NCBI GenBank assembly: GCA_964590105.1
Contig: CAZPYM010000001.1
Coordinates: 76,768 to 140,767, forward strand
DNA length: 64,000 nucleotides
Origin: an uncultured Gammaproteobacteria bacterium
Lineage (GTDB): Bacteria > Patescibacteriota > Patescibacteriia > UBA11705 > JABHMO01
Direction of reading: 5' to 3'
The notes beneath the pieces are model-generated. The model saw only the letters and a list, made by a program, of their open reading frames with translations, did no database searches and was not told where the DNA came from. Positions within the stretch are counted from its first letter, which is position 1, and every line of letters starts with the position of its first letter. A program made the translations under genes and the position numbers. This document shows positions 1-64,000 of this stretch, piece by piece.

Positions 1-681
1 GACAGTTTAGGGCAGGAATTAAAAGGTTTGAAAATTGGCGTGCCGAAAGAATATTTTGTCAAAGGAATGGACAAGCAGGTTGAAACGGTTGTTAAAAAAG
101 CAATAAAAAATTTAAGCAAGCTGGGTGTTGAGATTGTTGAAATTAATTTACCAATGACAAAATATGCGCTGGCAACTTATTATATTTTAATGCCGGCTGA
201 AGTCAGTTCAAACCTGGCGCGTTATGATGGCGTGAGATACGGTTTTCGCGCCGAAGCCGGTAATTTGTTGGAAATGTATTTGCAGACACGCAGGCAGGGC
301 TTTGGCGAGGAGGCGCGCCGCAGAGTTATGCTCGGTACTTATGTTTTGTCGTCAGGTTATTATGACGCATATTACAAAAAAGCTCAGCAAGTCAGGCGAC
401 TGATAAAAAATGATTTTGACAAAGCATTTGAACAGGTTGATTGCATTGTCACTCCGACTTCCCCCACTACTGCTTTTAATTTGGGTGAAAAATTTGACGA
501 TCCTCTGACTATGTATTTGGCTGATATTTTTACAGTGTCCGCCAATGTGGCCGGACTGCCGGCGATTTCAATCCCTTGCGGCAAAGCCAATAAAATGCCC
601 GTAGGTTTGCAGTTTATTGGAAAATATTTTGATGAAAAAACACTGTTTGATATTTCATCTCGGGCTGAAAGTATTTTTTAG
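1..681 (+). CDS. gatA: Glu-tRNA(Gln) amidotransferase subunit A, C-terminal portion; the reading frame is open back to base 1, so the 5' end lies outside the window
   Basis: Amidase-family C-terminus (…VTPTSPTTAFNLGEKFDDPLTMYLADIFTVSANVAGLPAISIPCG…); no stop codon upstream in frame. Confidence 0.75.
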   Translation, partial: DSLGQELKGLKIGVPKEYFVKGMDKQVETVVKKAIKNLSKLGVEIVEINLPMTKYALATYYILMPAEVSSNLARYDGVRYGFRAEAGNLLEMYLQTRRQGFGEEARRRVMLGTYVLSSGYYDAYYKKAQQVRRLIKNDFDKAFEQVDCIVTPTSPTTAFNLGEKFDDPLTMYLADIFTVSANVAGLPAISIPCGKANKMPVGLQFIGKYFDEKTLFDISSRAESIF

Positions 682-684
682 CCT

Positions 685-1137
685 ATGAATAATATGGAGA
701 TTGTTTTTGAACCAGCAATTATAGACTATGTGATTGGTGTCGTGGCGGTTGCAATCGCGGTTGTGGTAATTGTGGCGGTTTACTTTTTTCGGAAAAATAA
801 AAGATTGGAGGGCGTGGATAGAAAATTTGTTCAGGAACAGTGGAGAAAAATTGAAGAACTTTTTTCTTATGGCAAAGACATGAATTTTAAGCTGGCGGTG
901 ATTGAGGCTGACAAGCTACTGGATGAAGTTTTGAAATTAATGCATTTTCCCGGCAATACAATGGCTGCGCGATTAAAATTAGCTTCATATAAATTTCCAA
1001 AATTAAAAAGCGTTTGGTGGGCGCACAAAGTCCGCAATCATGTGGTGCATGATGTGCGTTATAATTTACGGCACGGAGAAACGAAAATGGTTTTGAAGCT
1101 GTTCCGCGCGGCGCTCAAAGAATTAAATGCATTATAA
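685..1137 (+). CDS. hypothetical membrane-anchored protein (single N-terminal TM helix)
   Basis: 150-aa ORF with a hydrophobic N-terminus (VIGVVAVAIAVVVIVAVYFF); no recognisable motif. Confidence 0.45.
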   Translation: MNNMEIVFEPAIIDYVIGVVAVAIAVVVIVAVYFFRKNKRLEGVDRKFVQEQWRKIEELFSYGKDMNFKLAVIEADKLLDEVLKLMHFPGNTMAARLKLASYKFPKLKSVWWAHKVRNHVVHDVRYNLRHGETKMVLKLFRAALKELNAL

Positions 1138-2308
1138 TATGAAAAAATTTTTTTTGTTTTTTGCTTTTATTTTGCTAATACTTTTACCTGTGCATTTTTC
1201 CGGCGCGGCTAGTGTTGATTTGGGACTGAAACCTTTGGAAATAAGACTTTCAAAGGACACGGTAAATCTGATTATTGGCGAGCCGGTGAGAATCTACACA
1301 TACGTCGTAAATTTGGGCGAGCAGGATGCTTCAGGTTATGTTGTTTTCATGCGGGGACAGGAATTGATCGGTCAGGCGCCGGTTTCCCTGACTTCCGGCG
1401 GAGTAAAAGACGAAGTGTATGTTGATTTTACTGTGCCAGCAAGTGATTTTAATATTTTAGTTAAATTGGTTTCCATTGTGCCTGATGATGAGGATGATAG
1501 CAATAATGCGATTTTAAGCCCGATGTATCATGTTCAGGAAGACGCAGACAGTGACGGGCTTGGAAATGATATTGACACAGACGATGATAATGACGGTTTA
1601 ACTGATTTGGAGGAACAAGCGCTAGGCACGGACAAAGACTTGCAAGATACAGACGCCGATGGCGTGATTGATCCGGAAGACGAGTTTCCCCTGGATCCAT
1701 TAAAAACAAAAAAAGAAGTGATAGTGCCGGTTCCTGTACCCGAGCCGGAAGTGAAAAAGATTGAGCCGGTCCAGGTGCCGAAAGCAGTTGCTCAGCCGAA
1801 GCAGGAAGAAAAAAAGATTTTTGATGTCCTTAAGGATGACGAAAAAGAAAAAAAAGTAGAAATAGTGGAAGAATTTTATAAATCGCCGGAAGTGGAATTG
1901 TTAAAGGAAATTAAAATTAGCGCACAGCAGATTAATTGGAATACTTATGATTTTTCTTTTACTACAAATATTGCTGATTTGAATAATGAAAAATTAGAAT
2001 ATCTATGGGGTTTTAGCGATGGTAGTGAAAGCGTAAAAAATGGCAGTCACAAGTTTCGTGGCACAGGAGAATATTTTGTCACCCTAAAGGTCAAGGGGCC
2101 GTGGGAAAATGATTTGTATGATAGCATAACAGTCAAAATAAATTTTTGGTCGGTTTACAATTATTGGTTGTGGCTGATTGTGTTAATTGTTGCTTGTTTG
2201 ATTTTCTTGTACAGCTATGAATTTAGGCACAAAACTTCAGTTGAGTCGGAACCTGAACAAAGGCAATTGAGAAAACCAAAGATAAGAAAAATAAAAGAGG
2301 AGGAATAA
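1127..2308 (+). CDS. secreted, membrane-anchored acidic protein with thrombospondin-type-3-like Asp-rich Ca-binding repeats, a beta (PKD-like) domain and a C-terminal TM anchor
   Basis: Signal peptide, DxDxDG-type repeats (DADSDGLGNDIDTDDDNDGLTD…DTDADGVIDPEDE) and a C-terminal hydrophobic tail (NFWSVYNYWLWLIVLIVACLIFLY). Confidence 0.5.
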   Translation: MHYNMKKFFLFFAFILLILLPVHFSGAASVDLGLKPLEIRLSKDTVNLIIGEPVRIYTYVVNLGEQDASGYVVFMRGQELIGQAPVSLTSGGVKDEVYVDFTVPASDFNILVKLVSIVPDDEDDSNNAILSPMYHVQEDADSDGLGNDIDTDDDNDGLTDLEEQALGTDKDLQDTDADGVIDPEDEFPLDPLKTKKEVIVPVPVPEPEVKKIEPVQVPKAVAQPKQEEKKIFDVLKDDEKEKKVEIVEEFYKSPEVELLKEIKISAQQINWNTYDFSFTTNIADLNNEKLEYLWGFSDGSESVKNGSHKFRGTGEYFVTLKVKGPWENDLYDSITVKINFWSVYNYWLWLIVLIVACLIFLYSYEFRHKTSVESEPEQRQLRKPKIRKIKEEE

Positions 2309-2312
2309 AAAA

Positions 2313-2918
2313 ATGGCAAGAAAAATAAAAATCGCAGTTGTGGCCGTTTTGATATTGTTTTTTTTGGGCGGCGCATTTATTCAGGCTCGAGCAGCTGAAT
2401 CATTAATGGCCCAGCCTTTGCGGGAAGTCTATGTCAAATATCAACGCGTCGGCTGGCAAATGTATGAATTTGTTGTACAGACGAACTTGGCGCAGCCTTT
2501 TGATTTGCAATATGAATGGCGCATTGATAATAAAGAAACTTTTAATGCTGAGACCCTGCGATATTTTTTTGAGCGCGGTGAGCACGTGGTGAAAGTTAAG
2601 GTTGAAGATAAATACGGTAATGTGGTGTATGATACCGTCAGAATCAATATAAATTTCTGGTCATTAAAAAATAATTGGTTTTGGTGGCTCTTGTATTTGG
2701 TCGTTGTTTTAATAATAATTTATTATTGGATTGTTAAAATTATCTACCTTTTGAACAGAAGGAAAATCAGCAAAGAGGTTAGGTTTTTTATGGATGTTTT
2801 GGACGAACATGGTTGGGTGGAAAAGTTGGTGGCGGAGCACTTAATGAAAGTAAAAAGTAAAAAATTGAAAATTAAAAGTAATAAACAAACAGCTGGGCAA
2901 CGTAAAATTTCTCGCTAA
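2313..2918 (+). CDS. paralogous membrane-anchored protein sharing the C-terminal beta domain and TM anchor with the upstream gene
   Basis: Signal/TM N-terminus; C-terminal ...VRININFWSLKNNWFWWLLYLVVV aligns with ...ITVKINFWSVYNYWLWLIVLIV of the 1127..2308 product. Confidence 0.45.
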   Translation: MARKIKIAVVAVLILFFLGGAFIQARAAESLMAQPLREVYVKYQRVGWQMYEFVVQTNLAQPFDLQYEWRIDNKETFNAETLRYFFERGEHVVKVKVEDKYGNVVYDTVRININFWSLKNNWFWWLLYLVVVLIIIYYWIVKIIYLLNRRKISKEVRFFMDVLDEHGWVEKLVAEHLMKVKSKKLKIKSNKQTAGQRKISR

Positions 2919-2967
2919 ACAGCGTTCGCGCAGTTTCGCGTTTTGTTCTGCGTGGTTTCGCGTAAAT

Positions 2968-3318
2968 ATGTACATGATCCTTCGTTGGCTTATCAACGCG
3001 GTCGGTCTACTCGCGATCGGCTATTTTATTCCGGGCATTGAAGTTGAAAGTCTGTATTACGCCTTAATTTTGGTTGTAATAATCGGACTGGTAAACTTTG
3101 TTCCCGGAATGATTTTGAAAATCATCACTTTTCCGATCAACATTTTGACGCTTGGACTTTCCAATCTTGTAATCAATGCGATTATCTTTTGGTTTGTGGC
3201 GAGTTTTATCCAGGGCTTTGACATCACTATTTGGTGGGGCGGTTTTATCGGGGCGATTTTGTATACGATCGTAACAACTTTCAGCGCCTGGCTTTACAAG
3301 GAAAGTTATTTGCATTAA
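2968..3318 (+). CDS. small 4-TM membrane protein (holin-4/YvlD-like superfamily is a guess)
   Basis: 116 aa, four hydrophobic segments; preceded by three TTCGCG direct repeats at 2925..2962. Confidence 0.4.
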   Translation: MYMILRWLINAVGLLAIGYFIPGIEVESLYYALILVVIIGLVNFVPGMILKIITFPINILTLGLSNLVINAIIFWFVASFIQGFDITIWWGGFIGAILYTIVTTFSAWLYKESYLH

Positions 3319-3323
3319 TCAAT

Positions 3324-3857
3324 ATGAAAATATTACTCCACGCCTGCTGCGCTCCGTGCGGCGGTCAAGTTATTAATGAATTAAAAAAAGAGGGACACAG
3401 TGTGTCTGTTTATTTTTATAACCCTAATATTTTCCCGGAAGATGAATATAATTTGCGGCTAAATGAAGTTCGGCGATATGTGGATAAGTCGGGTGTCGAG
3501 TTGATTGAAGGCAAATACGCGCATGATGAATGGCTCGAGGTTGTAAAAGGCTTGGAAACCGAACTGGAAAGGGGAGAGCGTTGTAGAAAATGTTTTATGC
3601 ATCGACTGGGCGAGGTCGCGCAAAAAGCGAGCGAAGAAGGGTTTGAAGCTTTTGCCACGACCCTGACAATCAGCCCGCACAAGCCGGCGGAAATGATCAA
3701 TCAAATAGGAAAAGAGTTTGCGGAGTTTTATAATTTGAAATTTATTGATAATATTTGGCGAAAAAACGAAGGGTTTAAAAAATCCTGCGAACTTAGCGAG
3801 CAGGAACATTTCCACCGGCAAAATTATTGCGGTTGTGAATTTAGCAGGCGAGAATAG
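3324..3857 (+). CDS. queH: epoxyqueuosine reductase QueH (DUF208 family)
   Basis: N-terminal LLHACCAPCGG Cys cluster and C-terminal CGCE motif typical of QueH; start taken at MKILLH. Confidence 0.7.
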   Translation: MKILLHACCAPCGGQVINELKKEGHSVSVYFYNPNIFPEDEYNLRLNEVRRYVDKSGVELIEGKYAHDEWLEVVKGLETELERGERCRKCFMHRLGEVAQKASEEGFEAFATTLTISPHKPAEMINQIGKEFAEFYNLKFIDNIWRKNEGFKKSCELSEQEHFHRQNYCGCEFSRRE

Positions 3858-3884
3858 AAAGTAGAATTATAATCGGGAAAAAAT

Positions 3885-3919
3885 AAAACGGCTCAATGAG
3901 TGAGCCGTTTGTGGTTTTT
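3885..3919. terminator. bidirectional intrinsic terminator between queH (+) and the 3918..4289 (-) gene
   Basis: Perfect 10-bp stem aaacggctca/tgagccgttt with 5-nt loop, flanked by an A-run upstream and a T-run downstream, so it works on both strands. Confidence 0.6.
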
Positions 3920-4289
3920 ACAGGGCGCGTGGTTTGCGTACCTGATGTGGTTCTTTTCCTTCTTCGAAGACCACGACGCCGCCCTTGGCGAAAGGTGCGC
4001 AGCGGGTGATGTGGCAGACATCCCTTTTGCCTACGCGGCGGAGTTTTGCTTCGTAGATGAGCAGGCAGAATCCGGTAGTTTCGTTTTTGTGACAGACGGT
4101 TTGGTCGAAGTAGAACTTGCCTACTCCCAGCCCTTTGCCCAGGTCAACTTCGAGTTCGACCAAGTCGCCGAACGGTTTCTGCGACTTTACTAATCCGAAC
4201 ACGTTGTGAACATCGCTCTGGTTTCTTTGCATTGGCGTCTCCCTGCGTTTTTGTGTTTGGTCCCAGAGAACAAATTGAATAAGTTTCAT
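3918..4289 (-). CDS. hypothetical protein, visibly GC-richer than its neighbours (function unknown; QueF/T-fold resemblance considered but not supported)
   Basis: 123-aa ORF from MKLIQFV with protein-like composition; the 97-aa antisense ORF looks like nonsense. Local GC clearly above flanking genes. Confidence 0.4.
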   Translation of the reverse strand: MKLIQFVLWDQTQKRRETPMQRNQSDVHNVFGLVKSQKPFGDLVELEVDLGKGLGVGKFYFDQTVCHKNETTGFCLLIYEAKLRRVGKRDVCHITRCAPFAKGGVVVFEEGKEPHQVRKPRAL

Positions 4290-4361
4290 AATACGACATG
4301 ACGGATCGTTTGTCAAGGGCGGATGTTTTTATTTTTGTTGATGTGATAAAATTAAGGCATT

Positions 4362-4929
4362 ATGGAGGAGAAATTGTTCCAGGATAAATATCGCATTAAA
4401 TCAACTCGTTTGGCCAATTGGGTTTATTCGTTGGATGGATTTTATTATGCAACGATTTGCGTTAATGATCGGCGAGAATGTTTTGGGCGCGTTCAGAATG
4501 GGAAAATGATTTTATCGTCAATTGGACAAATTGCGTATGAGTGTTGGTAGAAAATTCCAATATTTTTTCCGTTTGTAACATTGGATGAATATGTTGTAAT
4601 GCCAAATCATGTGCATGGTTTGTTGCGGATTTTGCAATCGCAAGATGATTGTGATCGTGATTACGATTGTGGTAGAGACGCGATTAATCGTGGCTCTACG
4701 GCGGGCGGAACGGCGGTCTTTTGGTGAAATAATGCGGTGGTTCAAAGGTAAATGCACATTTCTTATTCATAGAAGCCATATTAATTTCAAATGGCAACCG
4801 CGTTTTTACGACCATGTTGTGCGCGATCAAAACGATTTGGAGCGCATCCGTCATTATATCCAAACCAATCCGGAACGTTGGTGTCGAGATCGAAATAATT
4901 CCGCCAATGAATTTAAATTTCATGATTGA
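4362..4929 (+). pseudogene. IS200/IS605-family (RayT / REP-associated tyrosine transposase-like) HUH transposase, disrupted
   Basis: N-terminal part (…FYYATICVNDRRECFG…) ends at an in-frame TAG at 4548..4550. The HuH motif VVMPNHVHGLLRI follows in the same frame. The C-terminal part (…RFYDHVVRDQNDLERIRHYIQTNPERW) is in the +1 frame (ORF 4609..4929). Confidence 0.6.
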
Positions 4930-6892
4930 TTATAAAAAATTATTAAATTCCGAGCAATATCGCGTTGTCACGGAAGCCGACGGGCCGTGTTTGGTTTTGG
5001 CGGGCGCCGGATCGGGCAAGACGCGCACCCTGGTTTTTCGAGTCGCTTATTTGGTTAATCAGGGGATTGATCCGGAAAATATATTATTGGTCACATTCAC
5101 CAACAAAGCGGCAAAAGAAATGCTCGGCCGCTGCGAAAAATTGTTGGGCTTTGCGCCTGAACATTTGTGGGGCGGAACATTTCACCGTATTGGAAATTTA
5201 ATTTTACGGAAATACGCGAACAAGCTTGGCTACAATCGAAATTTTAATATTCTGGACCAGGATGATTCAATTTCCCTTGTAAAGCATTCCATGGAGGCGC
5301 TAGGTTTAAATGTCAAGGGCCAGAATTTTCCCAAAGCCAGCGTTGTTCAGGGCATGATCAGCTTTTCTCGCAATACAAATCAGGAAGTCAGAGAAACCGT
5401 GGAAATAAATTACGGCTACCCTGATTTTGTGGCGGAAAAAGTTGAGCAAATATTATTTACTTATGAAGACAAGAAAAAAGCGTCGAATGTTATGGACTTT
5501 GATGATTTATTGGTTAATTGGCTGCGGCTATTGGAGCAATTTCCTGAGATCAAAGATAGGCTGGCCCGGCAATTCAAATACATTTTAGTTGACGAATATC
5601 AGGACACAAATTATATTCAAGCGGAAATAATCAGACAGCTCTCCGCCTATCATGGCAATGTGCTGGTGGTGGGGGATGATTCGCAGAGCATTTATTCATT
5701 TCGCGCGGCGGACGTGAAAAATATATTAAATTTTCCGAAATTATTTCCCAAGGCAAAGGTTTATAAAATTGAAACCAATTACCGCAGTACGCCGCAGATT
5801 CTCGGCTTGGCCAATGATATTATCAGTCATAATGTTGATCAGTTTGAAAAAAAATTGCGCGCCGAACGAGAGGGCAGTATTTTGCCGGCCTTGATTCCGG
5901 CGCGCGACGAGCACAATCAGGCGATGCTTGTTACCAAAAGAATTATGCAATTGTACCGCGATGGAGAAAATTACAATCAGATTGCTGTTTTGTATCGCGC
6001 CACTTATCAGTCAGCGGAAATCCAACTCGAGCTTAGCAAGCAAAATATTCCCTATGTTGTCCGCGGCGGTATGCGTTATTTTGAACAGGCGCATGTGAAA
6101 GATGTGATTTCATATTTAAAAGTTATGGCCAATTTTCAGGATGAAGTTGCCTGGAAGCGAATTTTGCTGATGCATGAGGGCATTGGTATGAAAAAAGCGG
6201 ATTTAATCTGGGCGCGAATTAAAAAGTTTGGCAAGCTTAGCGAGCTAATTGATTCAAAAATAGAATTCACCGGCAAGGCGGGTAGCAGTTGGCAGAGGAT
6301 TGTGGAAACTTTTCATCAAGTGGACGCCTTGGACAAAAATCAAAAAGGCTATATTGCCGAGGCCATTGAATATATTTTAGAGCATGGCTATGAAGAATAT
6401 TTAAAAAATGCTTATGAAAATTATCGCGACCGACTGGATGATTTAGGGCAATTAATAAATTTTGTGGCTCTTTATTATGATTTGGACAAATTATTGGCTG
6501 ACGTGATGCTTAGCGAATCATTTGCCGATGAACATGAACATGATCAAAGCGCGGTTGTTTTGTCCACAATCCATCAGGCAAAGGGTTTGGAATGGCCGGT
6601 TGTTTTTATAATCGGTTTAAGGGACGGCTATTTCCCGCATCACAAGAGTTTGGAAAACCCAAAAGAATTGGAAGAGGAGCGCCGTTTGTTTTATGTTGCC
6701 GCCACTCGCGCTAAAGATGAATTGAACATGCTTTATCCGGTTCGTTCATTTAGCTACAAATTCGGAGAAATTTATTCCAAGCCGTCAATGTTTATCCGCG
6801 AGCTTGACGACTCCAGATATATGGTTCAGGGAAGACAGCCGTTTGGGGATAATATGGATAGTGATGATGATGTTATTTATGTAAATGATTAG
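4922..6892 (+). CDS. UvrD/PcrA-family ATP-dependent DNA helicase
   Basis: Walker A LVLAGAGSGKTRTLV, a VDEYQDT motif (Walker B/DEXQD region), and C-terminal helicase motifs (VVLSTIHQAKGLEWPVVF, LFYVAATRAKDEL); start taken at MIDYKKLL. Confidence 0.8.
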   Translation: MIDYKKLLNSEQYRVVTEADGPCLVLAGAGSGKTRTLVFRVAYLVNQGIDPENILLVTFTNKAAKEMLGRCEKLLGFAPEHLWGGTFHRIGNLILRKYANKLGYNRNFNILDQDDSISLVKHSMEALGLNVKGQNFPKASVVQGMISFSRNTNQEVRETVEINYGYPDFVAEKVEQILFTYEDKKKASNVMDFDDLLVNWLRLLEQFPEIKDRLARQFKYILVDEYQDTNYIQAEIIRQLSAYHGNVLVVGDDSQSIYSFRAADVKNILNFPKLFPKAKVYKIETNYRSTPQILGLANDIISHNVDQFEKKLRAEREGSILPALIPARDEHNQAMLVTKRIMQLYRDGENYNQIAVLYRATYQSAEIQLELSKQNIPYVVRGGMRYFEQAHVKDVISYLKVMANFQDEVAWKRILLMHEGIGMKKADLIWARIKKFGKLSELIDSKIEFTGKAGSSWQRIVETFHQVDALDKNQKGYIAEAIEYILEHGYEEYLKNAYENYRDRLDDLGQLINFVALYYDLDKLLADVMLSESFADEHEHDQSAVVLSTIHQAKGLEWPVVFIIGLRDGYFPHHKSLENPKELEEERRLFYVAATRAKDELNMLYPVRSFSYKFGEIYSKPSMFIRELDDSRYMVQGRQPFGDNMDSDDDVIYVND

Positions 6893-6932
6893 TATAGATT
6901 TTTTAAATTCTTATTATTATGAAAATAATTCA

Positions 6933-6958
6933 AAAACACCAAAAAGGTGTTTTTTTGT
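6933..6958 (+). terminator. intrinsic terminator downstream of the helicase gene
   Basis: aaacacc-aaaaa-ggtgttt hairpin followed by a T-run. Confidence 0.5.
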
Positions 6959-6976
6959 ATAATTTTAGTTGAAACA

Positions 6977-7005
6977 TTGACAAAAATCATTAGATGTGAT
7001 ATAAT
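6977..7005 (+). promoter_or_regulatory. near-perfect sigma70 promoter with an extended -10 element driving the 7061..8899 gene
   Basis: TTGACA (6977..6982), a 17-nt spacer, then TGaTATAAT (6997..7005). A GAGGGA Shine-Dalgarno sits at 7051..7056, 4 nt before the ATG. Confidence 0.6.
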
Positions 7006-7060
7006 ACCTTGTTAAGGGAAGGTCCTTTGACAATGGTCTAACTATTAATGGAGGGATGAA

Positions 7061-8899
7061 ATGTACGCATTGTTCATGGCTTTTGTGGTGTCTTTGCTTG
7101 GCGTTGTGCCACTCATGATCCGGAGGCGTTTTCTGCCTGCCGCAGTTGCCGGCGCCATCATGACGATTCCCTGGTGGATCGCGCTCTACTGCACCTGTCC
7201 GTCGTTGGTCTGGCCGCTGTGGGGCTGGATTGGTGGAGCAGTGGTAATCAACTGGCTCATTTCCGCCATTATCGACGGAGTGGTGAAGGATGAGCCAACC
7301 CTGACACTGCTGTTCCCTGTCATTGGGATGGGGATCCTGGCCATTGTGTCGCTCAGTGGCTGGGGATTGTTTCGCGCCAGCGATTACAGGAACCTTATCG
7401 GTGAAGTTCAGAAGATGGAGTTTACCAAGGATATGCAACCGAGCGACCCGGCCCACATCCGGATCGTGCCGCGGGAGCTGGCTGAATTCATGGCTGACAA
7501 GCAGCTCGGCGAAGCGGAGGGCTCCATCGGCAGTCAGTATCGAGTTGCCAAGGAATTGATGACGATCCAACGAGTGAACGGTGAATTGTGGTGGATCGCG
7601 CCGCTCGACTACAACGGATTCTCTGTCTGGACCTCGGTCGGCACAGTTCCCGGCTATGTCAAGGTGAATGCTGAGGATCCCTACCGGCCGGTGGAGTTGG
7701 TGCTTGACAAGCAGTACAAGTACACGCCGGGAGCATATTTCGGCGACAACCTGGAACGACATTTGTGGACCAATGGTTACATGACCAGAGGGCTCACGGA
7801 GTACTCGTTTGAAGAAGACGAGGCTGGCAAAGGTTGGTGGGTGGTGTCGGTGTTTGAGCCGACCATCAGCTACTGGGGAGAGAAGATCACCGGCGTGGCT
7901 GTGGTTGACCCGGCTTCGGGGGAAATTACTTTTTACGGAAAGGATGAGATCCCTGACTGGCTCGACAGAGCAGTTCCCCGGGAGTTTGCGGTTCAGTACA
8001 TGTCGAACTGGGGAAAGTTCACCCATGGATGGTGGAACACTCTCTGGGGCAAGAAGGAAGTCATGGATGTGACCCCGATGGGGAAAAACGAGGACTTCGT
8101 TGAAGTGATTTACGGCGCTGACGGCGAACCGTACTGGTTCACCGGCATTACGTCGGCCAGCAAGGAAGACGCGGCTCTGGTGAGCGTGATGTACATGCAC
8201 ACGCGCACCGGCAAGGTCATTGATTATCGGATTTCGGGGTTGAACGAAGAAGCAGTCATGCACGTTGTCAACAACGAAATCCATTACAAGGGCTGGACCG
8301 GCAGTACGCCAATGCTCTTCAATTTTTACGGGCGGGCGATCTGGGTGAGCACAGTGCTCGGCCAGAGCAACACGTTCAAGGGCGTCGCCCTGGTAGATGC
8401 GGATAACCAGAAGATCTACTGGGATGAGAACAACCCGCTTGGCGGATTTGCCAAGTTGCGGGTGGAGCTCGGCCAAGAACAGATCGCGGTGCCGCTCTCT
8501 ACGAGTGATGAACGGATTGCTTTCTCGGGGACGGTGGCAAGGATTGCTCTCGAAGGCTCGAATTACTACGTGCTGGTGAATGACTTGCCGCACGCCCTCG
8601 CTGGAACAAAGAGCATTTCGCTCGATCTGATTTTCACCCGGCCCGGCGATTCTGTGAAGGGCGAGTATCTTCAGTCCGGGGAAGATATTTTCTCACTGGC
8701 TTCCTTCGACAATCTGGCTGTAGAGCTCAAGCCTTCTGCCAAGCAGGAAGAACTGCGGGAGCGGACGGCAGGGCATCAGGAGGAAGTGAGGAATACGGAA
8801 GATTCCCGGGACATGAAGAAGCAGGTTGACAACATGAGTCCCGAGGAGCTGCGGCAGCTGCTCGAACTCAAGAAACAGGCGCAGGATAGCAAGGAGTAA
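7061..8899 (+). CDS. GC-rich 612-aa membrane protein of unknown function (three N-terminal TM helices, a large Trp/Tyr/Gly-rich probably beta-rich domain, and a charged coiled-coil tail); likely foreign
   Basis: Long ORF with E. coli-like codon choice (CTG, GGC, CCG, GCC) in a GC-rich block. It has its own consensus promoter, SD and terminator; the antisense 542-aa ORF is a GC artefact. Confidence 0.7.
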   Translation: MYALFMAFVVSLLGVVPLMIRRRFLPAAVAGAIMTIPWWIALYCTCPSLVWPLWGWIGGAVVINWLISAIIDGVVKDEPTLTLLFPVIGMGILAIVSLSGWGLFRASDYRNLIGEVQKMEFTKDMQPSDPAHIRIVPRELAEFMADKQLGEAEGSIGSQYRVAKELMTIQRVNGELWWIAPLDYNGFSVWTSVGTVPGYVKVNAEDPYRPVELVLDKQYKYTPGAYFGDNLERHLWTNGYMTRGLTEYSFEEDEAGKGWWVVSVFEPTISYWGEKITGVAVVDPASGEITFYGKDEIPDWLDRAVPREFAVQYMSNWGKFTHGWWNTLWGKKEVMDVTPMGKNEDFVEVIYGADGEPYWFTGITSASKEDAALVSVMYMHTRTGKVIDYRISGLNEEAVMHVVNNEIHYKGWTGSTPMLFNFYGRAIWVSTVLGQSNTFKGVALVDADNQKIYWDENNPLGGFAKLRVELGQEQIAVPLSTSDERIAFSGTVARIALEGSNYYVLVNDLPHALAGTKSISLDLIFTRPGDSVKGEYLQSGEDIFSLASFDNLAVELKPSAKQEELRERTAGHQEEVRNTEDSRDMKKQVDNMSPEELRQLLELKKQAQDSKE

Positions 8900-8916
8900 T
8901 CCTCGCGCCATACATA

Positions 8917-8958
8917 AGGCAGGGCTTCAGTTCTTAACTGAAGCCCTGTTTTCTTTTT
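8917..8958 (+). terminator. strong intrinsic terminator of the GC-rich cassette
   Basis: 13-bp stem cagggcttcagtt/aactgaagccctg with a ctta loop, followed by ttttcttttt. Confidence 0.7.
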
Positions 8959-9007
8959 GAAATTTTTGTTAAAATGTATACATAAACCTTTTAATTGTCC
9001 CTATCCT

Positions 9008-9625
9008 ATGGAAGGCAAAAAATTCGTCACTATTTCCGGCAATATCGGCATCGGCAAATCAACACTGACAAAGAAGTTGGCGGATTATTATGGTTTTAAA
9101 CAATATCTGGAGCCAGTGGCGGAAAATCCTTATTTGGAAGATTTTTACAAGGACATGAAAAAATGGGCCTTTCATTCGCAAATGTATTTTCTTGGCAAGC
9201 GATTGCAGGATCATTACACTTTGGTTGTGGATAAACATTCGGTGATCCAGGACAGATGCATTTACGAGAACGCGGAAATTTTTGCCAAATATTTGCATCG
9301 GCGCGGATTTATTTCCAAGCGAGACTGGAAAGTGTATCAAACTATTTATAAAACCTTTACCCGCGTTTTGCCGGCGCCGGATCTGGTTATTTATTTAAAA
9401 GCTTCAACAGACAAAATAATGCAGCGAATAGAAAAGCGCGGCCGCGAATTTGAAAAAGGAATTTCCAAGCGCTATATTGAAGACTTGAATAATCTGTATG
9501 ATGACTGGGCGGGTAATTTTAAATTGTCGCAAGTTATTATTATTAATTATGATGATCTGGATCTAAAAAATAATGCCATTGATTTTGAGAACTTTTTGTC
9601 GGTGGTGAATGAGTGTTTGAAATAA
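9008..9625 (+). CDS. deoxynucleoside kinase (dCK/dGK/dAK family)
   Basis: P-loop ISGNIGIGKSTL and dNK-family motifs (for example ERC..); start moved to MEGKKF so it clears the upstream terminator. Confidence 0.7.
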   Translation: MEGKKFVTISGNIGIGKSTLTKKLADYYGFKQYLEPVAENPYLEDFYKDMKKWAFHSQMYFLGKRLQDHYTLVVDKHSVIQDRCIYENAEIFAKYLHRRGFISKRDWKVYQTIYKTFTRVLPAPDLVIYLKASTDKIMQRIEKRGREFEKGISKRYIEDLNNLYDDWAGNFKLSQVIIINYDDLDLKNNAIDFENFLSVVNECLK

Positions 9626-9710
9626 AACACGAATGGGCTGCACGCGAATGACGCGAATTAGAGAGTAAATCGAAGACAACGAAGCAATGAAATAAAGAAA
9701 CAATTAATCA

Positions 9711-9737
9711 ACAAAGAGATTTGTTGGTTTTTTGATT
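9711..9737 (+). terminator. intrinsic terminator after the kinase gene
   Basis: aacaaa-gaga-tttgtt hairpin followed by ggtttttt. Confidence 0.4.
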
Positions 9738-9781
9738 TTAGGATGATTTACCATGGTAAAAAAGTTATCCACAGGGGGCTC

Positions 9782-9809
9782 TTGACGTATTTAATTACAC
9801 GAGTATAAT
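9782..9809 (+). promoter_or_regulatory. sigma70-like promoter for the large noncoding region; a consensus DnaA box lies just upstream (9765..9773)
   Basis: TTGACG (9782..9787), a 16-nt spacer, TATAAT (9804..9809); upstream TTATCCACA. Confidence 0.5.
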
Positions 9810-9816
9810 AGGCATT

Positions 9817-10952
9817 ACAGTCGCAAAAAGCTCATTACAAGTCAGAGGCAGAAAAAGACAAGGGACGTCATGGATTGAAGCGCAAGCAGAGAACCATGAT
9901 CTAGCTATGAAAAGCGCCTTGCACTTACCTGCACCATTGATCAAGTAGCCAAAGCCAGCGAGTAATCAAAGGCCAAAGCAAAAGATCAAGCCAGCTGTTC
10001 AAGCCAAAGCAGAAAGCTTAGTGAAGACAACAAACTCTTGATTTCGTAGAGATACGGAGCCAAAGGCAAGTTGAAAACACAAAGCCAAAAGCAAAAGCAA
10101 GAACACGACTTCAAAACCTATGACCTCACGGTCAGAAGTCCAGAAGTTCAAGGCAGTACTAGCACTGTGGTTGAAGAAAAAGACCGGAGCAATCCGGAAA
10201 CTATCCTCAACACTAATCCAGTCTTTGGAATTGTAGCAATACAAACCCAAAGAAAAGCCAGACCAAAATCCGGCTCAAAGCAAAAAGCAACGTCGCAAGA
10301 CAATGCAGAAAGCTAAGAGCTAGATAAAAGTTTGACCTGGAATCACGCAAGCGCAAGCAAGCAAGATTCCCAGTGATTAGAAGGCAATGGAAGCCGCGAT
10401 CGCAAGATCAAAGCAACCAAAGCCAAACACAGCGCGAAAAGTTCAAGCGCAAACCGGGGACCAGACCAAAGCGGTCTGCTTCGAAAGAAGACTTGTTACT
10501 TCGGTAATAAGTAGCCGGAATGCATCAGTCCCCTTAAAAGGATTGAAAGATGCCAAAGGGCAAACCTGACAAGGAAAAGGAAAGCTTGATGGAGAGAGTA
10601 TCTATCAAAAAGGAAATAAACCTTGGCAACAAGGCAGACATCCTTGGAGAAAGTAACTCAAACTATCTTTAGTTCACTTCGGTGGACAAGCTGCCAAATC
10701 AATTCAGAAGAACTTCTGGAGGAGGATGACACCTGGAGGAGCAATCCAAAAGGAATATTCCTTGATACCATTAGTTCAAAAGAAAAGAAGAGGTCACCCC
10801 CAGTACCTGTCATGGCGAGCAAAACGCGCGTCTACTTGAACCAAGCACTTGGTAAAATCTTTCATGTAAATGAGCCTGAGGCAAGCCAACCAGCAAGCCA
10901 CTAGCGACTCATAGGAGGCAATCGTCACAACGAGAGCCTCCTGTTTTTTTTG
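9817..10952 (+). ncRNA. candidate large (~1.1 kb) structured noncoding RNA of unknown class
   Basis: Promoter-to-terminator unit with stop codons in all frames and only 60-93 aa low-complexity ORFs. Strongly T-poor and A-rich on the + strand, with CAAAGC-like repeats. Contains two C(UUCG)G hairpins (cttgttacTTCGgtaataag; gttcacTTCGgtggac), a GNRA hairpin (ccggaGCAAtccgg) and a cagacc/ggtctg hairpin. Confidence 0.45.
10914..10952 (+). terminator. intrinsic terminator ending the noncoding unit
   Basis: ggaggc…gcctcc stem with an inner tcg/cga stem, followed by gtttttttt. A second GC hairpin (ccctgcc/gggcaggg) lies just downstream. Confidence 0.6.
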
Positions 10953-11114
10953 TACAGATGTACCCCTGCCTGCCGGCGGGCAGGGATTAAGTACAGATTG
11001 AGGGAGTTTGTATGATAATCGGATGTGTCGCTTTCTTTGTTTATATATTTATTATTGTTATAATTTGAATACGATTTTGCCTTCGCATAAACTGAATCGT
11101 TTAATCAAAATCCA

Positions 11115-12122
11115 ATGACTAGCGCAAGAAAAAAAATTATTGTCGGAATAATTTATGGCGGAAAATCGCCTGAGCATGAAGTTTCCATTGTTTCAGCAAA
11201 GGGAGTGATTGAAAATATCAATCGTGAGAAATTTAGTGCAGTTAAAATTTTTATTGATAAGAAAGGACAATTTTGGCTGGATAATAAAAACAGAAAGCGG
11301 TTTGACCCTTTTGTCGACGCGAGCAAGATTGATGTTTTTTTCCCTGTCTTGCATGGATACGGAGGAGAGGACGGCGAAATTCAAGGATTATTGTGTTCTA
11401 TTAATAAACCTTTTGTCGGCGCGGATATTTTGGCTTCCGGGATTTGTTTGGACAAAGGAATTTTTAAGTTGATATTAAAAGCGGAAGGCTTGCCGCAAAC
11501 CCGGTTTGCTGTCTTGGATTTTACAAAGACGGCAAAAGCAAGTATGCGGATTGCAATCATTGAAATAAAGCTAAAATTTCGATTTCCGGTTTTTGTCAAG
11601 CCGTGCAATTTGGGTTCGTCAGTTGGAATTTTTAAAGTGAAGAATAAAAACAGGCTTGCCGGCTTTATTGATCAGGCAAAAAAATTCGATTCACGAATCG
11701 TCATAGAGGAGTCGGTTGAAAAGTGCAGAGAAATTGAAATTTCTGTGTTGGGAAATAATTACAAAAATACGAAAGTATCATTACCGGGTGAAATAGTTTC
11801 CGGCGCGGAATTTTACGATTACGACGACAAATATAATAATTGCAAAGCAAAAACTGTCGCGCCGGCGGAATTGGGAGCAAGGCAGATAAAGCAAATTCAG
11901 CAATTGGCCATGAGGGCATATAATTTGGTTTGTTGCGAAGGCCTGGCCAGAGTGGATTTTTTGATCAATCAGAAGGGGAAAATTTATATTAACGAAATTA
12001 ATACAATTCCCGGATTTACGCCAATTTCCATGTACCCAAAAATGTGGGAAGCATCGGGACTTGATTATAAACGGTTAATAACAACGTTAATCTTGCTGGC
12101 GTTGAAAAAGAACCTTAAATAA
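11115..12122 (+). CDS. ddl: D-alanine--D-alanine ligase
   Basis: IVGIIYGGKSPEHEVSIVSAKGV N-terminus and ATP-grasp C-terminal motifs (…EINTIPGFT…). Confidence 0.85.
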   Translation: MTSARKKIIVGIIYGGKSPEHEVSIVSAKGVIENINREKFSAVKIFIDKKGQFWLDNKNRKRFDPFVDASKIDVFFPVLHGYGGEDGEIQGLLCSINKPFVGADILASGICLDKGIFKLILKAEGLPQTRFAVLDFTKTAKASMRIAIIEIKLKFRFPVFVKPCNLGSSVGIFKVKNKNRLAGFIDQAKKFDSRIVIEESVEKCREIEISVLGNNYKNTKVSLPGEIVSGAEFYDYDDKYNNCKAKTVAPAELGARQIKQIQQLAMRAYNLVCCEGLARVDFLINQKGKIYINEINTIPGFTPISMYPKMWEASGLDYKRLITTLILLALKKNLK

Positions 12123-12255
12123 TTTACGTCGGATTTTGTGTTTCGTTGCTTTATTGTTCTTTTGTTTTCTTCCGCCATAGGCGGACTGGTGTTTTCTTGT
12201 TTTCTTGTTTTTGTGGTATAATAAATTTAGAAATAAAAATTCAAACAAATACAAT

Positions 12256-12642
12256 ATGGTTCGGGAAAATATTGCGGCCAAGTCTATTAAATTTATTTTA
12301 AGGGATTTGGTGCTGGACATTTTATTATGGCCGATCTGGTGGTATGGCGTGGGACTCAAAACCGCTTTTGGTAAGATGGGGGAGACGATTTCTCAGGGGA
12401 ATAGAGAATTGGCTCTCAGCGTTTGGGTAAAAAATTTATTTAAGCCAATGTTTGGCCAGTACGACTGGCAGGGCAGGATAATAAGTTTTTTCATGCGTGT
12501 TTTTCAAATTATTTTTCGTTTTTTGCTTTTTATGTTTTGGATAATATTTTCGGCAGTAGTTTTTTTGATCTGGTTTTTGCTGCCGATTTTTTTAATATCT
12601 CAAATCTTGTTAAATCTGGGATTGTTCGATAAATTAATATGA
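12256..12642 (+). CDS. hypothetical small multi-TM membrane protein
   Basis: The ORF-track start (12205) lies inside the promoter (TGTGGTATAAT at 12212..12222), so the start is moved to MVRENI at 12256. Confidence 0.45.
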   Translation: MVRENIAAKSIKFILRDLVLDILLWPIWWYGVGLKTAFGKMGETISQGNRELALSVWVKNLFKPMFGQYDWQGRIISFFMRVFQIIFRFLLFMFWIIFSAVVFLIWFLLPIFLISQILLNLGLFDKLI

Positions 12643-15392
12643 GCGATAAAAATAATTATTTAGTTTGTACCGAATGCGGCGGAACCGGCCAGGTCGAAGG
12701 AAATGTTTGCAATGTTTGCCGCGGACTCGGCGTGGTGTTGTTTTTGAACGACAAAGTTTTGTATTGGGGCAAGCATTATGACGCGCTGAATATTGCTTAC
12801 GACAAGATAACAACAAAGTTTAAAATCATTTATAATCTGGCGTTGGGACTAATCGGGCTGTCAGGGCTTGCGGTAATGGTTTACTATGGCTATCAGGACA
12901 ATTTTGTTGCATTTTTTTCTTATAAATACTGGTTAACGCCGAGCAGTGAAAAATTATATTTTTGGCTGACGCTTTTGATTGATTTGTATTTATATTATCG
13001 ACTGGAGCAGGAAGTGTCTTTGAAATACAGAGTAATGACTAAGAAATTTCAGTCAGGAATTGGCTCGGTTGCAGGAATGATTGATTGGGAAAGTATCAGT
13101 AAAATGAAAAAAGGAGAAATGGTTGACATCTCCGATACTTTTACCGGGGAAGCGAAAAAAGCAGTGCAAGCGAGCTTTGAGCTGGCCTGCCACTTTGAAC
13201 ACGGGGAGGTTTTGAGGGTTCATTTTTTTGGTATTTTATTTCAATTTGATAAATCAGCTATTATTCTAGCGCGGCTCGGTATAAACTTTGAACAGCTAAA
13301 ACAAAAGATCAGCAGATTTTTGTCCAGAAGCATTGTCAGCCGGCCGGGGATCCCCGGGCTGTCAGCTGAGTTATTAAAGTTGCTTTTGGCGGCTTATGCG
13401 GAAGCATATTCATCCAATAAAGACAAAGTTGATTTGCCGGAAATGGCGCTGTCTTTGGCCAATCCCGAGATCGTTGAAAAAGATAAACTTGATGAAGTTG
13501 AAGAAATATTAGTTGATTTTGATTTAAATTATCAAAAAGTAATAAATGTTGTTGCCTGGATCAGGATTCAAGAACAAATGCGCAGCAACTGGCAGAGATT
13601 TCGCGGGCGGGCTAGATATAAGCCAAAGTCAGGCATGGATAGAGCCATGACAGCGATCGCCACGCCTCTGCTTGACAAGTTTAGCGAAGACCTGACCGTT
13701 CTGGCCAAGTACGGGCAATATTTTCCTTGCATCGGCCGCGCTGACGAATTTGAAAAGATTTTCAGAGTCATTGAAGGCTCAAGACAAGGAGTGCTTTTGA
13801 TAGGAAATCAGGGAGTCGGTCGCACAACGATTTTGCAGGGGCTGGCTGGGCGCATGGCTTCAGAAGATGTGCCGGAATTATTGCAAGACAAAAGATTGGT
13901 CAGCCTGAACGTAGCCAGCTTACTGGCCGGCGTTGACGCGAGCGGCGCAGAGCAGAGATTACTTTATATTATTGATGAAGTGATTCGTTCCGGCAATATT
14001 ATTTTAGCGGTGGAAAATATCCACAATTTGCATGGCATCACAGCCGGCGGTGAGAACAGTCTAGATTTATCCGAGGTCTTTGCCCAGTTGCTGTCCAAAC
14101 ATTTATTTTATTGTCTGGCCACGACCACGCCTGACGGTTATGTAAATACGATTGAAAACAAAACATTGGATGCGGCTTTTCAGATTGTTAAAATTGATGA
14201 ATTGGAATTAAACGACGCAATTCAAGTATTGGAAGCAAAAAGCGGGCCGATTGAATATCAAAATAATATTTATTTTTCATATTCGGCAATAGAAAAAGCA
14301 GTAGTTTTGTCTTCCAGGTACATTCATGACAAATATTTGCCTGAAAAAGCAATCGGTATATTGGAACAGAGCGCCATTAAAGTAAAACAAGAAAGGGGTG
14401 TGGATAAAGTCGTGTTGGGTGAAGACGTGGCTGAAGTTATTTCCAGTATGACCAAGATTCCTCTGACTCAAGTGACGCAAAAAGAAAGCGAAAAACTTTT
14501 GAATATGGAAGACAGAATTCACGAGCGCATGGTTGATCAGGAAGAAGCGGTAAGTCTGGTGGCTGCCAGTCTGCGCCGGGCGCGGGCTGAATTGCGCGAA
14601 GGCAAGAGGCCGATCGCCAGCTTGCTGTTTCTCGGGCCGACCGGTGTTGGAAAAACCGAGCTGGCCAAAACAGTTGCAGAAGTTTATTTTAGCAATGAAA
14701 ATTCCATGATCCGCATCGACATGTCAGAATATCAGGAACAGTCGAGCATCGGCCGTTTAATCGGCCATGGTTCTAGCGCCGGCATTTTGACCGAGCAGGT
14801 GCGCAAAGCGCCATTTAGCTTGGTTCTCTTTGATGAGATAGAAAAAGCGCATCCCGATATTCTAAATTTATTTTTGCAGGTGCTGGACGATGGCCGGCTG
14901 ACTGACGCGCGCGGACGAACAATTGATTTCACCAGTACGATTATTATTATGACTTCCAATGCCGGCGCGCAATATATTCAGGATCAGATTAGAAAAGGCG
15001 AAGCCATTGAAAAAATAAAAGATTATTTGATAAATGAAGAATTAAAACAACATTTTCGGCCGGAATTTCTAAATCGTTTCGACGGCGTGGTTGTTTTCAA
15101 GCCTCTGTCAATGGTCGACGTGATCAAGATTGCTCGACTGATGATAAATAAAATTACTGCGCGATTAAAAGAAAAAGGAATTGAATTCAGCGTTACGGAC
15201 AGCGCAATCGCCGAGTTGGCTGAACTGGGTTTTGATCCAAAATTCGGCGCTCGGCCATTGCGCCGCACTATCCAGGAGCGGGTTGACGACGCACTGGCCA
15301 ATAAGATTTTAAAAGGCGAACTTGGCAGGCGGGATCGTGTAGTTATGGACGTCGGTGGAGAGTTACAAATTGAAAAAGCCGAGAAATTATAG
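12639..15392 (+). CDS. ClpC/ClpB-like AAA+ chaperone with an N-terminal DnaJ-type zinc ribbon plus TM segment(s), a degenerate D1 ATPase and an intact D2
   Basis: N-terminal CTECGGTGQ…CNVCRGLG, then hydrophobic helices, then Clp_N-like repeats. D1 Walker A reads GNQGVGRTT and Walker B ILAVENIHNL (both non-canonical); D2 Walker A GPTGVGKTE, Walker B LVLFDEIEKAH, and a sensor/arginine region. Confidence 0.7.
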   Translation: MSDKNNYLVCTECGGTGQVEGNVCNVCRGLGVVLFLNDKVLYWGKHYDALNIAYDKITTKFKIIYNLALGLIGLSGLAVMVYYGYQDNFVAFFSYKYWLTPSSEKLYFWLTLLIDLYLYYRLEQEVSLKYRVMTKKFQSGIGSVAGMIDWESISKMKKGEMVDISDTFTGEAKKAVQASFELACHFEHGEVLRVHFFGILFQFDKSAIILARLGINFEQLKQKISRFLSRSIVSRPGIPGLSAELLKLLLAAYAEAYSSNKDKVDLPEMALSLANPEIVEKDKLDEVEEILVDFDLNYQKVINVVAWIRIQEQMRSNWQRFRGRARYKPKSGMDRAMTAIATPLLDKFSEDLTVLAKYGQYFPCIGRADEFEKIFRVIEGSRQGVLLIGNQGVGRTTILQGLAGRMASEDVPELLQDKRLVSLNVASLLAGVDASGAEQRLLYIIDEVIRSGNIILAVENIHNLHGITAGGENSLDLSEVFAQLLSKHLFYCLATTTPDGYVNTIENKTLDAAFQIVKIDELELNDAIQVLEAKSGPIEYQNNIYFSYSAIEKAVVLSSRYIHDKYLPEKAIGILEQSAIKVKQERGVDKVVLGEDVAEVISSMTKIPLTQVTQKESEKLLNMEDRIHERMVDQEEAVSLVAASLRRARAELREGKRPIASLLFLGPTGVGKTELAKTVAEVYFSNENSMIRIDMSEYQEQSSIGRLIGHGSSAGILTEQVRKAPFSLVLFDEIEKAHPDILNLFLQVLDDGRLTDARGRTIDFTSTIIIMTSNAGAQYIQDQIRKGEAIEKIKDYLINEELKQHFRPEFLNRFDGVVVFKPLSMVDVIKIARLMINKITARLKEKGIEFSVTDSAIAELAELGFDPKFGARPLRRTIQERVDDALANKILKGELGRRDRVVMDVGGELQIEKAEKL

Positions 15393-15508
15393 AAAATCCT
15401 CTAAAAAATTTTTGTTAATGAAAAAAACAGGCGCCAGTCAAGCGGCCTGTTTTATTGATAAAAATATGAATATCAGCTAGAATAATATCAATTGATATAA
15501 AGGCTTTT

Positions 15509-16627
15509 ATGAACAGCTATGACTACATTTTTGCTTTGATTGCTTCATTTGCGCTTTGCCTAGTGGTGACGCCTTTTGTTATATTATTCGCGAAAAGAGC
15601 AAAAATAATTGATAAGCCGGATTCAGACCGCAAAATTCACCGGAAGCCGACGCCATTGCTTGGCGGGCTGGCGGTGTTTTTGAGTTTTAATTTGATTGTG
15701 CTTTTTTATTCTTTGATAACACGTGATTTGATCGGCGACACGATTATTTTCAAAAATCTTCTTGGCGTTTTTCTCGGCAGTTTTTTTCTGGCGCTCGGCG
15801 GATTTTTGGACGATAAATACAATCTGCGGCCAAAGTGGCAGCTGATCTGGCCGATACTAGCGGCGCTCAGCGTAATTGTCTGCGGTATTGGCATTGATTG
15901 GATAACAAATCCTTTTGGTGACGGAGTCCTGGAGTTAAATAAATATACGATTAAACTTTTTTGGTACCATGGAATAGCTTATAAATTTACTTTGCTGGCT
16001 GATATTTTTACTTTTGTCTGGCTACTTGCCATGATGTACACGACGAAACTTTTGGACGGGCTTGACGGCTTGGTTTCCGGCATTACAATTATTGGTTCAA
16101 TTTTTATATTTTTTACTGCTTTGAACAAAGGTGACATTATTCAGTACGATGTTGCTCTTCTGGCAATAATCCTGATCGGAGTTTTTGTGGGCTTTTTGGT
16201 TTTTAATTTTAATCCGGCCTCGATTTTTCTTGGCGAAGGCGGCAGTACCATGGCCGGATTTTTGCTCGGCTGTATTTCAATAATCAGCGGTAGTAAAGTC
16301 GGCATTACTTTGCTTTTGCTGTCGATTCCTTTTCTTGATTTTGTCTGGACCGTAGTCCGTCGTTTTGTTGAAAAAAGAAATTTATTCAGCGCTGACAGAA
16401 AACATTTGCACCATCGTCTGCTCGATGCCGGATTTACGGTCAAGCGTGCGGTTTTATTTTTGTATTCAATCGCAGTGGCCTTTGGCTTGGTGGCATATTA
16501 TTTCCAGGACAAGGGCATTAGTTTCATGACCGCAATGGCGGCGGTAGTGGTGGTTTTTATGCTGATTTTAGCTTATGTATATACAAAAAAGAGGCGAAAA
16601 GCCAGACTCTTGACGGAAAACAATTAA
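15509..16627 (+). CDS. glycosyltransferase family 4 polyprenyl-phosphate sugar-1-phosphate transferase (MraY/WecA family)
   Basis: Multi-TM protein with DDKYNLRP and LLDGLDGL motifs. Confidence 0.7.
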   Translation: MNSYDYIFALIASFALCLVVTPFVILFAKRAKIIDKPDSDRKIHRKPTPLLGGLAVFLSFNLIVLFYSLITRDLIGDTIIFKNLLGVFLGSFFLALGGFLDDKYNLRPKWQLIWPILAALSVIVCGIGIDWITNPFGDGVLELNKYTIKLFWYHGIAYKFTLLADIFTFVWLLAMMYTTKLLDGLDGLVSGITIIGSIFIFFTALNKGDIIQYDVALLAIILIGVFVGFLVFNFNPASIFLGEGGSTMAGFLLGCISIISGSKVGITLLLLSIPFLDFVWTVVRRFVEKRNLFSADRKHLHHRLLDAGFTVKRAVLFLYSIAVAFGLVAYYFQDKGISFMTAMAAVVVVFMLILAYVYTKKRRKARLLTENN

Positions 16628-16674
16628 TCGTGTATTATGTAAGCATTAAAACAATAAAATAACAGAATATCAAT

Positions 16675-16989
16675 ATGAATTTAGCTGTAATAAAGACCGG
16701 TGGCAAGCAATACAAGGTTGCCGGCGGACAGGAATTAAATATAGAAAAACTGGAAGGCAATGTAGGCGACAAAATTAAGTTCGACCAGGTTTTGTTAATG
16801 ACGGATGAAGAAGGCGAAAAATTTGAAATCGGCCAGCCAATTTTGAAGGAGATAAATATTGAAGCTGAAATTGTTGAGCAAGGAAGAGCGAAAAAGGTTA
16901 GCGTCATCAAATACAAAAGAAAAGTGCGCTATCGCCGTAATGTTGGCCATAGACAGCCATTCACCAAAGTAAAGTTTGGGAAAATATAA
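16675..16989 (+). CDS. rplU: 50S ribosomal protein L21
   Basis: MNLAVIKTGGKQYKV… L21 signature; a terminator follows immediately and no rpmA comes after it. Confidence 0.85.
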   Translation: MNLAVIKTGGKQYKVAGGQELNIEKLEGNVGDKIKFDQVLLMTDEEGEKFEIGQPILKEINIEAEIVEQGRAKKVSVIKYKRKVRYRRNVGHRQPFTKVKFGKI

Positions 16990-17012
16990 AATTTAGAGGT
17001 CAATATATAAAA

Positions 17013-17042
17013 AGCCCCTGCCTTGGCGGGGCGCTTTTTTGT
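17013..17042 (+). terminator. intrinsic terminator after rplU
   Basis: gcccctgcc/ggcggggc stem followed by gcttttttg. Confidence 0.6.
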
Positions 17043-17096
17043 TAAGTAATAAAAATAATAAACGCTTCAACGGTGAGGTTGAAGCGTTTTGTTGCG

Positions 17097-17920
17097 CTAG
17101 AGTTTTTTCGCACCAAGGATTTTTTGCAACAGGAATTTCTTGTGTTCAGTCAGCGTTTCAGCCGTGGCGCGGACAGTGCTGGCGAGAAGCGCTCTCATTT
17201 CTTGTTCATCTTCCGGTAGGGCAATGGGAGTATCGCAGTCAAGTTCTTCGTCTGAAGCAGTTTCCGGATAGAGCTTTCTAATAGAACCTGTTACGTTCGA
17301 AAGCAGGCTTGACAGCGCCATGTTAGTGCGTTTGATGAAAAGCTGGAGCAGCGCGCCCATTAAGGCTGTTTCTGATATTTTCGAATCCGGCTCGCGGACA
17401 ACGCCGATGATGGCGTAGACATTCAAGGCTGGAGTTCCGGCATGGTGGAAAAAGTGGCAGGTCGTTTCGTTTATTTGGCAGACAGGCACAGCTTTGTCGT
17501 CAAGGAAAACAAGAGTGCATTGGCGCCGCAAATTGAGTTCGGGAATAAGCTGATTGATCAGCATTATCATTAGTTCGTGCTGGATGTCCTCAAGCGTTTC
17601 CTGGCCGGTATTCCTGCCAAAAGAAAAGTCATGTACTCCGGTTCCGGAACCAAGGTCAGGGGTCCCACGGTAAGAAAAGCCGCGACCGACAATACCTGGT
17701 TGCCAGATAACAGCGCAGTGGCTTTGACGGAACTTACAGATTACTGACCCCGAGATAAACATTTGTTTGGCGTTTTCCGGTGATTGGAAAATCAGACCTT
17801 CGTGCAAGACCTGGGCGCACAGCTGTCCTTGGAGCAGCTTTTCTTCATTAAAATAAAGCACTAGTACGTGCTGTCCAGAACTTTGGGCTAACTCACATTC
17901 TTCTTCGCTAATCATGCTTC
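17097..17920 (-). CDS. hypothetical protein, GC-richer than its neighbours, unknown function (His/Cys-rich, possibly metal-dependent)
   Basis: About 274-aa ORF from MISEEE…; no family recognised (motifs such as HFFHHAG and GSGTGVHDF); sits between rplU and recR. Confidence 0.45.
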
Positions 17921-18060
17921 CTCCTCCCCATTCGTCCGAGCAGGCTTGCCTGTTCACGAATCAAGGGCACAAGGGTTTGAGCAATAATCCAGACCTTCTG
18001 GATTATCAAAGAGCCAAGACATTTAACTTATTGAATTTTATAAAATTTGTCAAGTGTATC

Positions 18061-18663
18061 TTATTTTATTTCTTGCCTCCCCTTGAGCGCATTGGCCAGC
18101 GTAACTTCATCGGCATATTCAATATCCGCGCCCATAGGCAGGCCGCGCGCCAGAAGGCTAATTTTGACGTTTAGCGGGCGGAGAATATTTTTTAGGTGAA
18201 TAATAGTGCCTTCGCCCAGAATGTCCGGATTTAGGGCTAGAATGATTTCCTGAATTTGTTGATTTTTTATTCTTTCGGTCAATTGAGAAATATTGAGCTT
18301 ATCCGGTGTGATTCCTTCCGGCGGATCGATTTTTCCGCCGAGAACATGATAGAGGCCTTTGTATTCGCCGGTGGCTTCGATTACGTTCAGGTCGTGAAAT
18401 TCTTCTACAACGCAGATGATGGAATGGTCTCTGTTTGGCGCTGAACAGACGGCGCAGTTGTTTTCAGTTTCAGAAAAATTAAAACATTGCGGGCAAGTGA
18501 AATTGTGATTGTGCAGTTCAGACAAATCGTGGGAAAACTTCAAAATAATTTCTTTTGGCTGTTTTAGCAAAGAAAAAACAAAACGCTCGGCGGTTTTTCG
18601 TCCGACGCCGGGCAGGGTTGAAAAAGAGTCAATCAGATTGCTAATTTTTTCCGGGTAGCGCAT
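18061..18663 (-). CDS. recR: recombination protein RecR
   Basis: HhH N-terminus (LPGVGRKTAERF), C4 zinc finger (CPQC…CAVC) and Toprim region. Confidence 0.85.
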   Translation of the reverse strand: MRYPEKISNLIDSFSTLPGVGRKTAERFVFSLLKQPKEIILKFSHDLSELHNHNFTCPQCFNFSETENNCAVCSAPNRDHSIICVVEEFHDLNVIEATGEYKGLYHVLGGKIDPPEGITPDKLNISQLTERIKNQQIQEIILALNPDILGEGTIIHLKNILRPLNVKISLLARGLPMGADIEYADEVTLANALKGRQEIK

Positions 18664-18713
18664 GGGAAAATAGGATAAAGAGGATTGAAGATGATAAAAG
18701 CGGTAATATTAAT

Positions 18714-18980
18714 TTAGAAAAGACCGCCGAGCTCAGACTGCATGCTCATGGCTGATTCTCTTTGCGCTCGGCTGACAGCGGCGTTCACAGCTTGCCGGAT
18801 TGAAAATTCGAGTTTGGTTTTGTTTTCCATTAGATCGTCTTGAATTATTTCAAGATTTAAAATATCGAGTTTGCCGTTGATTGTTATTTTAATCCCATTG
18901 CTTTCTTCAGTAATAATAATGCCCTGCATTTTGCTTTGCAGTTCTTTTGCTTGTTTTAATAATTTTAATTTATCGAACAT
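18714..18980 (-). CDS. ybaB: YbaB/EbfC nucleoid-associated protein
   Basis: 88-aa protein with a conserved YbaB-like N-terminus, placed upstream of recR as in many bacteria. Confidence 0.7.
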   Translation of the reverse strand: MFDKLKLLKQAKELQSKMQGIIITEESNGIKITINGKLDILNLEIIQDDLMENKTKLEFSIRQAVNAAVSRAQRESAMSMQSELGGLF

Positions 18981-19119
18981 AGGGAGTGGGTAGTAAGTAG
19001 AGACGCAAAAATTTGCGGCTGCATTATAAGTTAAAAGTTAAAAAGTAAAAGTTAAAAGTTAGAAATTGGAATCCAAGAAAGTCAGGTAGTGGAAAATAAA
19101 AAAATGAAATTGTGGAAAA

Positions 19120-20496
19120 TTAATTTTCGGCAGTGAATTTTTTATCAAGATTTTTGAAACTGGCGCGCGGTTCATCAAAAAATAGTTTAATGAGCCCGGT
19201 TGGTCCGTTTCTATGCTTGGCAATGTGTATTTCCGCCATATATCTTTCTTGTGAAGTTAATTCTTCAATCCGATAGTTGCGGTCAGCTGCTTTGCGGTAA
19301 ATGAACATAACCACGTCAGCATCTTGTTCAATCGAGCCGCTTTCTCGCAAGTTTGCCAACTTGGGAATAGCTGGTTTATTCATTTCTACGGCGCGCGACA
19401 ACTGCGAGAGGGCGAGTACAGGTAAATCCAATTCTCTGGCAATGCCTTTTAGCGCCCTTGTGATTTCCGCCACTGCCTGTACGCGGCTTTCCGCGCCGGG
19501 CCGGGCTTCCATCAATTGCAAATAATCAATAACAATCATTCCCAGATTGTGTTCTGCTTTTAGACGGCGAGCTTTTGTTCTGATTTCCATTACGTTGAGA
19601 GAGGCAGAATCGTCGATGAATATAGGCGCTTCTGACAATACTCCCATGGCGTGGCCAATGCGCGGGAAGTCATCATCTTCCTCGCGATCAGATAATTTTC
19701 CGGTTCGCATTTTCCACAGGTCGACGTTTGCTTCGGCGCAGAGCAAGCGGTCAACCAGCTGTTCTTTTGACATTTCTAAACTAAAAACGCCTACCGGAAC
19801 TTTGGCTTTGATCGCAACTTGGCGAACAATATCGAGAGCCAGAGATGTTTTTCCAACAGATGGGCGGGCGGCCAAAATTACCAGGTCGGACTTTTGCAGG
19901 CCGGCGAGAAGATTGTCCAGATCAGGAAATCCGGTTGGCACGCCGCGCAGTTTGCCGCTGCTCTTGTGCAATTCGTCAATGCGGTCAAAGGTGTCGCCAA
20001 GAATGCTGCTGATCGGCGTGAAAGATTGCTGGACAAAATTTTGTGAAACAGCAAAAAGTTTTTGCTCGGCTATGTCCAGAATTTTGTCTATGTCGTGATC
20101 TTCTTCATACGTTAATTGGGTGATTTCCGAGGATACGCTTTGCAGTCGCCTCAAAGTGGCCTTTTTTTTGATAATATTGGCATATTGAATCACGTGGCTC
20201 GAAGTGGGCACGGTATGAGACAAGGTTACCAAATAACTGCGGCCGCCGGTTTTTTCCAAATGATTTTTTTCTTCGAGAAGATTAGTTACCGTTAATAAAT
20301 CAATTGGCTCTTGCTTGGAGTACAGCGCGACCATTGTTTCGAAAATAAGTCGGTGAGCGTTTTTGTAAAAATCTTCAGGACGAATAATGTCGGCGATTTT
20401 ATCAAAAGAATCTTTGTCAATCAAAATTGAGCCTAGGAAAGATTGTTCAGCTTCCAGGTTTTGTGGCGGAATTTTGGTTTTGTCTAGTTCTTGCAT
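19120..20496 (-). CDS. dnaB: replicative DNA helicase DnaB
   Basis: DnaB N-domain plus RecA-like domain with Walker A ARPSVGKTS and the IVIDYLQL motif. Confidence 0.85.
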   Translation of the reverse strand: MQELDKTKIPPQNLEAEQSFLGSILIDKDSFDKIADIIRPEDFYKNAHRLIFETMVALYSKQEPIDLLTVTNLLEEKNHLEKTGGRSYLVTLSHTVPTSSHVIQYANIIKKKATLRRLQSVSSEITQLTYEEDHDIDKILDIAEQKLFAVSQNFVQQSFTPISSILGDTFDRIDELHKSSGKLRGVPTGFPDLDNLLAGLQKSDLVILAARPSVGKTSLALDIVRQVAIKAKVPVGVFSLEMSKEQLVDRLLCAEANVDLWKMRTGKLSDREEDDDFPRIGHAMGVLSEAPIFIDDSASLNVMEIRTKARRLKAEHNLGMIVIDYLQLMEARPGAESRVQAVAEITRALKGIARELDLPVLALSQLSRAVEMNKPAIPKLANLRESGSIEQDADVVMFIYRKAADRNYRIEELTSQERYMAEIHIAKHRNGPTGLIKLFFDEPRASFKNLDKKFTAEN

Positions 20497-20685
20497 GAGT
20501 CTAAAATTGGAAATTTGAAATTAGAAATTAGGGCAGGGGCCAAGCAATTTCCAATCCAACTTCAACCCCAGTTTCAAATTTCCAGTTTCGTTATTTCTCC
20601 CCCTCATCTTATTACATCCTTCCTGAATTAACAAGTTGATAATATCTGGATAAATCGGGCATTGAGAAGTCTATTGGCAGTAATA

Positions 20686-20714
20686 TTGACAATATTCGGA
20701 TGTTGGGCTAAAAT
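20686..20714 (+). promoter_or_regulatory. sigma70-like promoter of an orphan small transcript between dnaB and folD
   Basis: TTGACA (20686..20691), a 17-nt spacer, TAAAAT (20709..20714). Confidence 0.45.
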
Positions 20715-20720
20715 CATAGC

Positions 20721-20899
20721 GCGTTGGCCCGATTGTGGCCCAGTTTCTTGAATAGCCCCGCCAAAGGCGTGGCGCAAACCATGTTGACGCGGCAGAGCCG
20801 CAACTTGCGATGATAAGAGAAATATGAGGAGGGACTACGAATGACTGGCGATTGGCCGTAAAGCAAGGCTGAACCCCATTGGGTTCAGCTATTTTTTTT
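20721..20899 (+). ncRNA. candidate ~180-nt small RNA (GC-rich, hairpin-rich) ending in an intrinsic terminator; carries a 6-codon mini-ORF with a strong SD
   Basis: Promoter upstream; hairpins ggcccgattgtggcc, cgcc-aaa-ggcg and gcgg-cagag-ccgc; terminator gctgaaccc-catt-gggttcagc plus a T-run (20866..20899). GAGGAGGGA then ATGACTGGCGATTGGCCGTAA encodes MTGDWP. Confidence 0.35.
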
Positions 20900-21730
20900 C
20901 ATCAGATGAAGTTGAACTAAATTGCGCAGTAGCATGGCAATGGTCATGGGCCCGACTCCGCCGGGCACCGGCGTTATAAATTTAACTTTATTTAGAACGC
21001 TATTGTAATCAACGTCGCCCACAATTTTGTCGCCAAGTTTATTTATGCCGACATCAATTATTGTTGCATCTTTTTTTATCATGTCTGTATTAATAAAAAG
21101 AGGTTTACCAATTGCGACAATTAAAACATCAGCTTTTTTTACGGCTGTCTGCCATTTTTTGTCTTCCAATGTTTTTGCTTTTACTTTATTGTCTTTGCCC
21201 CAGACGCAGGAAAATGGCGCTGCAAAAAGCAGGTGATTGCAAAGGATAACTATTTCCTTGTTTTTGATTTCCTGGCCGGTTGAATTTACCAGTTCAACGA
21301 TCGCGAGCGGTAGAGGCGGCAGGAGCCGGTATTCGCATTTTTGCATTTTTTCATGATTTTTTGGATGAAAGCCGTCAATGTCTTTTCGATAATCAAGCGC
21401 CTTGATTATTCTTTCTGTATTATATTTTGGCGGCAATGGTAATTGGATCAGGATGCCGGTAGTTTCCGGATCATTATTTAAAAATTTTATGCAGTCAATG
21501 ATTTCTTTTTCAGTATAATCGCCTTCAAAAAGATATTGGTGAAAATTAATGTCGCAATCATTACAGGCGTGTTTTTTTAATTTGACGTATAGGTGAGAAG
21601 CTGAATCATTGCCAATTAAAATAGCGGCCAGTCCGGGGTTAATTCCTAATTCGCGAATTTGTTCTTTGGTTTTTTGCAAGAATTTTTTGCTTAACTCTTT
21701 GCCGTTTATAATTTTGTCATCGCGATTCAT
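20885..21730 (-). CDS. folD: bifunctional methylenetetrahydrofolate dehydrogenase/cyclohydrolase
   Basis: FolD N- and C-terminal domains (…GVGPMT…). Confidence 0.85.
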   Translation of the reverse strand: MNRDDKIINGKELSKKFLQKTKEQIRELGINPGLAAILIGNDSASHLYVKLKKHACNDCDINFHQYLFEGDYTEKEIIDCIKFLNNDPETTGILIQLPLPPKYNTERIIKALDYRKDIDGFHPKNHEKMQKCEYRLLPPLPLAIVELVNSTGQEIKNKEIVILCNHLLFAAPFSCVWGKDNKVKAKTLEDKKWQTAVKKADVLIVAIGKPLFINTDMIKKDATIIDVGINKLGDKIVGDVDYNSVLNKVKFITPVPGGVGPMTIAMLLRNLVQLHLMKKNS

Positions 21731-21740
21731 GAAAATTTAT

Positions 21741-22991
21741 TTAATCGTTTAATTCTGGATACAGCGAAAATTTTGAAGTTAAATCAAGAACTTGTTGTTT
21801 GATTTTTTTAAGATTACCGTCCTGGCCTTTACTACTCAAGGTTTCGGAAATTAATTCGCCAACCAGTTCAAAATCTTGTTCCTTGAATCCGCGGGTGGTC
21901 ATGGCCGGCGTGCCGACGCGAATACCCGACGGATCCATCGGGCTTCTTGGATCGTCCGGAATCATGTTTTTGTTGCAGGTAATGCCGACAGAATCAAGCA
22001 GTTCTTGCGCTTCGCGTCCGCTGACATTTTTGTTTGATACGTCAATTAGCAGTAAATGGTTTTCCGTTGTGCCAAAAGCGATTTTAAAATCTTTTTCTTT
22101 TAATTTATTTTCCAGGGCTTTGGCATTTTTCATAATTTGTCCGGCGTATTCCCGGAATTCCGGCTGAAGAGCCTCGCCAAAAGCCACGGCTTTCGCGGCA
22201 ATATTGTGTTCGTGCGGACCGCCTTGCAGGCCGGGAAAAACAGCTTTGTCAATTTGTTTGGCCAGTTTTTCTTTGCACAAGATCATGCCGCCCCGAGGGC
22301 CGCGTAAAGTTTTGTGGGTTGTTGTCGTGACAACATCAAATAATGGCACGGGATTGTTCATTTTTCCAGCGGCAATCAGGCCGGCGATGTGAGCAATATC
22401 AGCCATTGTAAGCGCGTTTACTTTATCGGCGATTTGTTTAATTTTTTCATAATCAATTTCCCGCGAATATGCAGAGTAGCCGACGAGAATTAATTTGGGC
22501 TTATGCTCTTCGGCCATTTGTAAAAGATTGTCATAATCAATCAGGCCGGTGTTTTTGTCGGTTTTGTATCGGATAAAATTAAAAATTTTTGACATGCAGG
22601 TTACCGGATGGCCGTGCGTTAAATGTCCGCCATGAGACAAGTCCATGCCAAGTATTGTGTCGCCCGGCGAGAGTAGAGCAAAATAAGCGGCAATATTGGC
22701 CGGCGCGCCTGACAGCGGTTGGACATTGACATGCTCGGCGCCGAATAATTGTTTGGCTCTTTCAATGGCCAAGAGTTCAACAATATCAACGTTTTCCGTG
22801 CCGCCGTAATATCTGTTGCCGGGATAGCCTTCGGAATATTTATTGGTCAGGACACTGCCAAGCGCTTCCAGGACAGCGACTGAAACAAAATTTTCAGAAG
22901 GAATAAGTTCAATAACATTTTGCTGGCGCAGGAGTTCATTTTTTATTGCTTGCGCGATTTCAGGATCCTGTATTGATAATTTGTTCAGCAT
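21741..22991 (-). CDS. glyA: serine hydroxymethyltransferase
   Basis: SHMT motifs, including the PLP-lysine region ([14 protein letters not shown]). Confidence 0.9.
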
Positions 22992-22996
22992 AAGAA

Positions 22997-24907
22997 TTAT
23001 TTAAATTCTAAAGATATTTCATTGCTATATGTTCCGCAAACACTGCCGAGATTTTGGCAGACGCTGAAATAATATGTTTTGCCTGATTCAAGTCCTGCCC
23101 ATACGTCAGTTGTCTCGCTAGCCGAAGTTAGCAAGTGATGTCCTTGGCCAGGGAAACTGACGCCCGGTGTTTCACTGATAATACTTTTAAATCCCTTAGT
23201 TATTTCCAGGTCGCTTACCTGCCAATTTAAATTGATCTGACCACCAGTTGATGTTCCAGACAAGGTAATGGTACCTGTTGGCGCAGTTTCAGTGACAGTA
23301 ATGTTGGCATTATTGCTATAAACAACACATTGATTGTTTTTCAGAAGACAGACCCGGAAAAAATAGATTGCCGGACTTAGTTTTTTCCAGGTGTCGTTGC
23401 GTTCATTGCTATTTAAAGAATGATATGAATTACCGGGATATGCCGGATCTTTTGTTTGCGAAATAATTGATTTAAATCCTTCGGCCGGATTAATGTCATT
23501 GCTTATTGACCAGCTGAGACTGACATCGTCTTTGTCAGCGGAAGCATTTAAATTGATTTGTCCGGTTGTTTTTTCTCCGGCGCCAATGCTTGCATTGTAA
23601 TTATTACTATATGCCAGGCATTTGCCGTCGGTGGAATATGCGCAGACGCGGAAAAAGTAATCGCCGTCGACAAGGCCAGCCCATTGGTCGCTTGATGCCG
23701 CGCTTTCAATTGTGTGGTACGGATTATTGGGAAAAGTGGGATTTTCCGCATTGGCCTGAACAACTTTGTATTCTTTTAAATTATCAATACTGTCTGTAGT
23801 CCATTCCAGAGCCACAGTGTTTTCTTTTTTCGAACCTTTTAGAATGATTTCAATTTTTTGTTTGTTTGAGGTGACGAAAATTGTTTTTTTGTTAAGGTTT
23901 TTGCCTTTTTTAACAGTGATTTCGATTTCATTTTCTCCGGGCGACAGCAGATAATCAGTTTCAAAGCTTCCTTGATTGTTATCAACTTCTTGGCCGGACA
24001 TAAAAATTTCAGCACCCGGATCGGTTTGTCCTTTGATAGTCACTTTTTCGCTGTCTGTTTGAGTTTTTGTTTCAGCCGGCTCGGTCAGGACGAGCGGAAC
24101 TGCTTTTTCAAAAACACCGAGAAAGTGATTTTCCTCCCGGTCTCGTTCCAAATTCCAGGCGTACCAGCTGTCGTTCAAAAGGTCGGCAATTGAAACTTCT
24201 TCTGTTTGGATCATTTTGCCGAACTCGAGCGTAGGATTGACAGACGCTTTGGTGCCTTGCTCTACGGTTCTCATGTTAATGATATCTTCTTGGTCGTATA
24301 TTTTTAATTTAATTTTTCCCTCAGTCACTGTGACATAGGTTAATTTGCTGCTAACAAGAGTATTAAAAGCAGTGCCAAGCGCGGTAATTTCAGTATTACC
24401 ATTTGTTACTCGGTAAATAGCAGTTGATTCGCTGTTGACGCGGTGAAAAGCTGTGCCGCTTATTTGTTCGATTACTACATCAGACATTCCCATTTGGGTA
24501 ATTCTTAATTCGCTTTTTTCCGATAGCCTGATTTGACTCTTGTCCGGCAGTTCAATCACTGCTCTCGCGGCGTCATTGGTTCTGACAATGTCATTCATCT
24601 GAATTTGATAATTATCACCGATTTCTTGCCACGGCTGATCCTCGGTTTTGATTTCAATTGTTCCAGTTGAATAAATAAGCTTGGCCGCTGTTATGGGGAT
24701 ATTGTCCTGGTCTGAATATTTTTGCCTGTTGTTGGCTTCATCTTCGGTTTTTTGAATTGACCAATAAATAAAGCCAGCTACCAAAATTATGATAACCAGT
24801 AAAATATAAAAGCCCTTTGTTTTTCGAAAAGGTTTTTTGTAATAACTGCGGTGAGCTGAGCTATAGGCGCTTGAAGAATGTGTGTTCATAGGTGATATGT
24901 AGACCAA
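22997..24907 (-). CDS. membrane-anchored protein with a FecR-like domain and three C-terminal fibronectin-III-like repeats
   Basis: N-terminal TM ([19 protein letters not shown]); three repeats each ending …YFFRVC…YSNN. Confidence 0.5.
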
Positions 24908-24983
24908 TTAAAATTTTAACTTATTTTGTGAGTTTTAACAAGTTGGCAACCAAGTTAATCGAGTTAATCAACTAATTAACCAA

Positions 24984-26594
24984 TCAACTAATCAACTTTT
25001 TTGTCATATACGTGCCCTCAAGCTTGTATCCCAGTTTTCTGTAAAATCCGCGCACGCCGATACCGGAGATAACTGCGATTTTTTTAAAACCTTTTTTACG
25101 AGCGATCATTTCAGCTTCATGCGTTAATTTTGTTCCCAACCCGGTATGTTGAATTGAAGTACGGATTACGGATTTGCTTTGAGCTAAGGAAACCAAGCGT
25201 CCATAAGTATGGACTTCGCGGATCATGGCGCAGTCTTGAATTTCTTTAATAATATTTTGTTCTGATTTTTCCGGCAGACGCAGGCGCAGGAAAGCGTACA
25301 ACTTTTTTTTGTTTGGCGAAGCAAATTGTAAAAAGTATTCACTAGCATCTGAGGCTTGATATTTCTTTGTAAATAATTTGGCTTGGCTTAAATTTTTAAT
25401 GTCTTCTCTGGCTTCACGACAACGAATGCATTTACACCATTTACCTTCAGCTTTCAATTTGGTTTGAAGTGTCTGACGGAGATTACTGACCAGATTGCCG
25501 GCTTCAATACTTTCTTTTGGAATGTCGCGAATTAATCGAATGATTCGAACATATTCAGGTGTGGATAACTTTAATTGAAAAAGTAAATCCAAAAGTTGTT
25601 TGTCAGTGTAAGGTTTATATTTGCCCTGTTTCCACCATTTGAAAAGCAAGGAGTTTTTTGTAACTACAGTGGGATAAATTTTTATCAGATCCGGCTGAAA
25701 ATCCTGATTTGTAAAAAGTTTTTTAAAATTTTGCAGATCTTTTGCCGGGGTCGCGCCCGGTAAGTTTGGCATCAGGTGATAGGCGACTTTGAAGCCGGTT
25801 TGTTTGAATAATTTTGTTGCCCGAATTATTTCACCGGTTCCGTGTCCGCGTTTATTTAATTTTAAAATTTTGTCGTCAGCGATTTGTACGCCGAGTTCAA
25901 CTTTTGTAGCGCCGAGTTCCCGCCAGTATTTAATTTCCTCGGCATCAATATAATCCGGCCGCGTTTCGAGCGTCAGTGCCACGATTCTGTGTTTGGCTTT
26001 TTCATTGAGCTTGTGAGCTTGACGGATGTTTTTTGAAGTTTTGGAATTGCAGGCGTCAAAACAGCGTTTCACAAACCATTTTTGATATTGCCGCGGCAAG
26101 TATGACCAGGTGCCGCCCATGATGATCAATTCAATTTTGTCTGTGGCGTGGCCGTTGTTTTCCAGAGCCCTTAGCCGGGATTTTACCTGAATAAAAGGGT
26201 TAAAGCGCGCCGCTATCGCCCGCATTACAGCCGGCTCGTTTGACAGGTAGCTCTTTGGCATGTTTTTTTCATCGGGGCAGTAGGCGCATTTCCCGGGGCA
26301 GGGAAATGGTTTTGTCAGAACAGCGACCGGCGCCACGCCGGATAGAGTGCGGATTTTTCTTTTTTGCAAAAGTTTTTCCAAGTCTTTATTTTGTTTAATC
26401 TTGTTTTGTTTAATGAGCCGGCGATACAAATTCAAAAGCTCGGCATTTGAAATCATGCCGGCTTTGTTTTTATTGGCGGATCGTCGTTTGATTTTATTCA
26501 GGCGATTATAATTCTTGATTTTCATTGCCGCCAATTCAAAAAGTAGTTGTTGCGCTCCTTCAGTAGCGCTTTTAGTAAATCGGTTCGAAGTCAT
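24984..26594 (-). CDS. Elp3-like radical SAM / GNAT acetyltransferase (bacterial elongator protein 3 homologue)
   Basis: CPGKCAYCP (CxxxCxxC) radical-SAM cluster and a C-terminal GNAT fold (…HTGLGTKL…). Confidence 0.7.
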   Translation of the reverse strand: MTSNRFTKSATEGAQQLLFELAAMKIKNYNRLNKIKRRSANKNKAGMISNAELLNLYRRLIKQNKIKQNKDLEKLLQKRKIRTLSGVAPVAVLTKPFPCPGKCAYCPDEKNMPKSYLSNEPAVMRAIAARFNPFIQVKSRLRALENNGHATDKIELIIMGGTWSYLPRQYQKWFVKRCFDACNSKTSKNIRQAHKLNEKAKHRIVALTLETRPDYIDAEEIKYWRELGATKVELGVQIADDKILKLNKRGHGTGEIIRATKLFKQTGFKVAYHLMPNLPGATPAKDLQNFKKLFTNQDFQPDLIKIYPTVVTKNSLLFKWWKQGKYKPYTDKQLLDLLFQLKLSTPEYVRIIRLIRDIPKESIEAGNLVSNLRQTLQTKLKAEGKWCKCIRCREAREDIKNLSQAKLFTKKYQASDASEYFLQFASPNKKKLYAFLRLRLPEKSEQNIIKEIQDCAMIREVHTYGRLVSLAQSKSVIRTSIQHTGLGTKLTHEAEMIARKKGFKKIAVISGIGVRGFYRKLGYKLEGTYMTKKLIS

Positions 26595-27657
26595 TGATTA
26601 TTTGGCTGAAATAATTTTCGTACATCTCTATATCGCTTTCATTGAAAATAATAAGTTCGAGGTGAATAAATCTTTTTGTGTTGATCATGATGTCCAGATA
26701 AATTTCCGCGCCTTTTTTAAATTCTTCATCGTCGCGCGTAAAGTCAGTGTTGTATTTGAATTTCTGATATTTGGCCGGCTTGACCCCGATCTGAATTTCT
26801 TCATCGGTTATTTTTTCTGATGATCCGACTTTGCTGACATTAAAATGACTTAACGTAAAATCCTTGTCTGATTCCAAAACGTAAATTTTCATCCGACCGG
26901 CGTTTGCTGACGGAGTTAAAACTAATTTGTGAACAATGTCCATGCTTTTGAATGAGGAAAGCTTGTCAGTGTCTGGATTGATTGCCTTGGACCAGCTATT
27001 CGGGTATTTCATTTTATATTTGCCGGCTGCTTCGAAAGTCGTTTTTACATAATTGGCCGCGATTTTGTTCAGATTGGCATTGCTGATGCCAATGCCCAGA
27101 TTGTACATTATTTCAAAAGCATTCCCGGGCCGGCCGAGAAAATAGCGCTTGGAATCATTTGGGTTCAGATACCAGGCTTCGCCCTTTTTTTCGACTTGTA
27201 ACAAGATTCTGCCTTTTAATTTATTGACCAGCGCCAAATTGGCCGGCAGTTTGTCGGGGCCGTTTGGATTATACCAGTTGGCGATTTCACTTTTATCAGA
27301 ATAATCATCGCCGTCCGAATCAGCGCTATTTGGATTGGTGCCAATGGCCAGTTCCATATCATCAGGCAGGCCATCCTGATCACTGTCAGTACCGGAATAA
27401 TTGATTAGTCCGATCGGAATTTGAGCAAGGTTCTTATTGGAAATGCCGAGACCAAAAGTTCGCATAATGCCAAAAGCATCAGCCGGGCGGCCGAGATAGT
27501 AGCGCAGGCCGTCAGTCGGATTAACATACCAGGCTTCGCCTTTTTGTTCCACCTGCAAATAAATTTTGCCGGCATGCAAACTGGCGGCGCTTGCTAAAAT
27601 GGGGGCAAATGATATAATGACAATGCTAAAAATCGCGAGCTTTAAATAGCTTTTCAT
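26572..27657 (-). CDS. secreted protein with an internally duplicated domain and thrombospondin-type-3-like Asp repeats
   Basis: Signal peptide; duplicated segment (GKIYLQVEQKGEAWYVNPTDGLRYYLGRP… / GRILLQVEKKGEAWYLNPNDSKRYFLGRP…); DSDQDGLPDD…DSDGDDYSD. Confidence 0.5.
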   Translation of the reverse strand: MKSYLKLAIFSIVIISFAPILASAASLHAGKIYLQVEQKGEAWYVNPTDGLRYYLGRPADAFGIMRTFGLGISNKNLAQIPIGLINYSGTDSDQDGLPDDMELAIGTNPNSADSDGDDYSDKSEIANWYNPNGPDKLPANLALVNKLKGRILLQVEKKGEAWYLNPNDSKRYFLGRPGNAFEIMYNLGIGISNANLNKIAANYVKTTFEAAGKYKMKYPNSWSKAINPDTDKLSSFKSMDIVHKLVLTPSANAGRMKIYVLESDKDFTLSHFNVSKVGSSEKITDEEIQIGVKPAKYQKFKYNTDFTRDDEEFKKGAEIYLDIMINTKRFIHLELIIFNESDIEMYENYFSQIINDFEPIY

Positions 27658-27688
27658 AATAATAAATAGTTATTGTTCTTTCTATATT

Positions 27689-28321
27689 ATGCTGGAAATT
27701 CAGCAGATAGTCAATGAAGAGGAGGATGTTCAGATGAAAGAAAATCCAATTGCCAGGTTTGCGGCGCGGGCCATGATTGAAGCTGAAGAATTGGTCAGGG
27801 GAAACCCTGGGCTTTTCCACACGATTATCCTGGACGACTGGCGCCAGGTCAGATTAATTTTTGATTCGGAGTGTTCAGTCACTTGCCATTATTATGAGGC
27901 GTGTCTTGAAACTTGCTATCATCGGCAATTATTCCCCCTTGACATACAAGAGGCTACCGAGCAGGGTCCGTTGAGAAAAACCTTGTACGACTTGACTTCT
28001 GATAAGGATAAATTTCTTTACGGTCCGGAACGTTTCTTGCCGTGCAAGACAATAAGCCGATATGCTGAATGTTTCATCAGGTGTATTTTGCTTGATGAAG
28101 AAATGAAAGAGCCTGTTAAACTTGAAGAAGAATTGGAACTGGTGAGGAATTTCCTCGTTGTCTATACTGATTCCCCTCTGGGTTGCGACGAGGTGGCTGC
28201 GGCGGCAAAGGAACAGATTGTCCTCGCGATTTTGGCCGGCGCGCCGGAAGAGCAGAGGAAGATGATTGTCATTAGTCTGACCAAGCTGGGTTGGGATTTT
28301 GCAAAGAATGTTTTCGTTTGA
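27689..28321 (+). CDS. hypothetical Cys-containing protein
   Basis: 210-aa ORF, somewhat GC-richer than its flanks; no recognised family. Confidence 0.4.
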   Translation: MLEIQQIVNEEEDVQMKENPIARFAARAMIEAEELVRGNPGLFHTIILDDWRQVRLIFDSECSVTCHYYEACLETCYHRQLFPLDIQEATEQGPLRKTLYDLTSDKDKFLYGPERFLPCKTISRYAECFIRCILLDEEMKEPVKLEEELELVRNFLVVYTDSPLGCDEVAAAAKEQIVLAILAGAPEEQRKMIVISLTKLGWDFAKNVFV

Positions 28322-28362
28322 AAACAAATATGGCCGCTACTCTGTAGCGGCTTATTAAAAAT

Positions 28363-29085
28363 ATGGACTTAAACGAATTAAATAAACAAAGTTATAACAA
28401 GATTGCTGAACTTTTTGCCAGTACTCGAGGTTATATTTGGGGGGATATTAATTTGTTGATTAATTACGTTAAGGCGGGAGATAAAGTTCTTGACGTTGGA
28501 TGCGGGAATGGAAGGCTAGGTAAAAGTTTAAAGGTAAAAGGTAAAAGTATAGGCTATATTGGAATTGATAACAGTGAAAAGTTAATAGAACAGGCGCGAA
28601 GGGCTTATTCTGATATAAAGTTTGAAGTAGCTGATATCTTGGAATTTGGTGCTTCGAACTGGGCGCTTGAAAGCTTTGATGTCGTTTTTATGAATTCGGT
28701 CTTAAATCATTTTCCAAAGGATAAACAAACGCAGGTTTTGAGAAATGTAAAAAAGGTCCTTCGACCGGACGGAAAGCTTTTGATGGTCAATTGGAATCTA
28801 TGGAATATAAATAATTTAAAATCAATTTGGCGGAATATTCCTTTTGTCAAAATTATTTTTGGTGGAGAAAGAGGGGTTGTTACCCGCTGGAAGACAACCG
28901 GAATTGACGTGCCGCTATATTATTATGCTTTTACCAAAGGTGAAATAAAGCGGTTGTTGAAAAAAAACGGATTTAAAATTATTAAAAACTATTACAGCGC
29001 CAAAAATGATCCTGATCAGCCGGGGAGGAAAAGCTGGTGGTTGTTTGGCTTGAATATTGTGACGATTGCACGAGCAAAAGATTAA
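28363..29085 (+). CDS. class I SAM-dependent methyltransferase
   Basis: VLDVGCGNGRL motif I and a Rossmann MTase layout. Confidence 0.7.
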   Translation: MDLNELNKQSYNKIAELFASTRGYIWGDINLLINYVKAGDKVLDVGCGNGRLGKSLKVKGKSIGYIGIDNSEKLIEQARRAYSDIKFEVADILEFGASNWALESFDVVFMNSVLNHFPKDKQTQVLRNVKKVLRPDGKLLMVNWNLWNINNLKSIWRNIPFVKIIFGGERGVVTRWKTTGIDVPLYYYAFTKGEIKRLLKKNGFKIIKNYYSAKNDPDQPGRKSWWLFGLNIVTIARAKD

Positions 29086-29121
29086 TCGAGTGAATTGTAA
29101 TTAAGCTGATTTTTTAGTAGA

Positions 29122-29754
29122 ATGATATATAGTGATAACAAGAAGAATAATATGTTAAAAACAATTTGTCTGTTTGGCGACAGCATTGCCTGGGGTGCGT
29201 GGGATCCGGAACGCGGCGGCTGGGGCGCTAGGCTTCGAAATTATTTTGAAACTAATGATATTGAAATACCTTTTTATAATTGCGGAGTGGCCGGCGACAA
29301 TACTGATTACCTGTTGGAAAGATTCAAAGTTGAGGCCGAGGCGCGCGAGCCGAAAATCATTATTTTTGCCATCGGTCTTAATGATTCCTCGTATATTGAT
29401 TCAAAAGATAATTTGTTTGTGCCGATGAAAAGGTTTGAAAATAATTTGCGCGAATTAATATCGCAGGCAAAAGAAATTACGGACACAATAATTTTTGTCG
29501 GGCTGACAAAAGTTGACGAGGAAAAAACTATGCCGACTTCATGGGATGAAACAAAAAATTACGATGAAGAAAACGTGAAATTGTATGATTTGAAAATTAA
29601 AGAAATTTGCGATAAGGGCGGCTTGTTATTTGTGCCGGTGTTTGACTTGCTGGAGAAGGGCGACCTTGAAGACGGCCTGCATCCGAATTCAGCCGGACAT
29701 CAAAAAATGTTTTTGCGGATAAAAAAGTTTTTGTTTTCCGAGAAGATTATTTAA
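29122..29754 (+). CDS. SGNH/GDSL-family hydrolase
   Basis: GDS block (LFGDSIAWG), GxND block, and a C-terminal DGLHP catalytic His. Confidence 0.7.
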   Translation: MIYSDNKKNNMLKTICLFGDSIAWGAWDPERGGWGARLRNYFETNDIEIPFYNCGVAGDNTDYLLERFKVEAEAREPKIIIFAIGLNDSSYIDSKDNLFVPMKRFENNLRELISQAKEITDTIIFVGLTKVDEEKTMPTSWDETKNYDEENVKLYDLKIKEICDKGGLLFVPVFDLLEKGDLEDGLHPNSAGHQKMFLRIKKFLFSEKII

Positions 29755-29822
29755 TTTAAGTTGTAAGGTTTATCAATGTTATTTACATTTTGAGCTGATT
29801 GTCTTCTGTGGGCCTTCGGCGA

Positions 29823-29848
29823 GTTACTTTTTGGCAGCAAAAAGTAAC
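29823..29848 (+). other. 10-bp perfect hairpin GTTACTTTTT-GGCAGC-AAAAAGTAAC in the murC leader; a near-identical hairpin recurs in the secA leader (34431..34457)
   Basis: Direct inspection; part of a ~180-nt GC-rich structured leader (29790..29975). Confidence 0.4.
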
Positions 29849-29980
29849 CACCCTTCGACTCCTTCCGTCGCTCAGGGTGACACAGAGGCACAAAAGGGCG
29901 AACGAAGTTTATGCTGAGCGGAGCGAAGTGCCCCGGACCCCGTGGAATGAAATGTATTGTTCACTGATTTTTAAAACATT

Positions 29981-31345
29981 ATGAATTTAGAGAATACAAA
30001 AAAAGTTTTTATAAGCGGCATTGGCGGCATCGGCGTTTCAGCCCTGGCGCGGTTTTTTATTAGCAAAAGAATTGAAGTTGTTGGCTCTGATTCAGAAAAG
30101 TCGGAGATAACTGAAGCGTTGGAAAAAAGAGGCATTAGAATTTATTACGATCAAAAAGCGGAAAATGTTACTTTTGCCAATGACTTGTTTGTTTATTCGG
30201 CAGCTGTTCCTCTTGATAATCAGGAAAGAAAAAAGGCCAAAGAACTCGGGCTCCCGCAAAAAAGTTATTTTGAAGTTCTGGGCGAGATCAGCCGGCTTTA
30301 TAACACGGTGGCGGTTTCCGGCACTAATGGCAAATCAACAACCACGGCCATGATTGCCGGCATTTTGCTCAAGGCTAGGAAAGATCCGACCGTGATCCTT
30401 GGCTCTTGTTTTGAAAAGTTGGACAACAATTTTCGCGCCGGCGCGTCAGACCTTTTTGTTGTCGAGGCCTGCGAATATCGGGCGCACATGCTCCTGCTTC
30501 ATCCTCAAACAATCGTTCTGACAAATATTGAGGAGGATCATTTGGATTTTTACAAAGACATCAATCATATTGTGCAGACATTTCAACAGTATGTAAAAGG
30601 GCTTCGTTCGGAAGACAATTTATTGGTAATGAACAGCGATGATGTAAATATCCGGAAAATGGCTTTGCCGAAATGCAAAATTGTGCGATTCGGATTGATC
30701 GGCGGCACTGACGTGTGGGCTGACAATATCCGCAAATTGCCGGGTAAGCAAATTTTTAATGTTATTTATTACGGCCAAAATATCGGTGAATTTGAGCTCA
30801 GCGTGCCGGGTGATTTTAATATTTATAATGCGCTTGGCGCCATTGCCTATTGCCTGACTCTGAATATTTCGATTGGCGAGGTGAAAGAAGCGATTCGCGA
30901 GTTCAGGGGAATCTGGCGGCGATTTCAAATTATCAAAGACAAAGAAATAACTGTGATTTCTGATTACGCTCATCACCCGACCGCTATTAGAGAAACAATT
31001 AAGGGCGCACGGGAATTTCTACCGGGCCGCCGCGTGGTGGCGGTTTTCCAGCCGCATCAGCGCGATAGAACAAAAAAGCTATTGGCTGAATTTGCCAAAA
31101 GTTTTGATTTGGCTGATGCAGTGATTTTGTCGGAAATATATGATGTTGCCGGCCGCGAGCAGGAGATTGCTATTAGTTCAAATGATTTGGCGGGGATTAT
31201 GAAAAAAGAAAAACCAAGTAAGCAGATATTTTTTGTCAAAGATCTGAATGAAACAAAAGAAAAAATTAAAGAGATTGTAAAAGATGAAGATATTGTTTTG
31301 GTAATGGGGGCGGGGGATATTTATAAGATTGTTAAGGAAATTTAA
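29981..31345 (+). CDS. murC: UDP-N-acetylmuramate--L-alanine ligase
   Basis: ISGIGGIGVSALARFF Rossmann N-terminus, Mur ligase Walker A GTNGKSTT, and a C-terminal Mur domain. Confidence 0.8.
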   Translation: MNLENTKKVFISGIGGIGVSALARFFISKRIEVVGSDSEKSEITEALEKRGIRIYYDQKAENVTFANDLFVYSAAVPLDNQERKKAKELGLPQKSYFEVLGEISRLYNTVAVSGTNGKSTTTAMIAGILLKARKDPTVILGSCFEKLDNNFRAGASDLFVVEACEYRAHMLLLHPQTIVLTNIEEDHLDFYKDINHIVQTFQQYVKGLRSEDNLLVMNSDDVNIRKMALPKCKIVRFGLIGGTDVWADNIRKLPGKQIFNVIYYGQNIGEFELSVPGDFNIYNALGAIAYCLTLNISIGEVKEAIREFRGIWRRFQIIKDKEITVISDYAHHPTAIRETIKGAREFLPGRRVVAVFQPHQRDRTKKLLAEFAKSFDLADAVILSEIYDVAGREQEIAISSNDLAGIMKKEKPSKQIFFVKDLNETKEKIKEIVKDEDIVLVMGAGDIYKIVKEI

Positions 31346-31346
31346 T

Positions 31347-31385
31347 GCGAATATGCTTATCTGCGAATGCCGCGAATATGCGAAT
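31347..31385 (+). repeat. array of four GCGAAT(A) heptamer repeats immediately after murC
   Basis: TGCGAATATGC…TGCGAATGCC…CGCGAATATGC…GCGAATAGC. Confidence 0.5.
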
Positions 31386-31478
31386 AGCACAATGGAAGAA
31401 GCCTTCGCGCAAGTGATTAGTTCTTGTAGCAATTTGTGTATTCGCGGCATCCGCATGATCTATAATTCGCATAACTAT

Positions 31479-31866
31479 ATGGATGAAGATAAAATAATAC
31501 ACAAGCAATTATCCTACGATATTAATGGGTTATTATTTCGAGTTCATAATGAGCTTGGTAAATATTGCAATGAGAAGCAGGTCGGCGACTTGCTCGAGCA
31601 GTTTTTAAAAGAGGAAGGGTACAATTATGAAAGAGAAAAAAATTGTTCCGCCGTTATTTGAGAATGAAAAGCCAGGACGCAACCGTGTTGATTTTGTGAT
31701 TGAAAGTAAAGTTGTTATAGAGCTTAAAGTAAAGAGAATTTTATCTCGTGAAGACTATTACCAGCTTCGTCGATATTTAAAAGCATTGAATTTTAAATTA
31801 GGGATATTGGTAAATTTTCGTAGCGATTATTTAGCGCCAAAAAGAGTTTTAAATTCAATAGCTTAG
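31479..31866 (+). pseudogene. GxxExxY-family PD-(D/E)xK protein (PDDEXK_3-like) split by a frameshift in an A7 run
   Basis: N-part …LFRVHNELGKYCNEKQVGDLLEQFLKEEGYNYEREK and C-part KPGRNRVDFVIESKVVIELKVK…YYQLRRYLKALNFKLGILVNF match the family end to end. The reading frame changes at gagaaaaaaattg (31631..31642). Confidence 0.55.
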
Positions 31867-31874
31867 CTTTAACT

Positions 31875-31929
31875 ATTCATCTATTCGTTTATTCGCATAT
31901 TTGCATCATTCGCATAGTCTCTAATTCGC
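31875..31929 (+). repeat. array of ATTCGCA(T) repeats, the inverse of the upstream GCGAAT array
   Basis: ATTCGCATAT, CATTCGCATAG, TAATTCGCATAA plus two degenerate copies; one more copy overlaps the -10 at 31461..31471. Confidence 0.5.
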
Positions 31930-32103
31930 ATAAACCATATGGAGGAGTTAGCTCGAAAAAAAGGAAGATTAAAAAAGCAACAAAAAAAGAAATTGGCTAA
32001 ATCATCAAGTACGCTGGCGGGTCAGGCGTCAAGAATGAAAACAGCCAAAGGATATTTCGGTCGGCGCGAGGCAGGCGTTAAAATTAAGTTTGATTAAGTT
32101 GAA

Positions 32104-33072
32104 ATGGCTTGGTATAATATGGATATGAAAGAGCAATTAATGAAAAAAATAGGTCTGGAAGTTTTGGAAAATGAATTATTGGCAAATTACACTACTTTTA
32201 AAATTGGCGGCCCAGCCAAATTTTTTGTTAGAGTGAACAACAAAGCTGATTTATTTAAGACATTAAAAGCAGTCAAGGAATTTGATCTGCCTTTTTTTAC
32301 TTTGGGTGGCGGCAGTAATGTCCTCGTGGCGGACAAAGGTTTTGATGGTCTAGTTATCAAATTGCATGACGGGCAGGCTGAATTTTCCGGGCAAACTGTT
32401 AAAATTTTTGCCGGCCATAGCTGGGCCGGATTGATTCGGGAATGTGTAAAAAAGGGGCTTGGCGGGCTGGAATTTGGCGCCAATATTCCGGGCACGGTTG
32501 GCGGTGCTGTTTACGGCAATGCGGGAGCCTATGGCAAGGGAGCCGGCGATTATATTCAAAGCGTGGAAGTCATTTGTCTGGATGACAATGAAATCAATCT
32601 TAAAATTTTAACCAAAGATGATTGCGCGTTCAATTACCGCGACAGTATTTTTAAAAAACATAAAGATTGGATTATCAGTGAAATTGTTTTTAAGCTTGAG
32701 CGCGATGAAAAAGCCATTGAAAAATTAAAACAAATTGAAAATGAATGGCAGAGTCGCTGTGACAAACAGCCACTGAATCTTCCGAGCGCCGGTTGTTCAT
32801 TCAAAAATGTCATATATACCGGCGAGCTTGATCGTTTCAAAGAATGGGAAATAAAGGGCAAATTGCCGGCCGCCAAGTTTATTGAAGATGCGGATTTAAA
32901 GGGTATGAAAATTGGCGGTGCCTTGGTTTCCGATAAGCACGCAAATTTTATTGTTAATACCGGCAATGCCAAAGCGGACGATATTGTCCAGCTGATCAGC
33001 GTGATCAAAACCAGAGTGCGCAATGAGTTTGGCGTTCAGCTGGAAGAAGAGATTCAGTATGTGGGGTTTTGA
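32104..33072 (+). CDS. murB: UDP-N-acetylenolpyruvoylglucosamine reductase
   Basis: FAD-binding domain (TTFKIGGPAKFF…GGGSNVL) and a C-terminal MurB domain; the exact start is uncertain (32104, 32119 or 32125). Confidence 0.8.
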   Translation: MAWYNMDMKEQLMKKIGLEVLENELLANYTTFKIGGPAKFFVRVNNKADLFKTLKAVKEFDLPFFTLGGGSNVLVADKGFDGLVIKLHDGQAEFSGQTVKIFAGHSWAGLIRECVKKGLGGLEFGANIPGTVGGAVYGNAGAYGKGAGDYIQSVEVICLDDNEINLKILTKDDCAFNYRDSIFKKHKDWIISEIVFKLERDEKAIEKLKQIENEWQSRCDKQPLNLPSAGCSFKNVIYTGELDRFKEWEIKGKLPAAKFIEDADLKGMKIGGALVSDKHANFIVNTGNAKADDIVQLISVIKTRVRNEFGVQLEEEIQYVGF

Positions 33073-33231
33073 AGTCGTATGTGAGAAGTGATAAGTGAAA
33101 TTGAAAGAAAAGATCGCAACCCCAATTTCTAGTTTCCAATTTCCAATTATATGTACCATCGTTCAATACTGCGAGCTGTTCTTAATTACAAAATTAATAT
33201 TGTAATTAAAGTTTTGATTTTTTCGGATTTT

Positions 33232-33765
33232 ATGATTTTTGCGGCCAGTAATTTACTGTCGCCGATTTTTGCCATTTTTATCATTAGCAGGATCCCTAGC
33301 GCCGGTCTGGAGACGGTTGGTCTTTGCGCGGCAATTTATTTTATTTCAAAGGCCGTCTTTGAATTGCCGGTCGGCCGGTTTATTGACAAAACGCGCTCAG
33401 AAAAAGACGATCTGTATACCGCGCTTTTGGGAACGATTTTAACGGCCGCGGTATATCTGGCTTATATTTTCATTAATTCAACCTGGCAGCTGTATCTCAG
33501 CAACATAATTTTGGGCGCCGGAGCCGCTCTGGCCTATCCCGGTTGGTATTCAATTTTTACCCGGCATGTTGATACAGACAAAAAAGGCGTTGAGTGGAGT
33601 CTGTATGATGTGATGATGGGTCTCGGAATGTCAATTTCCGCCGCGCTTGGAGCTTTTATTGCGGATTATTATGGGTTTAATGTTCTGTTTGTTCTAATCT
33701 TTGTCTTTACCGTGATTGGTGCATTATTACTGCTTTCAATAAAAAATAAAATTTACACCAGATGA
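33232..33765 (+). CDS. 6-TM MFS-like half-transporter (possibly a truncated MFS permease)
   Basis: Six hydrophobic helices and a GRFIDKTR-type MFS loop motif; only half the length of an MFS permease. Confidence 0.45.
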   Translation: MIFAASNLLSPIFAIFIISRIPSAGLETVGLCAAIYFISKAVFELPVGRFIDKTRSEKDDLYTALLGTILTAAVYLAYIFINSTWQLYLSNIILGAGAALAYPGWYSIFTRHVDTDKKGVEWSLYDVMMGLGMSISAALGAFIADYYGFNVLFVLIFVFTVIGALLLLSIKNKIYTR

Positions 33766-33820
33766 TTTTAGCGGGATGGATGTCGGTTAAAATATAAATC
33801 GCATTAATAACAAAATAATT

Positions 33821-34117
33821 ATGCAAATCAACATCAAGGCAACCAACATTGAGCTTACCGCCCCGATCAAGGCGCACGTGAATGAAAAATTCAGTTCTCT
33901 GGACAAGTATTTTAATAATATTCAGCTGATTGACATCGAGATCGGCAAAACCCGCAAGAATCAGCAAAAAGGCGACATCTTTTTTTGCGAGGCCAATGTC
34001 AGCGTGCCGCGAAAATTACTGCGCTTCCGCAAAGAGTTTTCCGATTTAATCAAGGCGATAAATGAGGCAAAAAAGGGAATTCAGAATGAAATAACAAAAT
34101 ACAAGGATAAGCTCTAG
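33821..34117 (+). CDS. hpf: ribosome hibernation promoting factor (short HPF/RaiA type)
   Basis: MQINIKATNIELTAPIKAHVNEKF… canonical HPF N-terminus. Confidence 0.75.
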   Translation: MQINIKATNIELTAPIKAHVNEKFSSLDKYFNNIQLIDIEIGKTRKNQQKGDIFFCEANVSVPRKLLRFRKEFSDLIKAINEAKKGIQNEITKYKDKL

Positions 34118-34152
34118 TTGATAACGATAACAATTTAATTTAATTATAATAA

Positions 34153-34181
34153 ACCGTCGCCATTGCGGCGGTTTGTTTATT
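34153..34181 (+). terminator. intrinsic terminator after hpf
   Basis: ccgtcgc-catt-gcggcgg followed by tttgtttattt. Confidence 0.55.
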
Positions 34182-34576
34182 TCCGGGCGGATATACTGGG
34201 TATTCAAAGTGTTGTTTTATTCATTGTTCATAGAGGCAGTTTTATAATTTTTACGAGTAATACTTATTTAGCCGGTGGGGGTTTGGGGGTAAATTGCTGA
34301 GCCAGTGGCCGTGGCTGTCGTACGAAGCAACATCAACGTGCTGTCTAGTATTGAGCACACTAACGTGACGAGGAGGAGTGAGAACCACGAAAAAGATGCT
34401 CTGACGCGAATCAATTATCCCCCAAACTTTTGTTACTTTTGGTTACAAAAGTAAACACAGGTATTGAAATTGCGCTAATGACAGGAGGGGTGCTGTTTTT
34501 TGTTTGAAAACAACGGACACTTGTTTTTTGGCTTGAAAAATGCTAGAATGCTGGTATTGATTTAGAAAAAAATAAT

Positions 34577-37336
34577 ATGTTTAAAAAGTTTTTTAAAGAT
34601 CCAAACCAAAAAGTGCTGGATAAAATGCAGCCAATGGTGGATAGCATCAACGCGCTTGAAGCTGAAATAGAAAAATTGACTGACGAAGAGCTGAAGCAGA
34701 AAACCGAGGAATTAAAAGCGCAAATAAAATCAGGAAAAACACTTGACGATATAATGGCGCCTGCTTTTGCCGTGGCGCGAGAAGCCAATCGTCGGACAAT
34801 TGGGATCAGGCACTATGATGTTCAGCTTATCGGCGGCATAGTCCTGCACCGCGGTGAAATAGCGGAAATGAAAACCGGCGAGGGAAAAACTCACGTGGCC
34901 GCCCTGGCTTTGTATTTAAACGCGCTGGCCGGCAAAGGCGCGCACTTGATCACGGTAAATGATTATCTGGCTCAGCGCGACGCCGGCTGGAACGGCCCGG
35001 CCAATCACTTGCTCGGGCTTTCGACCGCTTGTCTTATCAATCAGCAGGCGCTTATTTACGATCCTGAATATATTAATGAACAAACAAAAGACAAACGTAT
35101 TCAGCAACTTCGTCCGTGCACGAGAAAAGAAGCATATCTGGCCGACATTACCTACGGCACCAATAGCGAATTTGGTTTTGATTATCTGCGTGACAATATG
35201 GTTCCGCGACTCGATGATCAGGCGCAACGCTCATTGTATTTTGCGATTGTGGATGAAGTTGACTCAGTTTTAATTGACGAGGCAAGGACGCCTTTGATTA
35301 TTTCCGCTCCGGCCGAAGAATCAGCCAAGCTTTATCAAAAATTTTCTCAATTAGTGCCGCGCTTGGTGGAAAACCGTTCAATCGGGCCAAATCCAAAAGC
35401 TGAGCAGACAATAACCGGCGAAGGCGATTATAATGTTGATGAAAAAATGCGCACCGCGACTCTGACAGACAAAGGAATCGCCAAAGTTGAAAAAATGCTG
35501 GGCATTGGCAATATTTATAATGAAGGCGGAATCCAAATGGTGCATCATCTGGAGCAGGCTCTGAATGCGCACGCGCTCTACAAACGTGACCGGGATTATG
35601 TTGTGAAGGACGGTGAAGTGATTATTATTGACGAATTTACCGGCCGGCTGATGCATGGACGGCGATATTCTGAAGGACTGCATCAGGCGATCGAAGCTAG
35701 AGAGGGCGTTGAGGTGCAAAAAGAAAGTCGGACACTGGCGACCATTACTATTCAAAATTATTTTCGCATGTATGAAAAATTGTCTGGCATGACCGGCACG
35801 GCGGCTACGGAAGCGGAAGAGTTTTCTAAAATATACAAATTGGACGTGACTTTGATTCCGACCAACAGCCCGATAATTCGAAAAGATCTTCCTGACAGAA
35901 TTTATTCTTCAGAACAAGGAAAATTCCAAGCGGTTGCCCGTGAGATCAAGCGCCTGCATGAAAAAGGCCAGCCGGTTCTGGTGGGTACGATTTCCATTGA
36001 AAGAAATGAAGTCTTGTCCGCGCTATTGAAAAAAGAGGGCATTCCGCATGAATTGCTCAATGCCAAAAATCATGAAAATGAAGCGCAAATTCTGGCGCAG
36101 GCTGGACGCGAGGGCGCGGTAACCGTGGCGACCAATATGGCCGGACGCGGCGTGGATATCAAGCTTGGTGGCGATGGCGCTTCAGAAGAAGAACATGAAA
36201 AAGTTAAAAATCTCGGCGGGCTCTTTGTGCTCGGCACGGAAAGACACGAAGCCAGGCGCATAGACAATCAGCTCCGTGGCCGCAGTGGCCGACAGGGCGA
36301 TCCTGGAGCTTCTCAATTTTATATTTCACTTGAGGATGATCTGATGCGCATTTTCGGATCCGAAAGAATAAAAAATATAATGCAGCGCCTCGGCGTGCCG
36401 GAAGATCAGCCGATTGAAAATAAATTTATTTCGAGCGGCATTGAAAAAGCGCAACTCCGAGTTGAGGGCAATAATTTTGATGTTAGGAAACATTTGGTTG
36501 AATATGATGACGTGATGAATAAACAGCGCGAAATTATTTACAAAAGAAGAAAAGAAATTTTGCGGTCAGCGGCGAAAAATCCGGAAAGTTCAAAAAAAGT
36601 AATCTGGCAGCTGATTGAAGGCGAAATAGATCAGTTGGTTTCTTTTCATACAGCCGGCGCAGATCAAGCGCAATGGAATTTACAGGAAATTTGCGAAGTG
36701 GCTGGAACTATTTTCCCTTTTACCGGCGATTCCTGCGCTACAATTGAAAGCATAGAAAAAATTGCCGGCGATAGGGCGCAGGATGCGGTGGCCAGAACGA
36801 ATATTATAAATTTTTTACTTAAAATCGCCAAGGAACAATACGAACTGTTGGAGAAAAGTGTAATTGAGAGGACCGGCAACGTGGAAAATATGAGAATGGT
36901 TGAACGCGAAGTAATGATTCGCAGTATTGATAATTTGTGGGTTGATCATCTGGATGCTATTAACGCGCTACGATCTGGAATTGGTTTGCGTGGCTATGGC
37001 CAGCGAGATCCGCTGATTGAATTTCAAAAAGAATCATACCGGATGTTTACGCAGCTGCAAAATTTGATTCAAAAACAAGTTGTTTACACTATCTTTAAAA
37101 TAAGTTTTGCCGGCCAGATGGCCGCGTCGGTCATGCAAGATCAAAACGCGCGCACGAGCGATATCAAGAGCGATTCGCAATTCAAAAACACGGGAGCTGA
37201 TCCGTATGCCCGGGCCCGCAAATCAGATGCGCCGATTATTACGCCAAAAACCCGCGATTCTTCCGGCGATAAAGTCGGCAGAAATGATCCGTGTCCATGC
37301 GGAAGCGGAAAAAAATATAAAAAGTGTTGCGAGTAA
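34577..37336 (+). CDS. secA: preprotein translocase ATPase SecA
   Basis: Full-length SecA with DEAD motor motifs and a C-terminal zinc finger CPCGSGKKYKKCC. Confidence 0.9.
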   Translation: MFKKFFKDPNQKVLDKMQPMVDSINALEAEIEKLTDEELKQKTEELKAQIKSGKTLDDIMAPAFAVAREANRRTIGIRHYDVQLIGGIVLHRGEIAEMKTGEGKTHVAALALYLNALAGKGAHLITVNDYLAQRDAGWNGPANHLLGLSTACLINQQALIYDPEYINEQTKDKRIQQLRPCTRKEAYLADITYGTNSEFGFDYLRDNMVPRLDDQAQRSLYFAIVDEVDSVLIDEARTPLIISAPAEESAKLYQKFSQLVPRLVENRSIGPNPKAEQTITGEGDYNVDEKMRTATLTDKGIAKVEKMLGIGNIYNEGGIQMVHHLEQALNAHALYKRDRDYVVKDGEVIIIDEFTGRLMHGRRYSEGLHQAIEAREGVEVQKESRTLATITIQNYFRMYEKLSGMTGTAATEAEEFSKIYKLDVTLIPTNSPIIRKDLPDRIYSSEQGKFQAVAREIKRLHEKGQPVLVGTISIERNEVLSALLKKEGIPHELLNAKNHENEAQILAQAGREGAVTVATNMAGRGVDIKLGGDGASEEEHEKVKNLGGLFVLGTERHEARRIDNQLRGRSGRQGDPGASQFYISLEDDLMRIFGSERIKNIMQRLGVPEDQPIENKFISSGIEKAQLRVEGNNFDVRKHLVEYDDVMNKQREIIYKRRKEILRSAAKNPESSKKVIWQLIEGEIDQLVSFHTAGADQAQWNLQEICEVAGTIFPFTGDSCATIESIEKIAGDRAQDAVARTNIINFLLKIAKEQYELLEKSVIERTGNVENMRMVEREVMIRSIDNLWVDHLDAINALRSGIGLRGYGQRDPLIEFQKESYRMFTQLQNLIQKQVVYTIFKISFAGQMAASVMQDQNARTSDIKSDSQFKNTGADPYARARKSDAPIITPKTRDSSGDKVGRNDPCPCGSGKKYKKCCE

Positions 37337-37342
37337 TGTTTT

Positions 37343-37741
37343 TTGAAAAATATGCTCAATAAAAAATTACCAAAAATTATAAAGAATATTGGTTTTGATT
37401 TTGATTGGAGTGAGAACAAAGTTTGGGCACTTGATTTTCCGGTCGAAGAAATGTTGCTTTCGGATTTGGCCTGGCATTTTGACATACCATTTTGGGATTT
37501 TTCGGATGATAGTTATAATCTCTCGCCCAATCAAGTTATTTCCGACCCTGAAAAGTACAAAATTGAATATGATCGGACAATGAAAGCTGATTTGTCATAT
37601 CCAATTGATATTATGGAAAATAAAGGGCGTTGGTTGATACTTGATGGCCTGCACCGGCTTGTTAAGTTGAAAATTCTCGATTACAACAAAGTTAGTGTCA
37701 GAAAAATACCAAGGACAGAAATTCCGAAAATTCAAAAATAA
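37343..37741 (+). CDS. ParB/Srx-like nuclease-domain protein
   Basis: WLILDGLHRL matches the ParB_N/sulfiredoxin DG(H/L)HR motif. Confidence 0.5.
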   Translation: MKNMLNKKLPKIIKNIGFDFDWSENKVWALDFPVEEMLLSDLAWHFDIPFWDFSDDSYNLSPNQVISDPEKYKIEYDRTMKADLSYPIDIMENKGRWLILDGLHRLVKLKILDYNKVSVRKIPRTEIPKIQK

Positions 37742-38229
37742 TTTTACTGTATATTTTTAAAAATTTATTTTATCAAATAAAAAAAACGAGCTATCCATTT
37801 ATACTTAGGATAGCTCTTGTGAACCTTGATCAGGAGGGCGCGTCCGAGCGACGCCGGGCAGGCGAGTGACAAACCTTCGTTCGGTTCAAAACAGTCTGTT
37901 TCAACCCGGCCGACCTGATCCCTTCCGCCCGGCTTCTGCATTGACGAAGCCTTTCGGAATCAGATGTATAATAGCATGGCTACTATGTTTTGTCAAGCTT
38001 AGGCGGCGTTGCTACAAACAGAAACCTTTTTGTACACAGAGAGGTTTTTTTGATTGTGATATAGTAAAATTATATGGCGGAATTATTTAAAGGAAATTAT
38101 TGGATCAAATCAACGCATTTGACGACTTTGAATTATGCTTGGTTTATGAATGTGGTTTTGTGGTTGCAAAATTAATTTAAATGAGCTAGAATATCTGCGA
38201 GTGCAATTCTTAAATTATTTATTGATTTT

Positions 38230-40308
38230 ATGGCAAAAAAAATGAAAAAGATCCACAAAGTTAGATTAACGGTCGCGGCCATTCTGGTATTGGCTTGCTT
38301 GTTGATGTTTTTTGACGCGCCGCAGGTATATGATAGGGCAATTGATTATTTAAATGGAAAAATGGGAACAGAATTTTCTCATTTCAAGAGTATTCCTTTC
38401 AGATTAGGATTAGATTTACAGGGAGGAACTCATTTGGTTTATGAAGCTGATACTGAGAAGATAGATTTTGCGGAAAAAAGCGATGCCGTGGAGGGCGTTC
38501 GCGACGTAATTGAGCGCCGAGTAAATGCTTTTGGCGTGGCCGAACCCGTGGTGCAAATAAATAAAGCCAAGGGCAAATGGCGGGTCATCGTGGAATTAGC
38601 TGGAATAAAAGATGTTAAACAGGCAATCGCCATGATCGGCGAAACGCCGCTTTTGGAATTCAAAGAAGAAAACACCGAACCGGCGCGCGAACTGACGCCG
38701 GAAGAACGGCAAGGTATGGAAAGTTTTAATAAAGAAGCGAAAGAAAAAGCAAATATTGCCATGAAGGAGGCATTGTCCGGCAAAGATTTTGCTGAAGTGG
38801 CCAAAGAATATTCAACAAGCTCTGATATTGATGTTCAGACAGAAGGCGACACTTTCACCGTCGGCAGCGCCTATGATCTTGGTTGGATCGACGGCAAAGG
38901 CGGCTATGCGTTTTTGTATGAAAAAGCCGGAGAAACAGAGCCGGGCCAGCTTTATCCAAAGTTAATTGAACAGCCAAACGGCTATTATATATTAAAAGTT
39001 GAGGACAAGCGTGAAACAGGAGAAGAAGTAAGGGCCAGTCATATTTTGATTTGTTACAACGGAGCTGAACGTTGCGACAAAGAAACAACCAAAGAAGAAG
39101 CAGAACAAAAAATTAAAGAAGTAAAAGAAAAGGCGACTGACAAAAACTTCGCTGATTTGGCAAAAGAATATTCCACCGGTCCGACCGGCCCTGACGGTGG
39201 CGACCTTGGCTGGTTCGCGCAGGGACAAATGGTCAAGGAGTTTGATGATACAGTTTTCAATATGGAAAAAGGCGCTATCTCTGATATTGTGGAAACTCAA
39301 TTTGGTTATCATTTAATTTTCAAAACCGATGAAAGGGCTCTGGAGGAATACAAGGTCACCAATGCTTATATTAAAACAAAAACTGAGGCTGATATTTTAC
39401 CGCCGGCTGATCAATGGAAAAATACGGAATTAACCGGTAAGCAATTGAAAGGTTCAAGAGTTGAATTTGATCCAAATACCAATCTGCCTCAGGTTGCCTT
39501 GCAGTTTAATGATGAAGGTAAAAAACTTTTTGCCGAAGTAACCACCCGCAATGTCGGCAAACCAGTGGCGATTTATCTTGACGGCGCGCCAATCAGCGTT
39601 CCTCGAGTAAACGAAGCTATTACCGGCGGAGAGGCGGTGATTACCGGCGATTTTGACGTTCAGGAAGCGAAATTATTGGTGCAAAGATTAAACGCGGGCG
39701 CCCTGCCTGTGCCAATTAAACTTGTCAGTCAGCAAACTGTTGGCGCGAGCCTTGGCAGTGATTCATTGCAAAAAAGTTTATTCGCGGGAATTGTCGGATT
39801 GATTTTGGTAATGCTATTCATGATTATATATTATCGATTGCCAGGTCTCTTGGCGGTAATTGCATTGATTATCTATGGCGTTGCTGTTTTGTTTATATTC
39901 AAAGTAATCCCAGTAACCCTGACCCTAGCCGGTATTGCCGGTTTTATCTTGTCAGTTGGTATGGCAGTGGACGCCAATGTGCTTATTTTCGAAAGATTAA
40001 AGGAAGAACTGCGCATGGGCAAGCCGCTCGGAGCGGCCATTGACGAAGGATTTAAGCGCGCCTGGACTTCTATTCGCGACGGCAATGTTTCCACTCTTAT
40101 TACCTGCTTTATTTTAATGTGGTTCGGCACGAGCATGATCAAAGGTTTCGCCATAACGCTTGGAATCGGCGTTTTGATGAGTATGTTCTCAGCCATTGTT
40201 GTTACTCGCCAATTTTTACATGTTTTTGTTAATCCAGAAAAGCAGAGCAAGCGCTTGTGGCTTTTTGGAGTAAAGAGTAATAAAGGAGATGATGCCAATA
40301 ATAAATAA
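38230..40308 (+). CDS. secD: protein translocase subunit SecD carrying an inserted parvulin-type PPIase region (one intact and one degenerate PpiC domain) in the periplasmic head
   Basis: SecD base (GLDLQGGTHLVYEAD…) and C-terminal TM bundle (…GMAVDANVLIFERLKEE…). In between: VRASHILI…GGDLGWFAQGQMVKEFDDTVFNMEKGAISDIVETQFGYHLIFKTDER (parvulin), preceded by a degenerate copy (…DFAEVAKEYS…DLGWID…GYYILKVEDKRE). Confidence 0.75.
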   Translation: MAKKMKKIHKVRLTVAAILVLACLLMFFDAPQVYDRAIDYLNGKMGTEFSHFKSIPFRLGLDLQGGTHLVYEADTEKIDFAEKSDAVEGVRDVIERRVNAFGVAEPVVQINKAKGKWRVIVELAGIKDVKQAIAMIGETPLLEFKEENTEPARELTPEERQGMESFNKEAKEKANIAMKEALSGKDFAEVAKEYSTSSDIDVQTEGDTFTVGSAYDLGWIDGKGGYAFLYEKAGETEPGQLYPKLIEQPNGYYILKVEDKRETGEEVRASHILICYNGAERCDKETTKEEAEQKIKEVKEKATDKNFADLAKEYSTGPTGPDGGDLGWFAQGQMVKEFDDTVFNMEKGAISDIVETQFGYHLIFKTDERALEEYKVTNAYIKTKTEADILPPADQWKNTELTGKQLKGSRVEFDPNTNLPQVALQFNDEGKKLFAEVTTRNVGKPVAIYLDGAPISVPRVNEAITGGEAVITGDFDVQEAKLLVQRLNAGALPVPIKLVSQQTVGASLGSDSLQKSLFAGIVGLILVMLFMIIYYRLPGLLAVIALIIYGVAVLFIFKVIPVTLTLAGIAGFILSVGMAVDANVLIFERLKEELRMGKPLGAAIDEGFKRAWTSIRDGNVSTLITCFILMWFGTSMIKGFAITLGIGVLMSMFSAIVVTRQFLHVFVNPEKQSKRLWLFGVKSNKGDDANNK

Positions 40309-40311
40309 TAT

Positions 40312-41214
40312 ATGTACAAAATAATTCAACGTAGAAAAATTTGGTTAACAGGTTCCTGTCTGGCTGTCGGGCTTAGCATAATCTTCTTGGCTGTCTGGGG
40401 GCTGAAGCTGGGTATTGATTTTACTGGTGGAAGCTTATTGGAAGTTAAATTTTTGCAGGAGCGGCCTGGTCCGCAGGATGTCCGCGCTATTGTTGATAAT
40501 CTTGAATTGGGAAGTGAAGTGGTTGTCCAGGCAACGGGTGACAAAAATATGATTGTCCGATTTCAGCAAATAGAAGAAGATACTCATCAACGCATATTGG
40601 AAAAATTAAAAGAAAAATATCCGGACAATATACAGGAAGAGCGTTTTGAAGCGATCGGGCCGTCAATTGGCGCAGAATTAAAAACCAAAGCAATATATGC
40701 GATTATCGTGGTGATTATTGCCATTGTTCTCTATATTGCCTGGGCTTTTCGCAAAGTTTCCTGGCCGGTCAAGTCCTGGAAATACGGATTGATTGCCATT
40801 GTTGCGCTGGTGCATGACATTATGATAACGCTCGGCGTTTTTGCTATCCTGGGCAGATTCGCGGGAGTAGAAGTCGGCTTGCCGTTTGTGGCCGCGCTTT
40901 TGACAATCCTTGGTTATTCGGTAAATGACACAATTGTAATCTTTGACCGCATTAGGGAAAATCTCGGCCGGCTGGTTAAAACAAATTTTGAAGAAGTTGT
41001 TAATAGGAGCGTTAATGAAACTCTGACGCGTTCAATCAATACGGCGCTCACGACTCTCCTCGTTCTTGTCGCGGTTTTCTTTTTTGGGGGCGTTTCAATC
41101 AAATATTTTGTTCTGGCTCTGATTATCGGTATATTTTCAGGGACATACAGTTCAATTTTCCTGGCCAGTCCGCTATTGGTGGTGTGGGAGAGGTGGAAGA
41201 AAAAAAGAGAATAG
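40312..41214 (+). CDS. secF: protein translocase subunit SecF
   Basis: SecF TM bundle with a conserved P-loop-like periplasmic domain; directly follows secD. Confidence 0.85.
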   Translation: MYKIIQRRKIWLTGSCLAVGLSIIFLAVWGLKLGIDFTGGSLLEVKFLQERPGPQDVRAIVDNLELGSEVVVQATGDKNMIVRFQQIEEDTHQRILEKLKEKYPDNIQEERFEAIGPSIGAELKTKAIYAIIVVIIAIVLYIAWAFRKVSWPVKSWKYGLIAIVALVHDIMITLGVFAILGRFAGVEVGLPFVAALLTILGYSVNDTIVIFDRIRENLGRLVKTNFEEVVNRSVNETLTRSINTALTTLLVLVAVFFFGGVSIKYFVLALIIGIFSGTYSSIFLASPLLVVWERWKKKRE

Positions 41215-41236
41215 TCAATATTTTAATATAAAAAAT

Positions 41237-41262
41237 GTCCTGTTATCGCGGGACGTTTTTTG
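41237..41262 (+). terminator. intrinsic terminator after secF
   Basis: gtcctg-ttat-cgcgggac followed by gtttttt. Confidence 0.5.
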
Positions 41263-41449
41263 TTGTAAATTCTTAACGTGGGTTTTTAGCTAGAGGTTGA
41301 GTTAGTTGGGTATTTTTAAGTGATTGTTTCGATTTGCGTGTATCAGCAGCACTTTTTGGAATATTGACAAAATTTAGTGATATGCCAAGATATATATAGA
41401 AACGTCTTTTTCATTTTGAAAAAGACCATTGCTGAGGCTGGAGGAGAAG

Positions 41450-41713
41450 ATGAAAACTGTGAAATGTGCGGGATGCAAAGGGACAGGGTATGCTGAAAAA
41501 AGGAGTTACCTCGGCCAATCGTCAGTGGGTATATGCTCCGGTTGTGGTGGTACGGGGAAAGTTCCTGCAGAGTACGACTGCTATGTTTGCCATGGCAAGG
41601 GCGGGTCTTATTATCAGACATACAATAAGGACTCAAAAGGGCGAATCACGAAAGGCAGTACCGTTTGGAAAAAATGCAACAATTGTGGAGGCTCGGGTAA
41701 AAAACACGTCTAG
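41450..41713 (+). CDS. small stand-alone DnaJ-type zinc-finger protein (four CxxCxGxG repeats)
   Basis: CAGCKGTG, CSGCGGTG, CYVCHGKG and CNNCGGSG; strong SD GGAGGAG at 41440..41446; start at MKTVKC. Confidence 0.6.
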   Translation: MKTVKCAGCKGTGYAEKRSYLGQSSVGICSGCGGTGKVPAEYDCYVCHGKGGSYYQTYNKDSKGRITKGSTVWKKCNNCGGSGKKHV

Positions 41714-41823
41714 GCGCAACTTTAGAATCGAATCAGGTTTTGTTTCTATGTTAATGTCGGCAGTGTTTTACATTGCATCTAAGAGAGTGTTTCAACCAGT
41801 AGGCTGAAACAAAGTCTTGAGTC

Positions 41824-41857
41824 GCTGGTATTTTCTCACGAAATGCCAGCTTTTTTT
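41824..41857 (+). terminator. intrinsic terminator in the 3' UTR of the zinc-finger gene
   Basis: gctggtattt/aaatgccagc 10-bp stem (one G·U pair), loop tctcacg, then ttttttt. Confidence 0.6.
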
Positions 41858-42245
41858 ATATCTGGTTATAAACAAAATTTTTAAATCCTTAGAAGTAGAA
41901 CATTCCTGTTTCCCTAAAAATCGGACATTTCTACTTCCCCTTTACACAGCCTGTCAAATTCTTGACATATTTGGTAAAACGAGTTAAGGTAAGACCACAA
42001 ATTGACTGGAAGTAAAGACGTTTGCCTAATTGGGGCAGAAAATTGTATAATAAGTTGGCTAAAATTAGCAACATTGCTCAAAATGCTTGACATTTGTTTA
42101 TTTTAATGATATCATTATCACAAGCTAAACAAGATAGAGGTGATGGAAGGAAACTGGAAATTAGAAACTAGAGACTAGGGTAGCTCAATATTCATTATTA
42201 TATATTTTAACTGATAATTCGCTTGTCGGTTAATCGCTCATAAGT

Positions 42246-43358
42246 ATGGAAAATGTAAACACAAAAATCAATTTTCAGGAGCTGCTTGTCAGCATGCTGT
42301 CAAAACTGTCTGAAAGAGAACAGGAAGTTTTGAAGCAGCGCTATCAGCTGCTCAGTGAATTAAAAAAACGATCAACCCTAAAACAGATTGGCGATATTTA
42401 TAATATCACGCGCGAGCGCGTGCGTCAGATCGAGAAAGAGGCGATTCGCAAAATCGTGGCTTTGGCTGGAACACCGGAATTTTCCGGTGAGCTTGGATCC
42501 ATTGAACAGGAAGTAAATGAATTTCTGGAAAAGCGCGGCGGTATGATTCGTGAAGATCATTTGCTTGACGAATATGTAAAACCAGTTCATCAGCTTGATT
42601 TTTTGCACACCAATGCTTTTGTTTTTGTTCTGGAAAATCTGTTTGATTCAGTGGACAAAGTTGACGGCCATGACAGTTTTCATAGTGTCTGGACGCTGAA
42701 AGCTTTGGACGTTGACCAGGTTGCGCAATTGATTTCAGCGCTGGAAAGTCAATTATCCACAGCTGGCCGAGTTCACAGCCAGGATGAAGTATTAAAATTG
42801 GCTTCAGACAGTTTATCAAGCGAATTGCAAATCTACCTGGATGGCTATATTGCAAAGCATGACGGTCTGACTATTCAACAAGTTTTACAGTCATATCTGC
42901 AGGCAACTTCAAAAATTGATAAAAATATTTTGGATCAGTGGGGTTTGTCCAGCTGGGAAACTATTCAGCCGAAAAAACTTAGCGGTAAAATACTTTTGGT
43001 TTTCGAAAAACATAATGCTCCTCTTCATTTCCGCCAGATTGCTGAAAAAATCAATGATGCTAATTTCGACTATAAAAAAATCTGCGCGGCTACAGTTCAT
43101 AACGAGCTGATTGCCAATGATGAGTTTGTCTTGATCGGACGCGGAATTTACGCCAAAAAAGATTGGGGTTATAGCGCGGGAACTGTGGCTGACATTATCA
43201 CGAAAATTTTGAGTGAGGCCGATGATTCGCTTGATAAAGACGCGATATACGAAAAAGTATTAAAGCAAAGACAAGTGAATAAGTCGACTATCTATTTGAC
43301 TTTGATCAATAAAGATAAATTTGTAAAGTCAGCTGACGGAAAATTTAGCTTAAAATAA
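42246..43358 (+). CDS. DNA-binding protein with an N-terminal sigma-70 region-4-like HTH followed by HARE-HTH-like winged-helix domains
   Basis: TLKQIGDIYNITRERVRQIEKEAIRKI (sigma70 r4 signature) at the N-terminus. Downstream …DQWGLSSWE… and …VLIGRGIYAKKDWGY… resemble HARE-HTH (RpoE-delta N-domain) signatures. Confidence 0.55.
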   Translation: MENVNTKINFQELLVSMLSKLSEREQEVLKQRYQLLSELKKRSTLKQIGDIYNITRERVRQIEKEAIRKIVALAGTPEFSGELGSIEQEVNEFLEKRGGMIREDHLLDEYVKPVHQLDFLHTNAFVFVLENLFDSVDKVDGHDSFHSVWTLKALDVDQVAQLISALESQLSTAGRVHSQDEVLKLASDSLSSELQIYLDGYIAKHDGLTIQQVLQSYLQATSKIDKNILDQWGLSSWETIQPKKLSGKILLVFEKHNAPLHFRQIAEKINDANFDYKKICAATVHNELIANDEFVLIGRGIYAKKDWGYSAGTVADIITKILSEADDSLDKDAIYEKVLKQRQVNKSTIYLTLINKDKFVKSADGKFSLK

Positions 43359-43377
43359 GATTTAAAATAAAAGAAAA

Positions 43378-43404
43378 TCCGGGCTTGCTCCCGGGTTTTC
43401 TTTT
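43378..43404 (+). terminator. intrinsic terminator after the sigma-r4/HARE-HTH gene; followed by a TTTGTGGTATAATAAA promoter element (43418..43433) identical to the one at 12209..12224
   Basis: ccggg-cttgct-cccgg followed by gttttctttt. Confidence 0.5.
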
Positions 43405-43465
43405 GTTTGCTTTATATTTGTGGTATAATAAACTTCGAAGATGATAATTCGTGAAAATTTAATTT

Positions 43466-45082
43466 ATGGATATTTTCGGGTTGCAGCTATCATTTGACTG
43501 GAGCTGGATATACAATCTCGGGACGCAGCCTCTGTATGTAATCATGTGGCATTTTTTTGTTAATGGCGGCTGGATTTTGGTTTTGGTTGTGCTTATTTAT
43601 GGCGGCATGATCAACTATGTTTATTGGATGCAGTGCAAGTTTGCGGCCAAACAAACTTATGTTTTTCTGGCCATAGACATTCCCAAGAATATTTTGCAAA
43701 CACCTCGGGCTGTCGAAAATATTTTCACGGCCATGGCCGGCGCGCAGCAGCCTCTTGATTGGCATGAAAAATATTTATTTGGCGAATTTCAACTTGGCTA
43801 CAGTCTAGAAATCGTCAGCATTGACGGCTTTATTCAATTTATAATTAGAACTCCGAGCCAGTTCCGCAATCTGGTGGAAGCGTCTGTTTATTCGCAATAT
43901 CCTGAAGCGGAAATTACTGAAGTTCATGACTATACTGCGGAAATTAATGTCAGCTTTCCAAGTGATGAATATAATTTATGGGGCGCTGACTTGGTTTTGG
44001 TGAAGCCTGATTATTATCCGATTAAAACCTATAAAGAATTTCAAGAAGAACTGGATAATGAATTCAAAGATCCAATGGCCGCTCTGCTCGAAGTAATGAG
44101 CACAATCGGTCCGGGCGAGCAGATTTGGTTTCAGCTTATGATTGCTCCGGCTGATATAGGTTGGGAAAGTACGGGCGTTAAAGCAGTAAATAAAATAATT
44201 GGTATTGAAGAAAAATACAAGAAAAATGTTCTTGACTATATTAGTGACGTGCCGCTCAAGGCCCTGGAAATTGTTGGCGATTCATTGTTTTCCAGCGAAG
44301 GAAAGGTTGCTGAACAAAAAAAAGATGAAAAGTTCAACATGATGTTTCTCGATCCGATTAAAAAAAGAGAAGTGGAGACTATTTTGCAGAAGGTTGATAA
44401 AAATTGTTTCATGTGCAAGTTGCGCTATGTTTATTTTGGTAAAAGAGAAGTATTTAAAAAAGGACTCGGCGTGTCCGGCGTAATGGGCGCGATCAAACAA
44501 TTTGGCGTCACGGGCTTGAACGCTTTTAAGCCGGGGAAAAACAAGACCCAGGCTAAGCTGTTTTTGAAAAAACCGCGCATGTCGGTCAAGCAGAATTTGA
44601 TGTTGAAAAATTTTAAAAAAAGAAATCCGGATACTTGCAAGGGGAAATACCTGCTCAGCGTGGAAGAATTAGCCACCTTGTTCCACTTCCCATATATTGA
44701 GGTCAAGGCTCCAATGGTCAAGAAGATCGAATCGAAAAAAGGCCATGCTCCGATTGGTCTGCCAGTGGAAGAAAAAGCGGCCGCTGGAGAAGTGGAAGAA
44801 ATTGAAGCGCCAACGCCCCTGGAGTTTGGTGAAAAAGTGCCAGTGGTTGATTTTGATAATGATTATTTTGAAGAGCGTTTTGCTGTTGACAAGTCCGGCC
44901 AGTCAGACAAAATCCGTAAACAGCAATTAGTGAAAAAATTGGAAGAAGCCGGTATTTTGAAAGCAACTAAAACCGATAATAATAATGATGATCAAGATGA
45001 TGCTCCTCCTTTTAACGTTGAAAATAAAATTGATTCCGAGGATGGTGATCAGGCCACACCTTCCAATCTTCCTTTTGCCTAA
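43466..45082 (+). CDS. membrane protein of unknown function (N-terminal TM helices, large soluble domain, acidic tail), encoded immediately upstream of a VirD4-like ATPase
   Basis: Hydrophobic N-terminus (WILVLVVLIYGGMINYVYWM); no recognised catalytic motif. Confidence 0.5.
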   Translation: MDIFGLQLSFDWSWIYNLGTQPLYVIMWHFFVNGGWILVLVVLIYGGMINYVYWMQCKFAAKQTYVFLAIDIPKNILQTPRAVENIFTAMAGAQQPLDWHEKYLFGEFQLGYSLEIVSIDGFIQFIIRTPSQFRNLVEASVYSQYPEAEITEVHDYTAEINVSFPSDEYNLWGADLVLVKPDYYPIKTYKEFQEELDNEFKDPMAALLEVMSTIGPGEQIWFQLMIAPADIGWESTGVKAVNKIIGIEEKYKKNVLDYISDVPLKALEIVGDSLFSSEGKVAEQKKDEKFNMMFLDPIKKREVETILQKVDKNCFMCKLRYVYFGKREVFKKGLGVSGVMGAIKQFGVTGLNAFKPGKNKTQAKLFLKKPRMSVKQNLMLKNFKKRNPDTCKGKYLLSVEELATLFHFPYIEVKAPMVKKIESKKGHAPIGLPVEEKAAAGEVEEIEAPTPLEFGEKVPVVDFDNDYFEERFAVDKSGQSDKIRKQQLVKKLEEAGILKATKTDNNNDDQDDAPPFNVENKIDSEDGDQATPSNLPFA

Positions 45083-45099
45083 GAAACATTAATACGATT

Positions 45100-46857
45100 A
45101 TGACGGAAAAGATAACCCCATTTGCTTTTACAAATTTTCGAAATGCGCGCAAGCGCTTTGGCATCAAAACCGACGATCGACGCCGGCATATGTATATAAT
45201 TGGAAAAACCGGTATGGGTAAATCAGTTTTAATTGAAAACATGGTTTATTCTGATATTGCCAATGGAAATGGCTGTTGTCTGGTGGATCCGCACGGCGAT
45301 TCGGCTGAGCTGATGATCAATTGCATTCCTCCAAATAGAATCAATGATGTGATATATATTAATCCGGCGGATTTGGAATATCCGATTGCTTTTAATGTGC
45401 TGGAAAAAGTGGATAATAAATATCGCCACTTGGTGGCTTCGGGCCTGGTCGGAGTTTTCAAAAAAATCTGGGCGGACAGTTGGGGACCTCGTTTGGAATA
45501 TATTTTGCGCAATACCATATTGGCACTTCTGGACTATCCCGACAGCACGCTCCTTGGTGTCAATCGCATGTTGGTGGACAAGGAATACCGCAAAAAAGTA
45601 ATTGCCAAAGTTCAGGATCCAGTGGTAAAAATGTTTTGGCAGGATGAATTTTCCAAATATAATGAAAAATTTCTAACTGAAGCGATCGCGCCTATTCAAA
45701 ATAAAATTGGCCAATTCTTATCAACTTCTCTAATTAGAAATATTGTCGGTCAGGTGAAGTCAACAATTGATTTGCGCAAGATTATGGATGAAGGCAAGAT
45801 TGTCATTCTGAATCTTTCAAAGGGCCGGATCGGCGAGGATGCTTCCGCCTTACTCGGCGCCATGATTATTACCAAAATTCAGCTAGCCGCTATGAGCCGC
45901 GTGGACATGCCGGAAACGACGAGAAAAGATTTTTATCTTTATGTAGACGAATTCCAAAACTTTGCCACAGAATCATTTGCCAATATTTTATCAGAAGCCA
46001 GAAAATATCATTTGTGCTTAACAATTGGCCATCAATACATCGGCCAGCTCGAGATTGGTGGTAATACGGTTGTTCGTGATGCAATATTCGGCAATGTCGG
46101 CACAATGATTGTTTTTCGGGTTGGCGCAGCTGACGCGGAATTTTTATCCAGGGAATTTGCCCCGCATTTTACAGAAGAAGATTTAGTTAACTTGCCGAAA
46201 TATAATGTATATTTGAAATTAATGATTGATGGCGTTGCTTCAGATCCTTTTAGCGCCACCACCCTGCCGCCAATTTCCCAGAAAACCTCGAGTGAAGAAA
46301 GCGTGATCAAAGTAACCAGAGAAAGATACGCCAAAGAAAGGGATGTGGTGGAAGACAAAATTACTCGTTGGAGCGGTGTGGAAACCGATGCAATGCTGGA
46401 AAAAATGGAAATGGACATTGTGCACAAAAAAGCGCAAAAAATTATTAGCAAAAAATTGGATTTTTTGGCCAGCATGCGAGGTGAAAATCAGCGCGAAGAA
46501 GAGCAAACGCCGGAAGAAAAAGTAATAATAGCAAAAAAAGAAGGAGACGGAAAAGAAGATCTAGCTACAGGGGACAAGGATGAAATTGTTAATATTGTAA
46601 AATGCGACAGTTGTGGAGCCAAAACAAAAATTAATTTTAATCCTGATCCCCGCCGCCCGGTCTATTGCAAGGATTGTCTTAAGGATTTTCGGCGCAAACA
46701 AGCGCTCGAGGAAAATATAAGTCAAAGAAGACAGGATACTCGCGGCGCGGCAGCTCCGGCCGGAGGCGACCGGCCACGAGCCAAGGAAGTTTCTTTGTCT
46801 GATTTGCAAAAAAATAAACCTTCTTCGTTTCGAGCTCCCAAAAGAGAGCGCTCTTAA
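45100..46857 (+). CDS. VirD4/TraG/TrwB-like (type IV coupling protein family) P-loop ATPase lacking the N-terminal TM anchor, with a C-terminal CxxC…CxxC zinc ribbon
   Basis: Walker A IIGKTGMGKS followed by VDPHGD (compare DPKGE in VirD4), Walker B LYVDEFQNF, and a C-terminal CDSCGAKTKINFNPDPRRPVYCKDC. Confidence 0.6.
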   Translation: MTEKITPFAFTNFRNARKRFGIKTDDRRRHMYIIGKTGMGKSVLIENMVYSDIANGNGCCLVDPHGDSAELMINCIPPNRINDVIYINPADLEYPIAFNVLEKVDNKYRHLVASGLVGVFKKIWADSWGPRLEYILRNTILALLDYPDSTLLGVNRMLVDKEYRKKVIAKVQDPVVKMFWQDEFSKYNEKFLTEAIAPIQNKIGQFLSTSLIRNIVGQVKSTIDLRKIMDEGKIVILNLSKGRIGEDASALLGAMIITKIQLAAMSRVDMPETTRKDFYLYVDEFQNFATESFANILSEARKYHLCLTIGHQYIGQLEIGGNTVVRDAIFGNVGTMIVFRVGAADAEFLSREFAPHFTEEDLVNLPKYNVYLKLMIDGVASDPFSATTLPPISQKTSSEESVIKVTRERYAKERDVVEDKITRWSGVETDAMLEKMEMDIVHKKAQKIISKKLDFLASMRGENQREEEQTPEEKVIIAKKEGDGKEDLATGDKDEIVNIVKCDSCGAKTKINFNPDPRRPVYCKDCLKDFRRKQALEENISQRRQDTRGAAAPAGGDRPRAKEVSLSDLQKNKPSSFRAPKRERS

Positions 46858-46860
46858 GCT

Positions 46861-47559
46861 ATGGCAAAAATTAGATTAAATAAATATATTGCAGATTGCG
46901 GAATAGCTTCGCGCCGGAGTGCGGAGCGTTTTATATTACAAGGGTTAGTAAAAGTAAATGGAGATTTGGTAACAGAACTTGGGACAAAGATTGACGTGGA
47001 AAATGACCGCGTCGAAGTCAGCGATCAACTAATCAACCAATCAACCAATCAACCAGTTGTCCTGATGCTGAATAAACCGGCCGGTTATGTTTGTACATCA
47101 AGAAAATTTAAAGGTGAGAAAAATATTTTGGATTTAATTAATCTCGAACAGCGGGTTTATCCTGTCGGTCGTCTGGATAAGGATTCAACAGGCCTCCTGC
47201 TCCTGACCAACGACGGCGATTTGGCTTTGAAATTAACGCACCCTCGTTACGAAAAGGAAAAAGAGTATGAAGTGGAAGTTGATCATGAGATTAGCAGTGA
47301 ATTTATCGATGAAATGCAACAGGGCGTCACGTTGGAGGACGGAACAACCTTGCCGGCAAAGGTAAAACAGCTTTCTTATACTGCGTTTTCAATTGTTTTG
47401 GGACAGGGAAAAAAACGGCAGATCAGGCGGATGTGCCAGGAACTTGGGTACCGGGTAGTGGGATTAAATCGAGTCCGTATCAATAAACTGGAGCTCGGAG
47501 ATTTGGCTGTCGGCGATTATCGGATTTTATCGGAAAAAGAAATTGCTTTATTAAAATAG
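46861..47559 (+). CDS. RsuA/RluB-family 16S/23S rRNA pseudouridine synthase
   Basis: S4 domain N-terminus and the catalytic GRLDKDSTGLLLLTNDG motif. Confidence 0.75.
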   Translation: MAKIRLNKYIADCGIASRRSAERFILQGLVKVNGDLVTELGTKIDVENDRVEVSDQLINQSTNQPVVLMLNKPAGYVCTSRKFKGEKNILDLINLEQRVYPVGRLDKDSTGLLLLTNDGDLALKLTHPRYEKEKEYEVEVDHEISSEFIDEMQQGVTLEDGTTLPAKVKQLSYTAFSIVLGQGKKRQIRRMCQELGYRVVGLNRVRINKLELGDLAVGDYRILSEKEIALLK

Positions 47560-47661
47560 AGAGAGAGACTTTGGAATAAAAACAGCAAGAAGCGCCCCAT
47601 CCCGGCGATTTTTTTATTAAATGTTTTTTTGTGTTATAATGTATTCGGAATTAAAAACAAA

Positions 47662-49440
47662 ATGCAAAAACAAAAACCAAAATCCAAAAATCTTTTGCAA
47701 GGTTTAATGTTCGTGTTGCAAAAATTGTACGGACTTATTAAAGGGTTTCGTAAATATTTTGCTGTTGGTTTGATACTGGGGCTGGTAATAGAAGTTTTGC
47801 GGCTGATCGAGCAGTATTTGTTCAAGGGCGTGGTTGATTTTTTTGCCCAGCTTTCAGAACAGACAAGTTTTGAGAAATTGTTTTATCTGATCGGCGGCAT
47901 GGCGGCAATGTATTTTTCAATGAGCTTTCTGCAGTTCATTACAAACTTGATAATTGTAAGGGCGGAGGTCAGAGTCGGGCATTATTTATCCCTAGTCGTT
48001 TTTCGCAAGCATTTAGATTTATCATTAGCTTATCATGAAAAAGAAAATACCGGTGCTAAGTTAAATAAGATCCAGAACGGTATAGAAAGCGTTAATCGCA
48101 TTCTGGATCGACTGATGTGGGACTGCGCGCCAGCAATTTTGCGCGTGATTGCCAGTTTTGTTTTTTTGGTTTTTATTGACTGGCGCATGGCAATTGTGTT
48201 TTTGATTGTTATTCCGTTATTTGTTTTAACAACTTTAAGGATGAATGCCCGAGTCAATCCCTTGCGTCAGGGAATCAGACTCGGTTTTGAAAAAGTTTAT
48301 GGCGGTTTTGGGCAGGCAATATACAATATTAAGACCGTAAAAGCCTTTGTGCAGGAGAATCGGGAAAAAAACAGAGCAAAATTAGGTGTCCTAGATATTA
48401 TCAAAAAGCAGTTGCGATTTTTTAAAACAATGTTCAGCGTAAATTTGTTGCGAGATATTATTATTGCTGTTGGTAATATTTTGGTTGTCACTGCCAGTGC
48501 TTTTCTGGCTTATCGGGCCGAGATCACGCCCGGCGAGCTGGTGCTTTTTATCAGCGTGGCTGTAAGTACTTATTATTCTTTGTATGGTTTGACTCGAGTA
48601 TTTGATAATATTATGGACGCGAAAGTCGGCGTGGAGAGAATGTTTGAGGTTTTGGACAGCAAAGACGAGATTGCGGAAGAAAAATCAGCGTTGAAAATTG
48701 ATTTGCGCGGAGAAATTGAATTTAAAAATGTTAGTTTTGACTACGGCGACGGCAAGGTTATCAAAAATATCAATCTAAAAATTAATCCGGGTGAAATTGT
48801 CGCTTTTGTCGGGCCGTCAGGCGGTGGAAAATCAACCATAGTAAAGTTATTGTACCGATATTATGATGTTCAGCATGGTTCAATATTAATTGACGGCGAG
48901 CCGATTGAAAAACTTAATGTAAAAAATTATCGTTCTCAACTGGGCATTGTTAATCAAGATATTGATATTTTTAATGATACGATAAAGGCAAATATTGCCT
49001 ATGGCCGCCCGAGAGCAGGCCTGAAGCAAATTAAGTATGCGGCAAAAATTGCCAATGCTGATGAATTTATAAATAAGTTCAAGAAAAAATACGACACAGT
49101 CGTTGGCGAGCGCGGCATAAAGCTTTCCGGCGGGCAAAAGCAGCGAGTGGGGATTGCCAGAGCGGTTTTGGTTGATCCCAAAATTTTGATATTTGATGAA
49201 GCTACCAGTTCACTCGACGCGGGGTCAGAAAAAATGATTCAGCAGGCGATCCGGCGGGTAATCCGCGGCCGGACAACGATTATTATTGCTCATCGCCTGT
49301 CAACAGTAAAAAACGCTGACCGCATCGTTGTTATTGACAAGGGTAGAATCGCGGAGCAGGGCACTCACAAGCAGCTGATTGTTCGCGGAGGAATTTACAA
49401 AAAATTGGTAAAATTGCAAATCAGTGGATATTTGGATTAG
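47662..49440 (+). CDS. ABC exporter, fused permease-ATPase (MsbA/lipid-export-like)
   Basis: Six-TM domain plus NBD with GPSGGGKST, LSGGQKQR and ILIFDEATSSLD. The start is moved downstream of the TATAAT at 47635..47640; an intrinsic terminator lies at 47592..47616. Confidence 0.8.
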   Translation: MQKQKPKSKNLLQGLMFVLQKLYGLIKGFRKYFAVGLILGLVIEVLRLIEQYLFKGVVDFFAQLSEQTSFEKLFYLIGGMAAMYFSMSFLQFITNLIIVRAEVRVGHYLSLVVFRKHLDLSLAYHEKENTGAKLNKIQNGIESVNRILDRLMWDCAPAILRVIASFVFLVFIDWRMAIVFLIVIPLFVLTTLRMNARVNPLRQGIRLGFEKVYGGFGQAIYNIKTVKAFVQENREKNRAKLGVLDIIKKQLRFFKTMFSVNLLRDIIIAVGNILVVTASAFLAYRAEITPGELVLFISVAVSTYYSLYGLTRVFDNIMDAKVGVERMFEVLDSKDEIAEEKSALKIDLRGEIEFKNVSFDYGDGKVIKNINLKINPGEIVAFVGPSGGGKSTIVKLLYRYYDVQHGSILIDGEPIEKLNVKNYRSQLGIVNQDIDIFNDTIKANIAYGRPRAGLKQIKYAAKIANADEFINKFKKKYDTVVGERGIKLSGGQKQRVGIARAVLVDPKILIFDEATSSLDAGSEKMIQQAIRRVIRGRTTIIIAHRLSTVKNADRIVVIDKGRIAEQGTHKQLIVRGGIYKKLVKLQISGYLD

Positions 49441-49483
49441 GCATATTAACTTAATTTTGTTATAATTCAATAGTAATTAATTA

Positions 49484-50698
49484 ATGGAAATTAATAATAT
49501 GAGCCTAGAGTTTATTCAGGCAAATTGGCCCTATTTGGTTTTATTTTTAATTGGATTAATATTACTTTGGAAATTTCGCAAAGATATTATTCCCAAAGGC
49601 GGATTTAAAATCGGCGGCGGCAAGGTTTCATCAAAGCAGGTATTGAGCTTGTACACTACGGACATGACGGCCAAAGCCCGAGACGGCGGCATTGATCCGG
49701 TGATCGGCAGGGAAGAGGAAATTGAACGCGTAGTGCAGATACTCAGCCGGCGCAAGAAAAACAATCCTTTGCTCATTGGCGCGGCCGGAGTGGGCAAGAC
49801 CGCGATTGTTGAGGGGCTGGCTCTCCGAATCGTTACCAGTGATATTCCGAGCTCGCTTCGCAATAAAAAGGTCTTGGCCTTAAATTTGGCTGACATGATC
49901 GGCGGGACAAAATACCGCGGTGAATTTGAAGAGCGGGTAAAACAATTAGTTGATGAAATAATTACCCAGCGCCGGAATATTATTTTATTTATTGACGAAA
50001 TTCATACATTGGTGCAAACTAAAGGAACAGAAGGCGCCATGAATGTCGGAGATATTTTGAAGCCGGCTCTGGCGCGCGGCGAGTTGCAGGCAATCGGCGC
50101 CACTACGCTTGACGAATATGAAGAGTATTTTAAAAAAGACGATGCTTTGGCGCGCCGTTTTCAATTGGTTGAAGTTGACGAGCCGACACCTGAAGAGACG
50201 GTCAGTATTTTAAAAGGCATAAAAAAAGATTATGAAGATCATCATCAGGTTGAGTTTAGCGACGAGGCAATCGACGCCGCCGTGGATCTGTCGAACAAAT
50301 ATATAAAAGGAAGGCTATTGCCGGACAAAGCCATTGATCTCATGGATGAAGCCGGCGCTATGGTCAATCTAAAAGCCTATGACCTGCCAAATCATGCGCT
50401 AAAACTAATGCGCGCGGCCGCCGATGAAGTTCACGCTCAGATCGCCAGCGCGCCCGTAACAATACGGGGTTTGTTGCAGCATTTGGAAGAGTTAAAAGAA
50501 GAAGCAGAGAAAACAGAAGATGAAGAATTAACAAAAAAAATAAAACAGGAGATGATCAAGCTGACTGCGGAAATTCAGGACTTGGAAGCAAAGCACGAAA
50601 CCTCAAAATATGCGGATAAAAAACCGATAGTGAAGGCTTCTGATGTGAAAAAAGTTATTGCCGGATGGCTAAATGTGGCAATAGAAAAAATTCAATAA
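49484..50698 (+). CDS. membrane-anchored ClpB/ClpC-like fragment: N-terminal TM helix, an intact D1 AAA+ module and a coiled-coil, ending where D2 would begin
   Basis: TM (WPYLVLFLIGLILLW); D1 with Walker A GAAGVGKTA and Walker B ILFIDEIH; the C-terminal …KKPIVKASDVKKVIAGWLNV resembles the start of D2, then a stop codon. Confidence 0.6.
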   Translation: MEINNMSLEFIQANWPYLVLFLIGLILLWKFRKDIIPKGGFKIGGGKVSSKQVLSLYTTDMTAKARDGGIDPVIGREEEIERVVQILSRRKKNNPLLIGAAGVGKTAIVEGLALRIVTSDIPSSLRNKKVLALNLADMIGGTKYRGEFEERVKQLVDEIITQRRNIILFIDEIHTLVQTKGTEGAMNVGDILKPALARGELQAIGATTLDEYEEYFKKDDALARRFQLVEVDEPTPEETVSILKGIKKDYEDHHQVEFSDEAIDAAVDLSNKYIKGRLLPDKAIDLMDEAGAMVNLKAYDLPNHALKLMRAAADEVHAQIASAPVTIRGLLQHLEELKEEAEKTEDEELTKKIKQEMIKLTAEIQDLEAKHETSKYADKKPIVKASDVKKVIAGWLNVAIEKIQ

Positions 50699-50709
50699 GA
50701 AGAAAACTT

Positions 50710-51492
50710 ATGCAAACAGTCACAAAAGTGAAAAGCAAAATAAGCGTTAAACAAAAAGTGGCGATCGCGGTCGGCACGCTGGCTCTATTGGCCGGGCTTG
50801 GCGGGCTATTGAATGCAATGGGGCAGGCTCGTGGCTATGGCTTTGGCTGGCCGGCGGTAAGACGACCTATTTCAAAGAGCGCCGTTACTGTCAAGCAGAG
50901 TAATGAAAAACCTACTCAACCGAGCAGAATACAAAAAGGTCTAGTGGCTGAAACTTCTCCTTCGAAAGAAGAAAAAACAGTACAGCCGCAAAATGAACCG
51001 TCAGGTTCCGGACAGACAACAGAGATACCAAAAACAACAGAAGAACAACCGGCGACAACGGTTTCGGTGGAAAATTGTATTAATATAATTGATGATGATA
51101 AAAACGGTTTAACAGATTGTGATGATTTATATTGTTATACCCGCGACTTGGCGCCAATGAATATTTGTTACGGCGAAAATGGTCAAGACAAGGTTCTGAT
51201 TGTCGGAACTAATTATGGATTTATTGATTCGACATCGATTAAGGCTGATTATAAAACAAATGTTCCATATGTTTCTGGTATGGCCGCCTGCGTTTCGGCT
51301 TATAATAAGGCCTGTGTGTATATTGAGCAGTATGTTGCTAACCAGTGGCAGAAGAATACTGGACTCAATTGTTCGGATCAGATTACGCAGTCAAATTTTA
51401 ATCTGAACGAAATTTATCGAGCGGTTTGCCAGGGGCTCGACGCTGAAACCCCTGATTCACCGATTGTGCTTCCAGGAGTAATTAAAAATTAA
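50710..51492 (+). CDS. membrane-anchored Cys-rich protein, paralogue A of a tandem pair
   Basis: N-terminus TKVKSKISVKQKVAIAVGTLALLAGLGGLLNAMGQARGYGFGWP, then a Cys-rich domain. Confidence 0.5.
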   Translation: MQTVTKVKSKISVKQKVAIAVGTLALLAGLGGLLNAMGQARGYGFGWPAVRRPISKSAVTVKQSNEKPTQPSRIQKGLVAETSPSKEEKTVQPQNEPSGSGQTTEIPKTTEEQPATTVSVENCINIIDDDKNGLTDCDDLYCYTRDLAPMNICYGENGQDKVLIVGTNYGFIDSTSIKADYKTNVPYVSGMAACVSAYNKACVYIEQYVANQWQKNTGLNCSDQITQSNFNLNEIYRAVCQGLDAETPDSPIVLPGVIKN

Positions 51493-51503
51493 AATATTTT
51501 CGT

Positions 51504-51770
51504 ATGTTTACACAAGTAAAAACAAAGACGCGCCAAAAAGTTGTTTTGGCAATTGGAGTGGTGGCCTTATTGGCCGGACTTGGAGGATTTATGAGTGCTC
51601 TCGGCCATGCCCGAGGATTTGGATTTGGCTGGCCGATCAAAAGAGTACCATTGCTACTGCAAAAGAAAACAATGCTGCCGGCGTATGATGAAAGCAGGCT
51701 ATGCACGATCCGATCGAGCACCGGCGGAACAATCAAAGTTCCTTGCAGCAGTATCAAAAAAACAGAATAA
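51504..51770 (+). CDS. short paralogue B (possibly a truncated or decaying copy)
   Basis: N-terminus TQVKTKTRQKVVLAIGVVALLAGLGGFMSALGHARGFGFGWP is homologous to paralogue A at protein and DNA level; only 88 aa. Confidence 0.4.
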   Translation: MFTQVKTKTRQKVVLAIGVVALLAGLGGFMSALGHARGFGFGWPIKRVPLLLQKKTMLPAYDESRLCTIRSSTGGTIKVPCSSIKKTE

Positions 51771-51782
51771 TAAAAAGGTGAA

Positions 51783-53240
51783 TTGATTATGAACTACGGT
51801 ATTCGAAAAAAAATATTATACCTTACGATTTTGGGGATGGCTGGTGCCATTCCCTTTGTGTTTAATCCTTTTGGCTTTTTCAGATATGAAGTTGAAAAAA
51901 TTTATTTGTTCCGCTTAATTGTCAGCCTAATGTTTGCCGGCTGGCTGGTTTGGATGGGAAGTTTAAAAAACATCCGGACTTGGCTTTGGCAATGGGCGAG
52001 TGAAGTAAAGTTTTTTGATGTGGAGCTGTGGCAGATTTTTTTGCTGGCGGCGTATGGGCTCGCCACAACTCTTTCCATTTCGCCAGCGGACAGTTTCTGG
52101 GGGTTGCCTGATCGCGAGTTTGGCCTGATAACAGTTGCCGGATTGATACTGTTTTTTTGGCTAGGCCGGGGAATATTCAATCGGGTCAGGCAGGTTGAAT
52201 CTTTATGTTTGGTGATTTTAATATTCAGTTCTCTAATCAGCCTCTATGCCGTATTGCAAAAATTCGGCCTGGAATTTATTTCGGACGCCCGAATTGTTAC
52301 GCTTGGCACTGATAAAACAGTGATCCGACCGCTAGCCACGCTCGGTCATCCCAATTATTTGGGCGCCTATCTGGCCATGGTTTTTCCGTTCATTTTATTT
52401 TATTACGCGCGTGTTAAAAAAAAATGGCTGAAAATTATCATTCCCTTGATAATGATTGTTCATTTGGCGGCGCTTTACTTCACTCTAAACCGCGGCGGCT
52501 GGCTGGCGGGCATGGCTGGAATATTATGTTTTTTAATTTTTTATTCAATAAAAATAAAACAGCCGAAAAGAGTTGCCGTTCTTTCAATTGCCATGCTTGT
52601 AGTGATCGCCATGTTTTTTACCGGATTTTTCGGGTTTGGCGGCGACAAAAGGACCAAGGATTTGACCATTGAAGGCGGTTCTATGTATGTGCGGATTCAG
52701 GAGTATAAATATGCCCTGACAAAAATTATTGAAAAACCTTTGCTTGGCTATGGCCCGGAAACTTATATGTATCTGGCTATGAATCGTGAATACACGGAAA
52801 AAGAATTGCAAATTGATGACCGTTTGAGCGACCGTGTGCATAATATTTTTTTGGATATGGCCATTAATATTGGTTTAATTGGCTTGATAATCTTCATCGG
52901 GATATTTATAAAAATGTTTTCAACGGCCTGGAAAAAAATTCAGTCGGAAGTTCAAGGTTCCGGCCGCCTGGTCTATATTGCGGCGGGAAGTTCTCTCATC
53001 GCTTATCTGGTTGAAGTGCAGTTTCATTTTGACACTATTGTAACTTCGATTTTTGTGGCTGTTAATTTTATTCTAATTTACGCTAATTTTTCTAAAAATA
53101 AACTTAAAGACGCTGATGATTTTCAACCGGCAAAAATTAGCCTGCCGGTTTGGTGTCTGGCGGCAATAGTTTTGATTATCAGCATATACTTAAATATCGG
53201 CGCCATGATTTGGAATGTTATTGGCTATAAATGGCGGTGA
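51783..53240 (+). CDS. O-antigen ligase-like (Wzy_C/RfaL family) polytopic membrane protein
   Basis: More than 10 TM helices; periplasmic loop with HNIFLDMAINIGLIG-type motif. Confidence 0.55.
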   Translation: MIMNYGIRKKILYLTILGMAGAIPFVFNPFGFFRYEVEKIYLFRLIVSLMFAGWLVWMGSLKNIRTWLWQWASEVKFFDVELWQIFLLAAYGLATTLSISPADSFWGLPDREFGLITVAGLILFFWLGRGIFNRVRQVESLCLVILIFSSLISLYAVLQKFGLEFISDARIVTLGTDKTVIRPLATLGHPNYLGAYLAMVFPFILFYYARVKKKWLKIIIPLIMIVHLAALYFTLNRGGWLAGMAGILCFLIFYSIKIKQPKRVAVLSIAMLVVIAMFFTGFFGFGGDKRTKDLTIEGGSMYVRIQEYKYALTKIIEKPLLGYGPETYMYLAMNREYTEKELQIDDRLSDRVHNIFLDMAINIGLIGLIIFIGIFIKMFSTAWKKIQSEVQGSGRLVYIAAGSSLIAYLVEVQFHFDTIVTSIFVAVNFILIYANFSKNKLKDADDFQPAKISLPVWCLAAIVLIISIYLNIGAMIWNVIGYKWR

Positions 53241-53403
53241 AACATTAAATTTGCTATAATATAAAAATGCGGATTTAACGGAGGAGACGCGGATTTAACG
53301 GATGAAAAATTTATTGTGAGTTTAAGCGCAAGGAAATTGAAAAGTATTAATTGGTTTTTAAAATAAGTTAGTACGCTAAGCTCCGCGTTTATCCGCACTA
53401 ATC

Positions 53404-53417
53404 CGCGAATATTCGCG
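53404..53417. promoter_or_regulatory. perfect 14-bp palindrome CGCGAATATTCGCG abutting the start codon of the beta-CASP RNase gene; candidate operator
   Basis: Palindrome read directly; flanked upstream by GCGGATTTAACGGA ×2 (53268..53303) and by ATCCGC ×2 (53390..53406). Confidence 0.4.
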
Positions 53418-53425
53418 CTATGTAT

Positions 53426-54895
53426 ATGAAGTTAAAATTTTGTGGTGCAGATCAAAACGTTACCGGCTCCCGACATCTCCTCGAGATCAATGGCAAGAAG
53501 ATACTTTTGGATTGCGGGATGTTTCAGGGCGGCGATCGAGAAAAGACGCGCCAGTTGAACGAAGAATTTCTTTTTGAGCCGCAGGAAGTTGATTATCTTT
53601 TGCTTTCGCACGCTCACATTGACCATTGTGGCGCTATTCCGCGGCTGGTTAAGCTTGGTTTCAAAGGAAAAATAATTTCAACCTCAGCCACCCGTGAATT
53701 GACCGAGGTGATGCTACTCGATAGTTCGCACATTCAAATGCAGGACGCGAAATATGCTGGCCGGCATTCGCAAAAAACAGCTGAACCGCTTTATACGGAA
53801 AAAGATGTCAGGGCGGCCATGCAGCTTTTTGAAAGTTATGAATATTTTCAAAAATTCAAATTATGCGAAAACGTCTGGGTGACTTTTTACGACGCCGGTC
53901 ATGTGCTCGGCTCGGCTATAATGGCGCTTGATTTCAAGGATGACGGCGAGCAAAGGCGGCTGGTTTTTACCGGCGATCTTGGCCGCAAATACATGCCGAT
54001 CTTAAATGATCCCTATCAGATTGATCATGCGGATATTTTAATTATTGAGAGCACTTACGCCAGCCATTTGCACGATCCCATTGATTCGGTTTATGAGGAA
54101 ATAACTTGGGCGATCAATGATGTGGTCAAACGCGGCGGCAAAATAATTGTGCCCGGGTTTTCTTTTGAAAGAACGCAGGCGTTTGTTTATGTTTTGCACC
54201 AGCTTTATAATCAGAAGAAAATTCCAAAGATTCCCATTTTTGTGGACAGCCCATTGTCAACGGAAATTTCTGAAGTGTTTGATAAACATCGGGACTATTA
54301 TGACAATGAAACTTTTCGCGATTTTCTCAACAAAAAACAAAGTCCGTTTTATTTTAACGAGATAAAATATACCAAGTCGGTGGAAGAATCCAAAGCGCTC
54401 AATTATTATAATAAGCCGTGCATAATTATTTCCGCCTCCGGTATGTGCGATGCCGGTCGTATTGTGCATCATTTGAAAAATCACATGAGCGACCCAAAAA
54501 ATATGATTTTGGTCATTGGTTTCATGGCTCGTGGCACTCGTGGTCGGCAGATTGTCGAGGGCAAGCCCAGGATCAAGATTTTTGGCGAGCAATATGCTCT
54601 GCGCGCTGACGTGGTGGTTCTAAATTCGTTTTCCGCGCACGCGGATAAGCTAGAGCTGCTCGAATACATCAGAAATATCAGCGATTTAAAAAATATTTTC
54701 GTTGTTCATGGCGAGGAAACCGAATGCGCGGTACTGCGCGACAATATCTATAATATTTTGAAATTAAAATGTCGTGTGGATGTGGTGGATATGGGTGAGG
54801 AGTTTGAAGTAACTTCCAAGGGCACTGAGAGTATGCTCGGCAAACGCAGGAAAAAATATTTTGCTGAAATGGAAAGTTTAAAGCTGAAGACATAG
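53426..54895 (+). CDS. beta-CASP family MBL-fold RNA-metabolising hydrolase (RNase J / CPSF-like)
   Basis: HAHIDHCG metallo-beta-lactamase motif, beta-CASP region and a C-terminal RNA-specificity domain; start could be 53420 or 53426. Confidence 0.7.
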   Translation: MKLKFCGADQNVTGSRHLLEINGKKILLDCGMFQGGDREKTRQLNEEFLFEPQEVDYLLLSHAHIDHCGAIPRLVKLGFKGKIISTSATRELTEVMLLDSSHIQMQDAKYAGRHSQKTAEPLYTEKDVRAAMQLFESYEYFQKFKLCENVWVTFYDAGHVLGSAIMALDFKDDGEQRRLVFTGDLGRKYMPILNDPYQIDHADILIIESTYASHLHDPIDSVYEEITWAINDVVKRGGKIIVPGFSFERTQAFVYVLHQLYNQKKIPKIPIFVDSPLSTEISEVFDKHRDYYDNETFRDFLNKKQSPFYFNEIKYTKSVEESKALNYYNKPCIIISASGMCDAGRIVHHLKNHMSDPKNMILVIGFMARGTRGRQIVEGKPRIKIFGEQYALRADVVVLNSFSAHADKLELLEYIRNISDLKNIFVVHGEETECAVLRDNIYNILKLKCRVDVVDMGEEFEVTSKGTESMLGKRRKKYFAEMESLKLKT

Positions 54896-55059
54896 TTGGT
54901 CGGGAAATTTAATTCGAATAAACATTATAAAGGTGGACGGTTAATTAAGTTTGCGCCAAAGGCGCAGCCACCTATGGCGGAAATTCAGCTAATCTAGTTG
55001 ACCTCCTTTATCTTTTCCTTACTTTTACCTTTTACCTTTTAACTTTCAACTAATTCCGT

Positions 55060-55998
55060 ATGGACAACAACATCACTCAAACCTACCGTGACATCAAGTT
55101 AATCAAAATTCAGGGTGCGACCAATATTGCTCTGGCCGTTGGCAAAGCTTTGAAAAAATATGCCAAGGATTTAACAGCAATAAGCAAGCGCGATTTTGTA
55201 CAGAAAATTTCCAGCGCCGGCAAGTATTTGGTTGGCGCGCGAGACACCGAACCCATGGCTGACAATGTTGTTGAGTTTATTGTTTATCAATTGAACAAAA
55301 CAAAAACGACTGAAGTCAGGGAATTAAAAAGTGTTCTGGCTGATTCAATTGATTATTTTTTTGATTTGGTAAATAAAAATGATTTACAGATTATTAAACA
55401 CGGCGAGCGGTTGATCAAATTCGGCGACAAAGTTTTTACTCATTGCCATTCCTCAACGGTTATGAAGGTTTTGCTGGCCGCTAGAAAAAACAAAAAGCGC
55501 TTTGAAGTTTTTCAAACTGAAACCCGGCCGCTTTATCAGGGGCGCAGAACTGCGGCCGAACTTCTGAAAAATAAGATTAAAGATACTATGGTTGTTGATT
55601 CGGCCGCGCCGTATTTAATCAGCAAAATAAGCGGCCCTAGATTTCAAATTGACAAATTAATAATCGGCTGTGACGCTATCAGCCGCGACGGATCATGCGT
55701 CAATAAGGTCGGCAGTTTCGGCCTGGCGCTCGTGGCTTTTTTGAATAAAGTGCCGGTTTATGTTGTGACGCAAGCTTTGAAAATAAATGAAGAAGCTAAA
55801 AATTTAAAGGCGATTAAAATTGAACAGCGTAGCGCCCGCGAAGTCTGGAATGGCGCGCCGAAAGATTTGAAAATTTATAATCCGGCTTTTGATAAAGTGC
55901 CGGTCGAACTAATTACCGGGTATATTTGCGAATTTGGGGTAGTGAAACCGGAAAACCTGATCAAGAAAATCAAAAAAGATTATAGTTGGTTGTGGTAA
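55060..55998 (+). CDS. ribose-1,5-bisphosphate isomerase (eIF-2B alpha/beta/delta family, e2b2)
   Basis: eIF-2B-like fold with …IIGCDAISRDGSCVNKVGSFGLALVA…; sits in the cluster with RuBisCO III and AMP phosphorylase. Confidence 0.65.
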   Translation: MDNNITQTYRDIKLIKIQGATNIALAVGKALKKYAKDLTAISKRDFVQKISSAGKYLVGARDTEPMADNVVEFIVYQLNKTKTTEVRELKSVLADSIDYFFDLVNKNDLQIIKHGERLIKFGDKVFTHCHSSTVMKVLLAARKNKKRFEVFQTETRPLYQGRRTAAELLKNKIKDTMVVDSAAPYLISKISGPRFQIDKLIIGCDAISRDGSCVNKVGSFGLALVAFLNKVPVYVVTQALKINEEAKNLKAIKIEQRSAREVWNGAPKDLKIYNPAFDKVPVELITGYICEFGVVKPENLIKKIKKDYSWLW

Positions 55999-56049
55999 AA
56001 AAAAGATAAACATTTTTTATTTTACTTTATAATCATTAACTAAAATATT

Positions 56050-56898
56050 ATGTCACATGAAATAATGCCAATCTTTGAAGGATATGGTGAAAAAGACAAA
56101 GAAATTTTTGGAGGAGAATTTAAATTATTAAATTTAGGTAAGAAAGAGGGTAGCTTTAAGCCAACAGATCCCAAATTTTATGAAAGGATAGAGGGTGTTA
56201 GAAAAAAATTAGGATTAAAGTACATTTTTGCACCAAGCTTAGCTTTTACAAAACGAACAGCATCAATGACTAACAAAGGTGAGGAAAAGTTTATGTTTGG
56301 ATCAGAAGGCAAGGATGATAAAGTCGCTACTGAAGGTATTATGAGAACAGAAGAAAAAGCTGATGGCGGAATAGTTTTTTTGGATGATTTAGAAAAGAAA
56401 GGTATAAATCCAAATGAAGTTGGAATCGCTGGTTTTAATGCTGATTGTCCATTTATTGTTGGTTATGATGAAAAGAAAAGAGCGATGTTCATGCTTCATG
56501 CTGGCTTAGCGTGTCTGCAAAAGACAGGTGAAAGAAATCATGAAACTATATTCGAAAAGGTAGTGAAGGATCATGATTTAGATCCAAAAAACATTAAAAT
56601 ATTTGTAACCGGAGGAATTCAAAAGTGTTGTTATGGGCGAGATGATCAGGTTTTTCCTGATGTTATGAAAGCCTGGGGCGTGCGTTTCGGTTCAGTTGCT
56701 ACCGAAGGTTCCAGAGAAGGTCAAACTTCAATGAATTTGTTAGCTTTGATTTACAATGATTTACTACGAGTAGGTGTTAATTCCGATAATATTGATGTGA
56801 ATGAAAAGTGTACCTGTTGTGATGGTGAACATTGGAGTAATGTTAAAGGTGATCAAGAAAGAAATTTAGTTTTGGTTAGACCAAACTTTTCTGAATAA
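56050..56898 (+). CDS. YfiH/PgeF (DUF152, LACC1-like) family purine-nucleoside enzyme candidate; AT-richer than its neighbours
   Basis: …FNADCPFIVGYDEKKRAMFMLHAGLACL… aligns with the YfiH …TADCLPVL…AAAHAGWRGL… core; C-terminal …EKCTCCDGE… matches …DRCTYTENE…. Confidence 0.4.
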   Translation: MSHEIMPIFEGYGEKDKEIFGGEFKLLNLGKKEGSFKPTDPKFYERIEGVRKKLGLKYIFAPSLAFTKRTASMTNKGEEKFMFGSEGKDDKVATEGIMRTEEKADGGIVFLDDLEKKGINPNEVGIAGFNADCPFIVGYDEKKRAMFMLHAGLACLQKTGERNHETIFEKVVKDHDLDPKNIKIFVTGGIQKCCYGRDDQVFPDVMKAWGVRFGSVATEGSREGQTSMNLLALIYNDLLRVGVNSDNIDVNEKCTCCDGEHWSNVKGDQERNLVLVRPNFSE

Positions 56899-56937
56899 AA
56901 CAAAAAAAATCCCCAATTGTCAAGTGGGAAAAAGTGA

Positions 56938-57363
56938 GTGGAGATTTATATGAAAATCAAATGTATTATTTTTGATTTTTACAATGTCTTGTACCCTTTT
57001 ACTGCTGAAGCTGAAAAGGTTGTTGAATATTGCCGAAGTAAAGGATTAAAGCTGGCGGCGGTTTCCAGTTTATCCCCAGAAAAAGTTGATGAAATTGCCA
57101 AACATTATAAAATAGATACAGTGCTGGCTTCCTGGAACTTTGGTCTGCACAAAACTCAGCCTGAAATTTATCAGCGATTGCTCGGCCGGCTGGAACTAAA
57201 GGGTTGCGAATGCCTGATGGTTGACGATGAGCAGATCCGGCTTTCGGCGGCGAAAAGCTGCGGAATAAATACGGTTTGGTTGAAATTGGTGGAAGGTGAT
57301 AAACTTGAAACAACGGATTGCGTAATCAGCGAACTAGGGGAACTAAGTGAATTAGCGAATTAG
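56938..57363 (+). CDS. small HAD-superfamily hydrolase-like protein (variant motif I, DFYN instead of DxDG)
   Basis: IIFDFYNVL (motif I-like) and MVDDEQIRLSAAKSCGINTV (motif IV-like). Confidence 0.45.
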   Translation: MEIYMKIKCIIFDFYNVLYPFTAEAEKVVEYCRSKGLKLAAVSSLSPEKVDEIAKHYKIDTVLASWNFGLHKTQPEIYQRLLGRLELKGCECLMVDDEQIRLSAAKSCGINTVWLKLVEGDKLETTDCVISELGELSELAN

Positions 57364-57395
57364 CGAATTGGAGAATTGGCGAATTGGAGAGTGGA
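57325..57395 (+). repeat. tandem 8-9-bp repeats (GAACTAAG/GAATTAGC/GAATTGGC…) spanning the HAD gene's 3' end and the intergenic region
   Basis: gaactaggggaactaagtgaattagcgaattagcgaattggagaattggcgaattggagag. Confidence 0.4.
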
Positions 57396-57659
57396 AATAA
57401 AATATAAATAAGCCGAGGAGCTCCGAGCGGAGCGAGGAGCGACGAGGCGGCCGTCCGCCGGGACATACGCTTTCCCCCTCCCGACGGAGCGCAAGGGAAA
57501 GCGGAAATAATTATTGAATTGAAAAGCGGAGTACAGGGAGGGGGACAAAGGGGGTGGGTTCTTGCGGTAAGCGATTATATGCGGCGGATTCGTGAAAGGG
57601 CGGTTTCAGAAATTTCGATGAACTTAATTAACCTAATTAATCTTAATTAACTTTATTAT

Positions 57660-58943
57660 ATGCCCCACGTCGGATTTATTGACCCCATGTATCAGCCAAA
57701 TTACAAAAAAGAGATTGTGGCCACTTTTCATATGGAGCCGGAAGTGGCTTTTAATGAAGCGGCGGAGGCAGTGGCCGGTGAAAGTTCAATTGGTTCGTGG
57801 ACTGATTTATCCACGCTAAAGCCGGAAGTTGCCCAAAAAATTAAAGCCGTGGTTTTTTATTTAAATCAAAAACAAAAAATTATTAAAATCGCTTATCCTT
57901 TGGATTTGTTTGAACTCGGAAGCATTCCACAATTTCTTTCGAGCGTGGGCGGTAATGTTTTTTCAATGAAAGCCGTGAAAAATCTGCGATTGTTGGATGT
58001 GGAATTCCCGGAAAAATATATTAAAAGTTTTCAAGGGCCGGCGCTTGGCATTGAGGGTATTAGAAAAATATTGAAAAATAAAGACCGGCTTATTCTTGGC
58101 AGTATTATTAAACCCAAAGTCGGATTAACTGCGGCTGAACACGCGGAGGTTGCCTATGAAGTGTGGCGGAATGGAATTGACCTGGTAAAAGACGATGAAA
58201 ATCTGACCGACATGGTTTTTAATCGATTTGAAGAGCGGGTAAAAAGAACTTTGGCCAAAAGAAAAAAAGCAGAAGAGGAAACAGGAAAAATTAAAATATA
58301 TGCAGTGAATATTACCGCACCGGCAGATATCATGCTGGAACGAGCCAAGTTTGTGAAGGCGCAGGGCGGCCGTTGTGTAATGGTGGATATAATTTCAACC
58401 GGCCTCGACAATGTTCAGTATTTACGTAAGCAAAATTTAGGTTTGATAATTCACGGGCACCGAGCGGGCCATAGCACTTTTACCCGCAATCCGCGGCACG
58501 GTATTACCATGCTCGTCATTGCCAAACTTGCCAGATTGGCTGGAGTTGATCAGCTTCATACTGGCACAGTCGTTGGCAAGATGGAAGGTTCAGTGGATGA
58601 TGTCTTGACGACTAATGAGCTGTTGCGGGAAGACTGGCAGCATTATCATGTTCTTCAAGAAAATTGGACGTCATTAAAACCAACCATGCCCATTGCTTCA
58701 GGCGGACTGCATCCGGGCCTTTTGCCAAAACTGGTTGAAATCCTTGGCAGCGATTTAATCGCTAATTTTGGCGGCGGGGTGCATGGACATCGAGATGGCT
58801 CGGCAGCCGGCGCTCGCGCCTGTTTTCAGGCGGCTGAGGCCATTGCAGCGGGCAAATCACTGCGCGATCAGGCCAAATTTCATCCTGAACTGAAAATAGC
58901 GCTGGATCAGTGGGGCGGTGTGAAATATAAATATGAGAGGTGA
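57660..58943 (+). CDS. rbcL: ribulose-1,5-bisphosphate carboxylase large subunit, form III (II/III-like) type
   Basis: RuBisCO large-subunit catalytic motifs (…GGLHPG…, …GGGVHGHRDGSAAGARA…); about 427 aa with no small-subunit gene nearby. Confidence 0.8.
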   Translation: MPHVGFIDPMYQPNYKKEIVATFHMEPEVAFNEAAEAVAGESSIGSWTDLSTLKPEVAQKIKAVVFYLNQKQKIIKIAYPLDLFELGSIPQFLSSVGGNVFSMKAVKNLRLLDVEFPEKYIKSFQGPALGIEGIRKILKNKDRLILGSIIKPKVGLTAAEHAEVAYEVWRNGIDLVKDDENLTDMVFNRFEERVKRTLAKRKKAEEETGKIKIYAVNITAPADIMLERAKFVKAQGGRCVMVDIISTGLDNVQYLRKQNLGLIIHGHRAGHSTFTRNPRHGITMLVIAKLARLAGVDQLHTGTVVGKMEGSVDDVLTTNELLREDWQHYHVLQENWTSLKPTMPIASGGLHPGLLPKLVEILGSDLIANFGGGVHGHRDGSAAGARACFQAAEAIAAGKSLRDQAKFHPELKIALDQWGGVKYKYER

Positions 58944-59133
58944 AGAGGATATAGGATGAACAGGATAAATAGGAGATTAGAAACTGGAAATCAGAAATTG
59001 GGGTTACTGTCTTTTCTTTCTATTTCACATCTCACGTCTCACTTCTCACTTCTCATGTCTTACTACTTTTTCGCGTTTGTAATTTGTTATTTGCTTGTAA
59101 TTTGTTATTTGTAATTTGTAATTTTATTATTTT

Positions 59134-60633
59134 ATGTCGTATTATCTAAAATGTAAAAAACTGGATTTTTCCACCGGCGGGCCATTGGTGGTTCTTTTGA
59201 ATGAAGAAGAAGCGCAAAACTACGGTATTTATCCGGGAGACAGAGTTCAAATCGGCTGGGACAAAAAAAAGAAAGAGATTGCCGACGTGGATGTTTCGGA
59301 TTCGAAAGTCCAACCTGGCGAGATCGGATTATTTGAGGAAATTTGGAAAAAACACAATGTTGAAAGCGGCGACGTGGCTGAAATAACGTTGGAATCGCGG
59401 CCGCTGTCAATGGAAACTCTGCGAAAAAAAATGCTTGGCAAGCCGGCCAATTACAAAGAAATGTATGCGCTGATCAAAGATATTGCTGACGGCAGAATGG
59501 GTAAAATTGAAACAACATATTACGCGGCCAGCGGATTTGTTAAACCTTTTTCTGACCAGGAACTTTATTTTGTGGCCAAGGCCATGGCGGAAACCGGTGA
59601 ACAATTCAATTATAAAAAAATAAAAGTGGCAGACAAACATTCGGTCGGCGGCTTGGCCGGCAATAGGATGACGCCGATTATTGTTTCAATAATTGCTTCA
59701 CTTGGAATTTACATTCCGAAAACATCTTCTCGCGCCATCACTTCGCCTGCAGGAACTGCGGATATGATGGAAGTTCTTTGCCCCGTAAGTTTTACCTTGC
59801 CGGAAATAAAAAAAATTGTGCGCAAAACAAAAGGCTGCCTGGTCTGGGGTGGCGGACTGCGCATGGCGCCGGCTGATGACAAAATTATTAAAGTTTCCCG
59901 GCCGTTGGCAGTGGAATCATATGATAAAATGATTGTCAGTATTATTGCCAAGAAAGTGGCGACCGGTGTTGACTATTTAGTTGTGGATGTTCCTGTAGGC
60001 GCGACCTGTAAAGTGCCGGACATGAAACATGCCAGGCAAATTGAGAAAAAGTTTCATGCTCTGTGCAAAAGATTTAATATTAAAGTAAAAGTGGTAATAA
60101 CTCCAGCCAAAGAACCGATCGGTCGGGGAATAGGACCGGCGCTCGAAGCTAGGGATGTTCTGCGCGTTCTTCAGCAACATAAATTCAAGCCGCTTGATCT
60201 GGAAAATAAATCTTGCAAGCTGGCCGGCAAGCTTCTCGAATTAAAAGGGTTTTGTCGCGCTGGCAAGGGAATTTTAATCGCCAAGCAGCAAATAAAAAAC
60301 GGCGAGGCTTGGAAAAAAATGAATCAGATTATTATTGCTCAGGGAGGCAAAGTAGATATTAATTCCGAAGAAGTAATGCAGGAAGTGGAACGCTATGAGA
60401 TTCATGCCAAAAGAAAAGGGAAAATAGCTTTTGTTGATAATAAAGAAATAAATGAGGTGTGCATGAACCTGGGCGCGCCGATTGATAAATACGCCGGTAT
60501 TCATACGCACGTGAGATATGGCCAAAAAGTGAAAAAAGGTCAGAAGCTTTTCACCATGTACGCCAGCAGTCATGATCGCCTAAAACTGGGCGTGGCCGCC
60601 GCCGGTAACAATATAATTTTCCACATCAATTAG
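59134..60633 (+). CDS. AMP phosphorylase (thymidine-phosphorylase family with N-terminal extension)
   Basis: Pyrimidine-nucleoside phosphorylase core (…HSVGGLAGNRMTPIIVSIIASLG…TSSRAITSPAGTADMMEV…) plus an N-terminal extension, next to RuBisCO III and e2b2. Confidence 0.75.
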   Translation: MSYYLKCKKLDFSTGGPLVVLLNEEEAQNYGIYPGDRVQIGWDKKKKEIADVDVSDSKVQPGEIGLFEEIWKKHNVESGDVAEITLESRPLSMETLRKKMLGKPANYKEMYALIKDIADGRMGKIETTYYAASGFVKPFSDQELYFVAKAMAETGEQFNYKKIKVADKHSVGGLAGNRMTPIIVSIIASLGIYIPKTSSRAITSPAGTADMMEVLCPVSFTLPEIKKIVRKTKGCLVWGGGLRMAPADDKIIKVSRPLAVESYDKMIVSIIAKKVATGVDYLVVDVPVGATCKVPDMKHARQIEKKFHALCKRFNIKVKVVITPAKEPIGRGIGPALEARDVLRVLQQHKFKPLDLENKSCKLAGKLLELKGFCRAGKGILIAKQQIKNGEAWKKMNQIIIAQGGKVDINSEEVMQEVERYEIHAKRKGKIAFVDNKEINEVCMNLGAPIDKYAGIHTHVRYGQKVKKGQKLFTMYASSHDRLKLGVAAAGNNIIFHIN

Positions 60634-60698
60634 TTTGACAGCTGGGTAAAAAATATGATAACCTTATTTAAGTAACATAATTAATTAAAGTATAATTT

Positions 60699-61433
60699 AT
60701 GGTAGAAGAATTACATCCTGTGAGCAGGAAATCAGGAGAAAAAACCAATTTTTTTCTGGGATTTTTTTCAGGCATGGCCTTGCTGGCCGTGGTCGCTTTT
60801 TTTGTTTTGTTAATCATGGTTTTTGTTGGCAAACAGCCTGTTGATTTGGCTGTTAACGCAGAAGATAACACTGCGTTGGCCGCGGAAGAGCAGCAAGCGC
60901 CGGAAGCAGCGCCAGTTCCGCCGGTTACTGATGCGGATTACTTTATCGGCGGTAAAAATGCCAAAGTTGTATTGATTGAATACACTGATTTTGAGTGTCC
61001 CTATTGCCTGCGCCATCATGACACAGCCAAGCAGATCAGAGAAACGTATGGGGACAAAATAAAGTTTGTCGGTAGAAATTTTCCTTTGTCTTTTCACCCC
61101 GAGTCTCAGAAAGCTGCAGAAGCGGTGGAATGCGCCGGCGAGCAGGGTAAATACTGGCAAATGTATGACGCGGCTTTTGCGGCTAATGAAGCTGGTGAAA
61201 TGGGCGTGGAAAAATGGAAGTCCGAAGCTGTAAAACTCGGATTAAATGCCAGTAAATTTAATGATTGTTTGGATTCGGGAAAAACCGTTTCTAAAATTGA
61301 TGAGCAAATGGCCAGCGCCAGCGCAGCTGGAGTTGACGGAACGCCAGCGACTTTTGTCAATGGGCAATTGGTCAGCGGTGCTTTGCCGTTTGAAAGTTTC
61401 AAGCAGATTATTGACGGATTACTTGGAGAATAA
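60699..61433 (+). CDS. DsbA-like thioredoxin-fold thiol-disulfide oxidoreductase with an N-terminal TM anchor
   Basis: CPYC active site; TM LALLAVVAFFVLLIMVFV. Confidence 0.7.
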   Translation: MVEELHPVSRKSGEKTNFFLGFFSGMALLAVVAFFVLLIMVFVGKQPVDLAVNAEDNTALAAEEQQAPEAAPVPPVTDADYFIGGKNAKVVLIEYTDFECPYCLRHHDTAKQIRETYGDKIKFVGRNFPLSFHPESQKAAEAVECAGEQGKYWQMYDAAFAANEAGEMGVEKWKSEAVKLGLNASKFNDCLDSGKTVSKIDEQMASASAAGVDGTPATFVNGQLVSGALPFESFKQIIDGLLGE

Positions 61434-61502
61434 ATGTAAATTTAGAATATAAGAAAATCCCGCACTTTTGAAAGGCGGGATTTTTTTTGGGTAATAGGAG
61501 AT

Positions 61503-62087
61503 TTAAGAAATCTCTTTGATCTGGTGGGCCAGACTGAAAACAGCGAACAATAGACTGGCGGTCAGAACGTAATTGATGAACAGTTCTGCGATAATGATGG
61601 TTTCATTATCGATTTGCAGATTGACGATGGCCAGTTTGAGCAGGATTAGCAGACAGAACGCGCTTTTTTCAAAGTTGGCCTTGAGCTTTCCGGATAATTT
61701 GGCCATGATATTGTAAGCAACCTGTTTTTTTACTCCATAGTTCCATTTGTAAATGCGCAGTACGGTTAGTGAAATGCCGAGAGTAATGACCGGCAGGCTG
61801 ACAAAAATGGAAATTTCTTTCCAGAAATAGATTAGGAATGTCCAGGTAAAAAACTTGTCTACCAGCGGGTCAAAGAATGCGCCGATTTGCGAGGAGCATT
61901 TCAGCCGTCGCGCCACCCAGCCGTCAAAAAGGTCCGACAGCCAGGCAAGTACGTACACAGCGAGCGCCCAGTACAAAAGCCATTTTTCAAGGAGACAAAG
62001 AACGATTGGTACCATCAGTAGCCCGAAAAGTGTGATGGAATTTGGCAGAAGTCCGCGCCTAAAGTCGCGTTTGAAACTGTATATCAT
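61503..62087 (-). CDS. CDP-alcohol phosphatidyltransferase (PgsA-like)
   Basis: …SDLFDGWVARR…D…D motif block and multiple TM helices. Confidence 0.75.
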   Translation of the reverse strand: MIYSFKRDFRRGLLPNSITLFGLLMVPIVLCLLEKWLLYWALAVYVLAWLSDLFDGWVARRLKCSSQIGAFFDPLVDKFFTWTFLIYFWKEISIFVSLPVITLGISLTVLRIYKWNYGVKKQVAYNIMAKLSGKLKANFEKSAFCLLILLKLAIVNLQIDNETIIIAELFINYVLTASLLFAVFSLAHQIKEIS

Positions 62088-62300
62088 GCGAAGCCCTCCT
62101 TTTTTGCAACCATAATAAAGTATAGTTTACCGCGATTATGAACGATGTCAAGGTTGAATTTTTTAATCAGATTTGCTAGAATTGAATTAGGATTTTCAAA
62201 ATAGAGATTTAGTTAAAACCCTGATATTATGAAGTCTCTGATGAATTTTAAATTCTAGATTTCCTTTGGTTTTTGGGCTTTTAACTTTGAGTTTATTCCT

Positions 62301-62388
62301 GGAGGGTTCGCCTAGTGGTCTATGGCGCACGCTTGGAAAGCGTGTTGAGCGCAAGCTCTCGAGGGTTCAAATCCCTCACCCTCCGCCA
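62301..62388 (+). tRNA. tRNA-Ser (anticodon GGA), type II with long variable arm, CCA encoded
   Basis: Cloverleaf folded by hand: acceptor GGAGGGT/ACCCTCC, 3-bp D stem, anticodon stem CACGC/GCGTG with loop TTGGAAA, long variable arm, T arm GAGGG-TTCAAAT-CCCTC, then GCCA. Confidence 0.85.
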
Positions 62389-62393
62389 CTCGA

Positions 62394-62537
62394 CTCGCTA
62401 CGCTAGCTCGTGGTCTTCGACCAAGTATCGGAAAAAGAGTCGAGTGCCTCGAACGAACCCTTCACTTTCGTTCAGGGTAAACTCCGTGAGGCGAGAGGCA
62501 AGTTACTCGCTACGCTCGCTCGTGGTCTTTGGCCAAG
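62394..62537 (+). repeat. two 32-nt direct repeats (29/32 identical) 80 nt apart, immediately downstream of tRNA-Ser
   Basis: ctcgctacgctagctcgtggtcttcgaccaag (62394..62425) versus ctcgctacgctcgctcgtggtctttggccaag (62506..62537); a 10-bp stem cactcgactc/gagtcgagtg also pairs 62388..62397 with 62438..62447. Confidence 0.5.
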
Positions 62538-62640
62538 GAAAGGGACGAAAGTCTTGATATATGCAGGTGAGCCTGGAGTCTCATGTGCAATATTAATTGC
62601 GGCAGGCTTTGTAAATGACATTATTAATTTATCCATCAGT

Positions 62641-63051
62641 ATGAAAATTTATTTTGCGGGTTCCATTAGAGGCGGGAGAGACGATGCGGATTTATATTTT
62701 AAAATAATTGAGCATTTGAAGCGTTACGGTGAGGTTTTAACAGAACATGTCGGGGACAAGAACCTCAAGCTTCAAGGTGAAGATGGTCTCACAAATGAAT
62801 ATATTCATAATCGCGATCTTGAATGGGTTTTGGAGGCTGCTGTTTTAGTTGCTGAAGTTTCGACTGCGTCGCTTGGTGTTGGCTATGAAATTGGGAGAGC
62901 TATTGAGAATGGGAAAAGAGTCCTATGTCTGCATCGTTGTCAAGACGGAAAAAGACTTTCTGCCATGATTGCCGGTTCTCCTGATGTAACTAACGCAGAA
63001 TATAGAAACATAGACGAGGCTATAGAAATAATTGATGATTTTTTAAAATAA
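62641..63051 (+). CDS. nucleoside 2-deoxyribosyltransferase-family protein (DNPH1/Rcl-like 2'-deoxynucleoside 5'-phosphate N-hydrolase candidate)
   Basis: MKIYFAGSIRGGRDD… matches the DNPH1 YFCGSIRGGR signature; a catalytic Glu-containing …GVGYEIG… segment follows. Confidence 0.6.
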   Translation: MKIYFAGSIRGGRDDADLYFKIIEHLKRYGEVLTEHVGDKNLKLQGEDGLTNEYIHNRDLEWVLEAAVLVAEVSTASLGVGYEIGRAIENGKRVLCLHRCQDGKRLSAMIAGSPDVTNAEYRNIDEAIEIIDDFLK

Positions 63052-63080
63052 AGTTTGTTTTTGCGCTTTTCAAATATCAT

Positions 63081-63404
63081 ATGCAAATAAAAAAAATTTT
63101 CGAGAAATCAAATCGAAAAATTCGCGTAATGAGCGCGATTGAGTACATTTTATTTCAGGAACACGGAATTGAATTTAGCCAAGTCCCGGTGACGCTTAAA
63201 AAACGACTTGAACAGCTGGTTGGTGATTTGCTGCTCAATAAAGCTGGCGCTTCAACAAAACGCGAGCAATCATCAGTAAGTGGAACTGCGGAGCTGGTCA
63301 AACAAGGATTGTTGGAGTTTGGAATCAAGGGGGAGCTCTCCGAATTGACGGGAATAATTGACGAAATTATTCAGCATGAAAAGGAGCGTTCGCGCGAAGA
63401 TTGA
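63081..63404 (+). CDS. hypothetical protein
   Basis: 107-aa ORF, no recognised motif. Confidence 0.35.
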   Translation: MQIKKIFEKSNRKIRVMSAIEYILFQEHGIEFSQVPVTLKKRLEQLVGDLLLNKAGASTKREQSSVSGTAELVKQGLLEFGIKGELSELTGIIDEIIQHEKERSRED

Positions 63405-63423
63405 CAATTCTCGCTGGTTTTTT

Positions 63424-63499
63424 TGTCCTCGTAGTTCAACGGATAGAATGTGAGCTTCCGGAGCTCAAGATGGAGGTTCGATTCCTCCCGGGGGCACCA
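63424..63499 (+). tRNA. tRNA-Arg (anticodon CCG), CCA encoded
   Basis: Acceptor GTCCTCG/CGGGGGC, D arm GTTC-AACGGATA-GAAT, anticodon stem TGAGC/GCTCA with loop TTCCGGA, T arm GGAGG-TTCGATT-CCTCC, discriminator A plus CCA. Confidence 0.85.
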
Positions 63500-63635
63500 G
63501 CCTTCGCTCTGTACTTTGTCAGGGCTACGGCTGGCAGGCCATGTATTTTGGAATGAGTGCGGGGCTCGGGTACATGGTAAACCATTGTTTAGTGCTCTGA
63601 AACTCGGGGCTTGGGGCCATATATATTTAATTGTT

Positions 63636-64000
63636 ATGAAGAAAAATATTATTATAATCGTTTTGGTTGTAATTGCAATATGTTCATTTGTTTTGTGGGA
63701 AAAAGATTCAGAACATAATGCAACTTCACTCTCACTGCCCAGCACTTGCCTTGATCAGCCGGAGGGCGCGCCAGTAATAACTTCTTTATCAAACTATTCT
63801 GGTTCTGTGGGGATGGAATTGGAAATAAACGGTTGTAACTTCGCCGGCTTCGAAGGCGACAAGAATATTTGGCTTGAGAATGGGCTCGGAATAAAGGGAA
63901 TTCTTTTTGGAGAATCAGATTCAACAAACAAATTAATAAAGATTACTTTGCAGTCACCGCTTTGTCAGCAGGATACTTCATACAGCGGTCTGCCGTGTGA
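63636..64000 (+). CDS. N-terminal part of a secreted protein (signal peptide); the ORF runs off the end of the window
   Basis: ATG at 63636 and an open frame to 64000: MKKNIIIIVLVVIAICSFVLW… followed by a Cys/Gly-rich domain. Confidence 0.4.
   Translation, partial: MKKNIIIIVLVVIAICSFVLWEKDSEHNATSLSLPSTCLDQPEGAPVITSLSNYSGSVGMELEINGCNFAGFEGDKNIWLENGLGIKGILFGESDSTNKLIKITLQSPLCQQDTSYSGLPC

Follow-up and report, generated by a model that had tools for sequence, protein, structure and literature searches.

Analysis of the window (the whole 64-kb stretch of DNA presented above) indicates that positions ~9816-10951 on the + strand likely constitute a transcription unit of their own that encodes a large structured noncoding RNA (ncRNA) of an undescribed family, a reading that has no transcript evidence behind it and in which both ends of the molecule are inferred. 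As part of the same joint reading, the RNA family appears to have been inherited vertically within a clade of Parcubacteria-group Patescibacteria. A preliminary description made from the sequence alone had interpreted the region as a large structured ncRNA, unknown in class and equipped with a promoter and a terminator, and this proposal is supported. It had named a lack of conservation, an intact ORF in homologues, and a lack of covariation among the results that would refute it, and all three tests came out in favor of an ncRNA. Two criteria for a stand-alone structured ncRNA gene are satisfied, in that the element's own promoter and terminator are conserved and compensatory pairs exceed controls.

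The locus at 9765-10951 (+) is an intergenic element of ~1.14 kb with a DnaA box, a sigma-70 promoter, and an intrinsic terminator, arranged as follows.

9765..9773, + strand: consensus DnaA box TTATCCACA, an exact match with an A-tract just 5' of it, 8 nt upstream of the -35 hexamer
9782..9809, + strand: sigma-70-type promoter TTGACG-16 nt-TATAAT, 11/12 consensus matches
9816..10951, + strand: RNA gene proper, ~1.14 kb, with the promoter and terminator as bounds (the family profile matches 9765-10951)
10911..10951, + strand: intrinsic terminator, a 9-bp plus 4-bp stem at 10911-10944 and then T8 (U8) to 10951
11056..11066, + strand: extended -10 promoter TGTTATAAT for ddl, distinct from the RNA promoter and read from the sequence

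The box, the promoter, and the terminator had all been proposed in the preliminary description and all held, the terminator with its bounds shifted from 10914-10952 to those listed. The promoter is the best-scoring site within 9000-11500, and transcription is inferred to start at ~9814-9817, with no measured start available. In all homologues the -35 TTGAC and -10 TAnnAT are equally spaced, and every homologue is closed by a GC-rich hairpin plus a T-run. The terminator itself, with a minimum free energy (MFE) of -20.7 kcal/mol (z -4.5; 0/200 shuffles equally stable), was overlooked by a simple scan because its loop region is long. The + strand is T-poor and A-rich, as had been claimed (A 431, C 256, G 254, and T 197 in 9815-10952), and the AT skew of 0.30-0.48 over the element is the longest and strongest run within the window. 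The GC content of the element is above the AT-rich genome background.

The element is found in nine lineages within the Parcubacteria group, Kuenenbacteria and Falkowbacteria among them, with lengths of 0.85-1.3 kb and in a syntenic block that reads UvrD, dNK, the RNA, a 128-aa gene, and a ClpC-like gene. On the downstream side, the window and lineage L007 have ddl as the neighbor, and the other lineages have the 128-aa gene. The dNK gene was the effective synteny anchor, whereas anchoring on ddl yielded only one close relative, L007; ddl is located elsewhere in the 68% and 60% relatives, and a Ddl scan of genome contigs returned nothing closer than 68%. The L007 element is 88% identical to that of the window, L090 gives a full-length nhmmer match (E 1e-68), and in L092, L094, L096, L098, L112, and L113 the element lies within a gene-free gap after dNK. 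In L098 the RNA and dNK are no longer adjacent. The family profile has one match per related locus, one in the window, and none elsewhere in the 1.2 Mb examined. Conserved blocks of the element diverge by 0-8%, compared with 18% at fourfold-degenerate sites of the neighboring ddl. A related lineage, L097, whose dNK is 76% identical, lacks the element, and the RNA is therefore not indispensable. Related sequence was not found in phage genomes (blastn) or viral contigs. A pattern scan of metagenomes returned 11 stretches, of which L104 alone added a lineage, the rest being repeats of known members or unrelated (kinesin P-loop, other promoters). Another locus, L111, shares the box-promoter layout and has an AAAAGCUCUUUACAA word; it continues into an ORF and was not counted as a member.

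No other part of the locus is conserved as strongly as the DnaA box, at ~-52 to -44 relative to the inferred start. It is found in 9/9 lineages, and AAAAGTTATCCACA is invariant across 7/7 aligned lineages. The box-N8-TTGAC arrangement occurs only once in the window. Exact DnaA boxes occur six times there, mostly within genes, indicating that boxes are frequent in this DNA generally. The sequence criterion for a DnaA-regulon promoter, a consensus box in the promoter region, is satisfied by an exact box that does not vary among the nine lineages.

Folding of the whole RNA gives an MFE of -337.8 versus -265.2 +/- 8.3 for shuffled sequence, and the resulting z of -8.8 answers the preliminary description's suggestion of a comparison with shuffles. 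Homologues score -10.6, -8.5, -5.6, and -3.0, with weak values in L090 (-1.5) and L092 (-2.0). Counting only hairpins that have 3 bp or more in the stem and are capped by a UUCG or GNRA loop, the element has 12, compared with 1.98 +/- 1.39 in dinucleotide shuffles (0/300), which makes it the top outlier among all 1139-nt segments of the 64 kb (+ strand mean 3.2 +/- 1.9). The reverse strand of the element has only 2. Among homologues, 7/9 have 11-13 such hairpins; by strand, most have 9-13 on the + strand (5 in L113) and 0-4 on the - strand. The preliminary description had listed three tetraloop hairpins, which are real, although their positions were 4-6 nt off and the tally was too low; its cagacc/ggucug hairpin also held. 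The hairpins of the central region are given below.

10042..10747, + strand: central tetraloop-hairpin array with A-rich linkers between hairpins, from the hairpin scan
10042-10059, + strand: GAGA-loop hairpin of the array
10121-10134, + strand: UCAC-loop hairpin of the array
10184-10197, + strand: GCAA hairpin of the array, ccgga-GCAA-tccgg
10231-10244, 10292-10301, and 10398-10409, + strand: GCAA hairpins of the array
10462-10478, + strand: cagacc/ggtctg hairpin, read from the sequence
10479-10490, + strand: GAAA-loop hairpin of the array
10491-10512, + strand: UUCG hairpin of the array, acttgttac-TTCG-gtaataagt
10621-10634, + strand: GCAA hairpin of the array
10661..10702, + strand: conserved module of AACUAUCUUUAG, the hairpin at 10672-10687, and AAGCUGCCAAAUCAA, read by eye
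10672-10687, + strand: UUCG hairpin of the array, gttcac-TTCG-gtggac
10738-10747, + strand: GCAA hairpin of the array

Comparison of these central hairpins with L007 and L090 reveals compensatory changes together with swaps between GNRA and UUCG loops. The CCGGA/UCCGG stem, for example, becomes CUGAG/CUCAG, and stem and loop are exchanged together where CGUA-GAGA-UACG becomes CGUG-GCAA-CACG and where GACC-UCAC-GGUC becomes GAAC-UUCG-GUUC. By eye, the AACUAUCUUUAG and AAGCUGCCAAAUCAA flanks of the conserved module are kept in the window, L007, L090, L092, and L098, and the stem sequence between them differs in each lineage, L094 included. For the central ~700 nt, an architecture could be worked out in the three closest lineages only.

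Around this central array, the two ends of the RNA are predicted to form a core of helices that we label P1 through P5.

9819..9824, + strand: P1 5' strand AGUCGC, pairs with 10904-10909
9830..9839, + strand: P2 5' strand GCUCAUUACA, inside the invariant motif AAAG..C.UUACAA, pairs with 10865-10875
9848-9851, + strand: P4 5' strand GCAG (P4/P5 element)
9852-9858, + strand: conserved internal-loop strand AAAAAGA (P4/P5 element)
9859-9863, + strand: P5 5' strand CAAGG (P4/P5 element)
9917-9921, + strand: P5 3' strand CCUUG (P4/P5 element)
9922-9928, + strand: internal-loop strand CACUUAC (P4/P5 element)
9929-9932, + strand: P4 3' strand CUGC, followed by ACCA (P4/P5 element)
10865..10875, + strand: P2 3' strand UGUAAAUGAGC, downstream of the conserved GGUAAAAUC motif at 10851-10859
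10878..10901, + strand: P3 hairpin GAGGC ... GCCAC, between P2 and P1
10904..10909, + strand: P1 3' strand GCGACU, with a conserved CUAG just 5' of it and 1-4 nt before the terminator hairpin

RNAalifold recovers P1 on 2 and on 9 sequences. Over 8 lineages, 85.7% of P1 cells are paired, compensatory changes occur in 4/10 pairs, and the covariation score is 0.336 versus 0.130 +/- 0.036 for shuffles (0/500) and 0.004-0.22 for slid controls; G-U pairs also occur in this helix. For P4 and P5, RNAalifold on 9 sequences finds canonical cells at 31/32 and 24/25, respectively, with 2 compensatory pairs each, and on 5 lineages the combined element has 88% of cells paired and 4/10 pairs compensatory, compared with 0-1 in slid controls. 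P2 remains a prediction without tool statistics because MAFFT misaligns its 3' strand; read by eye, it has compensatory changes at three positions (C-G/U-A, U-A/A-U, and A-U/U-A/C-G). Hairpins equivalent to P3 are seen by eye in homologues with differing stems (GAGG/CCUC, GAGGU/ACCUC, GGAC/GUCC, and GGAGU/ACUCC). When the structure predicted from the window only is scored, 38 pairs are changed on both sides versus 16.7 +/- 3.1 in shuffled data (0/500) and 1-11 in slid controls. The identical procedure applied to ddl as a coding control gave 19 compensatory pairs versus 13.1 +/- 2.6, a small excess there too. Covariation thus supports P1, P4/P5, and many local hairpins above shuffled, slid, and coding controls, with a set of nine lineages, several of them closely related, that is too small for an R-scape-type test. 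Two candidate pairings were discarded. The perfect long-range 11-nt complement 10139-10149/10710-10720 has two central pairs broken in L007, where a local hairpin is retained instead through compensatory change, and the RNAalifold pairing of GGCAG 9847-9851 with CUGCC 10691-10695 is unsupported by eye in L090 and L098, P4 taking its place.

No known RNA family accounts for the element. At gathering thresholds, Rfam 15 (which we take to cover OLE, GOLLD, ROOL, HEARO, raiA, RNase P, tmRNA, SRP, 6S, and group I/II introns) returned only two tRNAs in the whole window and nothing in seven homologous loci, so that the Rfam search suggested in the preliminary description gave no family match for either. 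Relaxing the threshold to E <= 10 for the window added only three unrelated chance matches (E 0.44-9.7), and at E <= 5 there were no matches within the RNA intervals of six homologous loci. A tmRNA was rejected after ARAGORN found 0 genes in 9000-11500. No published description of this RNA family was found in the literature searched.

Could the element instead be the remains of a protein-coding gene, or an mRNA that encodes a small or low-complexity protein or several of them? In favor of coding, the element contains ORFs of 81, 60, 93, and 40 aa, some of which are annotated by gene callers in public assemblies, and L007 has a 158-aa ORF spanning the 3' half. The called ORFs, however, differ between the window and L007, and the two sequences are separated by at least 8 indels, each 1, 2, or 11 nt long, which put every ORF out of frame. 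Stop codons number 21, 10, and 12 in the three + frames (the preliminary description was correct about both the stops and its ORFs of 81, 60, and 93 aa), and the presence of TAA, TAG, and TGA in every frame excludes an alternative genetic code. Translated similarity among lineages is scattered over all six frames, the element ORFs have no Pfam matches, and a search of 1.84 billion representative proteins with the 81-aa ORF found only itself plus two repeat-inflated chance matches, P0126 (a 4-repeat protein) and P0127 (a translated CRISPR-like array), both rejected as homologues. There is no conserved reading frame, and the protein-coding criterion of one frame conserved among homologues is unmet. 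A pseudogene would also not be expected to retain a promoter, terminator, tetraloops, and compensatory stems over nine lineages, leaving the coding explanation very unlikely. We regard as similarly improbable a very long cis-regulatory leader, such as a riboswitch or attenuator, whose terminator would control downstream read-through. The downstream genes do lie on the same strand with the terminator in between, but the downstream gene differs by lineage, and a TGnTATAAT promoter of its own follows the terminator each time, in homologues as in the window; since ddl has its separate extended -10 promoter, the RNA is not a ddl leader. The separation of RNA and dNK in L098 also speaks against a leader, no alternative anti-terminator pairing was seen, and P1 stops before the terminator rather than within it. 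To our knowledge, no riboswitch leader approaches 0.85-1.3 kb, the element being several times larger.

Repeated words and conserved DnaA boxes raise two further possibilities, neither of which carries much weight. A protein-sequestering sponge RNA like CsrB/RsmZ or CrcZ would present many short single-stranded motif copies, and the window RNA does have A-rich linkers and iterated CAAAGC/GCCAAAGC/AAAGCA words. The CAAAGC/AAAGCC iterations noted in the preliminary description are real but confined to the window/L007 lineage, with AAGC occurring 30 times versus 7-16 in other lineages, and the words enriched across the family are limited to TTCGG, CTTCG, and GCAAG, all from tetraloops. GGA motifs show no enrichment, with z no higher than about 2 (24 in the window versus an expected 16.7 +/- 3.2; the other six lineages tested within ~1.5 sd or less), and the k-mer analysis led us to reject both a CsrB/RsmZ-type CsrA sponge and an Hfq sponge. 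Conserved long-range helices and an internal loop are atypical of sponge RNAs as well, and this role is very unlikely. The remaining explanation is a DNA-level element, a DnaA-titrating or origin-like locus with an incidental transcript. It draws on the conservation of the box and on an over-representation of boxes with at most one mismatch in the window (28 versus 15 +/- 3.4 expected). Most lineages, however, have a single box and neither a box cluster nor an AT-rich unwinding element, GC skew keeps its sign across the region (on which basis a replication origin was rejected), and more than 1 kb of downstream conservation carries signatures of RNA, namely strand-asymmetric UUCG/GNRA loops, compensatory stems, and G-U pairs in P1. 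There is little room left for this explanation either.

For the preferred reading, a stand-alone structured RNA, the analysis gives a picture of the molecule. Its 5' end pairs with the nucleotides just before the terminator, through P1 and then P2, and so closes the molecule; the P4/P5 element holds a conserved 7x7 internal loop; and a dozen short hairpins with hyperstable UUCG/GNRA caps are linked by A-rich single strands. Tetraloop-receptor and A-minor packing is usually built from such closed ends, hyperstable loops, abundant GNRA loops, and adenosines left unpaired. Their presence here suggests a stable, compactly folded particle, which may serve as an RNP scaffold, form an RNA-only assembly, or act as a ribozyme, its biochemical function being undetermined. 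The DnaA box abutting the -35 element may make transcription dependent on DnaA occupancy, and it lies in the zone of upstream activators and UP elements; there are no DnaA-binding data, and whether the effect would be activation or repression is undetermined. The RNA level would then track replication-initiation status. Our best guess, which is no more than possible given nine lineages and no expression data, is an abundant, compactly folded scaffold RNA with transcription set by DnaA. Antisense pairing or a cis-acting leader role is unlikely. Also doubtful is a bolder reading, in which the RNA would found a new class of kilobase ornate RNAs native to candidate-phyla-radiation bacteria, would fold by itself, possibly also assemble itself or act as a catalyst, and would be wired to DnaA. 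If true, it would give ultra-small, genome-reduced symbionts an RNA component of their cell-cycle machinery.

Bacterial RNAs of more than 500 nt with intricate conserved structure are very rare (rRNAs, RNase P, group I/II introns, OLE, GOLLD, and ROOL), and each opened a field. Patescibacteria represent a large share of bacterial diversity, with tiny genomes and almost no cultivated members. That a 1-kb noncoding gene is conserved in so streamlined a genome implies a function that repays its cost, and the invariant DnaA box offers an unusual, testable way to connect replication initiation with a structured RNA. A covariance model can be seeded from the nine sequences together with the P1/P2/P4/P5 core and the signature of the promoter.

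Among known systems, RNase P, 6S, and SRP RNAs share with the window RNA a terminal helix (P1) that joins the ends, a core that is kept as peripheral hairpins vary in length and sequence, and abundant GNRA and UUCG loops. In contrast, the window RNA is three to ten times longer, has no covariance-model match at E <= 10, and has none of their diagnostic motifs detected. A tie between ncRNA transcription and a master regulator of replication or the cell cycle recalls Caulobacter CcnA, reportedly a small base-pairing RNA under CtrA control (PMC8959179), whereas the window RNA is ~1.1 kb and ornate with no evident antisense target. DnaA-regulated promoters, including those of E. coli nrdAB and dnaA and B. 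subtilis sda, drive protein-coding genes. They resemble the promoter described here in having a consensus DnaA box just upstream of or overlapping the -35 and differ from it in that the product here would be a 1.1-kb structured RNA, with DnaA binding only inferred. OLE, GOLLD, and ROOL are not known to have a DnaA-box promoter. GOLLD and ROOL are usually associated with phages or tRNAs and OLE adjoins oapA, and the window RNA differs from all three in that it matches no Rfam 15 model by sequence or structure, in its chromosomal, single-copy, syntenic locus, and in its host, Patescibacteria rather than Bacillota or phages. What it shares with OLE, GOLLD, and ROOL is a length of hundreds of nt to ~1 kb, independent transcription, many conserved helices, a GC content above an AT-rich background, and a function unknown at discovery.

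The region at 9816-10951 (forward strand) probably encodes a member of a genuine stand-alone structured noncoding RNA family, with the reservations that no expression data exist and only nine lineages are represented. Within a clade of Parcubacteria-group bacteria, the element is conserved and holds a single syntenic position. Its source organism is a patescibacterium whose nearest named relatives, judged by Ddl and the deoxynucleoside kinase (dNK), are Kuenenbacteria and Falkowbacteria. The downstream gene ddl is a poor synteny anchor, with the 68% and 60% relatives carrying it elsewhere. The right anchor is the upstream dNK gene: relatives whose dNK is 71-83% identical share the order QueH-UvrD-(x)-dNK-gap-128-aa gene-ClpC-like-MraY, the gap being 1.0-1.7 kb with gene calls absent or spurious. 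When the window RNA was compared with these gaps by nhmmer, L090 matched over its full length (E 1e-68) and the others matched at the 5′ and 3′ parts. A family profile gave exactly one match per locus and none elsewhere in the 1.2 Mb of sequence searched. Nine distinct lineages carry the element (the window, its closest relative L007, L090, L092, L094, L096, L098, L112 and L113, with L112 and L104 counted as one), at 850-1339 nt from DnaA box to terminator. Two genes are inserted between dNK and the RNA in L098; in the related lineage L097 the element is absent and dNK directly adjoins the next gene.

The region is neither a protein gene nor, by the searches made, a known RNA. As the preliminary description had noted, stop codons interrupt all three forward frames (21, 10 and 12; all three kinds occur, so no alternative genetic code helps), leaving ORFs of 81, 60 and 93 aa. 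None has a Pfam match, and a search of 1.84 billion representative proteins with the 81-aa ORF returned nothing apart from the ORF itself and two chance matches driven by repeats; both were rejected as homologues, and one is a translated CRISPR-like array. In L007, whose Ddl protein is 89% identical, the region has 88% nucleotide identity with many 1-, 2- and 11-nt indels, and the open ORFs differ between the two genomes; comparison of more distant lineages gives only weak translated similarity, scattered over all six frames. The Rfam search that the preliminary description had recommended gave nothing for the RNA in the window or for seven homologous loci with Rfam 15 at gathering thresholds, and nothing meaningful at permissive cut-offs (E ≤ 10, E ≤ 5). 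ARAGORN reported no tRNA or tmRNA, phage genomes and viral contigs held no similar sequence, and the full-text literature searched turned up no account of an RNA of this kind in Patescibacteria. Sub-threshold matches to Rfam n00280 ("C. difficile sRNA included into helicase gene") at L092:5708-5806 and L113:3732-3826 lie inside the UvrD helicase gene and likely reflect its coding-sequence conservation.

The promoter of the element is strong and includes an invariant DnaA box; a terminator follows the RNA, and helices join its ends:

Features of the RNA gene (window positions, strand, description)
9765-9773, forward: DnaA box, exact match
9782-9809, forward: promoter TTGACG-16-TATAAT, 11/12 matches, top sigma-70-like site within 9000-11500
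9819-9824 with 10904-10909, forward: helix P1, 3′ strand just ahead of the terminator, also obtained from RNAalifold with nine sequences
9830-9839 with 10865-10875, forward: helix P2, compensatory changes by eye only
9848-9851 with 9929-9932, forward: helix P4, pairs beside the conserved internal loop
9859-9863 with 9917-9921, forward: helix P5, pairs beside the conserved internal loop
10878-10901, forward: P3 hairpin, between P2 and P1, compensatory changes by eye only
10911-10944, forward: terminator, 9-bp plus 4-bp stem, then eight U; MFE -20.7 kcal/mol, z-score -4.5

The sigma70-like promoter, the strong terminator and the consensus DnaA box upstream of the -35 element had all been proposed from sequence alone, and all held in the best-site scan, the terminator fold and the exact box match. 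Conservation across lineages is highest in the promoter, and in particular at the DnaA box. Every lineage has TTATCCACA followed after 8-9 nt by TTGAC(G/A) (L113 excepted), with a TAnnAT -10 about 17 nt further and then a 39-43-nt stretch whose end is the invariant RNA motif AAAG..C.UUACAA; in the seven lineages aligned the box reads AAAAGTTATCCACA. The box-N8-TTGAC layout occurs once in the window. In all lineages the RNA ends in a hairpin plus T-run and the next gene follows with its own TGnTATAAT promoter, which makes the RNA a separate transcription unit and not a leader.

Several variations accompany the box. It lies 18 nt upstream of the -35 element, one helical turn further, at L113:4679-4730, and forms half of an inverted pair, TGTGGATAG|TTATCCACA, at L092:6681-6698. 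The unrelated contig L111 (reverse strand, ~4130-4240) has a DnaA box-N9-TTGACA layout and a similar AAAAGCUCUUUACAA word, then an ORF; either the promoter type is in wider use or the match is to a very distant relative. DnaA-box-like 9-mers with at most one mismatch are over-represented in the whole window (28 vs 15.0 ± 3.4 in shuffles, 0/100), where five of the six exact TTATCCACA copies lie away from the RNA promoter, apparently within coding regions.

The molecule also carries about twelve hairpins with tetraloop caps, and A-rich linkers connect them. The 1138 nt between promoter and terminator are 38% A and 17% T, confirming the T-poor, A-rich forward strand of the preliminary description, and form the strongest and longest AT-skew anomaly of the 64-kb window. 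The hairpins reported in that description all exist, 4-6 nt from where it placed them, and it under-counted them. Counting only stems of 3 bp or longer, we found 12 hairpins with UUCG or GNRA loops, compared with 1.98 ± 1.39 in dinucleotide shuffles (0/300) and only 2 on the opposite strand; when every 1139-nt window in the 64 kb is scored, this number is the extreme value (forward-strand mean 3.2 ± 1.9). The MFE z-score is -8.8 for the whole molecule and -3 to -5 for 200-nt windows across 10000-10700; two homologues have weak folding z-scores. Loop choice varies by lineage (10 GNRA and 2 UUCG in the window, 10 UUCG and 2 GNRA in L092), and tetraloop words are the only k-mers enriched family-wide.

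Rate differences and covariation give evidence of selection on an RNA structure. In the comparison of the window with L007, ddl diverges by 18% at fourfold-degenerate sites; in the RNA, some blocks diverge by 0-8% and the modules 10264-10335, 10462-10512 and 10702-10790 by 30-50%. Local hairpins predicted from the window sequence alone (maximum pair span 100 nt) and scored on the window/L007/L090 alignment gave 38 pairs changed on both sides yet still paired, against 16.7 ± 3.1 in shuffles (0/500) and 1-11 in slid controls. The identical procedure on ddl coding sequence from three genomes of similar divergence gave 19 vs 13.1 ± 2.6 (11/500), an excess that points to a slight background bias; the RNA signal clearly exceeds that level. 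A two-sequence test found 10 compensatory pairs vs 1-3 in slid controls. One hairpin changes from CCGGA-GCAA-UCCGG to CUGAG-GCAA-CUCAG, and two combine compensatory change with a loop swap (CGUA-GAGA-UACG to CGUG-GCAA-CACG; GACC-UCAC-GGUC to GAAC-UUCG-GUUC). At 10462-10478 and 10491-10512, relatives have swapped hairpins for ones of other length and sequence.

P1 and P2 close the molecule, and the P4/P5 internal-loop element is conserved. Across eight lineages P1 spans 6-11 bp with 85.7% of cells paired, 4/10 pairs compensatory (C-G/A-U, A-U/G-C/C-G/G-U, A-U/G-C and G-C/A-U) and a covariation score of 0.336 vs 0.130 ± 0.036 (0/500). The 7x7 internal loop between P4 and P5, AAAAAGA/CACUUAC, is conserved; in the two helices 88% of cells are paired and 4/10 pairs are compensatory vs 0-1 in slid controls. 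P2 and P3 have no statistics because MAFFT misaligns their 3′ strands. The covariation set is limited to nine lineages, and for the central region only close relatives allow the architecture to be resolved. At L090:7664-7861 an internal module starting CCAAAUCAAUCGGA is duplicated in tandem (99 nt, 78% identity), an instance of the RNA growing through module duplication. The preliminary description would have been refuted by lack of conservation in relatives, an intact ORF in homologues or absent covariation. None of these applies: nine lineages share one syntenic site, homologues show indels, differing ORFs and six-frame similarity, and the local hairpins, P1 and P4/P5 exceed controls.

The neighborhood has features of its own. 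In comparison with L008 and L090, ddl (11115-12122) is an insertion that separates the RNA from the 128-aa gene in the window and L007 lineages alone, and it lies ~6 kb upstream of QueH on a Kuenenbacteria contig; its position reflects a recent local gene relocation. Upstream, a 612-aa ORF (7061-8899, forward) without a Pfam domain has a GC content of 0.55-0.57 vs 0.36-0.42 in the surrounding region, and L097 has a 617-aa gene in the same UvrD-x-dNK slot. The 542-aa antisense ORF opposite it (6965-8593) is likely a by-product of high GC. The only two copies of GTACAGAT in the 64 kb lie at most 50 nt past the RNA terminator (10952-10998), flanking a GC-rich palindrome, CCCCTGCCTGCC|GGCGGGCAGGG (10961-10985), that is missing from L007. 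TACAGAT copies follow the terminator in L007 (4; L007:1375-1415), L096 (3) and L098 (1); five other lineages have none there. This could be a small repeat prone to insertion or a site for protein binding; a Chlorobi-1 Rfam match here is weak (E 0.44) and looks like chance.

Four other explanations were weighed, and none is favored, each being very unlikely. A pseudogene or small-protein mRNA is opposed by the lack of Pfam matches and real homologues, the indels relative to L007 and the spread of similarity over six frames. A cis-acting leader is opposed by the terminator that ends the RNA in each lineage and by the TGnTATAAT promoter that the next gene has for itself. For a sponge RNA, the CAAAGC iterations pointed out in the preliminary description prove to be lineage-specific, and GGA is not enriched. 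Against a DnaA locus or origin acting at the DNA level stand the single box, a GC skew without a switch, and signatures that are RNA-type and strand-asymmetric.

For the stand-alone RNA that we prefer, a mechanism can only be inferred. DnaA on its box (~-52 to -44, the upstream-activator zone) would modulate RNA polymerase recruitment; without binding data, we consider DnaA regulation about as probable as not. E. coli nrdAB and B. subtilis sda offer examples of DnaA boxes acting from this position. With its ends paired and its loops hyperstable, the RNA would be long-lived, and the many GNRA loops and unpaired adenosines may pack through tetraloop-receptor and A-minor contacts into a compact particle serving as RNP scaffold, RNA-only assembly or ribozyme. 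No biochemical role is assigned, and we lean slightly against the scaffold or particle inference.

In kind, the RNA is comparable to OLE, GOLLD and ROOL, which are large ornate RNAs of bacteria, and to end-paired housekeeping RNAs. It failed every membership test run against described families, and it differs from the known systems in host clade, in chromosomal synteny and in its DnaA-box promoter. We therefore regard it, within the bounds of nine lineages and no expression data, as likely to represent a new RNA class.

Follow-up and report, generated by a model that had tools for sequence, protein, structure and literature searches.

A predicted membrane-anchored Clp/Hsp100-like ATPase with a degenerate D1 module and a conserved small upstream neighbour in Parcubacteria-group bacteria

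Analysis of the window, that is, of the whole stretch of 64,000 nucleotides, revealed a single uninterrupted open reading frame of 917 amino acids for a Clp/Hsp100-like ATPase predicted to be membrane-anchored (Table 1). Its extent agrees with the preliminary description of this DNA, and all the motifs quoted there proved real. From its N-terminus, the protein consists of a ribbon with two CxxCxGxG motifs, a two-helix hairpin, a Clp N-domain, a degenerate first ATPase module (D1), and a second one of ClpB type (D2). Immediately upstream lies a small gene whose end shares 4 bp (ATGA) with the beginning of clp, an arrangement by which the two are, to judge from the sequence, translationally coupled. 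The extended -10-like element constitutes a candidate promoter of this pair, and a terminator-like hairpin separates it from a preceding gene, which is called ddl here from a reading of its translation (D-Ala-D-Ala-ligase-like) and not from a family scan. Downstream follows a gene for a WecA/TagO-like GT4 transferase, the best NCBIfam match of its product being WecA.

Table 1. Position and basis of the features discussed in the text.
Feature	Position	Strand	Basis or remark
Terminator-like hairpin	12171..12185	+	TCCGCC-ATA-GGCGGA followed by a T-rich tail; after ddl; upstream unit boundary
Extended -10-like element TGGTATAAT	12214..12222	+	34 nt upstream of the partner ATG; consensus match only
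Small partner gene	12256..12642	+	128 aa, predicted membrane protein; no known family
Clp/Hsp100-like ATPase gene	12639..15392	+	917 aa
Predicted zinc ribbon	12660..12740	+	aa 8-34; one Zn site predicted from two CxxCxGxG knuckles
Predicted membrane hairpin	12819..13001	+	TM1 aa ~61-85, 20-aa outside loop, TM2 aa ~104-121
Clp N-domain	13131..13613	+	aa ~165-325; Foldseek fold matches
D1 pseudo-ATPase module with lid	13674..14498	+	aa ~346-620; alignment to ClpC and family columns
D2 motor with D2-small domain	14499..15353	+	aa ~621-905; Pfam AAA_2, ClpB_D2-small
WecA/TagO-like GT4 polyprenyl-phosphate sugar-phosphate transferase gene	15509..16627	+	Pfam Glycos_transf_4, 1.6e-27
Four-repeat zinc protein	41450..41713		four CxxCxGxG repeats, Pfam 1.8e-7
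D1-only protein	49484..50698		N-terminal hydrophobic helix, intact D1

The Pfam scan of the 917-aa protein gave strong matches to AAA_2 (6.6e-54) and ClpB_D2-small (6.1e-24), a match to AAA_lid_9 (9.2e-11), and weak ones to AAA (in D1) and DnaJ_CXXCXGXG. Two AAA+ modules in tandem, AAA_lid_9, and ClpB_D2-small at the C-terminus are the marks of class I Clp/Hsp100 proteins, of which the protein is a conserved, unnamed branch; in the NCBIfam profile scan it stayed below the cut-off of every Clp family. The combination of zinc ribbon and transmembrane anchor, pointed out earlier as unusual for a Clp unfoldase, is indeed covered by no curated family. Among 8000 candidates scored, the homologue search returned 320 matches at E<=1e-10, including an identical protein (P0001), with identities to the query of 43-100% among the 120 of them listed. 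Loci of 52 GTDB species carry the family, and the N-terminal module is present in 676 clusters (50% identity clustering). All the homologues with a named source come from Parcubacteria-group Patescibacteria (Falkow-, Kuenen-, Buchanan-, Magasanik- and Uhrbacteria), the only bacteria from which this branch is known so far. Mean pairwise identity is highest in D2 (66%), followed by D1 (44%) and the N-terminal parts (21-28%). The best full-length matches in the PDB were ClpC from S. aureus (485 bits) and B. subtilis (477 bits).

At the N-terminus, the knuckles CTECGGTG (aa 10-17) and CNVCRGLG (aa 24-31) are present as originally quoted. In 27 homologues of 27-64% identity, none of the four cysteines (C10, C13, C24, and C27) varies, and conservation is at least 90% at G15 and G17, well past chance expectation; the two CxxC motifs are kept in 45 of 58 family members. 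Beta strands are predicted by AlphaFold at aa 7-9, 32-36, and 39-42, and the ribbon is predicted to bind one zinc through the four cysteines. The label "DnaJ-type" given to it holds for the motif, since the CxxCxGxG knuckle is common to this protein and to zinc fingers of the DnaJ, anti-TRAP and BSD2 types, but not for the domain: the cysteine-rich domain of DnaJ (PF00684) has four repeats and two zinc centres, whereas here there are two repeats and one site, and, unlike in DnaJ, the J-domain is absent. The corresponding profile matches were all below the curated cut-offs (DnaJ_CXXCXGXG, E=0.013, 16.1 bits, the cut-off being 32.7; NCBIfam RtpA/anti-TRAP, E=1.7e-4; BSD2_CRD, E=0.069).

The hydrophobic helices reported to follow the knuckles were recovered both by Kyte-Doolittle hydropathy and as AlphaFold helices (aa 49-86 and 103-125, pLDDT ~90), in agreement with a hairpin. 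TM1 has a hydropathy of 2.08, with values of at least 1.6 in 98% of 57 homologues. TM2 is marginal in the query (1.12) and reaches at least 1.6 in 72% of the homologues; it carries the motif FWxxLLxDLYLYYR, in which R121 is invariant in the family. Lysines and arginines number 4.2 ahead of TM1, 1.4 within the 20-aa loop, and 4.3 past TM2, a positive-inside bias seen family-wide that fits a predicted N-in/C-in topology with a cytoplasmic zinc ribbon. After the hairpin, the preliminary description had placed Clp_N repeats. Pfam Clp_N gave no match to the protein at E<=10; nevertheless, the predicted structure of this region (pLDDT 84.8) has the fold of a double Clp N-domain, resembling those of ClpC1, ClpB, and HSP101 with TM-scores of ~0.8 over ~145 columns (Foldseek, E to 6e-6), and the alignment with the NCBIfam ClpA profile begins at aa 171.

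Alignment of D1 to ClpC bore out the substitutions from which a non-hydrolysing D1 had been proposed, namely K to R in Walker A (GNQGVGRTT, R395) and DE to EN in Walker B (IILAVENIH, E459-N460), and extended the degeneracy to residues that had gone unmentioned: the two arginine fingers are replaced by alanines (A512-A513), and the pore loop KYRGEFEER has become VDASGA-EQR, with A434 in place of the pore tyrosine. The catalytic glutamate of Walker B is missing in 57 of 57 members, and an aromatic residue in the D1 pore loop was found in none of 58. To judge from these alignments, D1 is catalytically dead, every catalytic and substrate-gripping residue being gone. The analysis supports the earlier picture of a Clp/Hsp100 protein that is predicted to be anchored in the membrane, to carry a zinc ribbon at its N-terminus, and to have a D1 unable to hydrolyse ATP.

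D2 had been called canonical, and its ATPase site is indeed intact, with Walker A GPTGVGKTE (K672) and Walker B LVLFDEIEKAHPD (D732-E733) as quoted, sensor 1 N774, arginine finger R813, and sensor 2 R872, all of them invariant in the full-length members of the family. Its pore loop is not canonical, however: GAPPGYVG is reduced to GH------G (G709-H710-G711), the GYVG being deleted. The aromatic residue is missing from this loop in 46 of 58 members, including the query, and a GAPPGY-type loop with Tyr or Phe is kept in the other 12. The closest solved structure is D2 of T. thermophilus ClpB (262 bits), and D2 length also fits ClpB (233 vs. 237 aa) rather than ClpC (231 vs. 243 aa). The invariance of the catalytic residues, together with the 66% identity, indicates selection for ATP hydrolysis. 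On the other hand, the GYVG deletion and the Tyr-to-Ala change in D1 leave the protein with no aromatic pore residue in either ring, which argues against a classical threading disaggregase. The ancestor of the family probably threaded polypeptide, and its tyrosine-less members might translocate via other loops.

The designation "ClpC-like" did not survive closer comparison, as both defining features, the M-domain and the ClpP-docking loop, are missing. In the alignment, a gap of 7 aa lies at the AGF/VGF loop of S. aureus and B. subtilis ClpC, and a tripeptide [ILVMF]G[FLIMV] after D2 sensor 1 is missing in 54 of 56 members, including the query. No ClpC M-domain was found at the D1-D2 junction, which is collinear with that of ClpA, a protein that has none: the ClpA profile aligns over aa 171-901 (positions 4-730 of 734) and the ClpA structures over aa 343-901 (167-731), whereas ClpC aligns in two overlapping pieces with ~55-60 of its residues unmatched. 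Nor was the long M-domain coiled coil of ClpB found, its profiles aligning in two separate stretches only. In ClpC, the short M-domain is the docking site of MecA and McsB, and in ClpB, the long one couples to DnaK/Hsp70.

Assignment to ClpA was likewise rejected (TIGR02639, 489 against a cut-off of 993; no IGL ClpP-binding loop, dead D1), as was assignment to ClpB/Hsp104 (TIGR03346, 568 bits against 1232; no M-domain, dead D1, both pore tyrosines gone). With ClpB/Hsp104 the protein shares the N-domain, the two AAA+ modules, the D2-small layout, and the lack of a ClpP-docking loop, but it adds the predicted zinc ribbon and membrane hairpin. ClpX and ClpE also have N-terminal zinc domains, that of ClpE being a zinc finger; in contrast to ClpA, ClpC, and ClpE, the present protein is predicted to be membrane-anchored and has no xGF/IGL loop, no ClpC M-domain, no active D1, and no pore tyrosines.

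The most constant neighbour, missed in the preliminary description, is the small gene, which in 57 of 58 loci directly precedes the clp gene and has the same orientation. Genes further upstream differ among the loci (ddl, PMT, 2-Hacid_dh, YibE_F, TGT). The partner belongs to a family of 2842 clusters, all "hypothetical" and with no Pfam matches; the 128-aa partner itself gave no NCBIfam match and, in Pfam, only a sub-threshold one to DUF4873 (E=0.0084). AlphaFold predicts a helical hairpin (pLDDT 91.5; helices aa 6-52 and 71-120), for which no fold match was found. The motif NLFxPMFGQYDWxGR forms its conserved aromatic tip, and a hydrophobic C-terminal anchor is predicted. As for envelope genes nearby, ddl lies upstream in the window, and PMT-type glycosyltransferases occur in locus L001.

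With moderate confidence, we interpret the Clp-like protein as a membrane remodelling ATPase that needs a partner but not ClpP. A plausible further connection, with the initiation of envelope glycans, may run through the neighbouring WecA-like GT4. Given the lack of ClpP contact, of an M-domain for binding DnaK or MecA, and of tyrosine paddles, it is not the partner of a protease, and a role as a disaggregase that threads processively is improbable. Its subunits would form a membrane-tethered hexamer, in which the D1 ring would be structural only and D2 the sole motor, by analogy with NSF-D2 and Pex1/6-D1. Most likely, the ATP cycle of D2 would then remodel or reposition a client or cofactor in the membrane that is dedicated to this machine; the prime candidate is the 128-aa partner, whose predicted cytoplasmic helical stalk could bring the invariant aromatic tip to the N-domain/D1 face of the Clp-like protein. 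The family also includes D2-less variants of ~600 aa, which points to a part of its function that proceeds without a motor in cis, and for that part the ATPase may be dispensable.

It seems unlikely that the protein instead serves quality control at the membrane as a threading unfoldase or disaggregase that draws misfolded or membrane proteins through its pore, perhaps together with the four-repeat zinc protein and the D1-only protein in an assembly such as the preliminary description had suggested. The Hsp100 fold and the intact D2 motor would suit such a role, substrates or adaptors typically dock on modules like the N-domain and zinc ribbon, an aromatic D2 pore residue persists in the 12 relatives mentioned above, and membrane-anchored AAA+ extractases such as FtsH and Msp1 exist. 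However, neither ring of the query offers an aromatic residue to the pore, which makes the name unfoldase or disaggregase doubtful for it, and the M-domain for coupling to DnaK is missing. The two proposed helpers do have the features ascribed to them, including the four repeats of one and the intact Walker motifs (GVGKT, IDEIH) of the other, whose pore loop is also complete (KYRGEFEER). Nonetheless, their genes lie 26 and 34 kb away with no conserved linkage, and the conserved neighbour is a different protein, the small upstream one. In favour of the threading role, at least two other genomes have homologues of the D1-only protein on the same contigs as members of the family, yet no conserved neighbours were found for them in the neighbourhood comparison.

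An alternative that we also regard as improbable is that the protein is dedicated to the WecA/TagO-like GT4, as a subunit with an accessory or regulatory role, and so controls lipid-linked envelope glycan initiation: hairpin, N-domain, and pseudo-D1 would bind the GT4, and D2 with the partner would switch, assemble or remove it, a role comparable to that of E. coli FtsH, which with LapB controls LpxC. The GT4 gene, also absent from the earlier account, directly follows the clp gene in the same orientation in 38 of 58 loci, and the two often overlap or are at most 9 bp apart. A natural Clp-GT4 fusion (P0415, locus L062) lacks the first TM helix of the GT4, so its topology stays coherent across the junction, and in three of three D2-less variants GT4 stays adjacent in the absence of the small partner. 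The envelope genes ddl and PMT-type glycosyltransferases point the same way. On the other side, the adjacency sits in a larger conserved block, GT4-rplU-recR-ybaB-dnaB, in which rplU, recR, and dnaB are unrelated, so that inherited synteny, and not a functional tie, may account for it; the fusion is known from a single sequence on one contig. Nor is the link universal: among 10 loci checked that have no adjacent GT4, seven carry an unrelated annotated gene directly downstream (DUF192, YceG, a tRNA synthetase, GpsA) and three an ORF without a Pfam match.

Still less probable, we believe, is that the protein applies the Torsin principle in bacteria: threading would have been given up, and D2, acting on a hairpin cofactor, would switch or assemble the WecA-type enzyme with which lipid-linked envelope glycan synthesis begins. 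Torsins are membrane-associated relatives of Clp/Hsp100 D2 without aromatic pore loops, and their activity needs dedicated transmembrane cofactors (PMC5425593); they also offer a precedent for the remodelling role favoured above. They have a single AAA+ module without an arginine finger of its own and reside in the ER lumen, whereas the Clp-like protein keeps R813 in D2, so that Torsin-type complementation of the active site is not required, as well as the pseudo-D1, the N-domain, and the ribbon. The resemblance is one of functional analogy, not of membership. In FtsH and Msp1/ATAD1, as is predicted for the Clp-like protein, an N-terminal transmembrane anchor fixes the cytoplasmic AAA+ ring to the membrane, and FtsH also has two TM helices per subunit and small membrane partners. 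FtsH and Msp1, however, belong to the classical AAA clade and have one ATPase ring with aromatic pore loops, none of which applies here, and FtsH is fused to a protease that the Clp-like protein does not have.

A decaying pseudo-enzyme, acting mainly as a passive membrane scaffold for which ATP hydrolysis is unimportant, is very improbable, since the stepwise losses in the family (D1 dead in all, D2 pore loop lost in 46 of 58, ribbon lost in some, D2 wholly lost in the ~600-aa variants), reminiscent of the plant Clp-like regulators SMAX1/D53, are opposed by a D2 that is the best-conserved region of the full-length members, with invariant catalytic residues.

Hsp100 proteins are the textbook AAA+ case of tyrosine-paddle threading, and candidate-phyla bacteria live attached to surfaces, a way of life for which the initiation of envelope glycans is of central importance. 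Both the family and the small partner are widespread and lineage-specific as predicted components of the membrane, and they may be tied to this initiation; the Clp-like proteins offer a natural experiment in Hsp100 motor function without threading and a prokaryotic comparison for Torsins. The Torsin-like reading, if true, would add to cell-envelope biogenesis in these bacteria a hitherto unrecognised level of control by an AAA+ protein. Finally, the genes of the family are currently annotated as "ATP-dependent Clp protease ATP-binding subunit ClpC", which is misleading, as this name implies ClpP-dependent proteolysis.

The 917-aa Clp-like protein is a predicted membrane-tethered Hsp100 with a pseudo-D1, a single conserved motor and an obligate small membrane partner, and it lacks the ClpP and M-domain interfaces as well as the pore tyrosines. 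It is encoded by a single ORF, and all the motifs quoted for it in the preliminary description were located in its sequence: the zinc knuckles CTECGGTG and CNVCRGLG, the D1 motifs GNQGVGRTT and IILAVENIH, and the D2 motifs GPTGVGKTE and LVLFDEIEKAHPD. In addition to the Pfam domains included in the table, D1 gave a weak AAA match. Its NCBIfam neighbours (ClpB, ClpA, ClpG, ClpK, and TssH) all scored far under their curated cut-offs (568 vs. 1232 for ClpB, 489 vs. 993 for ClpA).

Coordinates of the Clp-like protein, its neighbours and other features (window positions unless a locus or aa range is given)
Feature	Location	Strand	Description
ORF	7061..8899	+	612 aa
Antisense ORF	6965..8593	-	542 aa
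Terminator-like hairpin, then TGGTATAAT element	5' of small partner gene
Small partner	12256..12642	+	128-aa membrane protein
Clp-like protein	12639..15392	+	917 aa
Zinc knuckles	aa 10-31		Clp-like protein
N-domain-to-D1 linker	13614..13718 (aa 326-360)		ARYKPKSGMDRAMTAIATPLLD...
AAA_lid_9	aa 525-619		Clp-like protein, Pfam
AAA_2	aa 657-815		Clp-like protein, Pfam 6.6e-54
ClpB_D2-small	aa 823-901		Clp-like protein, Pfam
GT4	15509..16627	+	WecA-like transferase
SecD-PpiC	38230..40308	+	SecD-like protein with PpiC-type insert
CxxCxGxG protein	41450..41713	+	87 aa, four repeats
Membrane protein and coupling ATPase	43466..46857	+	538-aa membrane protein, then TraD/VirD4-like ATPase
D1-only Clp	49484..50698	+	404 aa
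RuBisCO homologue and phosphorylase-like gene	57660..60633	+	adjoining genes
D2-less variants	L060 4808-6619; L063 401-2221; L064 2894-4717		zinc ribbon, membrane hairpin, Clp_N, dead D1
Clp-GT4 fusion (P0415)	L062 4240-7935 (GCA_964470025.1)		1231 aa

A protein search with the Clp-like sequence retrieved 320 matches at E<=1e-10 among the 8000 candidates scored. The best 120 of these matches were of about 870-940 aa, with a few partials of about 650-680 aa, showed identities of 43-100%, and spanned in nearly all cases the entire query, N-terminus included; every source name given was patescibacterial. A genome scan carried out on one genome per GTDB species, with a four-sequence alignment as query, identified 52 loci of the family, with titles corresponding to Falkow-, Buchanan-, Magasanik- and Uhrbacteria, the Parcubacteria group and, for about 20 of them, "uncultured Gammaproteobacteria", a title that we take as uninformative. 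A profile restricted to aa 1-134, which comprise the zinc ribbon and the hairpin, matched 676 clusters at 50% identity among 1.84 billion proteins. The protein thus belongs to a conserved family and is no one-off; the family is now mis-annotated as ClpC, and no description matching its architecture was found in Pfam, NCBIfam, PDB entries or the literature searched.

At the N-terminus, C10, C13, C24, and C27 were invariant or nearly so among 27-29 aligned homologues, and the two knuckles could, judging from the sequence, form one zinc site; the matches of this ribbon to DnaJ_CXXCXGXG, BSD2, and anti-TRAP were all sub-threshold. The hairpin that follows consists of TM1, with a Kyte-Doolittle hydropathy of 2.08 (>=1.6 in 98% of members), and a weaker TM2 (1.12; >=1.6 in 72% of members), the motif of which, FWxxLLxDLYLYYR, includes the invariant R121. 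Basic residues flank the hairpin on the outside (K+R counts of 4.2 and 4.3) and avoid the 20-aa loop (1.4), which predicts an N-in/C-in topology. The AlphaFold model of aa 1-345 (pLDDT 84.8, pTM 0.81) showed a beta ribbon, two helices (49-86 and 103-125), and then a helical domain spanning 150-325. Although the Pfam HMM for Clp_N misses this domain, the label had been correctly assigned in the preliminary description, as the predicted fold matches the PDB N-domains of ClpC1, ClpB, HSP101, and ClpA with a TM-score of about 0.8. The linker between the N-domain and D1 presented 62% mean pairwise identity, about the level of D2, and its first half, RxKPKxGMDRAMTA, is family-specific.

Residue-by-residue alignment to ClpC and alignment across the family revealed a D1 even more degenerate than initially described, with the arginine fingers and the pore-loop aromatic lost as well. 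The Walker A lysine is replaced by R395 (across the family, Lys in 47 members, Arg in the 9 members of the clade of the Clp-like protein, and Ala in 1), the Walker B DE reads EN, with the catalytic Glu absent in 57/57 members, the RR of the arginine fingers reads AA, a loss extending across the 29 aligned homologues, and the pore loop KYRGEFEER became VDASGA-EQR, with no aromatic residue in any of 58 members. As for D2, Walker A and B, sensor 1 (N774), the arginine finger (R813) and sensor 2 (GARPLRR) were all invariant, and its mean pairwise identity was the highest of the protein (66%, vs. 44% for D1 and 21-28% for the N-terminal parts). Its pore loop GAPPGYVG has shrunk to GH------G, and only 12/58 relatives keep the aromatic residue, so the loss is progressive inside the family. 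D2 would be, from these motifs, a live motor without grip.

The protein is not a ClpC, a ClpA or a ClpB. At the exact site of the ClpP-docking loop of ClpC it shows a 7-aa gap, and the hydrophobic-Gly-hydrophobic tripeptide is absent there in 54/56 members, which argues that docking of ClpP in the known way would be impossible. Its D2 is nearest in length and sequence to that of ClpB, and its D1-D2 junction is collinear with that of ClpA; therefore, no M-domain is present. Any known contact site for DnaK or MecA is missing as well. In functional terms, the closest analogy is to Torsin, an Hsp100-related protein without aromatic pore loops, membrane-associated and controlled by cofactors (PMC5425593), and the closest one for membrane anchoring is to FtsH.

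The last four bases of the small partner gene, ATGA, include the start codon of clp, and a homologue was found directly upstream and on the same strand in 57/58 loci, with variable genes farther upstream. The 2842 clusters of its family are all "hypothetical", none of them with a Pfam match. The predicted structure (pLDDT 91.5) consists of a pair of long helices (6-52 and 71-120) connected by NLFxPMFGQYDWxGR, an aromatic loop that is invariant, and the protein includes a charge-free C-terminal stretch of 27-44 residues; a fold search of the PDB yielded nothing at E<1, just generic helical hairpins. We propose that the Clp-like protein would assemble as a membrane-bound hexamer with a structural D1, and that D2 would power cycles of remodelling, without threading, of a dedicated client or cofactor, for which the small partner is the best candidate.

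Downstream of clp, the GT4 gene was present in 38/58 loci, often overlapping or with a gap within 9 bp; of 10 loci checked without adjacent GT4, seven carried an unrelated annotated gene and three an ORF without Pfam match. As a caveat, the conserved block to which GT4 belongs is larger, including rplU, recR, and dnaB as well. In a single case, P0415, the Clp-like protein is fused to GT4, with a junction that leaves out the first TM helix of GT4, as topology would require, and with the small partner gene still upstream; this fusion could be natural or an assembly artefact. There are also variants of about 603-607 aa whose C-terminus falls precisely at the D1/D2 linker, with GT4 directly downstream and no small partner gene in the 3/3 loci examined. 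Truncation explains one of the matches of about 600 aa (P0392, a partial protein at a contig end) but not P0404, P0412, and P0434, which stop at the linker within their contigs and are followed by GT4; the D2-less variants are thus real. A role of the Clp-like protein in controlling the WecA-like enzyme is possible but unproven.

The preliminary description had also proposed a disaggregase assembly including the D1-only Clp and the CxxCxGxG protein. Both were as described: the latter has its four repeats (Pfam 1.8e-7; 31.8 bits, slightly below the cut-off), and the former has a hydrophobic N-terminal helix and intact Walker A and B, its D1 being fully canonical (GVGKT, IDEIH, pore loop KYRGEFEER); it lacks D2 and retains about two-thirds of a ClpB-type M-domain. 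Conserved homologues of the D1-only protein, of 320-410 aa, occur in Patescibacteria and, in at least two genomes besides this one, lie on the same contigs as members of the Clp-like family, but they have no conserved neighbours. No link between the CxxCxGxG protein and clp was found, and an operon-level assembly was rejected, as neither the window nor the homologue loci showed synteny. Both this lack of linkage and the missing pore loops weaken the proposal, even though the D1-only family does share genomes with clp. A defence system was rejected, as PADLOC gave generic ClpB-D2-type AAA matches (DolB, PDC-M37B) on D2 only and nothing for the small partner, and defence context was absent at the locus.

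The CxxCxGxG protein, which resembles a DnaJ cysteine-rich domain without J-domain or C-terminal domains, is encoded just after secD/secF. The SecD-like protein carries a PpiC-type peptidyl-prolyl isomerase (rotamase) domain (aa ~256-367) between SecD_1st (aa 88-148) and SecDF_P1_head (aa 397-494), so that a foldase and an accessory subunit of the translocon are joined in one protein, which is unusual. No Pfam or NCBIfam match was found for the 612-aa ORF, nearly all of which is overlapped by the antisense ORF. The 538-aa membrane protein belongs to no known family and precedes a coupling ATPase with a C-terminal zinc domain (CxxC-x17-CxxC); one homologue locus (L004) has a comparable TrwB-type gene upstream of its Clp cassette. 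Finally, and in keeping with a patescibacterial origin of the window, a RuBisCO large-subunit homologue adjoins a thymidine/AMP-phosphorylase-like gene, a pair reported in candidate-phyla genomes as part of a nucleoside-salvage route.

Follow-up and report, generated by a model that had tools for sequence, protein, structure and literature searches.

Why should a small nuclease-family gene, split into two overlapping reading frames, lie inside a cell-wall gene cluster, and do the short inverted repeats around it belong to the gene or to its host? These questions are raised by a region of the 64-kb window, by which we mean the whole stretch of DNA that was analyzed (64,000 nucleotides). There, a gene of the GxxExxY family sits between murC and a 52-aa open reading frame (ORF), itself upstream of murB (Table 1). 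The answer that we favor, and in which we place about half of our confidence, is that the region is a gene-bearing copy of a dispersed palindromic element of Patescibacteria, a selfish cassette with a putative PD-(D/E)xK nuclease, akin to rRNA intervening sequences (IVS) or to REP/RAYT systems. It looks selfish, and not regulatory, because related bacteria have the gene together with its arms at other, unrelated positions. For the window alone the meaning is more modest, namely a single decaying copy of the element, harmless within a cell-wall gene cluster.

Table 1. Coordinates of the element and of its host genes in the 64-kb window
Feature	Position	Strand	Content or basis
murC, upstream host gene	29981..31345	+	ORF; the identical L166 gene matches Mur_ligase Pfam families
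Left arm (L)	31343..31388	-	Four (T)GCGAAT units, at 31346, 31362, 31371 and 31379
Loop of the L-M hairpin	31389..31428	.	Not conserved between the window and L014
Middle arm (M)	31429..31474	+	Direct-orientation units ATTTGTG, ATTCGCG, ATCCGCA, ATTCGCA
GxxExxY gene, 5' part	31479..31661	+	Frame 0; premature stop after the frameshift
A7 run with one-base insertion	31636..31642	+	With A6, reads ...YEREK-IVPPLF...
GxxExxY gene, 3' part	31627..31866	+	+1 frame; holds the catalytic motif D71...E81-x-K83
Right arm (R)	31873..31933	+	Six units, period 8-9, then 16
52-aa lysine-rich small ORF, downstream host gene	31939..32097	+	ORF, conserved
murB	32104..33072	+	FAD_binding_4 and MurB_C Pfam families

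The element is tightly embedded between its host genes. The TAA stop codon of murC (31343-31345), a gene whose orthologs are 65-78% identical, touches the first repeat unit (TAA-TGCGAAT), and the next ATG starts 8 nt past the end of the R arm. The 52-aa ORF has homologs in the murC-murB interval of L014, L001, and L002 and matched no Pfam or NCBIfam family, while murB has an extended -10 box (TGgTATAAT) immediately 5' of its ATG. An Rfam scan of the window returned only two tRNAs and no rRNA, and when the window was searched by tblastn with 40 homologs of the gene, this locus alone matched. The sole ORF inside the element is the GxxExxY gene and no known transposase is encoded; in this respect it departs from a MITE or insertion sequence with terminal inverted repeats. 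Nor does it fit an integron gene cassette, which would have a single attC site at its 3' end and an integrase platform nearby: tandem arrays form an arm on either side of the gene, the neighbors are murC and murB, and there is no recombinase between 29.5 and 34 kb. A XerC/D dif-like site was rejected, since ATTCGCATAA resembles a XerC arm but there is no TTATG-type XerD arm at the right spacing.

The repeats themselves are well ordered. GCGAAT occurs in inverse orientation on the left (31347, 31363, 31372, and 31380), and ATTCGCA occurs on the right (31891, 31908, and 31924) together with degenerate units (31875, 31883, and 31899), so that the R arm reads ATTCATC, ATTCGTT, ATTCGCA, ATTTGCA, ATTCGCA, ATTCGCA. 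These positions and orientations bear out the preliminary description, which had reported inverted arrays on either side of the gene. TRF found period 8 in both, with 5.1 copies (31345-31386) and 6.2 copies (31882-31932) in opposite orientation, and the inverted repeat around the gene has 59-nt arms that are 71% complementary. In other words, at least three tandem units of 7-9 nt are intergenic and paired on opposite strands, as in the arrays called STRR. The M arm contributes a unit at 31440 that had previously been missed, and its ATTCGCA at 31465-31471 overlaps a -10-like TATAAT box (31461-31466), which lies within the arm, 12 nt 5' of the ATG. M repeats R in the same orientation, with 77% identity to 31891-31933 over 43 nt. 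The copy runs through the start codon, and the opening bases of the small ORF (ATGGA in the window, ATGGAGGA in L014) thereby occur a second time where the GxxExxY gene begins.

It had been proposed that a background frequency of the heptamers genome-wide would count against the element being real. The criterion is not sound, because across the whole window the heptamer is indeed at background (18 matches versus 19.3 expected) and yet the element is real. Seven of the 18 matches fall within 587 nt at the element, where 0.10 would be expected from the rate elsewhere in the window. The nominal Poisson P is 2e-11 for an interval picked after the data had been seen, and none of 20000 random placements reproduced the cluster. 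Similarly, 6 of the 7 ATTCGCAT octamers of the window lie within 590 bases around the gene, and a degenerate motif with a background of ~1 per kb per strand forms its sole clusters in the 64-kb window at the two arms. A point against our reading is that ATTCGCA arrays are lacking elsewhere in the window, so that the element gives no indication of having dispersed within this genome. The L arms of the window and of L014 are identical at 44 of 49 positions while synonymous sites are near saturation (pS 0.62-0.72); the arms are thus conserved beyond neutrality.

Next, what does the gene encode? Removing one A from the A7 run yields a 128-aa protein that matches TIGR04256 (GxxExxY; 77.1 bits against a cutoff of 35, profile positions 2-115 of 116) and PF13366 (PDDEXK_3; 81.4 bits against a cutoff of 22). 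The match is end to end and above both cutoffs, and confirms the family named in the preliminary description. Each of the 24 invariant columns is retained, D71 and E81-x-K83 among them, and dN/dS against the intact ortholog of L014 is 0.07, or 0.115 for the portion after the shift. An AF2 model (pLDDT 92) has a mixed α/β fold, whose best Foldseek matches are Cas4 SSO0001 and lambda-exonuclease-like, AddB, and Hjc-like folds, all of them generic PD-(D/E)xK. Sequence and profile searches of the PDB found no significant solved structure for a GxxExxY protein. The product is thus a nuclease-fold protein under purifying selection, with a putative nuclease activity. In the subfamily of the candidate phyla radiation (CPR; Patescibacteria), the N-terminal motif reads L-G-(K/R)-Y-C-N-E-K-Q-Y, with E32 invariant and, in a tentative alignment to the canonical G-x-x-E-x-x-Y of typical members, the first G displaced; the window protein and its ortholog have V at the position where this motif expects Y. 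In P0043, P0052, and P0098, the arms have been mistranslated as spurious N-terminal extensions. A defense system was considered and rejected, since PADLOC gave only a noise-level HicA-like match and PHROGs a single family of unknown function. PF13366 is also listed as of unknown function (PMC3424549).

The association of gene and arrays extends well beyond this locus. We examined 12 GxxExxY loci from CPR bacteria, and found a direct-orientation array 3' of the gene in all 12 and an inverted array also upstream in 11. Ten of them have 3-7 units ≤140 nt from the stop codon, with 0-1 units reversed; the array of L159 comes after a second small ORF and that of L150 is degenerate. The ATTNGNA arrays that bracket the gene begin at the stop codon of the host gene before them and reach as far as the start codon of the one that follows. 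The host contexts are murC/small ORF, pgk/recJ, upstream of thyA, upstream of miaA, jag/unknown, a TrbL/TraC cluster, and upstream of mazE-PIN. The arrays belong to the GxxExxY gene, then, and are no property of murC-murB. Gene and following host gene run in the same direction in 15/15 loci (the 12 CPR loci and L147-L149), or in 13 once two orthologous pairs are collapsed.

The cassette is present at the murC site in the window and in L014. The same site reads murC-TAA-T-ATG-small ORF in L001, with no spacer, and in L002 it has a 174-nt spacer with only two ATTCGTA units, beside the ATG. The ends of the element read TAATGCGAAT...ATTCGCAT(T/A)A, where TAA is the upstream stop codon, against TAA-N-ATG at empty sites; in sequences as diverged as these, neither a target-site duplication nor a clean high-identity junction between empty and filled sites was made out. 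Two further comparisons point to recent movement of the cassette. L142b and L145, in differing gene contexts, are 92% identical at the nucleotide level across 454 nt, a match that covers the ORF, the R arm, and ~35 nt beyond, and L078 has the cassette between pgk and recJ where L159 has it 3' of recJ. Moreover, gene-less array hairpins fill operon spacers from stop to start codon, as between rpmH, yidC, and jag in L145, and others occur in L143, L140, L002, and L125. The suggestion that the arrays resemble the termini of a MITE or cassette has thus held up: the gene-plus-arrays unit stands at unrelated loci, two relatives lack it next to murC, and arm hairpins exist without the gene.

Movement is rare, because identical proteins from many samples keep one context. 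This is so for P0049 and P0022 (22-24 contigs each), which have one context each across samples, with no very recent jumps seen for either. At the murC site, the cassette stayed under purifying selection while synonymous sites saturated. A host-beneficial role of the cassette would explain this persistence and the purifying selection equally well.

Farther afield, distant GxxExxY genes from four other phyla also have inverted arms, and three of these are arrays of other units. The unit goes with the protein clade, being ATTCGCA in CPR, CACAGAG(G)A in Bacteroides and Bernardetia, CGCGAAGG in Sphingomonas, and CGCAGAGGA in Gemmatirosa. The two arms of one element also co-vary: their RNA duplexes average -43.0 kcal/mol, versus -27.6 for arms from different elements, and the own partner ranks first in 7/13. 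No flanking inverted repeat was found in 3/8 distant GxxExxY genes on plasmids or chromids. A metagenome scan with ATTCGCATATTCGC returned 120 loci, mostly chance matches with ~15 real arrays, and only L078 held a GxxExxY gene.

A selfish cassette of the following kind would account for these findings. It consists of two inverted arms, each with 3-6 copies of an 8-nt unit (consensus ATTCGCAT, family ATT-N-G-Y-A), that together exactly fill the host intergenic spacer between one stop codon and the next start codon. Copies without the gene make a simple hairpin of the two arms; in gene-bearing copies, the loop of the hairpin is swapped for a compact GxxExxY ORF co-oriented with the host operon. 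The nuclease would be the element's own selfish enzyme, which would recognize and cut the repeated units or their hairpin/cruciform. Break-induced copying would then carry the gene, and possibly the arms too, out of filled copies into empty palindromes, in a homing-like manner or in one analogous to REP/RAYT systems. In read-through transcripts, the arms may pair as a long stem with the ORF in its loop, like the rRNA IVS that are removed by RNase III, and formation of this stem would leave the insertion nearly harmless. The last unit also gives a -10-like TAAT box to the next, nearly leaderless, host gene. As for the element at the murC site, which bears the extra middle arm, its vertical inheritance goes back beyond the split of the L014 lineage. 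Its recent loss of frame by an A6-to-A7 change in this population is the stage of decay expected of a selfish nuclease gene.

We weighed this account against one in which the arrays are host RNA hairpins, of the STRR or IVS-stem type, which stabilize, process (through RNase III), or uncouple mRNAs, and the GxxExxY gene is an unrelated passenger that tolerates hairpin loops, or prefers them as safe places to insert, its nuclease being unconnected with the arrays. The RNA folds give this idea substance. A single long hairpin is formed by L with M (31345-31473; -57.4 kcal/mol, z = -6.2), and the array hairpins are strongly structured (z = -6.2 for this one, and -6.9); R by itself is unstructured (-4.7 kcal/mol, z = 0.07). 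In the window, the RNA duplex of L with R reaches -51.7 kcal/mol. In whole-element folds, L pairs with R over the ORF in 10/10 typical elements, while in the window it pairs with M. Gene-less hairpins are common and run exactly from stop to start codon of operon genes, the gene is oriented with host transcription at every locus, and cyanobacterial STRR have been discussed as possible transcript-stability or translational-coupling elements (PMC2670836). However, pure structure would allow the units to drift, and yet the core ATT-N-G-Y-A is kept among proteins that are ~60% identical, with variable spacers between cores, and the type of unit shifts with the protein clade across phyla. The mismatches between arms, 29 G.U to 17 A.C, show a weak form of the G.U excess expected for an RNA stem, and transversions between unit cores are frequent, which counts against the selfish account too. 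Host RNA hairpins with a passenger gene are, in our view, unlikely. Separately, an intrinsic terminator for murC was ruled out: the L-M hairpin has no U-tract, and a scan found 0 terminator-like sites.

Could the arrays instead be operator or architectural sites, through which a host protein (a repressor, or an IHF/HU-like global regulator) governs the neighboring genes? Inverted pairs of short tandem units do look like multi-site operators, a -10-like box that lies 12 nt 5' of the ATG, both of the GxxExxY gene and of the small ORF, is overlapped by the last unit, and the genome paper of Geobacter metallireducens read 53 such paired arrays as sites of a global regulator (PMC2700814). Against this, there is no regulator gene within or beside the unit, and the arrays go with the nuclease gene, not with host promoters, into functionally unrelated loci; on both counts the dedicated repressor envisaged in the preliminary description is not supported. 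In addition, an 8-nt period would, by B-DNA geometry, take successive sites off one helical face. A sigma-70 scan found 4 promoter-like sites versus 3.8 expected, which is no excess, and a sigma-70 promoter array is ruled out. We consider operator sites improbable.

As for the split in the gene, it had been located inside the A7 run, and rightly so: one extra A separates the two ORFs, and its deletion yields the full-length family match. The gene is therefore not an intact ORF. An A8 run had been expected to restore the frame together with A6, which is mistaken, since on reading the sequence only A6 (or A9) does so. The intact L014 ortholog has gagaaaaggtt at this site, without a long A run. 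The frameshift is real because the identical A7 is carried by six separately assembled contigs from six ENA samples (L166-L171), which are 100% identical over 660 nt, and it is recent because dN/dS is 0.07 and all invariant residues are retained. It is a genuine, recent A6-to-A7 insertion, and the split gene in the window should be annotated as a pseudogene.

It may be asked whether the split gene is still expressed, A7 acting as a switch through programmed or phase-variable slippage, either transcriptional (-1 A) or by a +1 slip of tRNA-Lys on A-AAA-AAA. The shift does lie inside a homopolymer where, as read from the sequence, tRNA-Lys can re-pair in the +1 frame without a mismatch; the gene is otherwise undamaged, and dN/dS stays low after the shift. 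This last value is explained equally well by a very recent mutation. Efficient transcriptional slippage takes homopolymer runs of about 9 or more, which A7 falls short of, and the frame-0 codon after the slip site is an ordinary AAT, neither rare nor a stop. Moreover, the L014 ortholog is simply intact without an A run, and the six assemblies contain no variants in run length. To such a switch we attach little probability. A homopolymer sequencing or assembly error, with the gene intact in cells, is more improbable still: only one base, within a homopolymer, is affected in an otherwise perfect gene, but the six separate contigs share the change, the 79-aa ORF2 stands as a separate gene in 15 contigs in total, no intact version >84% identical exists among 5.8 billion protein clusters, and the contig names (k141_...) are presumably those of short-read assemblies.

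An important implication of a selfish nuclease cassette would reach beyond Patescibacteria. Short tandem-unit hairpins between bacterial genes, which first came to notice in cyanobacteria and Geobacter, have lacked an explanation ever since. We tentatively suggest, as a possibility that we hold with some doubt, that GxxExxY proteins, a large family found across many phyla, are the dedicated nucleases of a large class of palindromes, hitherto not connected with one another, built of tandem 7-9-nt units (STRR, the Geobacter pairs, and IVS-like arms and heptamers). Each clade would recognize its own unit, and the gene would cut empty palindromes and copy itself into their loops, or mobilize the palindromes as RAYT does REPINs. 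In the literature on GxxExxY, PDDEXK_3/PF13366, IVS proteins, and STRR or heptanucleotide repeats, we found no paper that connects the family with arrays at its flanks. Should nuclease family and hairpins prove to form one system, each would acquire a definite role that can be put to the test.

How does the element compare with known systems? Free-standing homing endonuclease genes are likewise small nuclease genes with presence/absence polymorphism at a defined site, embedded so precisely that host genes are left intact, and they too spread, decay (here by frameshift), and are lost (the remnant arm in L002). In contrast, the present gene belongs to no known family of these, its putative target is a repeated palindrome and not a conserved gene, and it shows long vertical persistence under purifying selection. 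The intergenic STRR of cyanobacteria (PMC2670836) and the paired arrays of G. metallireducens (PMC2700814) have 3-5 tandem units of 7-9 nt, form hairpin-capable pairs on opposite strands, and lie between operon genes, and the gene-less arrays described here look the same. However, their units differ from ATTCGCA (GTTGCTYN, TCTCCGTS, and MTYCTGA), and their reports give no enclosed gene and no link to a nuclease family.

A closer parallel in overall form is offered by the IVS of 23S rRNA (Leptospira, Coxiella, and Salmonella), which are ~0.4-0.7 kb long, with terminal inverted repeats that make a long stem and a loop ORF of ~120-130 aa; here, a 128-aa ORF lies between arms that pair with each other in RNA folds. 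The Coxiella IVS has terminal inverted repeats, a small and decaying ORF, and tandem heptamers of variable copy number beside it, is excised by RNase III, and is regarded as selfish (PMC4990558). The element described here differs in lying between protein-coding genes, murC and the small ORF with murB, and not in rRNA, in having a PD-(D/E)xK GxxExxY ORF and not a four-helix-bundle S23p, and in having arms that are whole arrays of 8-mers.

Finally, REP/REPIN sequences with RAYT (REPtrons) are dispersed short intergenic palindromes with gene-less doublets, of which a few copies bracket, in inverted orientation, the gene of an enzyme presumed to act on them, and the type of repeat co-varies with the enzyme clade. 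Inverted repeats bracket the gene in the same way in 11/12 CPR loci, and gene-less doublets are found in L145, L143, L140, L002, and L125. The differences are that RAYT is an HUH/Y1 enzyme while the fold here is PD-(D/E)xK, with no Y1_Tnp match; that a REP is a single unit of 20-40 nt while the arms here consist of tandem 7-9-nt units; and that mobilization by the enzyme is, in the present case, something that we infer. If nuclease family and tandem-unit hairpins do belong together, they would represent a second REP/RAYT-like system, evolved independently on a different enzyme fold.

The GxxExxY gene, which sits within a cell-wall gene cluster, is split into two overlapping ORFs by a +1 shift at a run of seven A residues, and removal of one A restores a 128-aa protein. 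As the preliminary description had proposed for the joined product, this protein belongs to the GxxExxY/PDDEXK_3 family, matching both TIGR04256 ("GxxExxY protein") end to end, with 77.1 bits (NCBIfam; cutoff 35), and Pfam PF13366 (PDDEXK_3), with 81.4 bits (cutoff 22). Aligned with 27 homologs (28 sequences in total), the corrected window protein retains all 24 invariant columns, including D71 and E81-x-K83. When compared with L014, a Candidatus Kuenenbacteria MAG that is the closest genome found (MurC 78% identical), the corrected gene has a dN/dS of 0.07 (0.115 downstream of the shift) and murC one of 0.06; synonymous sites approach saturation (pS 0.62-0.72). Six contigs from six different ENA samples match the window at 100% identity across 660 nt, A7 run included; the run is therefore not a random sequencing error, one of the explanations initially offered. 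The 79-aa downstream ORF is called as a gene of its own on 15 public contigs, and no intact version more than 84% identical was present in the protein collection searched. The frameshift is a very young mutation, fixed in the window's population. Expression of the split gene through slippage is improbable, A7 being short for it and showing zero length variants among the contigs examined. Only A6 or A9 restores the frame; of the two lengths previously equated with an intact gene, A6 stands, while A8 leaves the frame broken.

The predicted protein resembles known nucleases. Its AlphaFold model is confident (pLDDT 92) and adopts a minimal PD-(D/E)xK fold, the best PDB matches being Cas4 SSO0001, lambda-type exonucleases, the AddB nuclease domain, Hjc and tRNA-splicing endonucleases. 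Sequence and profile searches turned up no solved structure, and PADLOC produced no credible hit to a defence system. The PHROGs family that it matches has no known function, and a 2012 survey of the PD-(D/E)xK superfamily (PMC3424549) places PDDEXK_3 among the families of unknown function.

The repeats around the gene have the positions and orientations first described. Window-wide, the heptamer is at background (18 observed vs. 19.3 expected); 7 of the 18 fall within 587 nt, where the rate in the rest of the window predicts 0.10 (nominal Poisson P = 2e-11, for an interval picked after the data were seen), and no such cluster arose in 20000 random placements. Six of the window's seven ATTCGCAT octamers are at the element, and the two arms are the only clusters in 64 kb of the degenerate motif AT[TC]-N-G-[CT]-A, whose background is about 1 per kb per strand. 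The window element has three arms, not two. M and R are direct copies of one another, with a similarity running through the start codon (common run ATATGGA; ...ATTCGCATAAC-T-ATATGGATGA vs. ...ATTCGCATAAAC-C-ATATGGAGGA), and in L014 both read ATGGAGGA. Across the window and its nearest relative, all six arm copies can be aligned as a single ~45-nt module, consisting of three units, an 8-9-nt spacer and a fourth unit. L and M form one hairpin filling the entire murC-GxxExxY spacer (-57.4 kcal/mol, z = -6.2), and R on its own is unstructured (z = 0.07). The GxxExxY gene and the small ORF downstream each have a -10-like box 12 nt before their ATG.

Relatives show the same site with and without the gene. 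L014 shares the layout; its 130-aa gene (P0001, 84% identity) is intact and lacks the A run where the window has its frameshift, and its arms are cleaner, with an L-M stem of 24 bp and one mismatch (-54 kcal/mol, z = -6.9). The L arms of the two genomes are identical at 44 of 49 positions although synonymous sites are near-saturated. The gene is absent from two more distant relatives: L001 has a single base between the murC stop and the small-ORF start (TAA-T-ATG), and L002 has a 174-nt spacer with only two ATTCGTA units beside the ATG, apparently what is left of a right arm. A lysine/arginine-rich ORF of 52-59 aa lies between murC and murB in all four genomes compared; it has zero Pfam or NCBIfam family matches and may be an unannotated protein of the cell-wall cluster. 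In three genomes, an extended -10 box (TGnTATAAT) ends 0-6 nt before the murB ATG and no Shine-Dalgarno precedes the gene, suggesting leaderless mRNAs.

Coordinates of the element, its neighbours and other features
Feature	Sequence	Position	Remark
murC	window	29981-31345	upstream neighbour of element
Arm L	window	31343-31388	inverse; four (T)GCGAAT at 31346-31385, abutting murC stop (TAA-TGCGAAT)
Arm M	window	31429-31474	direct; ends 4 nt before GxxExxY ATG; ATTCGCA at 31465-31471 overlaps TATAAT box
GxxExxY ORFs	window	31479-31661 and 31627-31866	overlapping
A7 run	window	31636-31642	+1 shift between ORFs
Arm R	window	31873-31933	direct; ends 8 nt before small-ORF ATG; ATTCGCA at 31891, 31908, 31924 (last ends 31930) after three degenerate units; period 8, 8, 8, 9, 16
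Small ORF	window	31939-32097	52 aa, lysine-rich, conserved; downstream neighbour
Small ORF	L014	5939-6097	
Small ORF	L002	5570-5731	
Small ORF	L001	5382-5561	
murB	window	32104-33072	after 52-aa ORF
murB -10 box region	window	32090-32118	
murB -10 box region	L014	about 6105-6125	
murB -10 box region	L002	about 5742-5762	
Second cassette ORF	L159	1958-2287	
GxxExxY genes	L142	10001-10372 and 17683-18084	
Y1_Tnp-like gene	L142	12999-13688	229 aa
GAAAYTR arrays	window	20503-20589, 33124-33143, 42150-42176, 58973-58999	
Further arrays	window	19024-19061; 24965-24997 and 47024-47055; 28517-28549 and 55020-55052; 57349-57387; 57621-57658; 59025-59124	
CGCGAAT-like array	window	9630-9665	just upstream of purine-rich stretch
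Purine-rich stretch	window	9700-10950	
GC-rich islands	window	29790-29950 and 57400-57600	in AT-rich spacers
Related-unit arrays	L112	2734-2812 and 3290-3345	
Related-unit arrays	L048	2740-2880	
Related-unit arrays	L084	1545-1616	
Related-unit arrays	L053	1288-1390	

A metagenome scan with ATTCGCATATTCGC, together with context look-ups on homologs of 56-70% identity, yielded eleven further CPR loci. A direct-orientation array stands on the right in 12/12 CPR loci, with units such as ATTCGCA, ATTAGCA, ATTTGCA, ATTCGTA and ATCCGCA; for the ten loci counted, the 140 nt past the stop contain 3-7 units and 0-1 reverse ones. The array is degenerate in L150 and follows a second small ORF in L159. Upstream, an inverse array is found in 11 of the 12, often starting from the TAA of the preceding gene. 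The arms flank the ORF tightly, and the element spans host stop codon to host start codon in differing contexts (between pgk and recJ, upstream of thyA, upstream of miaA, between jag and an unknown gene, inside a TrbL/TraC cluster, upstream of mazE-PIN). In each of the 15 loci examined (12 CPR and three from other phyla; 13 once two orthologous pairs are collapsed), the gene reads in the direction of the host gene that follows it. The arrays thus belong to the GxxExxY gene and not to the murC-murB locus. That they move with the gene disfavours host operator arrays, such as those for a repressor suggested earlier, a reading we regard as quite improbable. Since L159 and similar loci (L158, L160-L165) have a second ORF of 92-109 aa between gene and right arm, matching no known family, cassette cargo can exceed one gene. 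Several GxxExxY proteins in databases (including P0043, P0052 and P0098) have spurious N-terminal extensions rich in A-N and D-A-N (e.g., ...TNDANFNANDTNYAN...), which look like translated upstream TGCGAAT-type arrays, an annotation artefact that provides a cheap marker for arrays.

Several loci speak for movement. Contigs L142b and L145 are 92% identical at the nucleotide level across 454 nt, from about codon 8 of the ORF through the R arm and about 35 nt beyond, amid unrelated genes. The L078 cassette separates pgk from a recJ-like gene, and that of L159, where pgk overlaps recJ, comes after recJ. Movement is infrequent, because identical GxxExxY proteins from many samples always share one context. 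Gene-less copies are plain hairpins with two arms almost abutting, filling spacers exactly from TAA to ATG: in L145 (rpmH-yidC and yidC-jag, adjoining a gene-bearing copy), L143 (two), L140 (one), L002 (murB-hpf and the next spacer) and L125 (rpoA-rplQ). The window L-M hairpin is such a copy joined to gene plus R. Recurrence at unrelated loci and absence from the same site in relatives bear out the cassette termini envisaged at the outset. On the 19-kb CPR contig L142, a gene with a weak Y1_Tnp (IS200/RAYT-type) Pfam match lies between two GxxExxY genes, which may be coincidence. Bacteroidota-/gut-bacteria-like contigs have the related units ATTCGCAC and ATTTGCAC in long runs or in hairpins without a gene, one pair bracketing ndk on both sides.

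The arms of an element match each other. L-R RNA duplexes average -43.0 kcal/mol within elements vs. -27.6 for arms of different elements, and an arm's own partner gives the best duplex in 7 of 13 cases. In whole-element folds, L pairs with R across the ~400-nt ORF in 10/10 typical elements; in the window fold, L pairs with M, not R. Spacers between conserved unit cores vary freely, with many transversions, and the surplus of G.U over A.C that transcription as a stem would produce is weak (29 to 17). Both observations suit protein recognition of the cores no worse than they suit an RNA stem as the sole constraint. On chromids or plasmids from other phyla, distant GxxExxY genes of 28-55% identity are likewise flanked on both sides, for the most part by arrays of different units: CACAGAGGA-type in Bacteroides finegoldii (L148), CACAGAGA-type in Bernardetia (L147), CGCGAAGG-type in Sphingomonas (L174, between fabD and fabG; 25 nt, 92% complementary) and CGCAGAGGA-type in Gemmatirosa (L176; 28 nt, perfect). 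Treponema (L149) has a single 11-bp inverted repeat, and no flanking repeat was seen at the Prevotella (L172), Persicobacter (L173) and fusobacterium (L175) loci. Across these loci, unit type changes with protein clade.

Together, these findings define a compact unit located in operon spacers: two inverted arms built of arrays, whose loop may or may not contain a nuclease ORF. The unit recurs at unrelated loci, relatives lack it at the corresponding site, its arms co-vary and selection acts on it. We propose that the nuclease would recognise its own unit arrays, or their hairpin/cruciform, and cut there, repair from a filled copy then inserting the gene into empty palindromes in a homing-like manner; alternatively, the enzyme might mobilise the palindromes themselves, as in REP/RAYT. 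In read-through RNA, the arms would pair into a stem whose loop contains the ORF, much like rRNA intervening sequences (IVS), and the last unit would supply a TAAT/TATAAT box 12 nt ahead of the following ATG, keeping a nearly leaderless downstream gene expressed. The window frameshift and the L002 remnant arm fit the decay-and-loss phase of a selfish gene. We give this model as a whole, a nuclease acting on its own arrays, an even chance. Its main rival, with the hairpins as RNA elements of the host and the gene riding along as a passenger at a safe position, seems to us unlikely, if clearly less so than host operators.

The window contains other repeats. A second, unrelated intergenic tandem-array family has the heptamer GAAAYTR (13 matches vs. 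4.0 expected, reached in 0/100 shuffles), and no gene lies inside any of its arrays. Two inverse arrays form a hairpin at 20495-20595 (z = -3.2), and the post-murB spacer 33081-33147 matches the inverse of 58976-59042 at 84% identity. Spacers and their surroundings contain many further tandem arrays with 7-9-nt units (GTTAAAA, TAATCAAC, AGGTAAA/CTTTTAC, GAATTRGC, TAATTAAC, TCACGTC, TTTGTAA), some of which recur almost unchanged at a distant site (91-93% over 30-33 nt), and several of which end directly at a start codon. About 1.2 kb without a long ORF has an unusual purine-rich, "aaagccaaagc"-like composition and no Rfam match at E <= 0.1. Two GC-rich islands, both with motifs such as gagcggagcga(a/g)g and zero Rfam matches at the gathering threshold, may be remnants of another repeated element or small RNA.

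The window instance is an ordinary, decaying copy; the class is best read as one of selfish palindromic elements, in several phyla, with a PD-(D/E)xK nuclease gene in the loop of a tandem-unit palindrome, and it offers a testable function for the large GxxExxY/PDDEXK_3 family. No paper connecting GxxExxY proteins with such arrays was found in the literature searched, an absence that is no proof of novelty. The closest described objects are rRNA IVS elements, that of Coxiella having a 28-bp terminal stem, a small decaying ORF, 2-4 adjoining tandem heptamers and RNase III excision (PMC4990558). The cassette departs from them in two features that define an IVS: it is not located in rRNA, and its ORF does not encode S23p. 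Its gene-less forms match cyanobacterial STRR hairpins (PMC2670836) and also the 53 "paired sites on opposite strands" of Geobacter metallireducens, with 3-5 tandem 7-9-nt units, which were read as global-regulator sites (PMC2700814). The overall logic is similar to that of REP/RAYT, whereas the fold of the cassette's enzyme differs.
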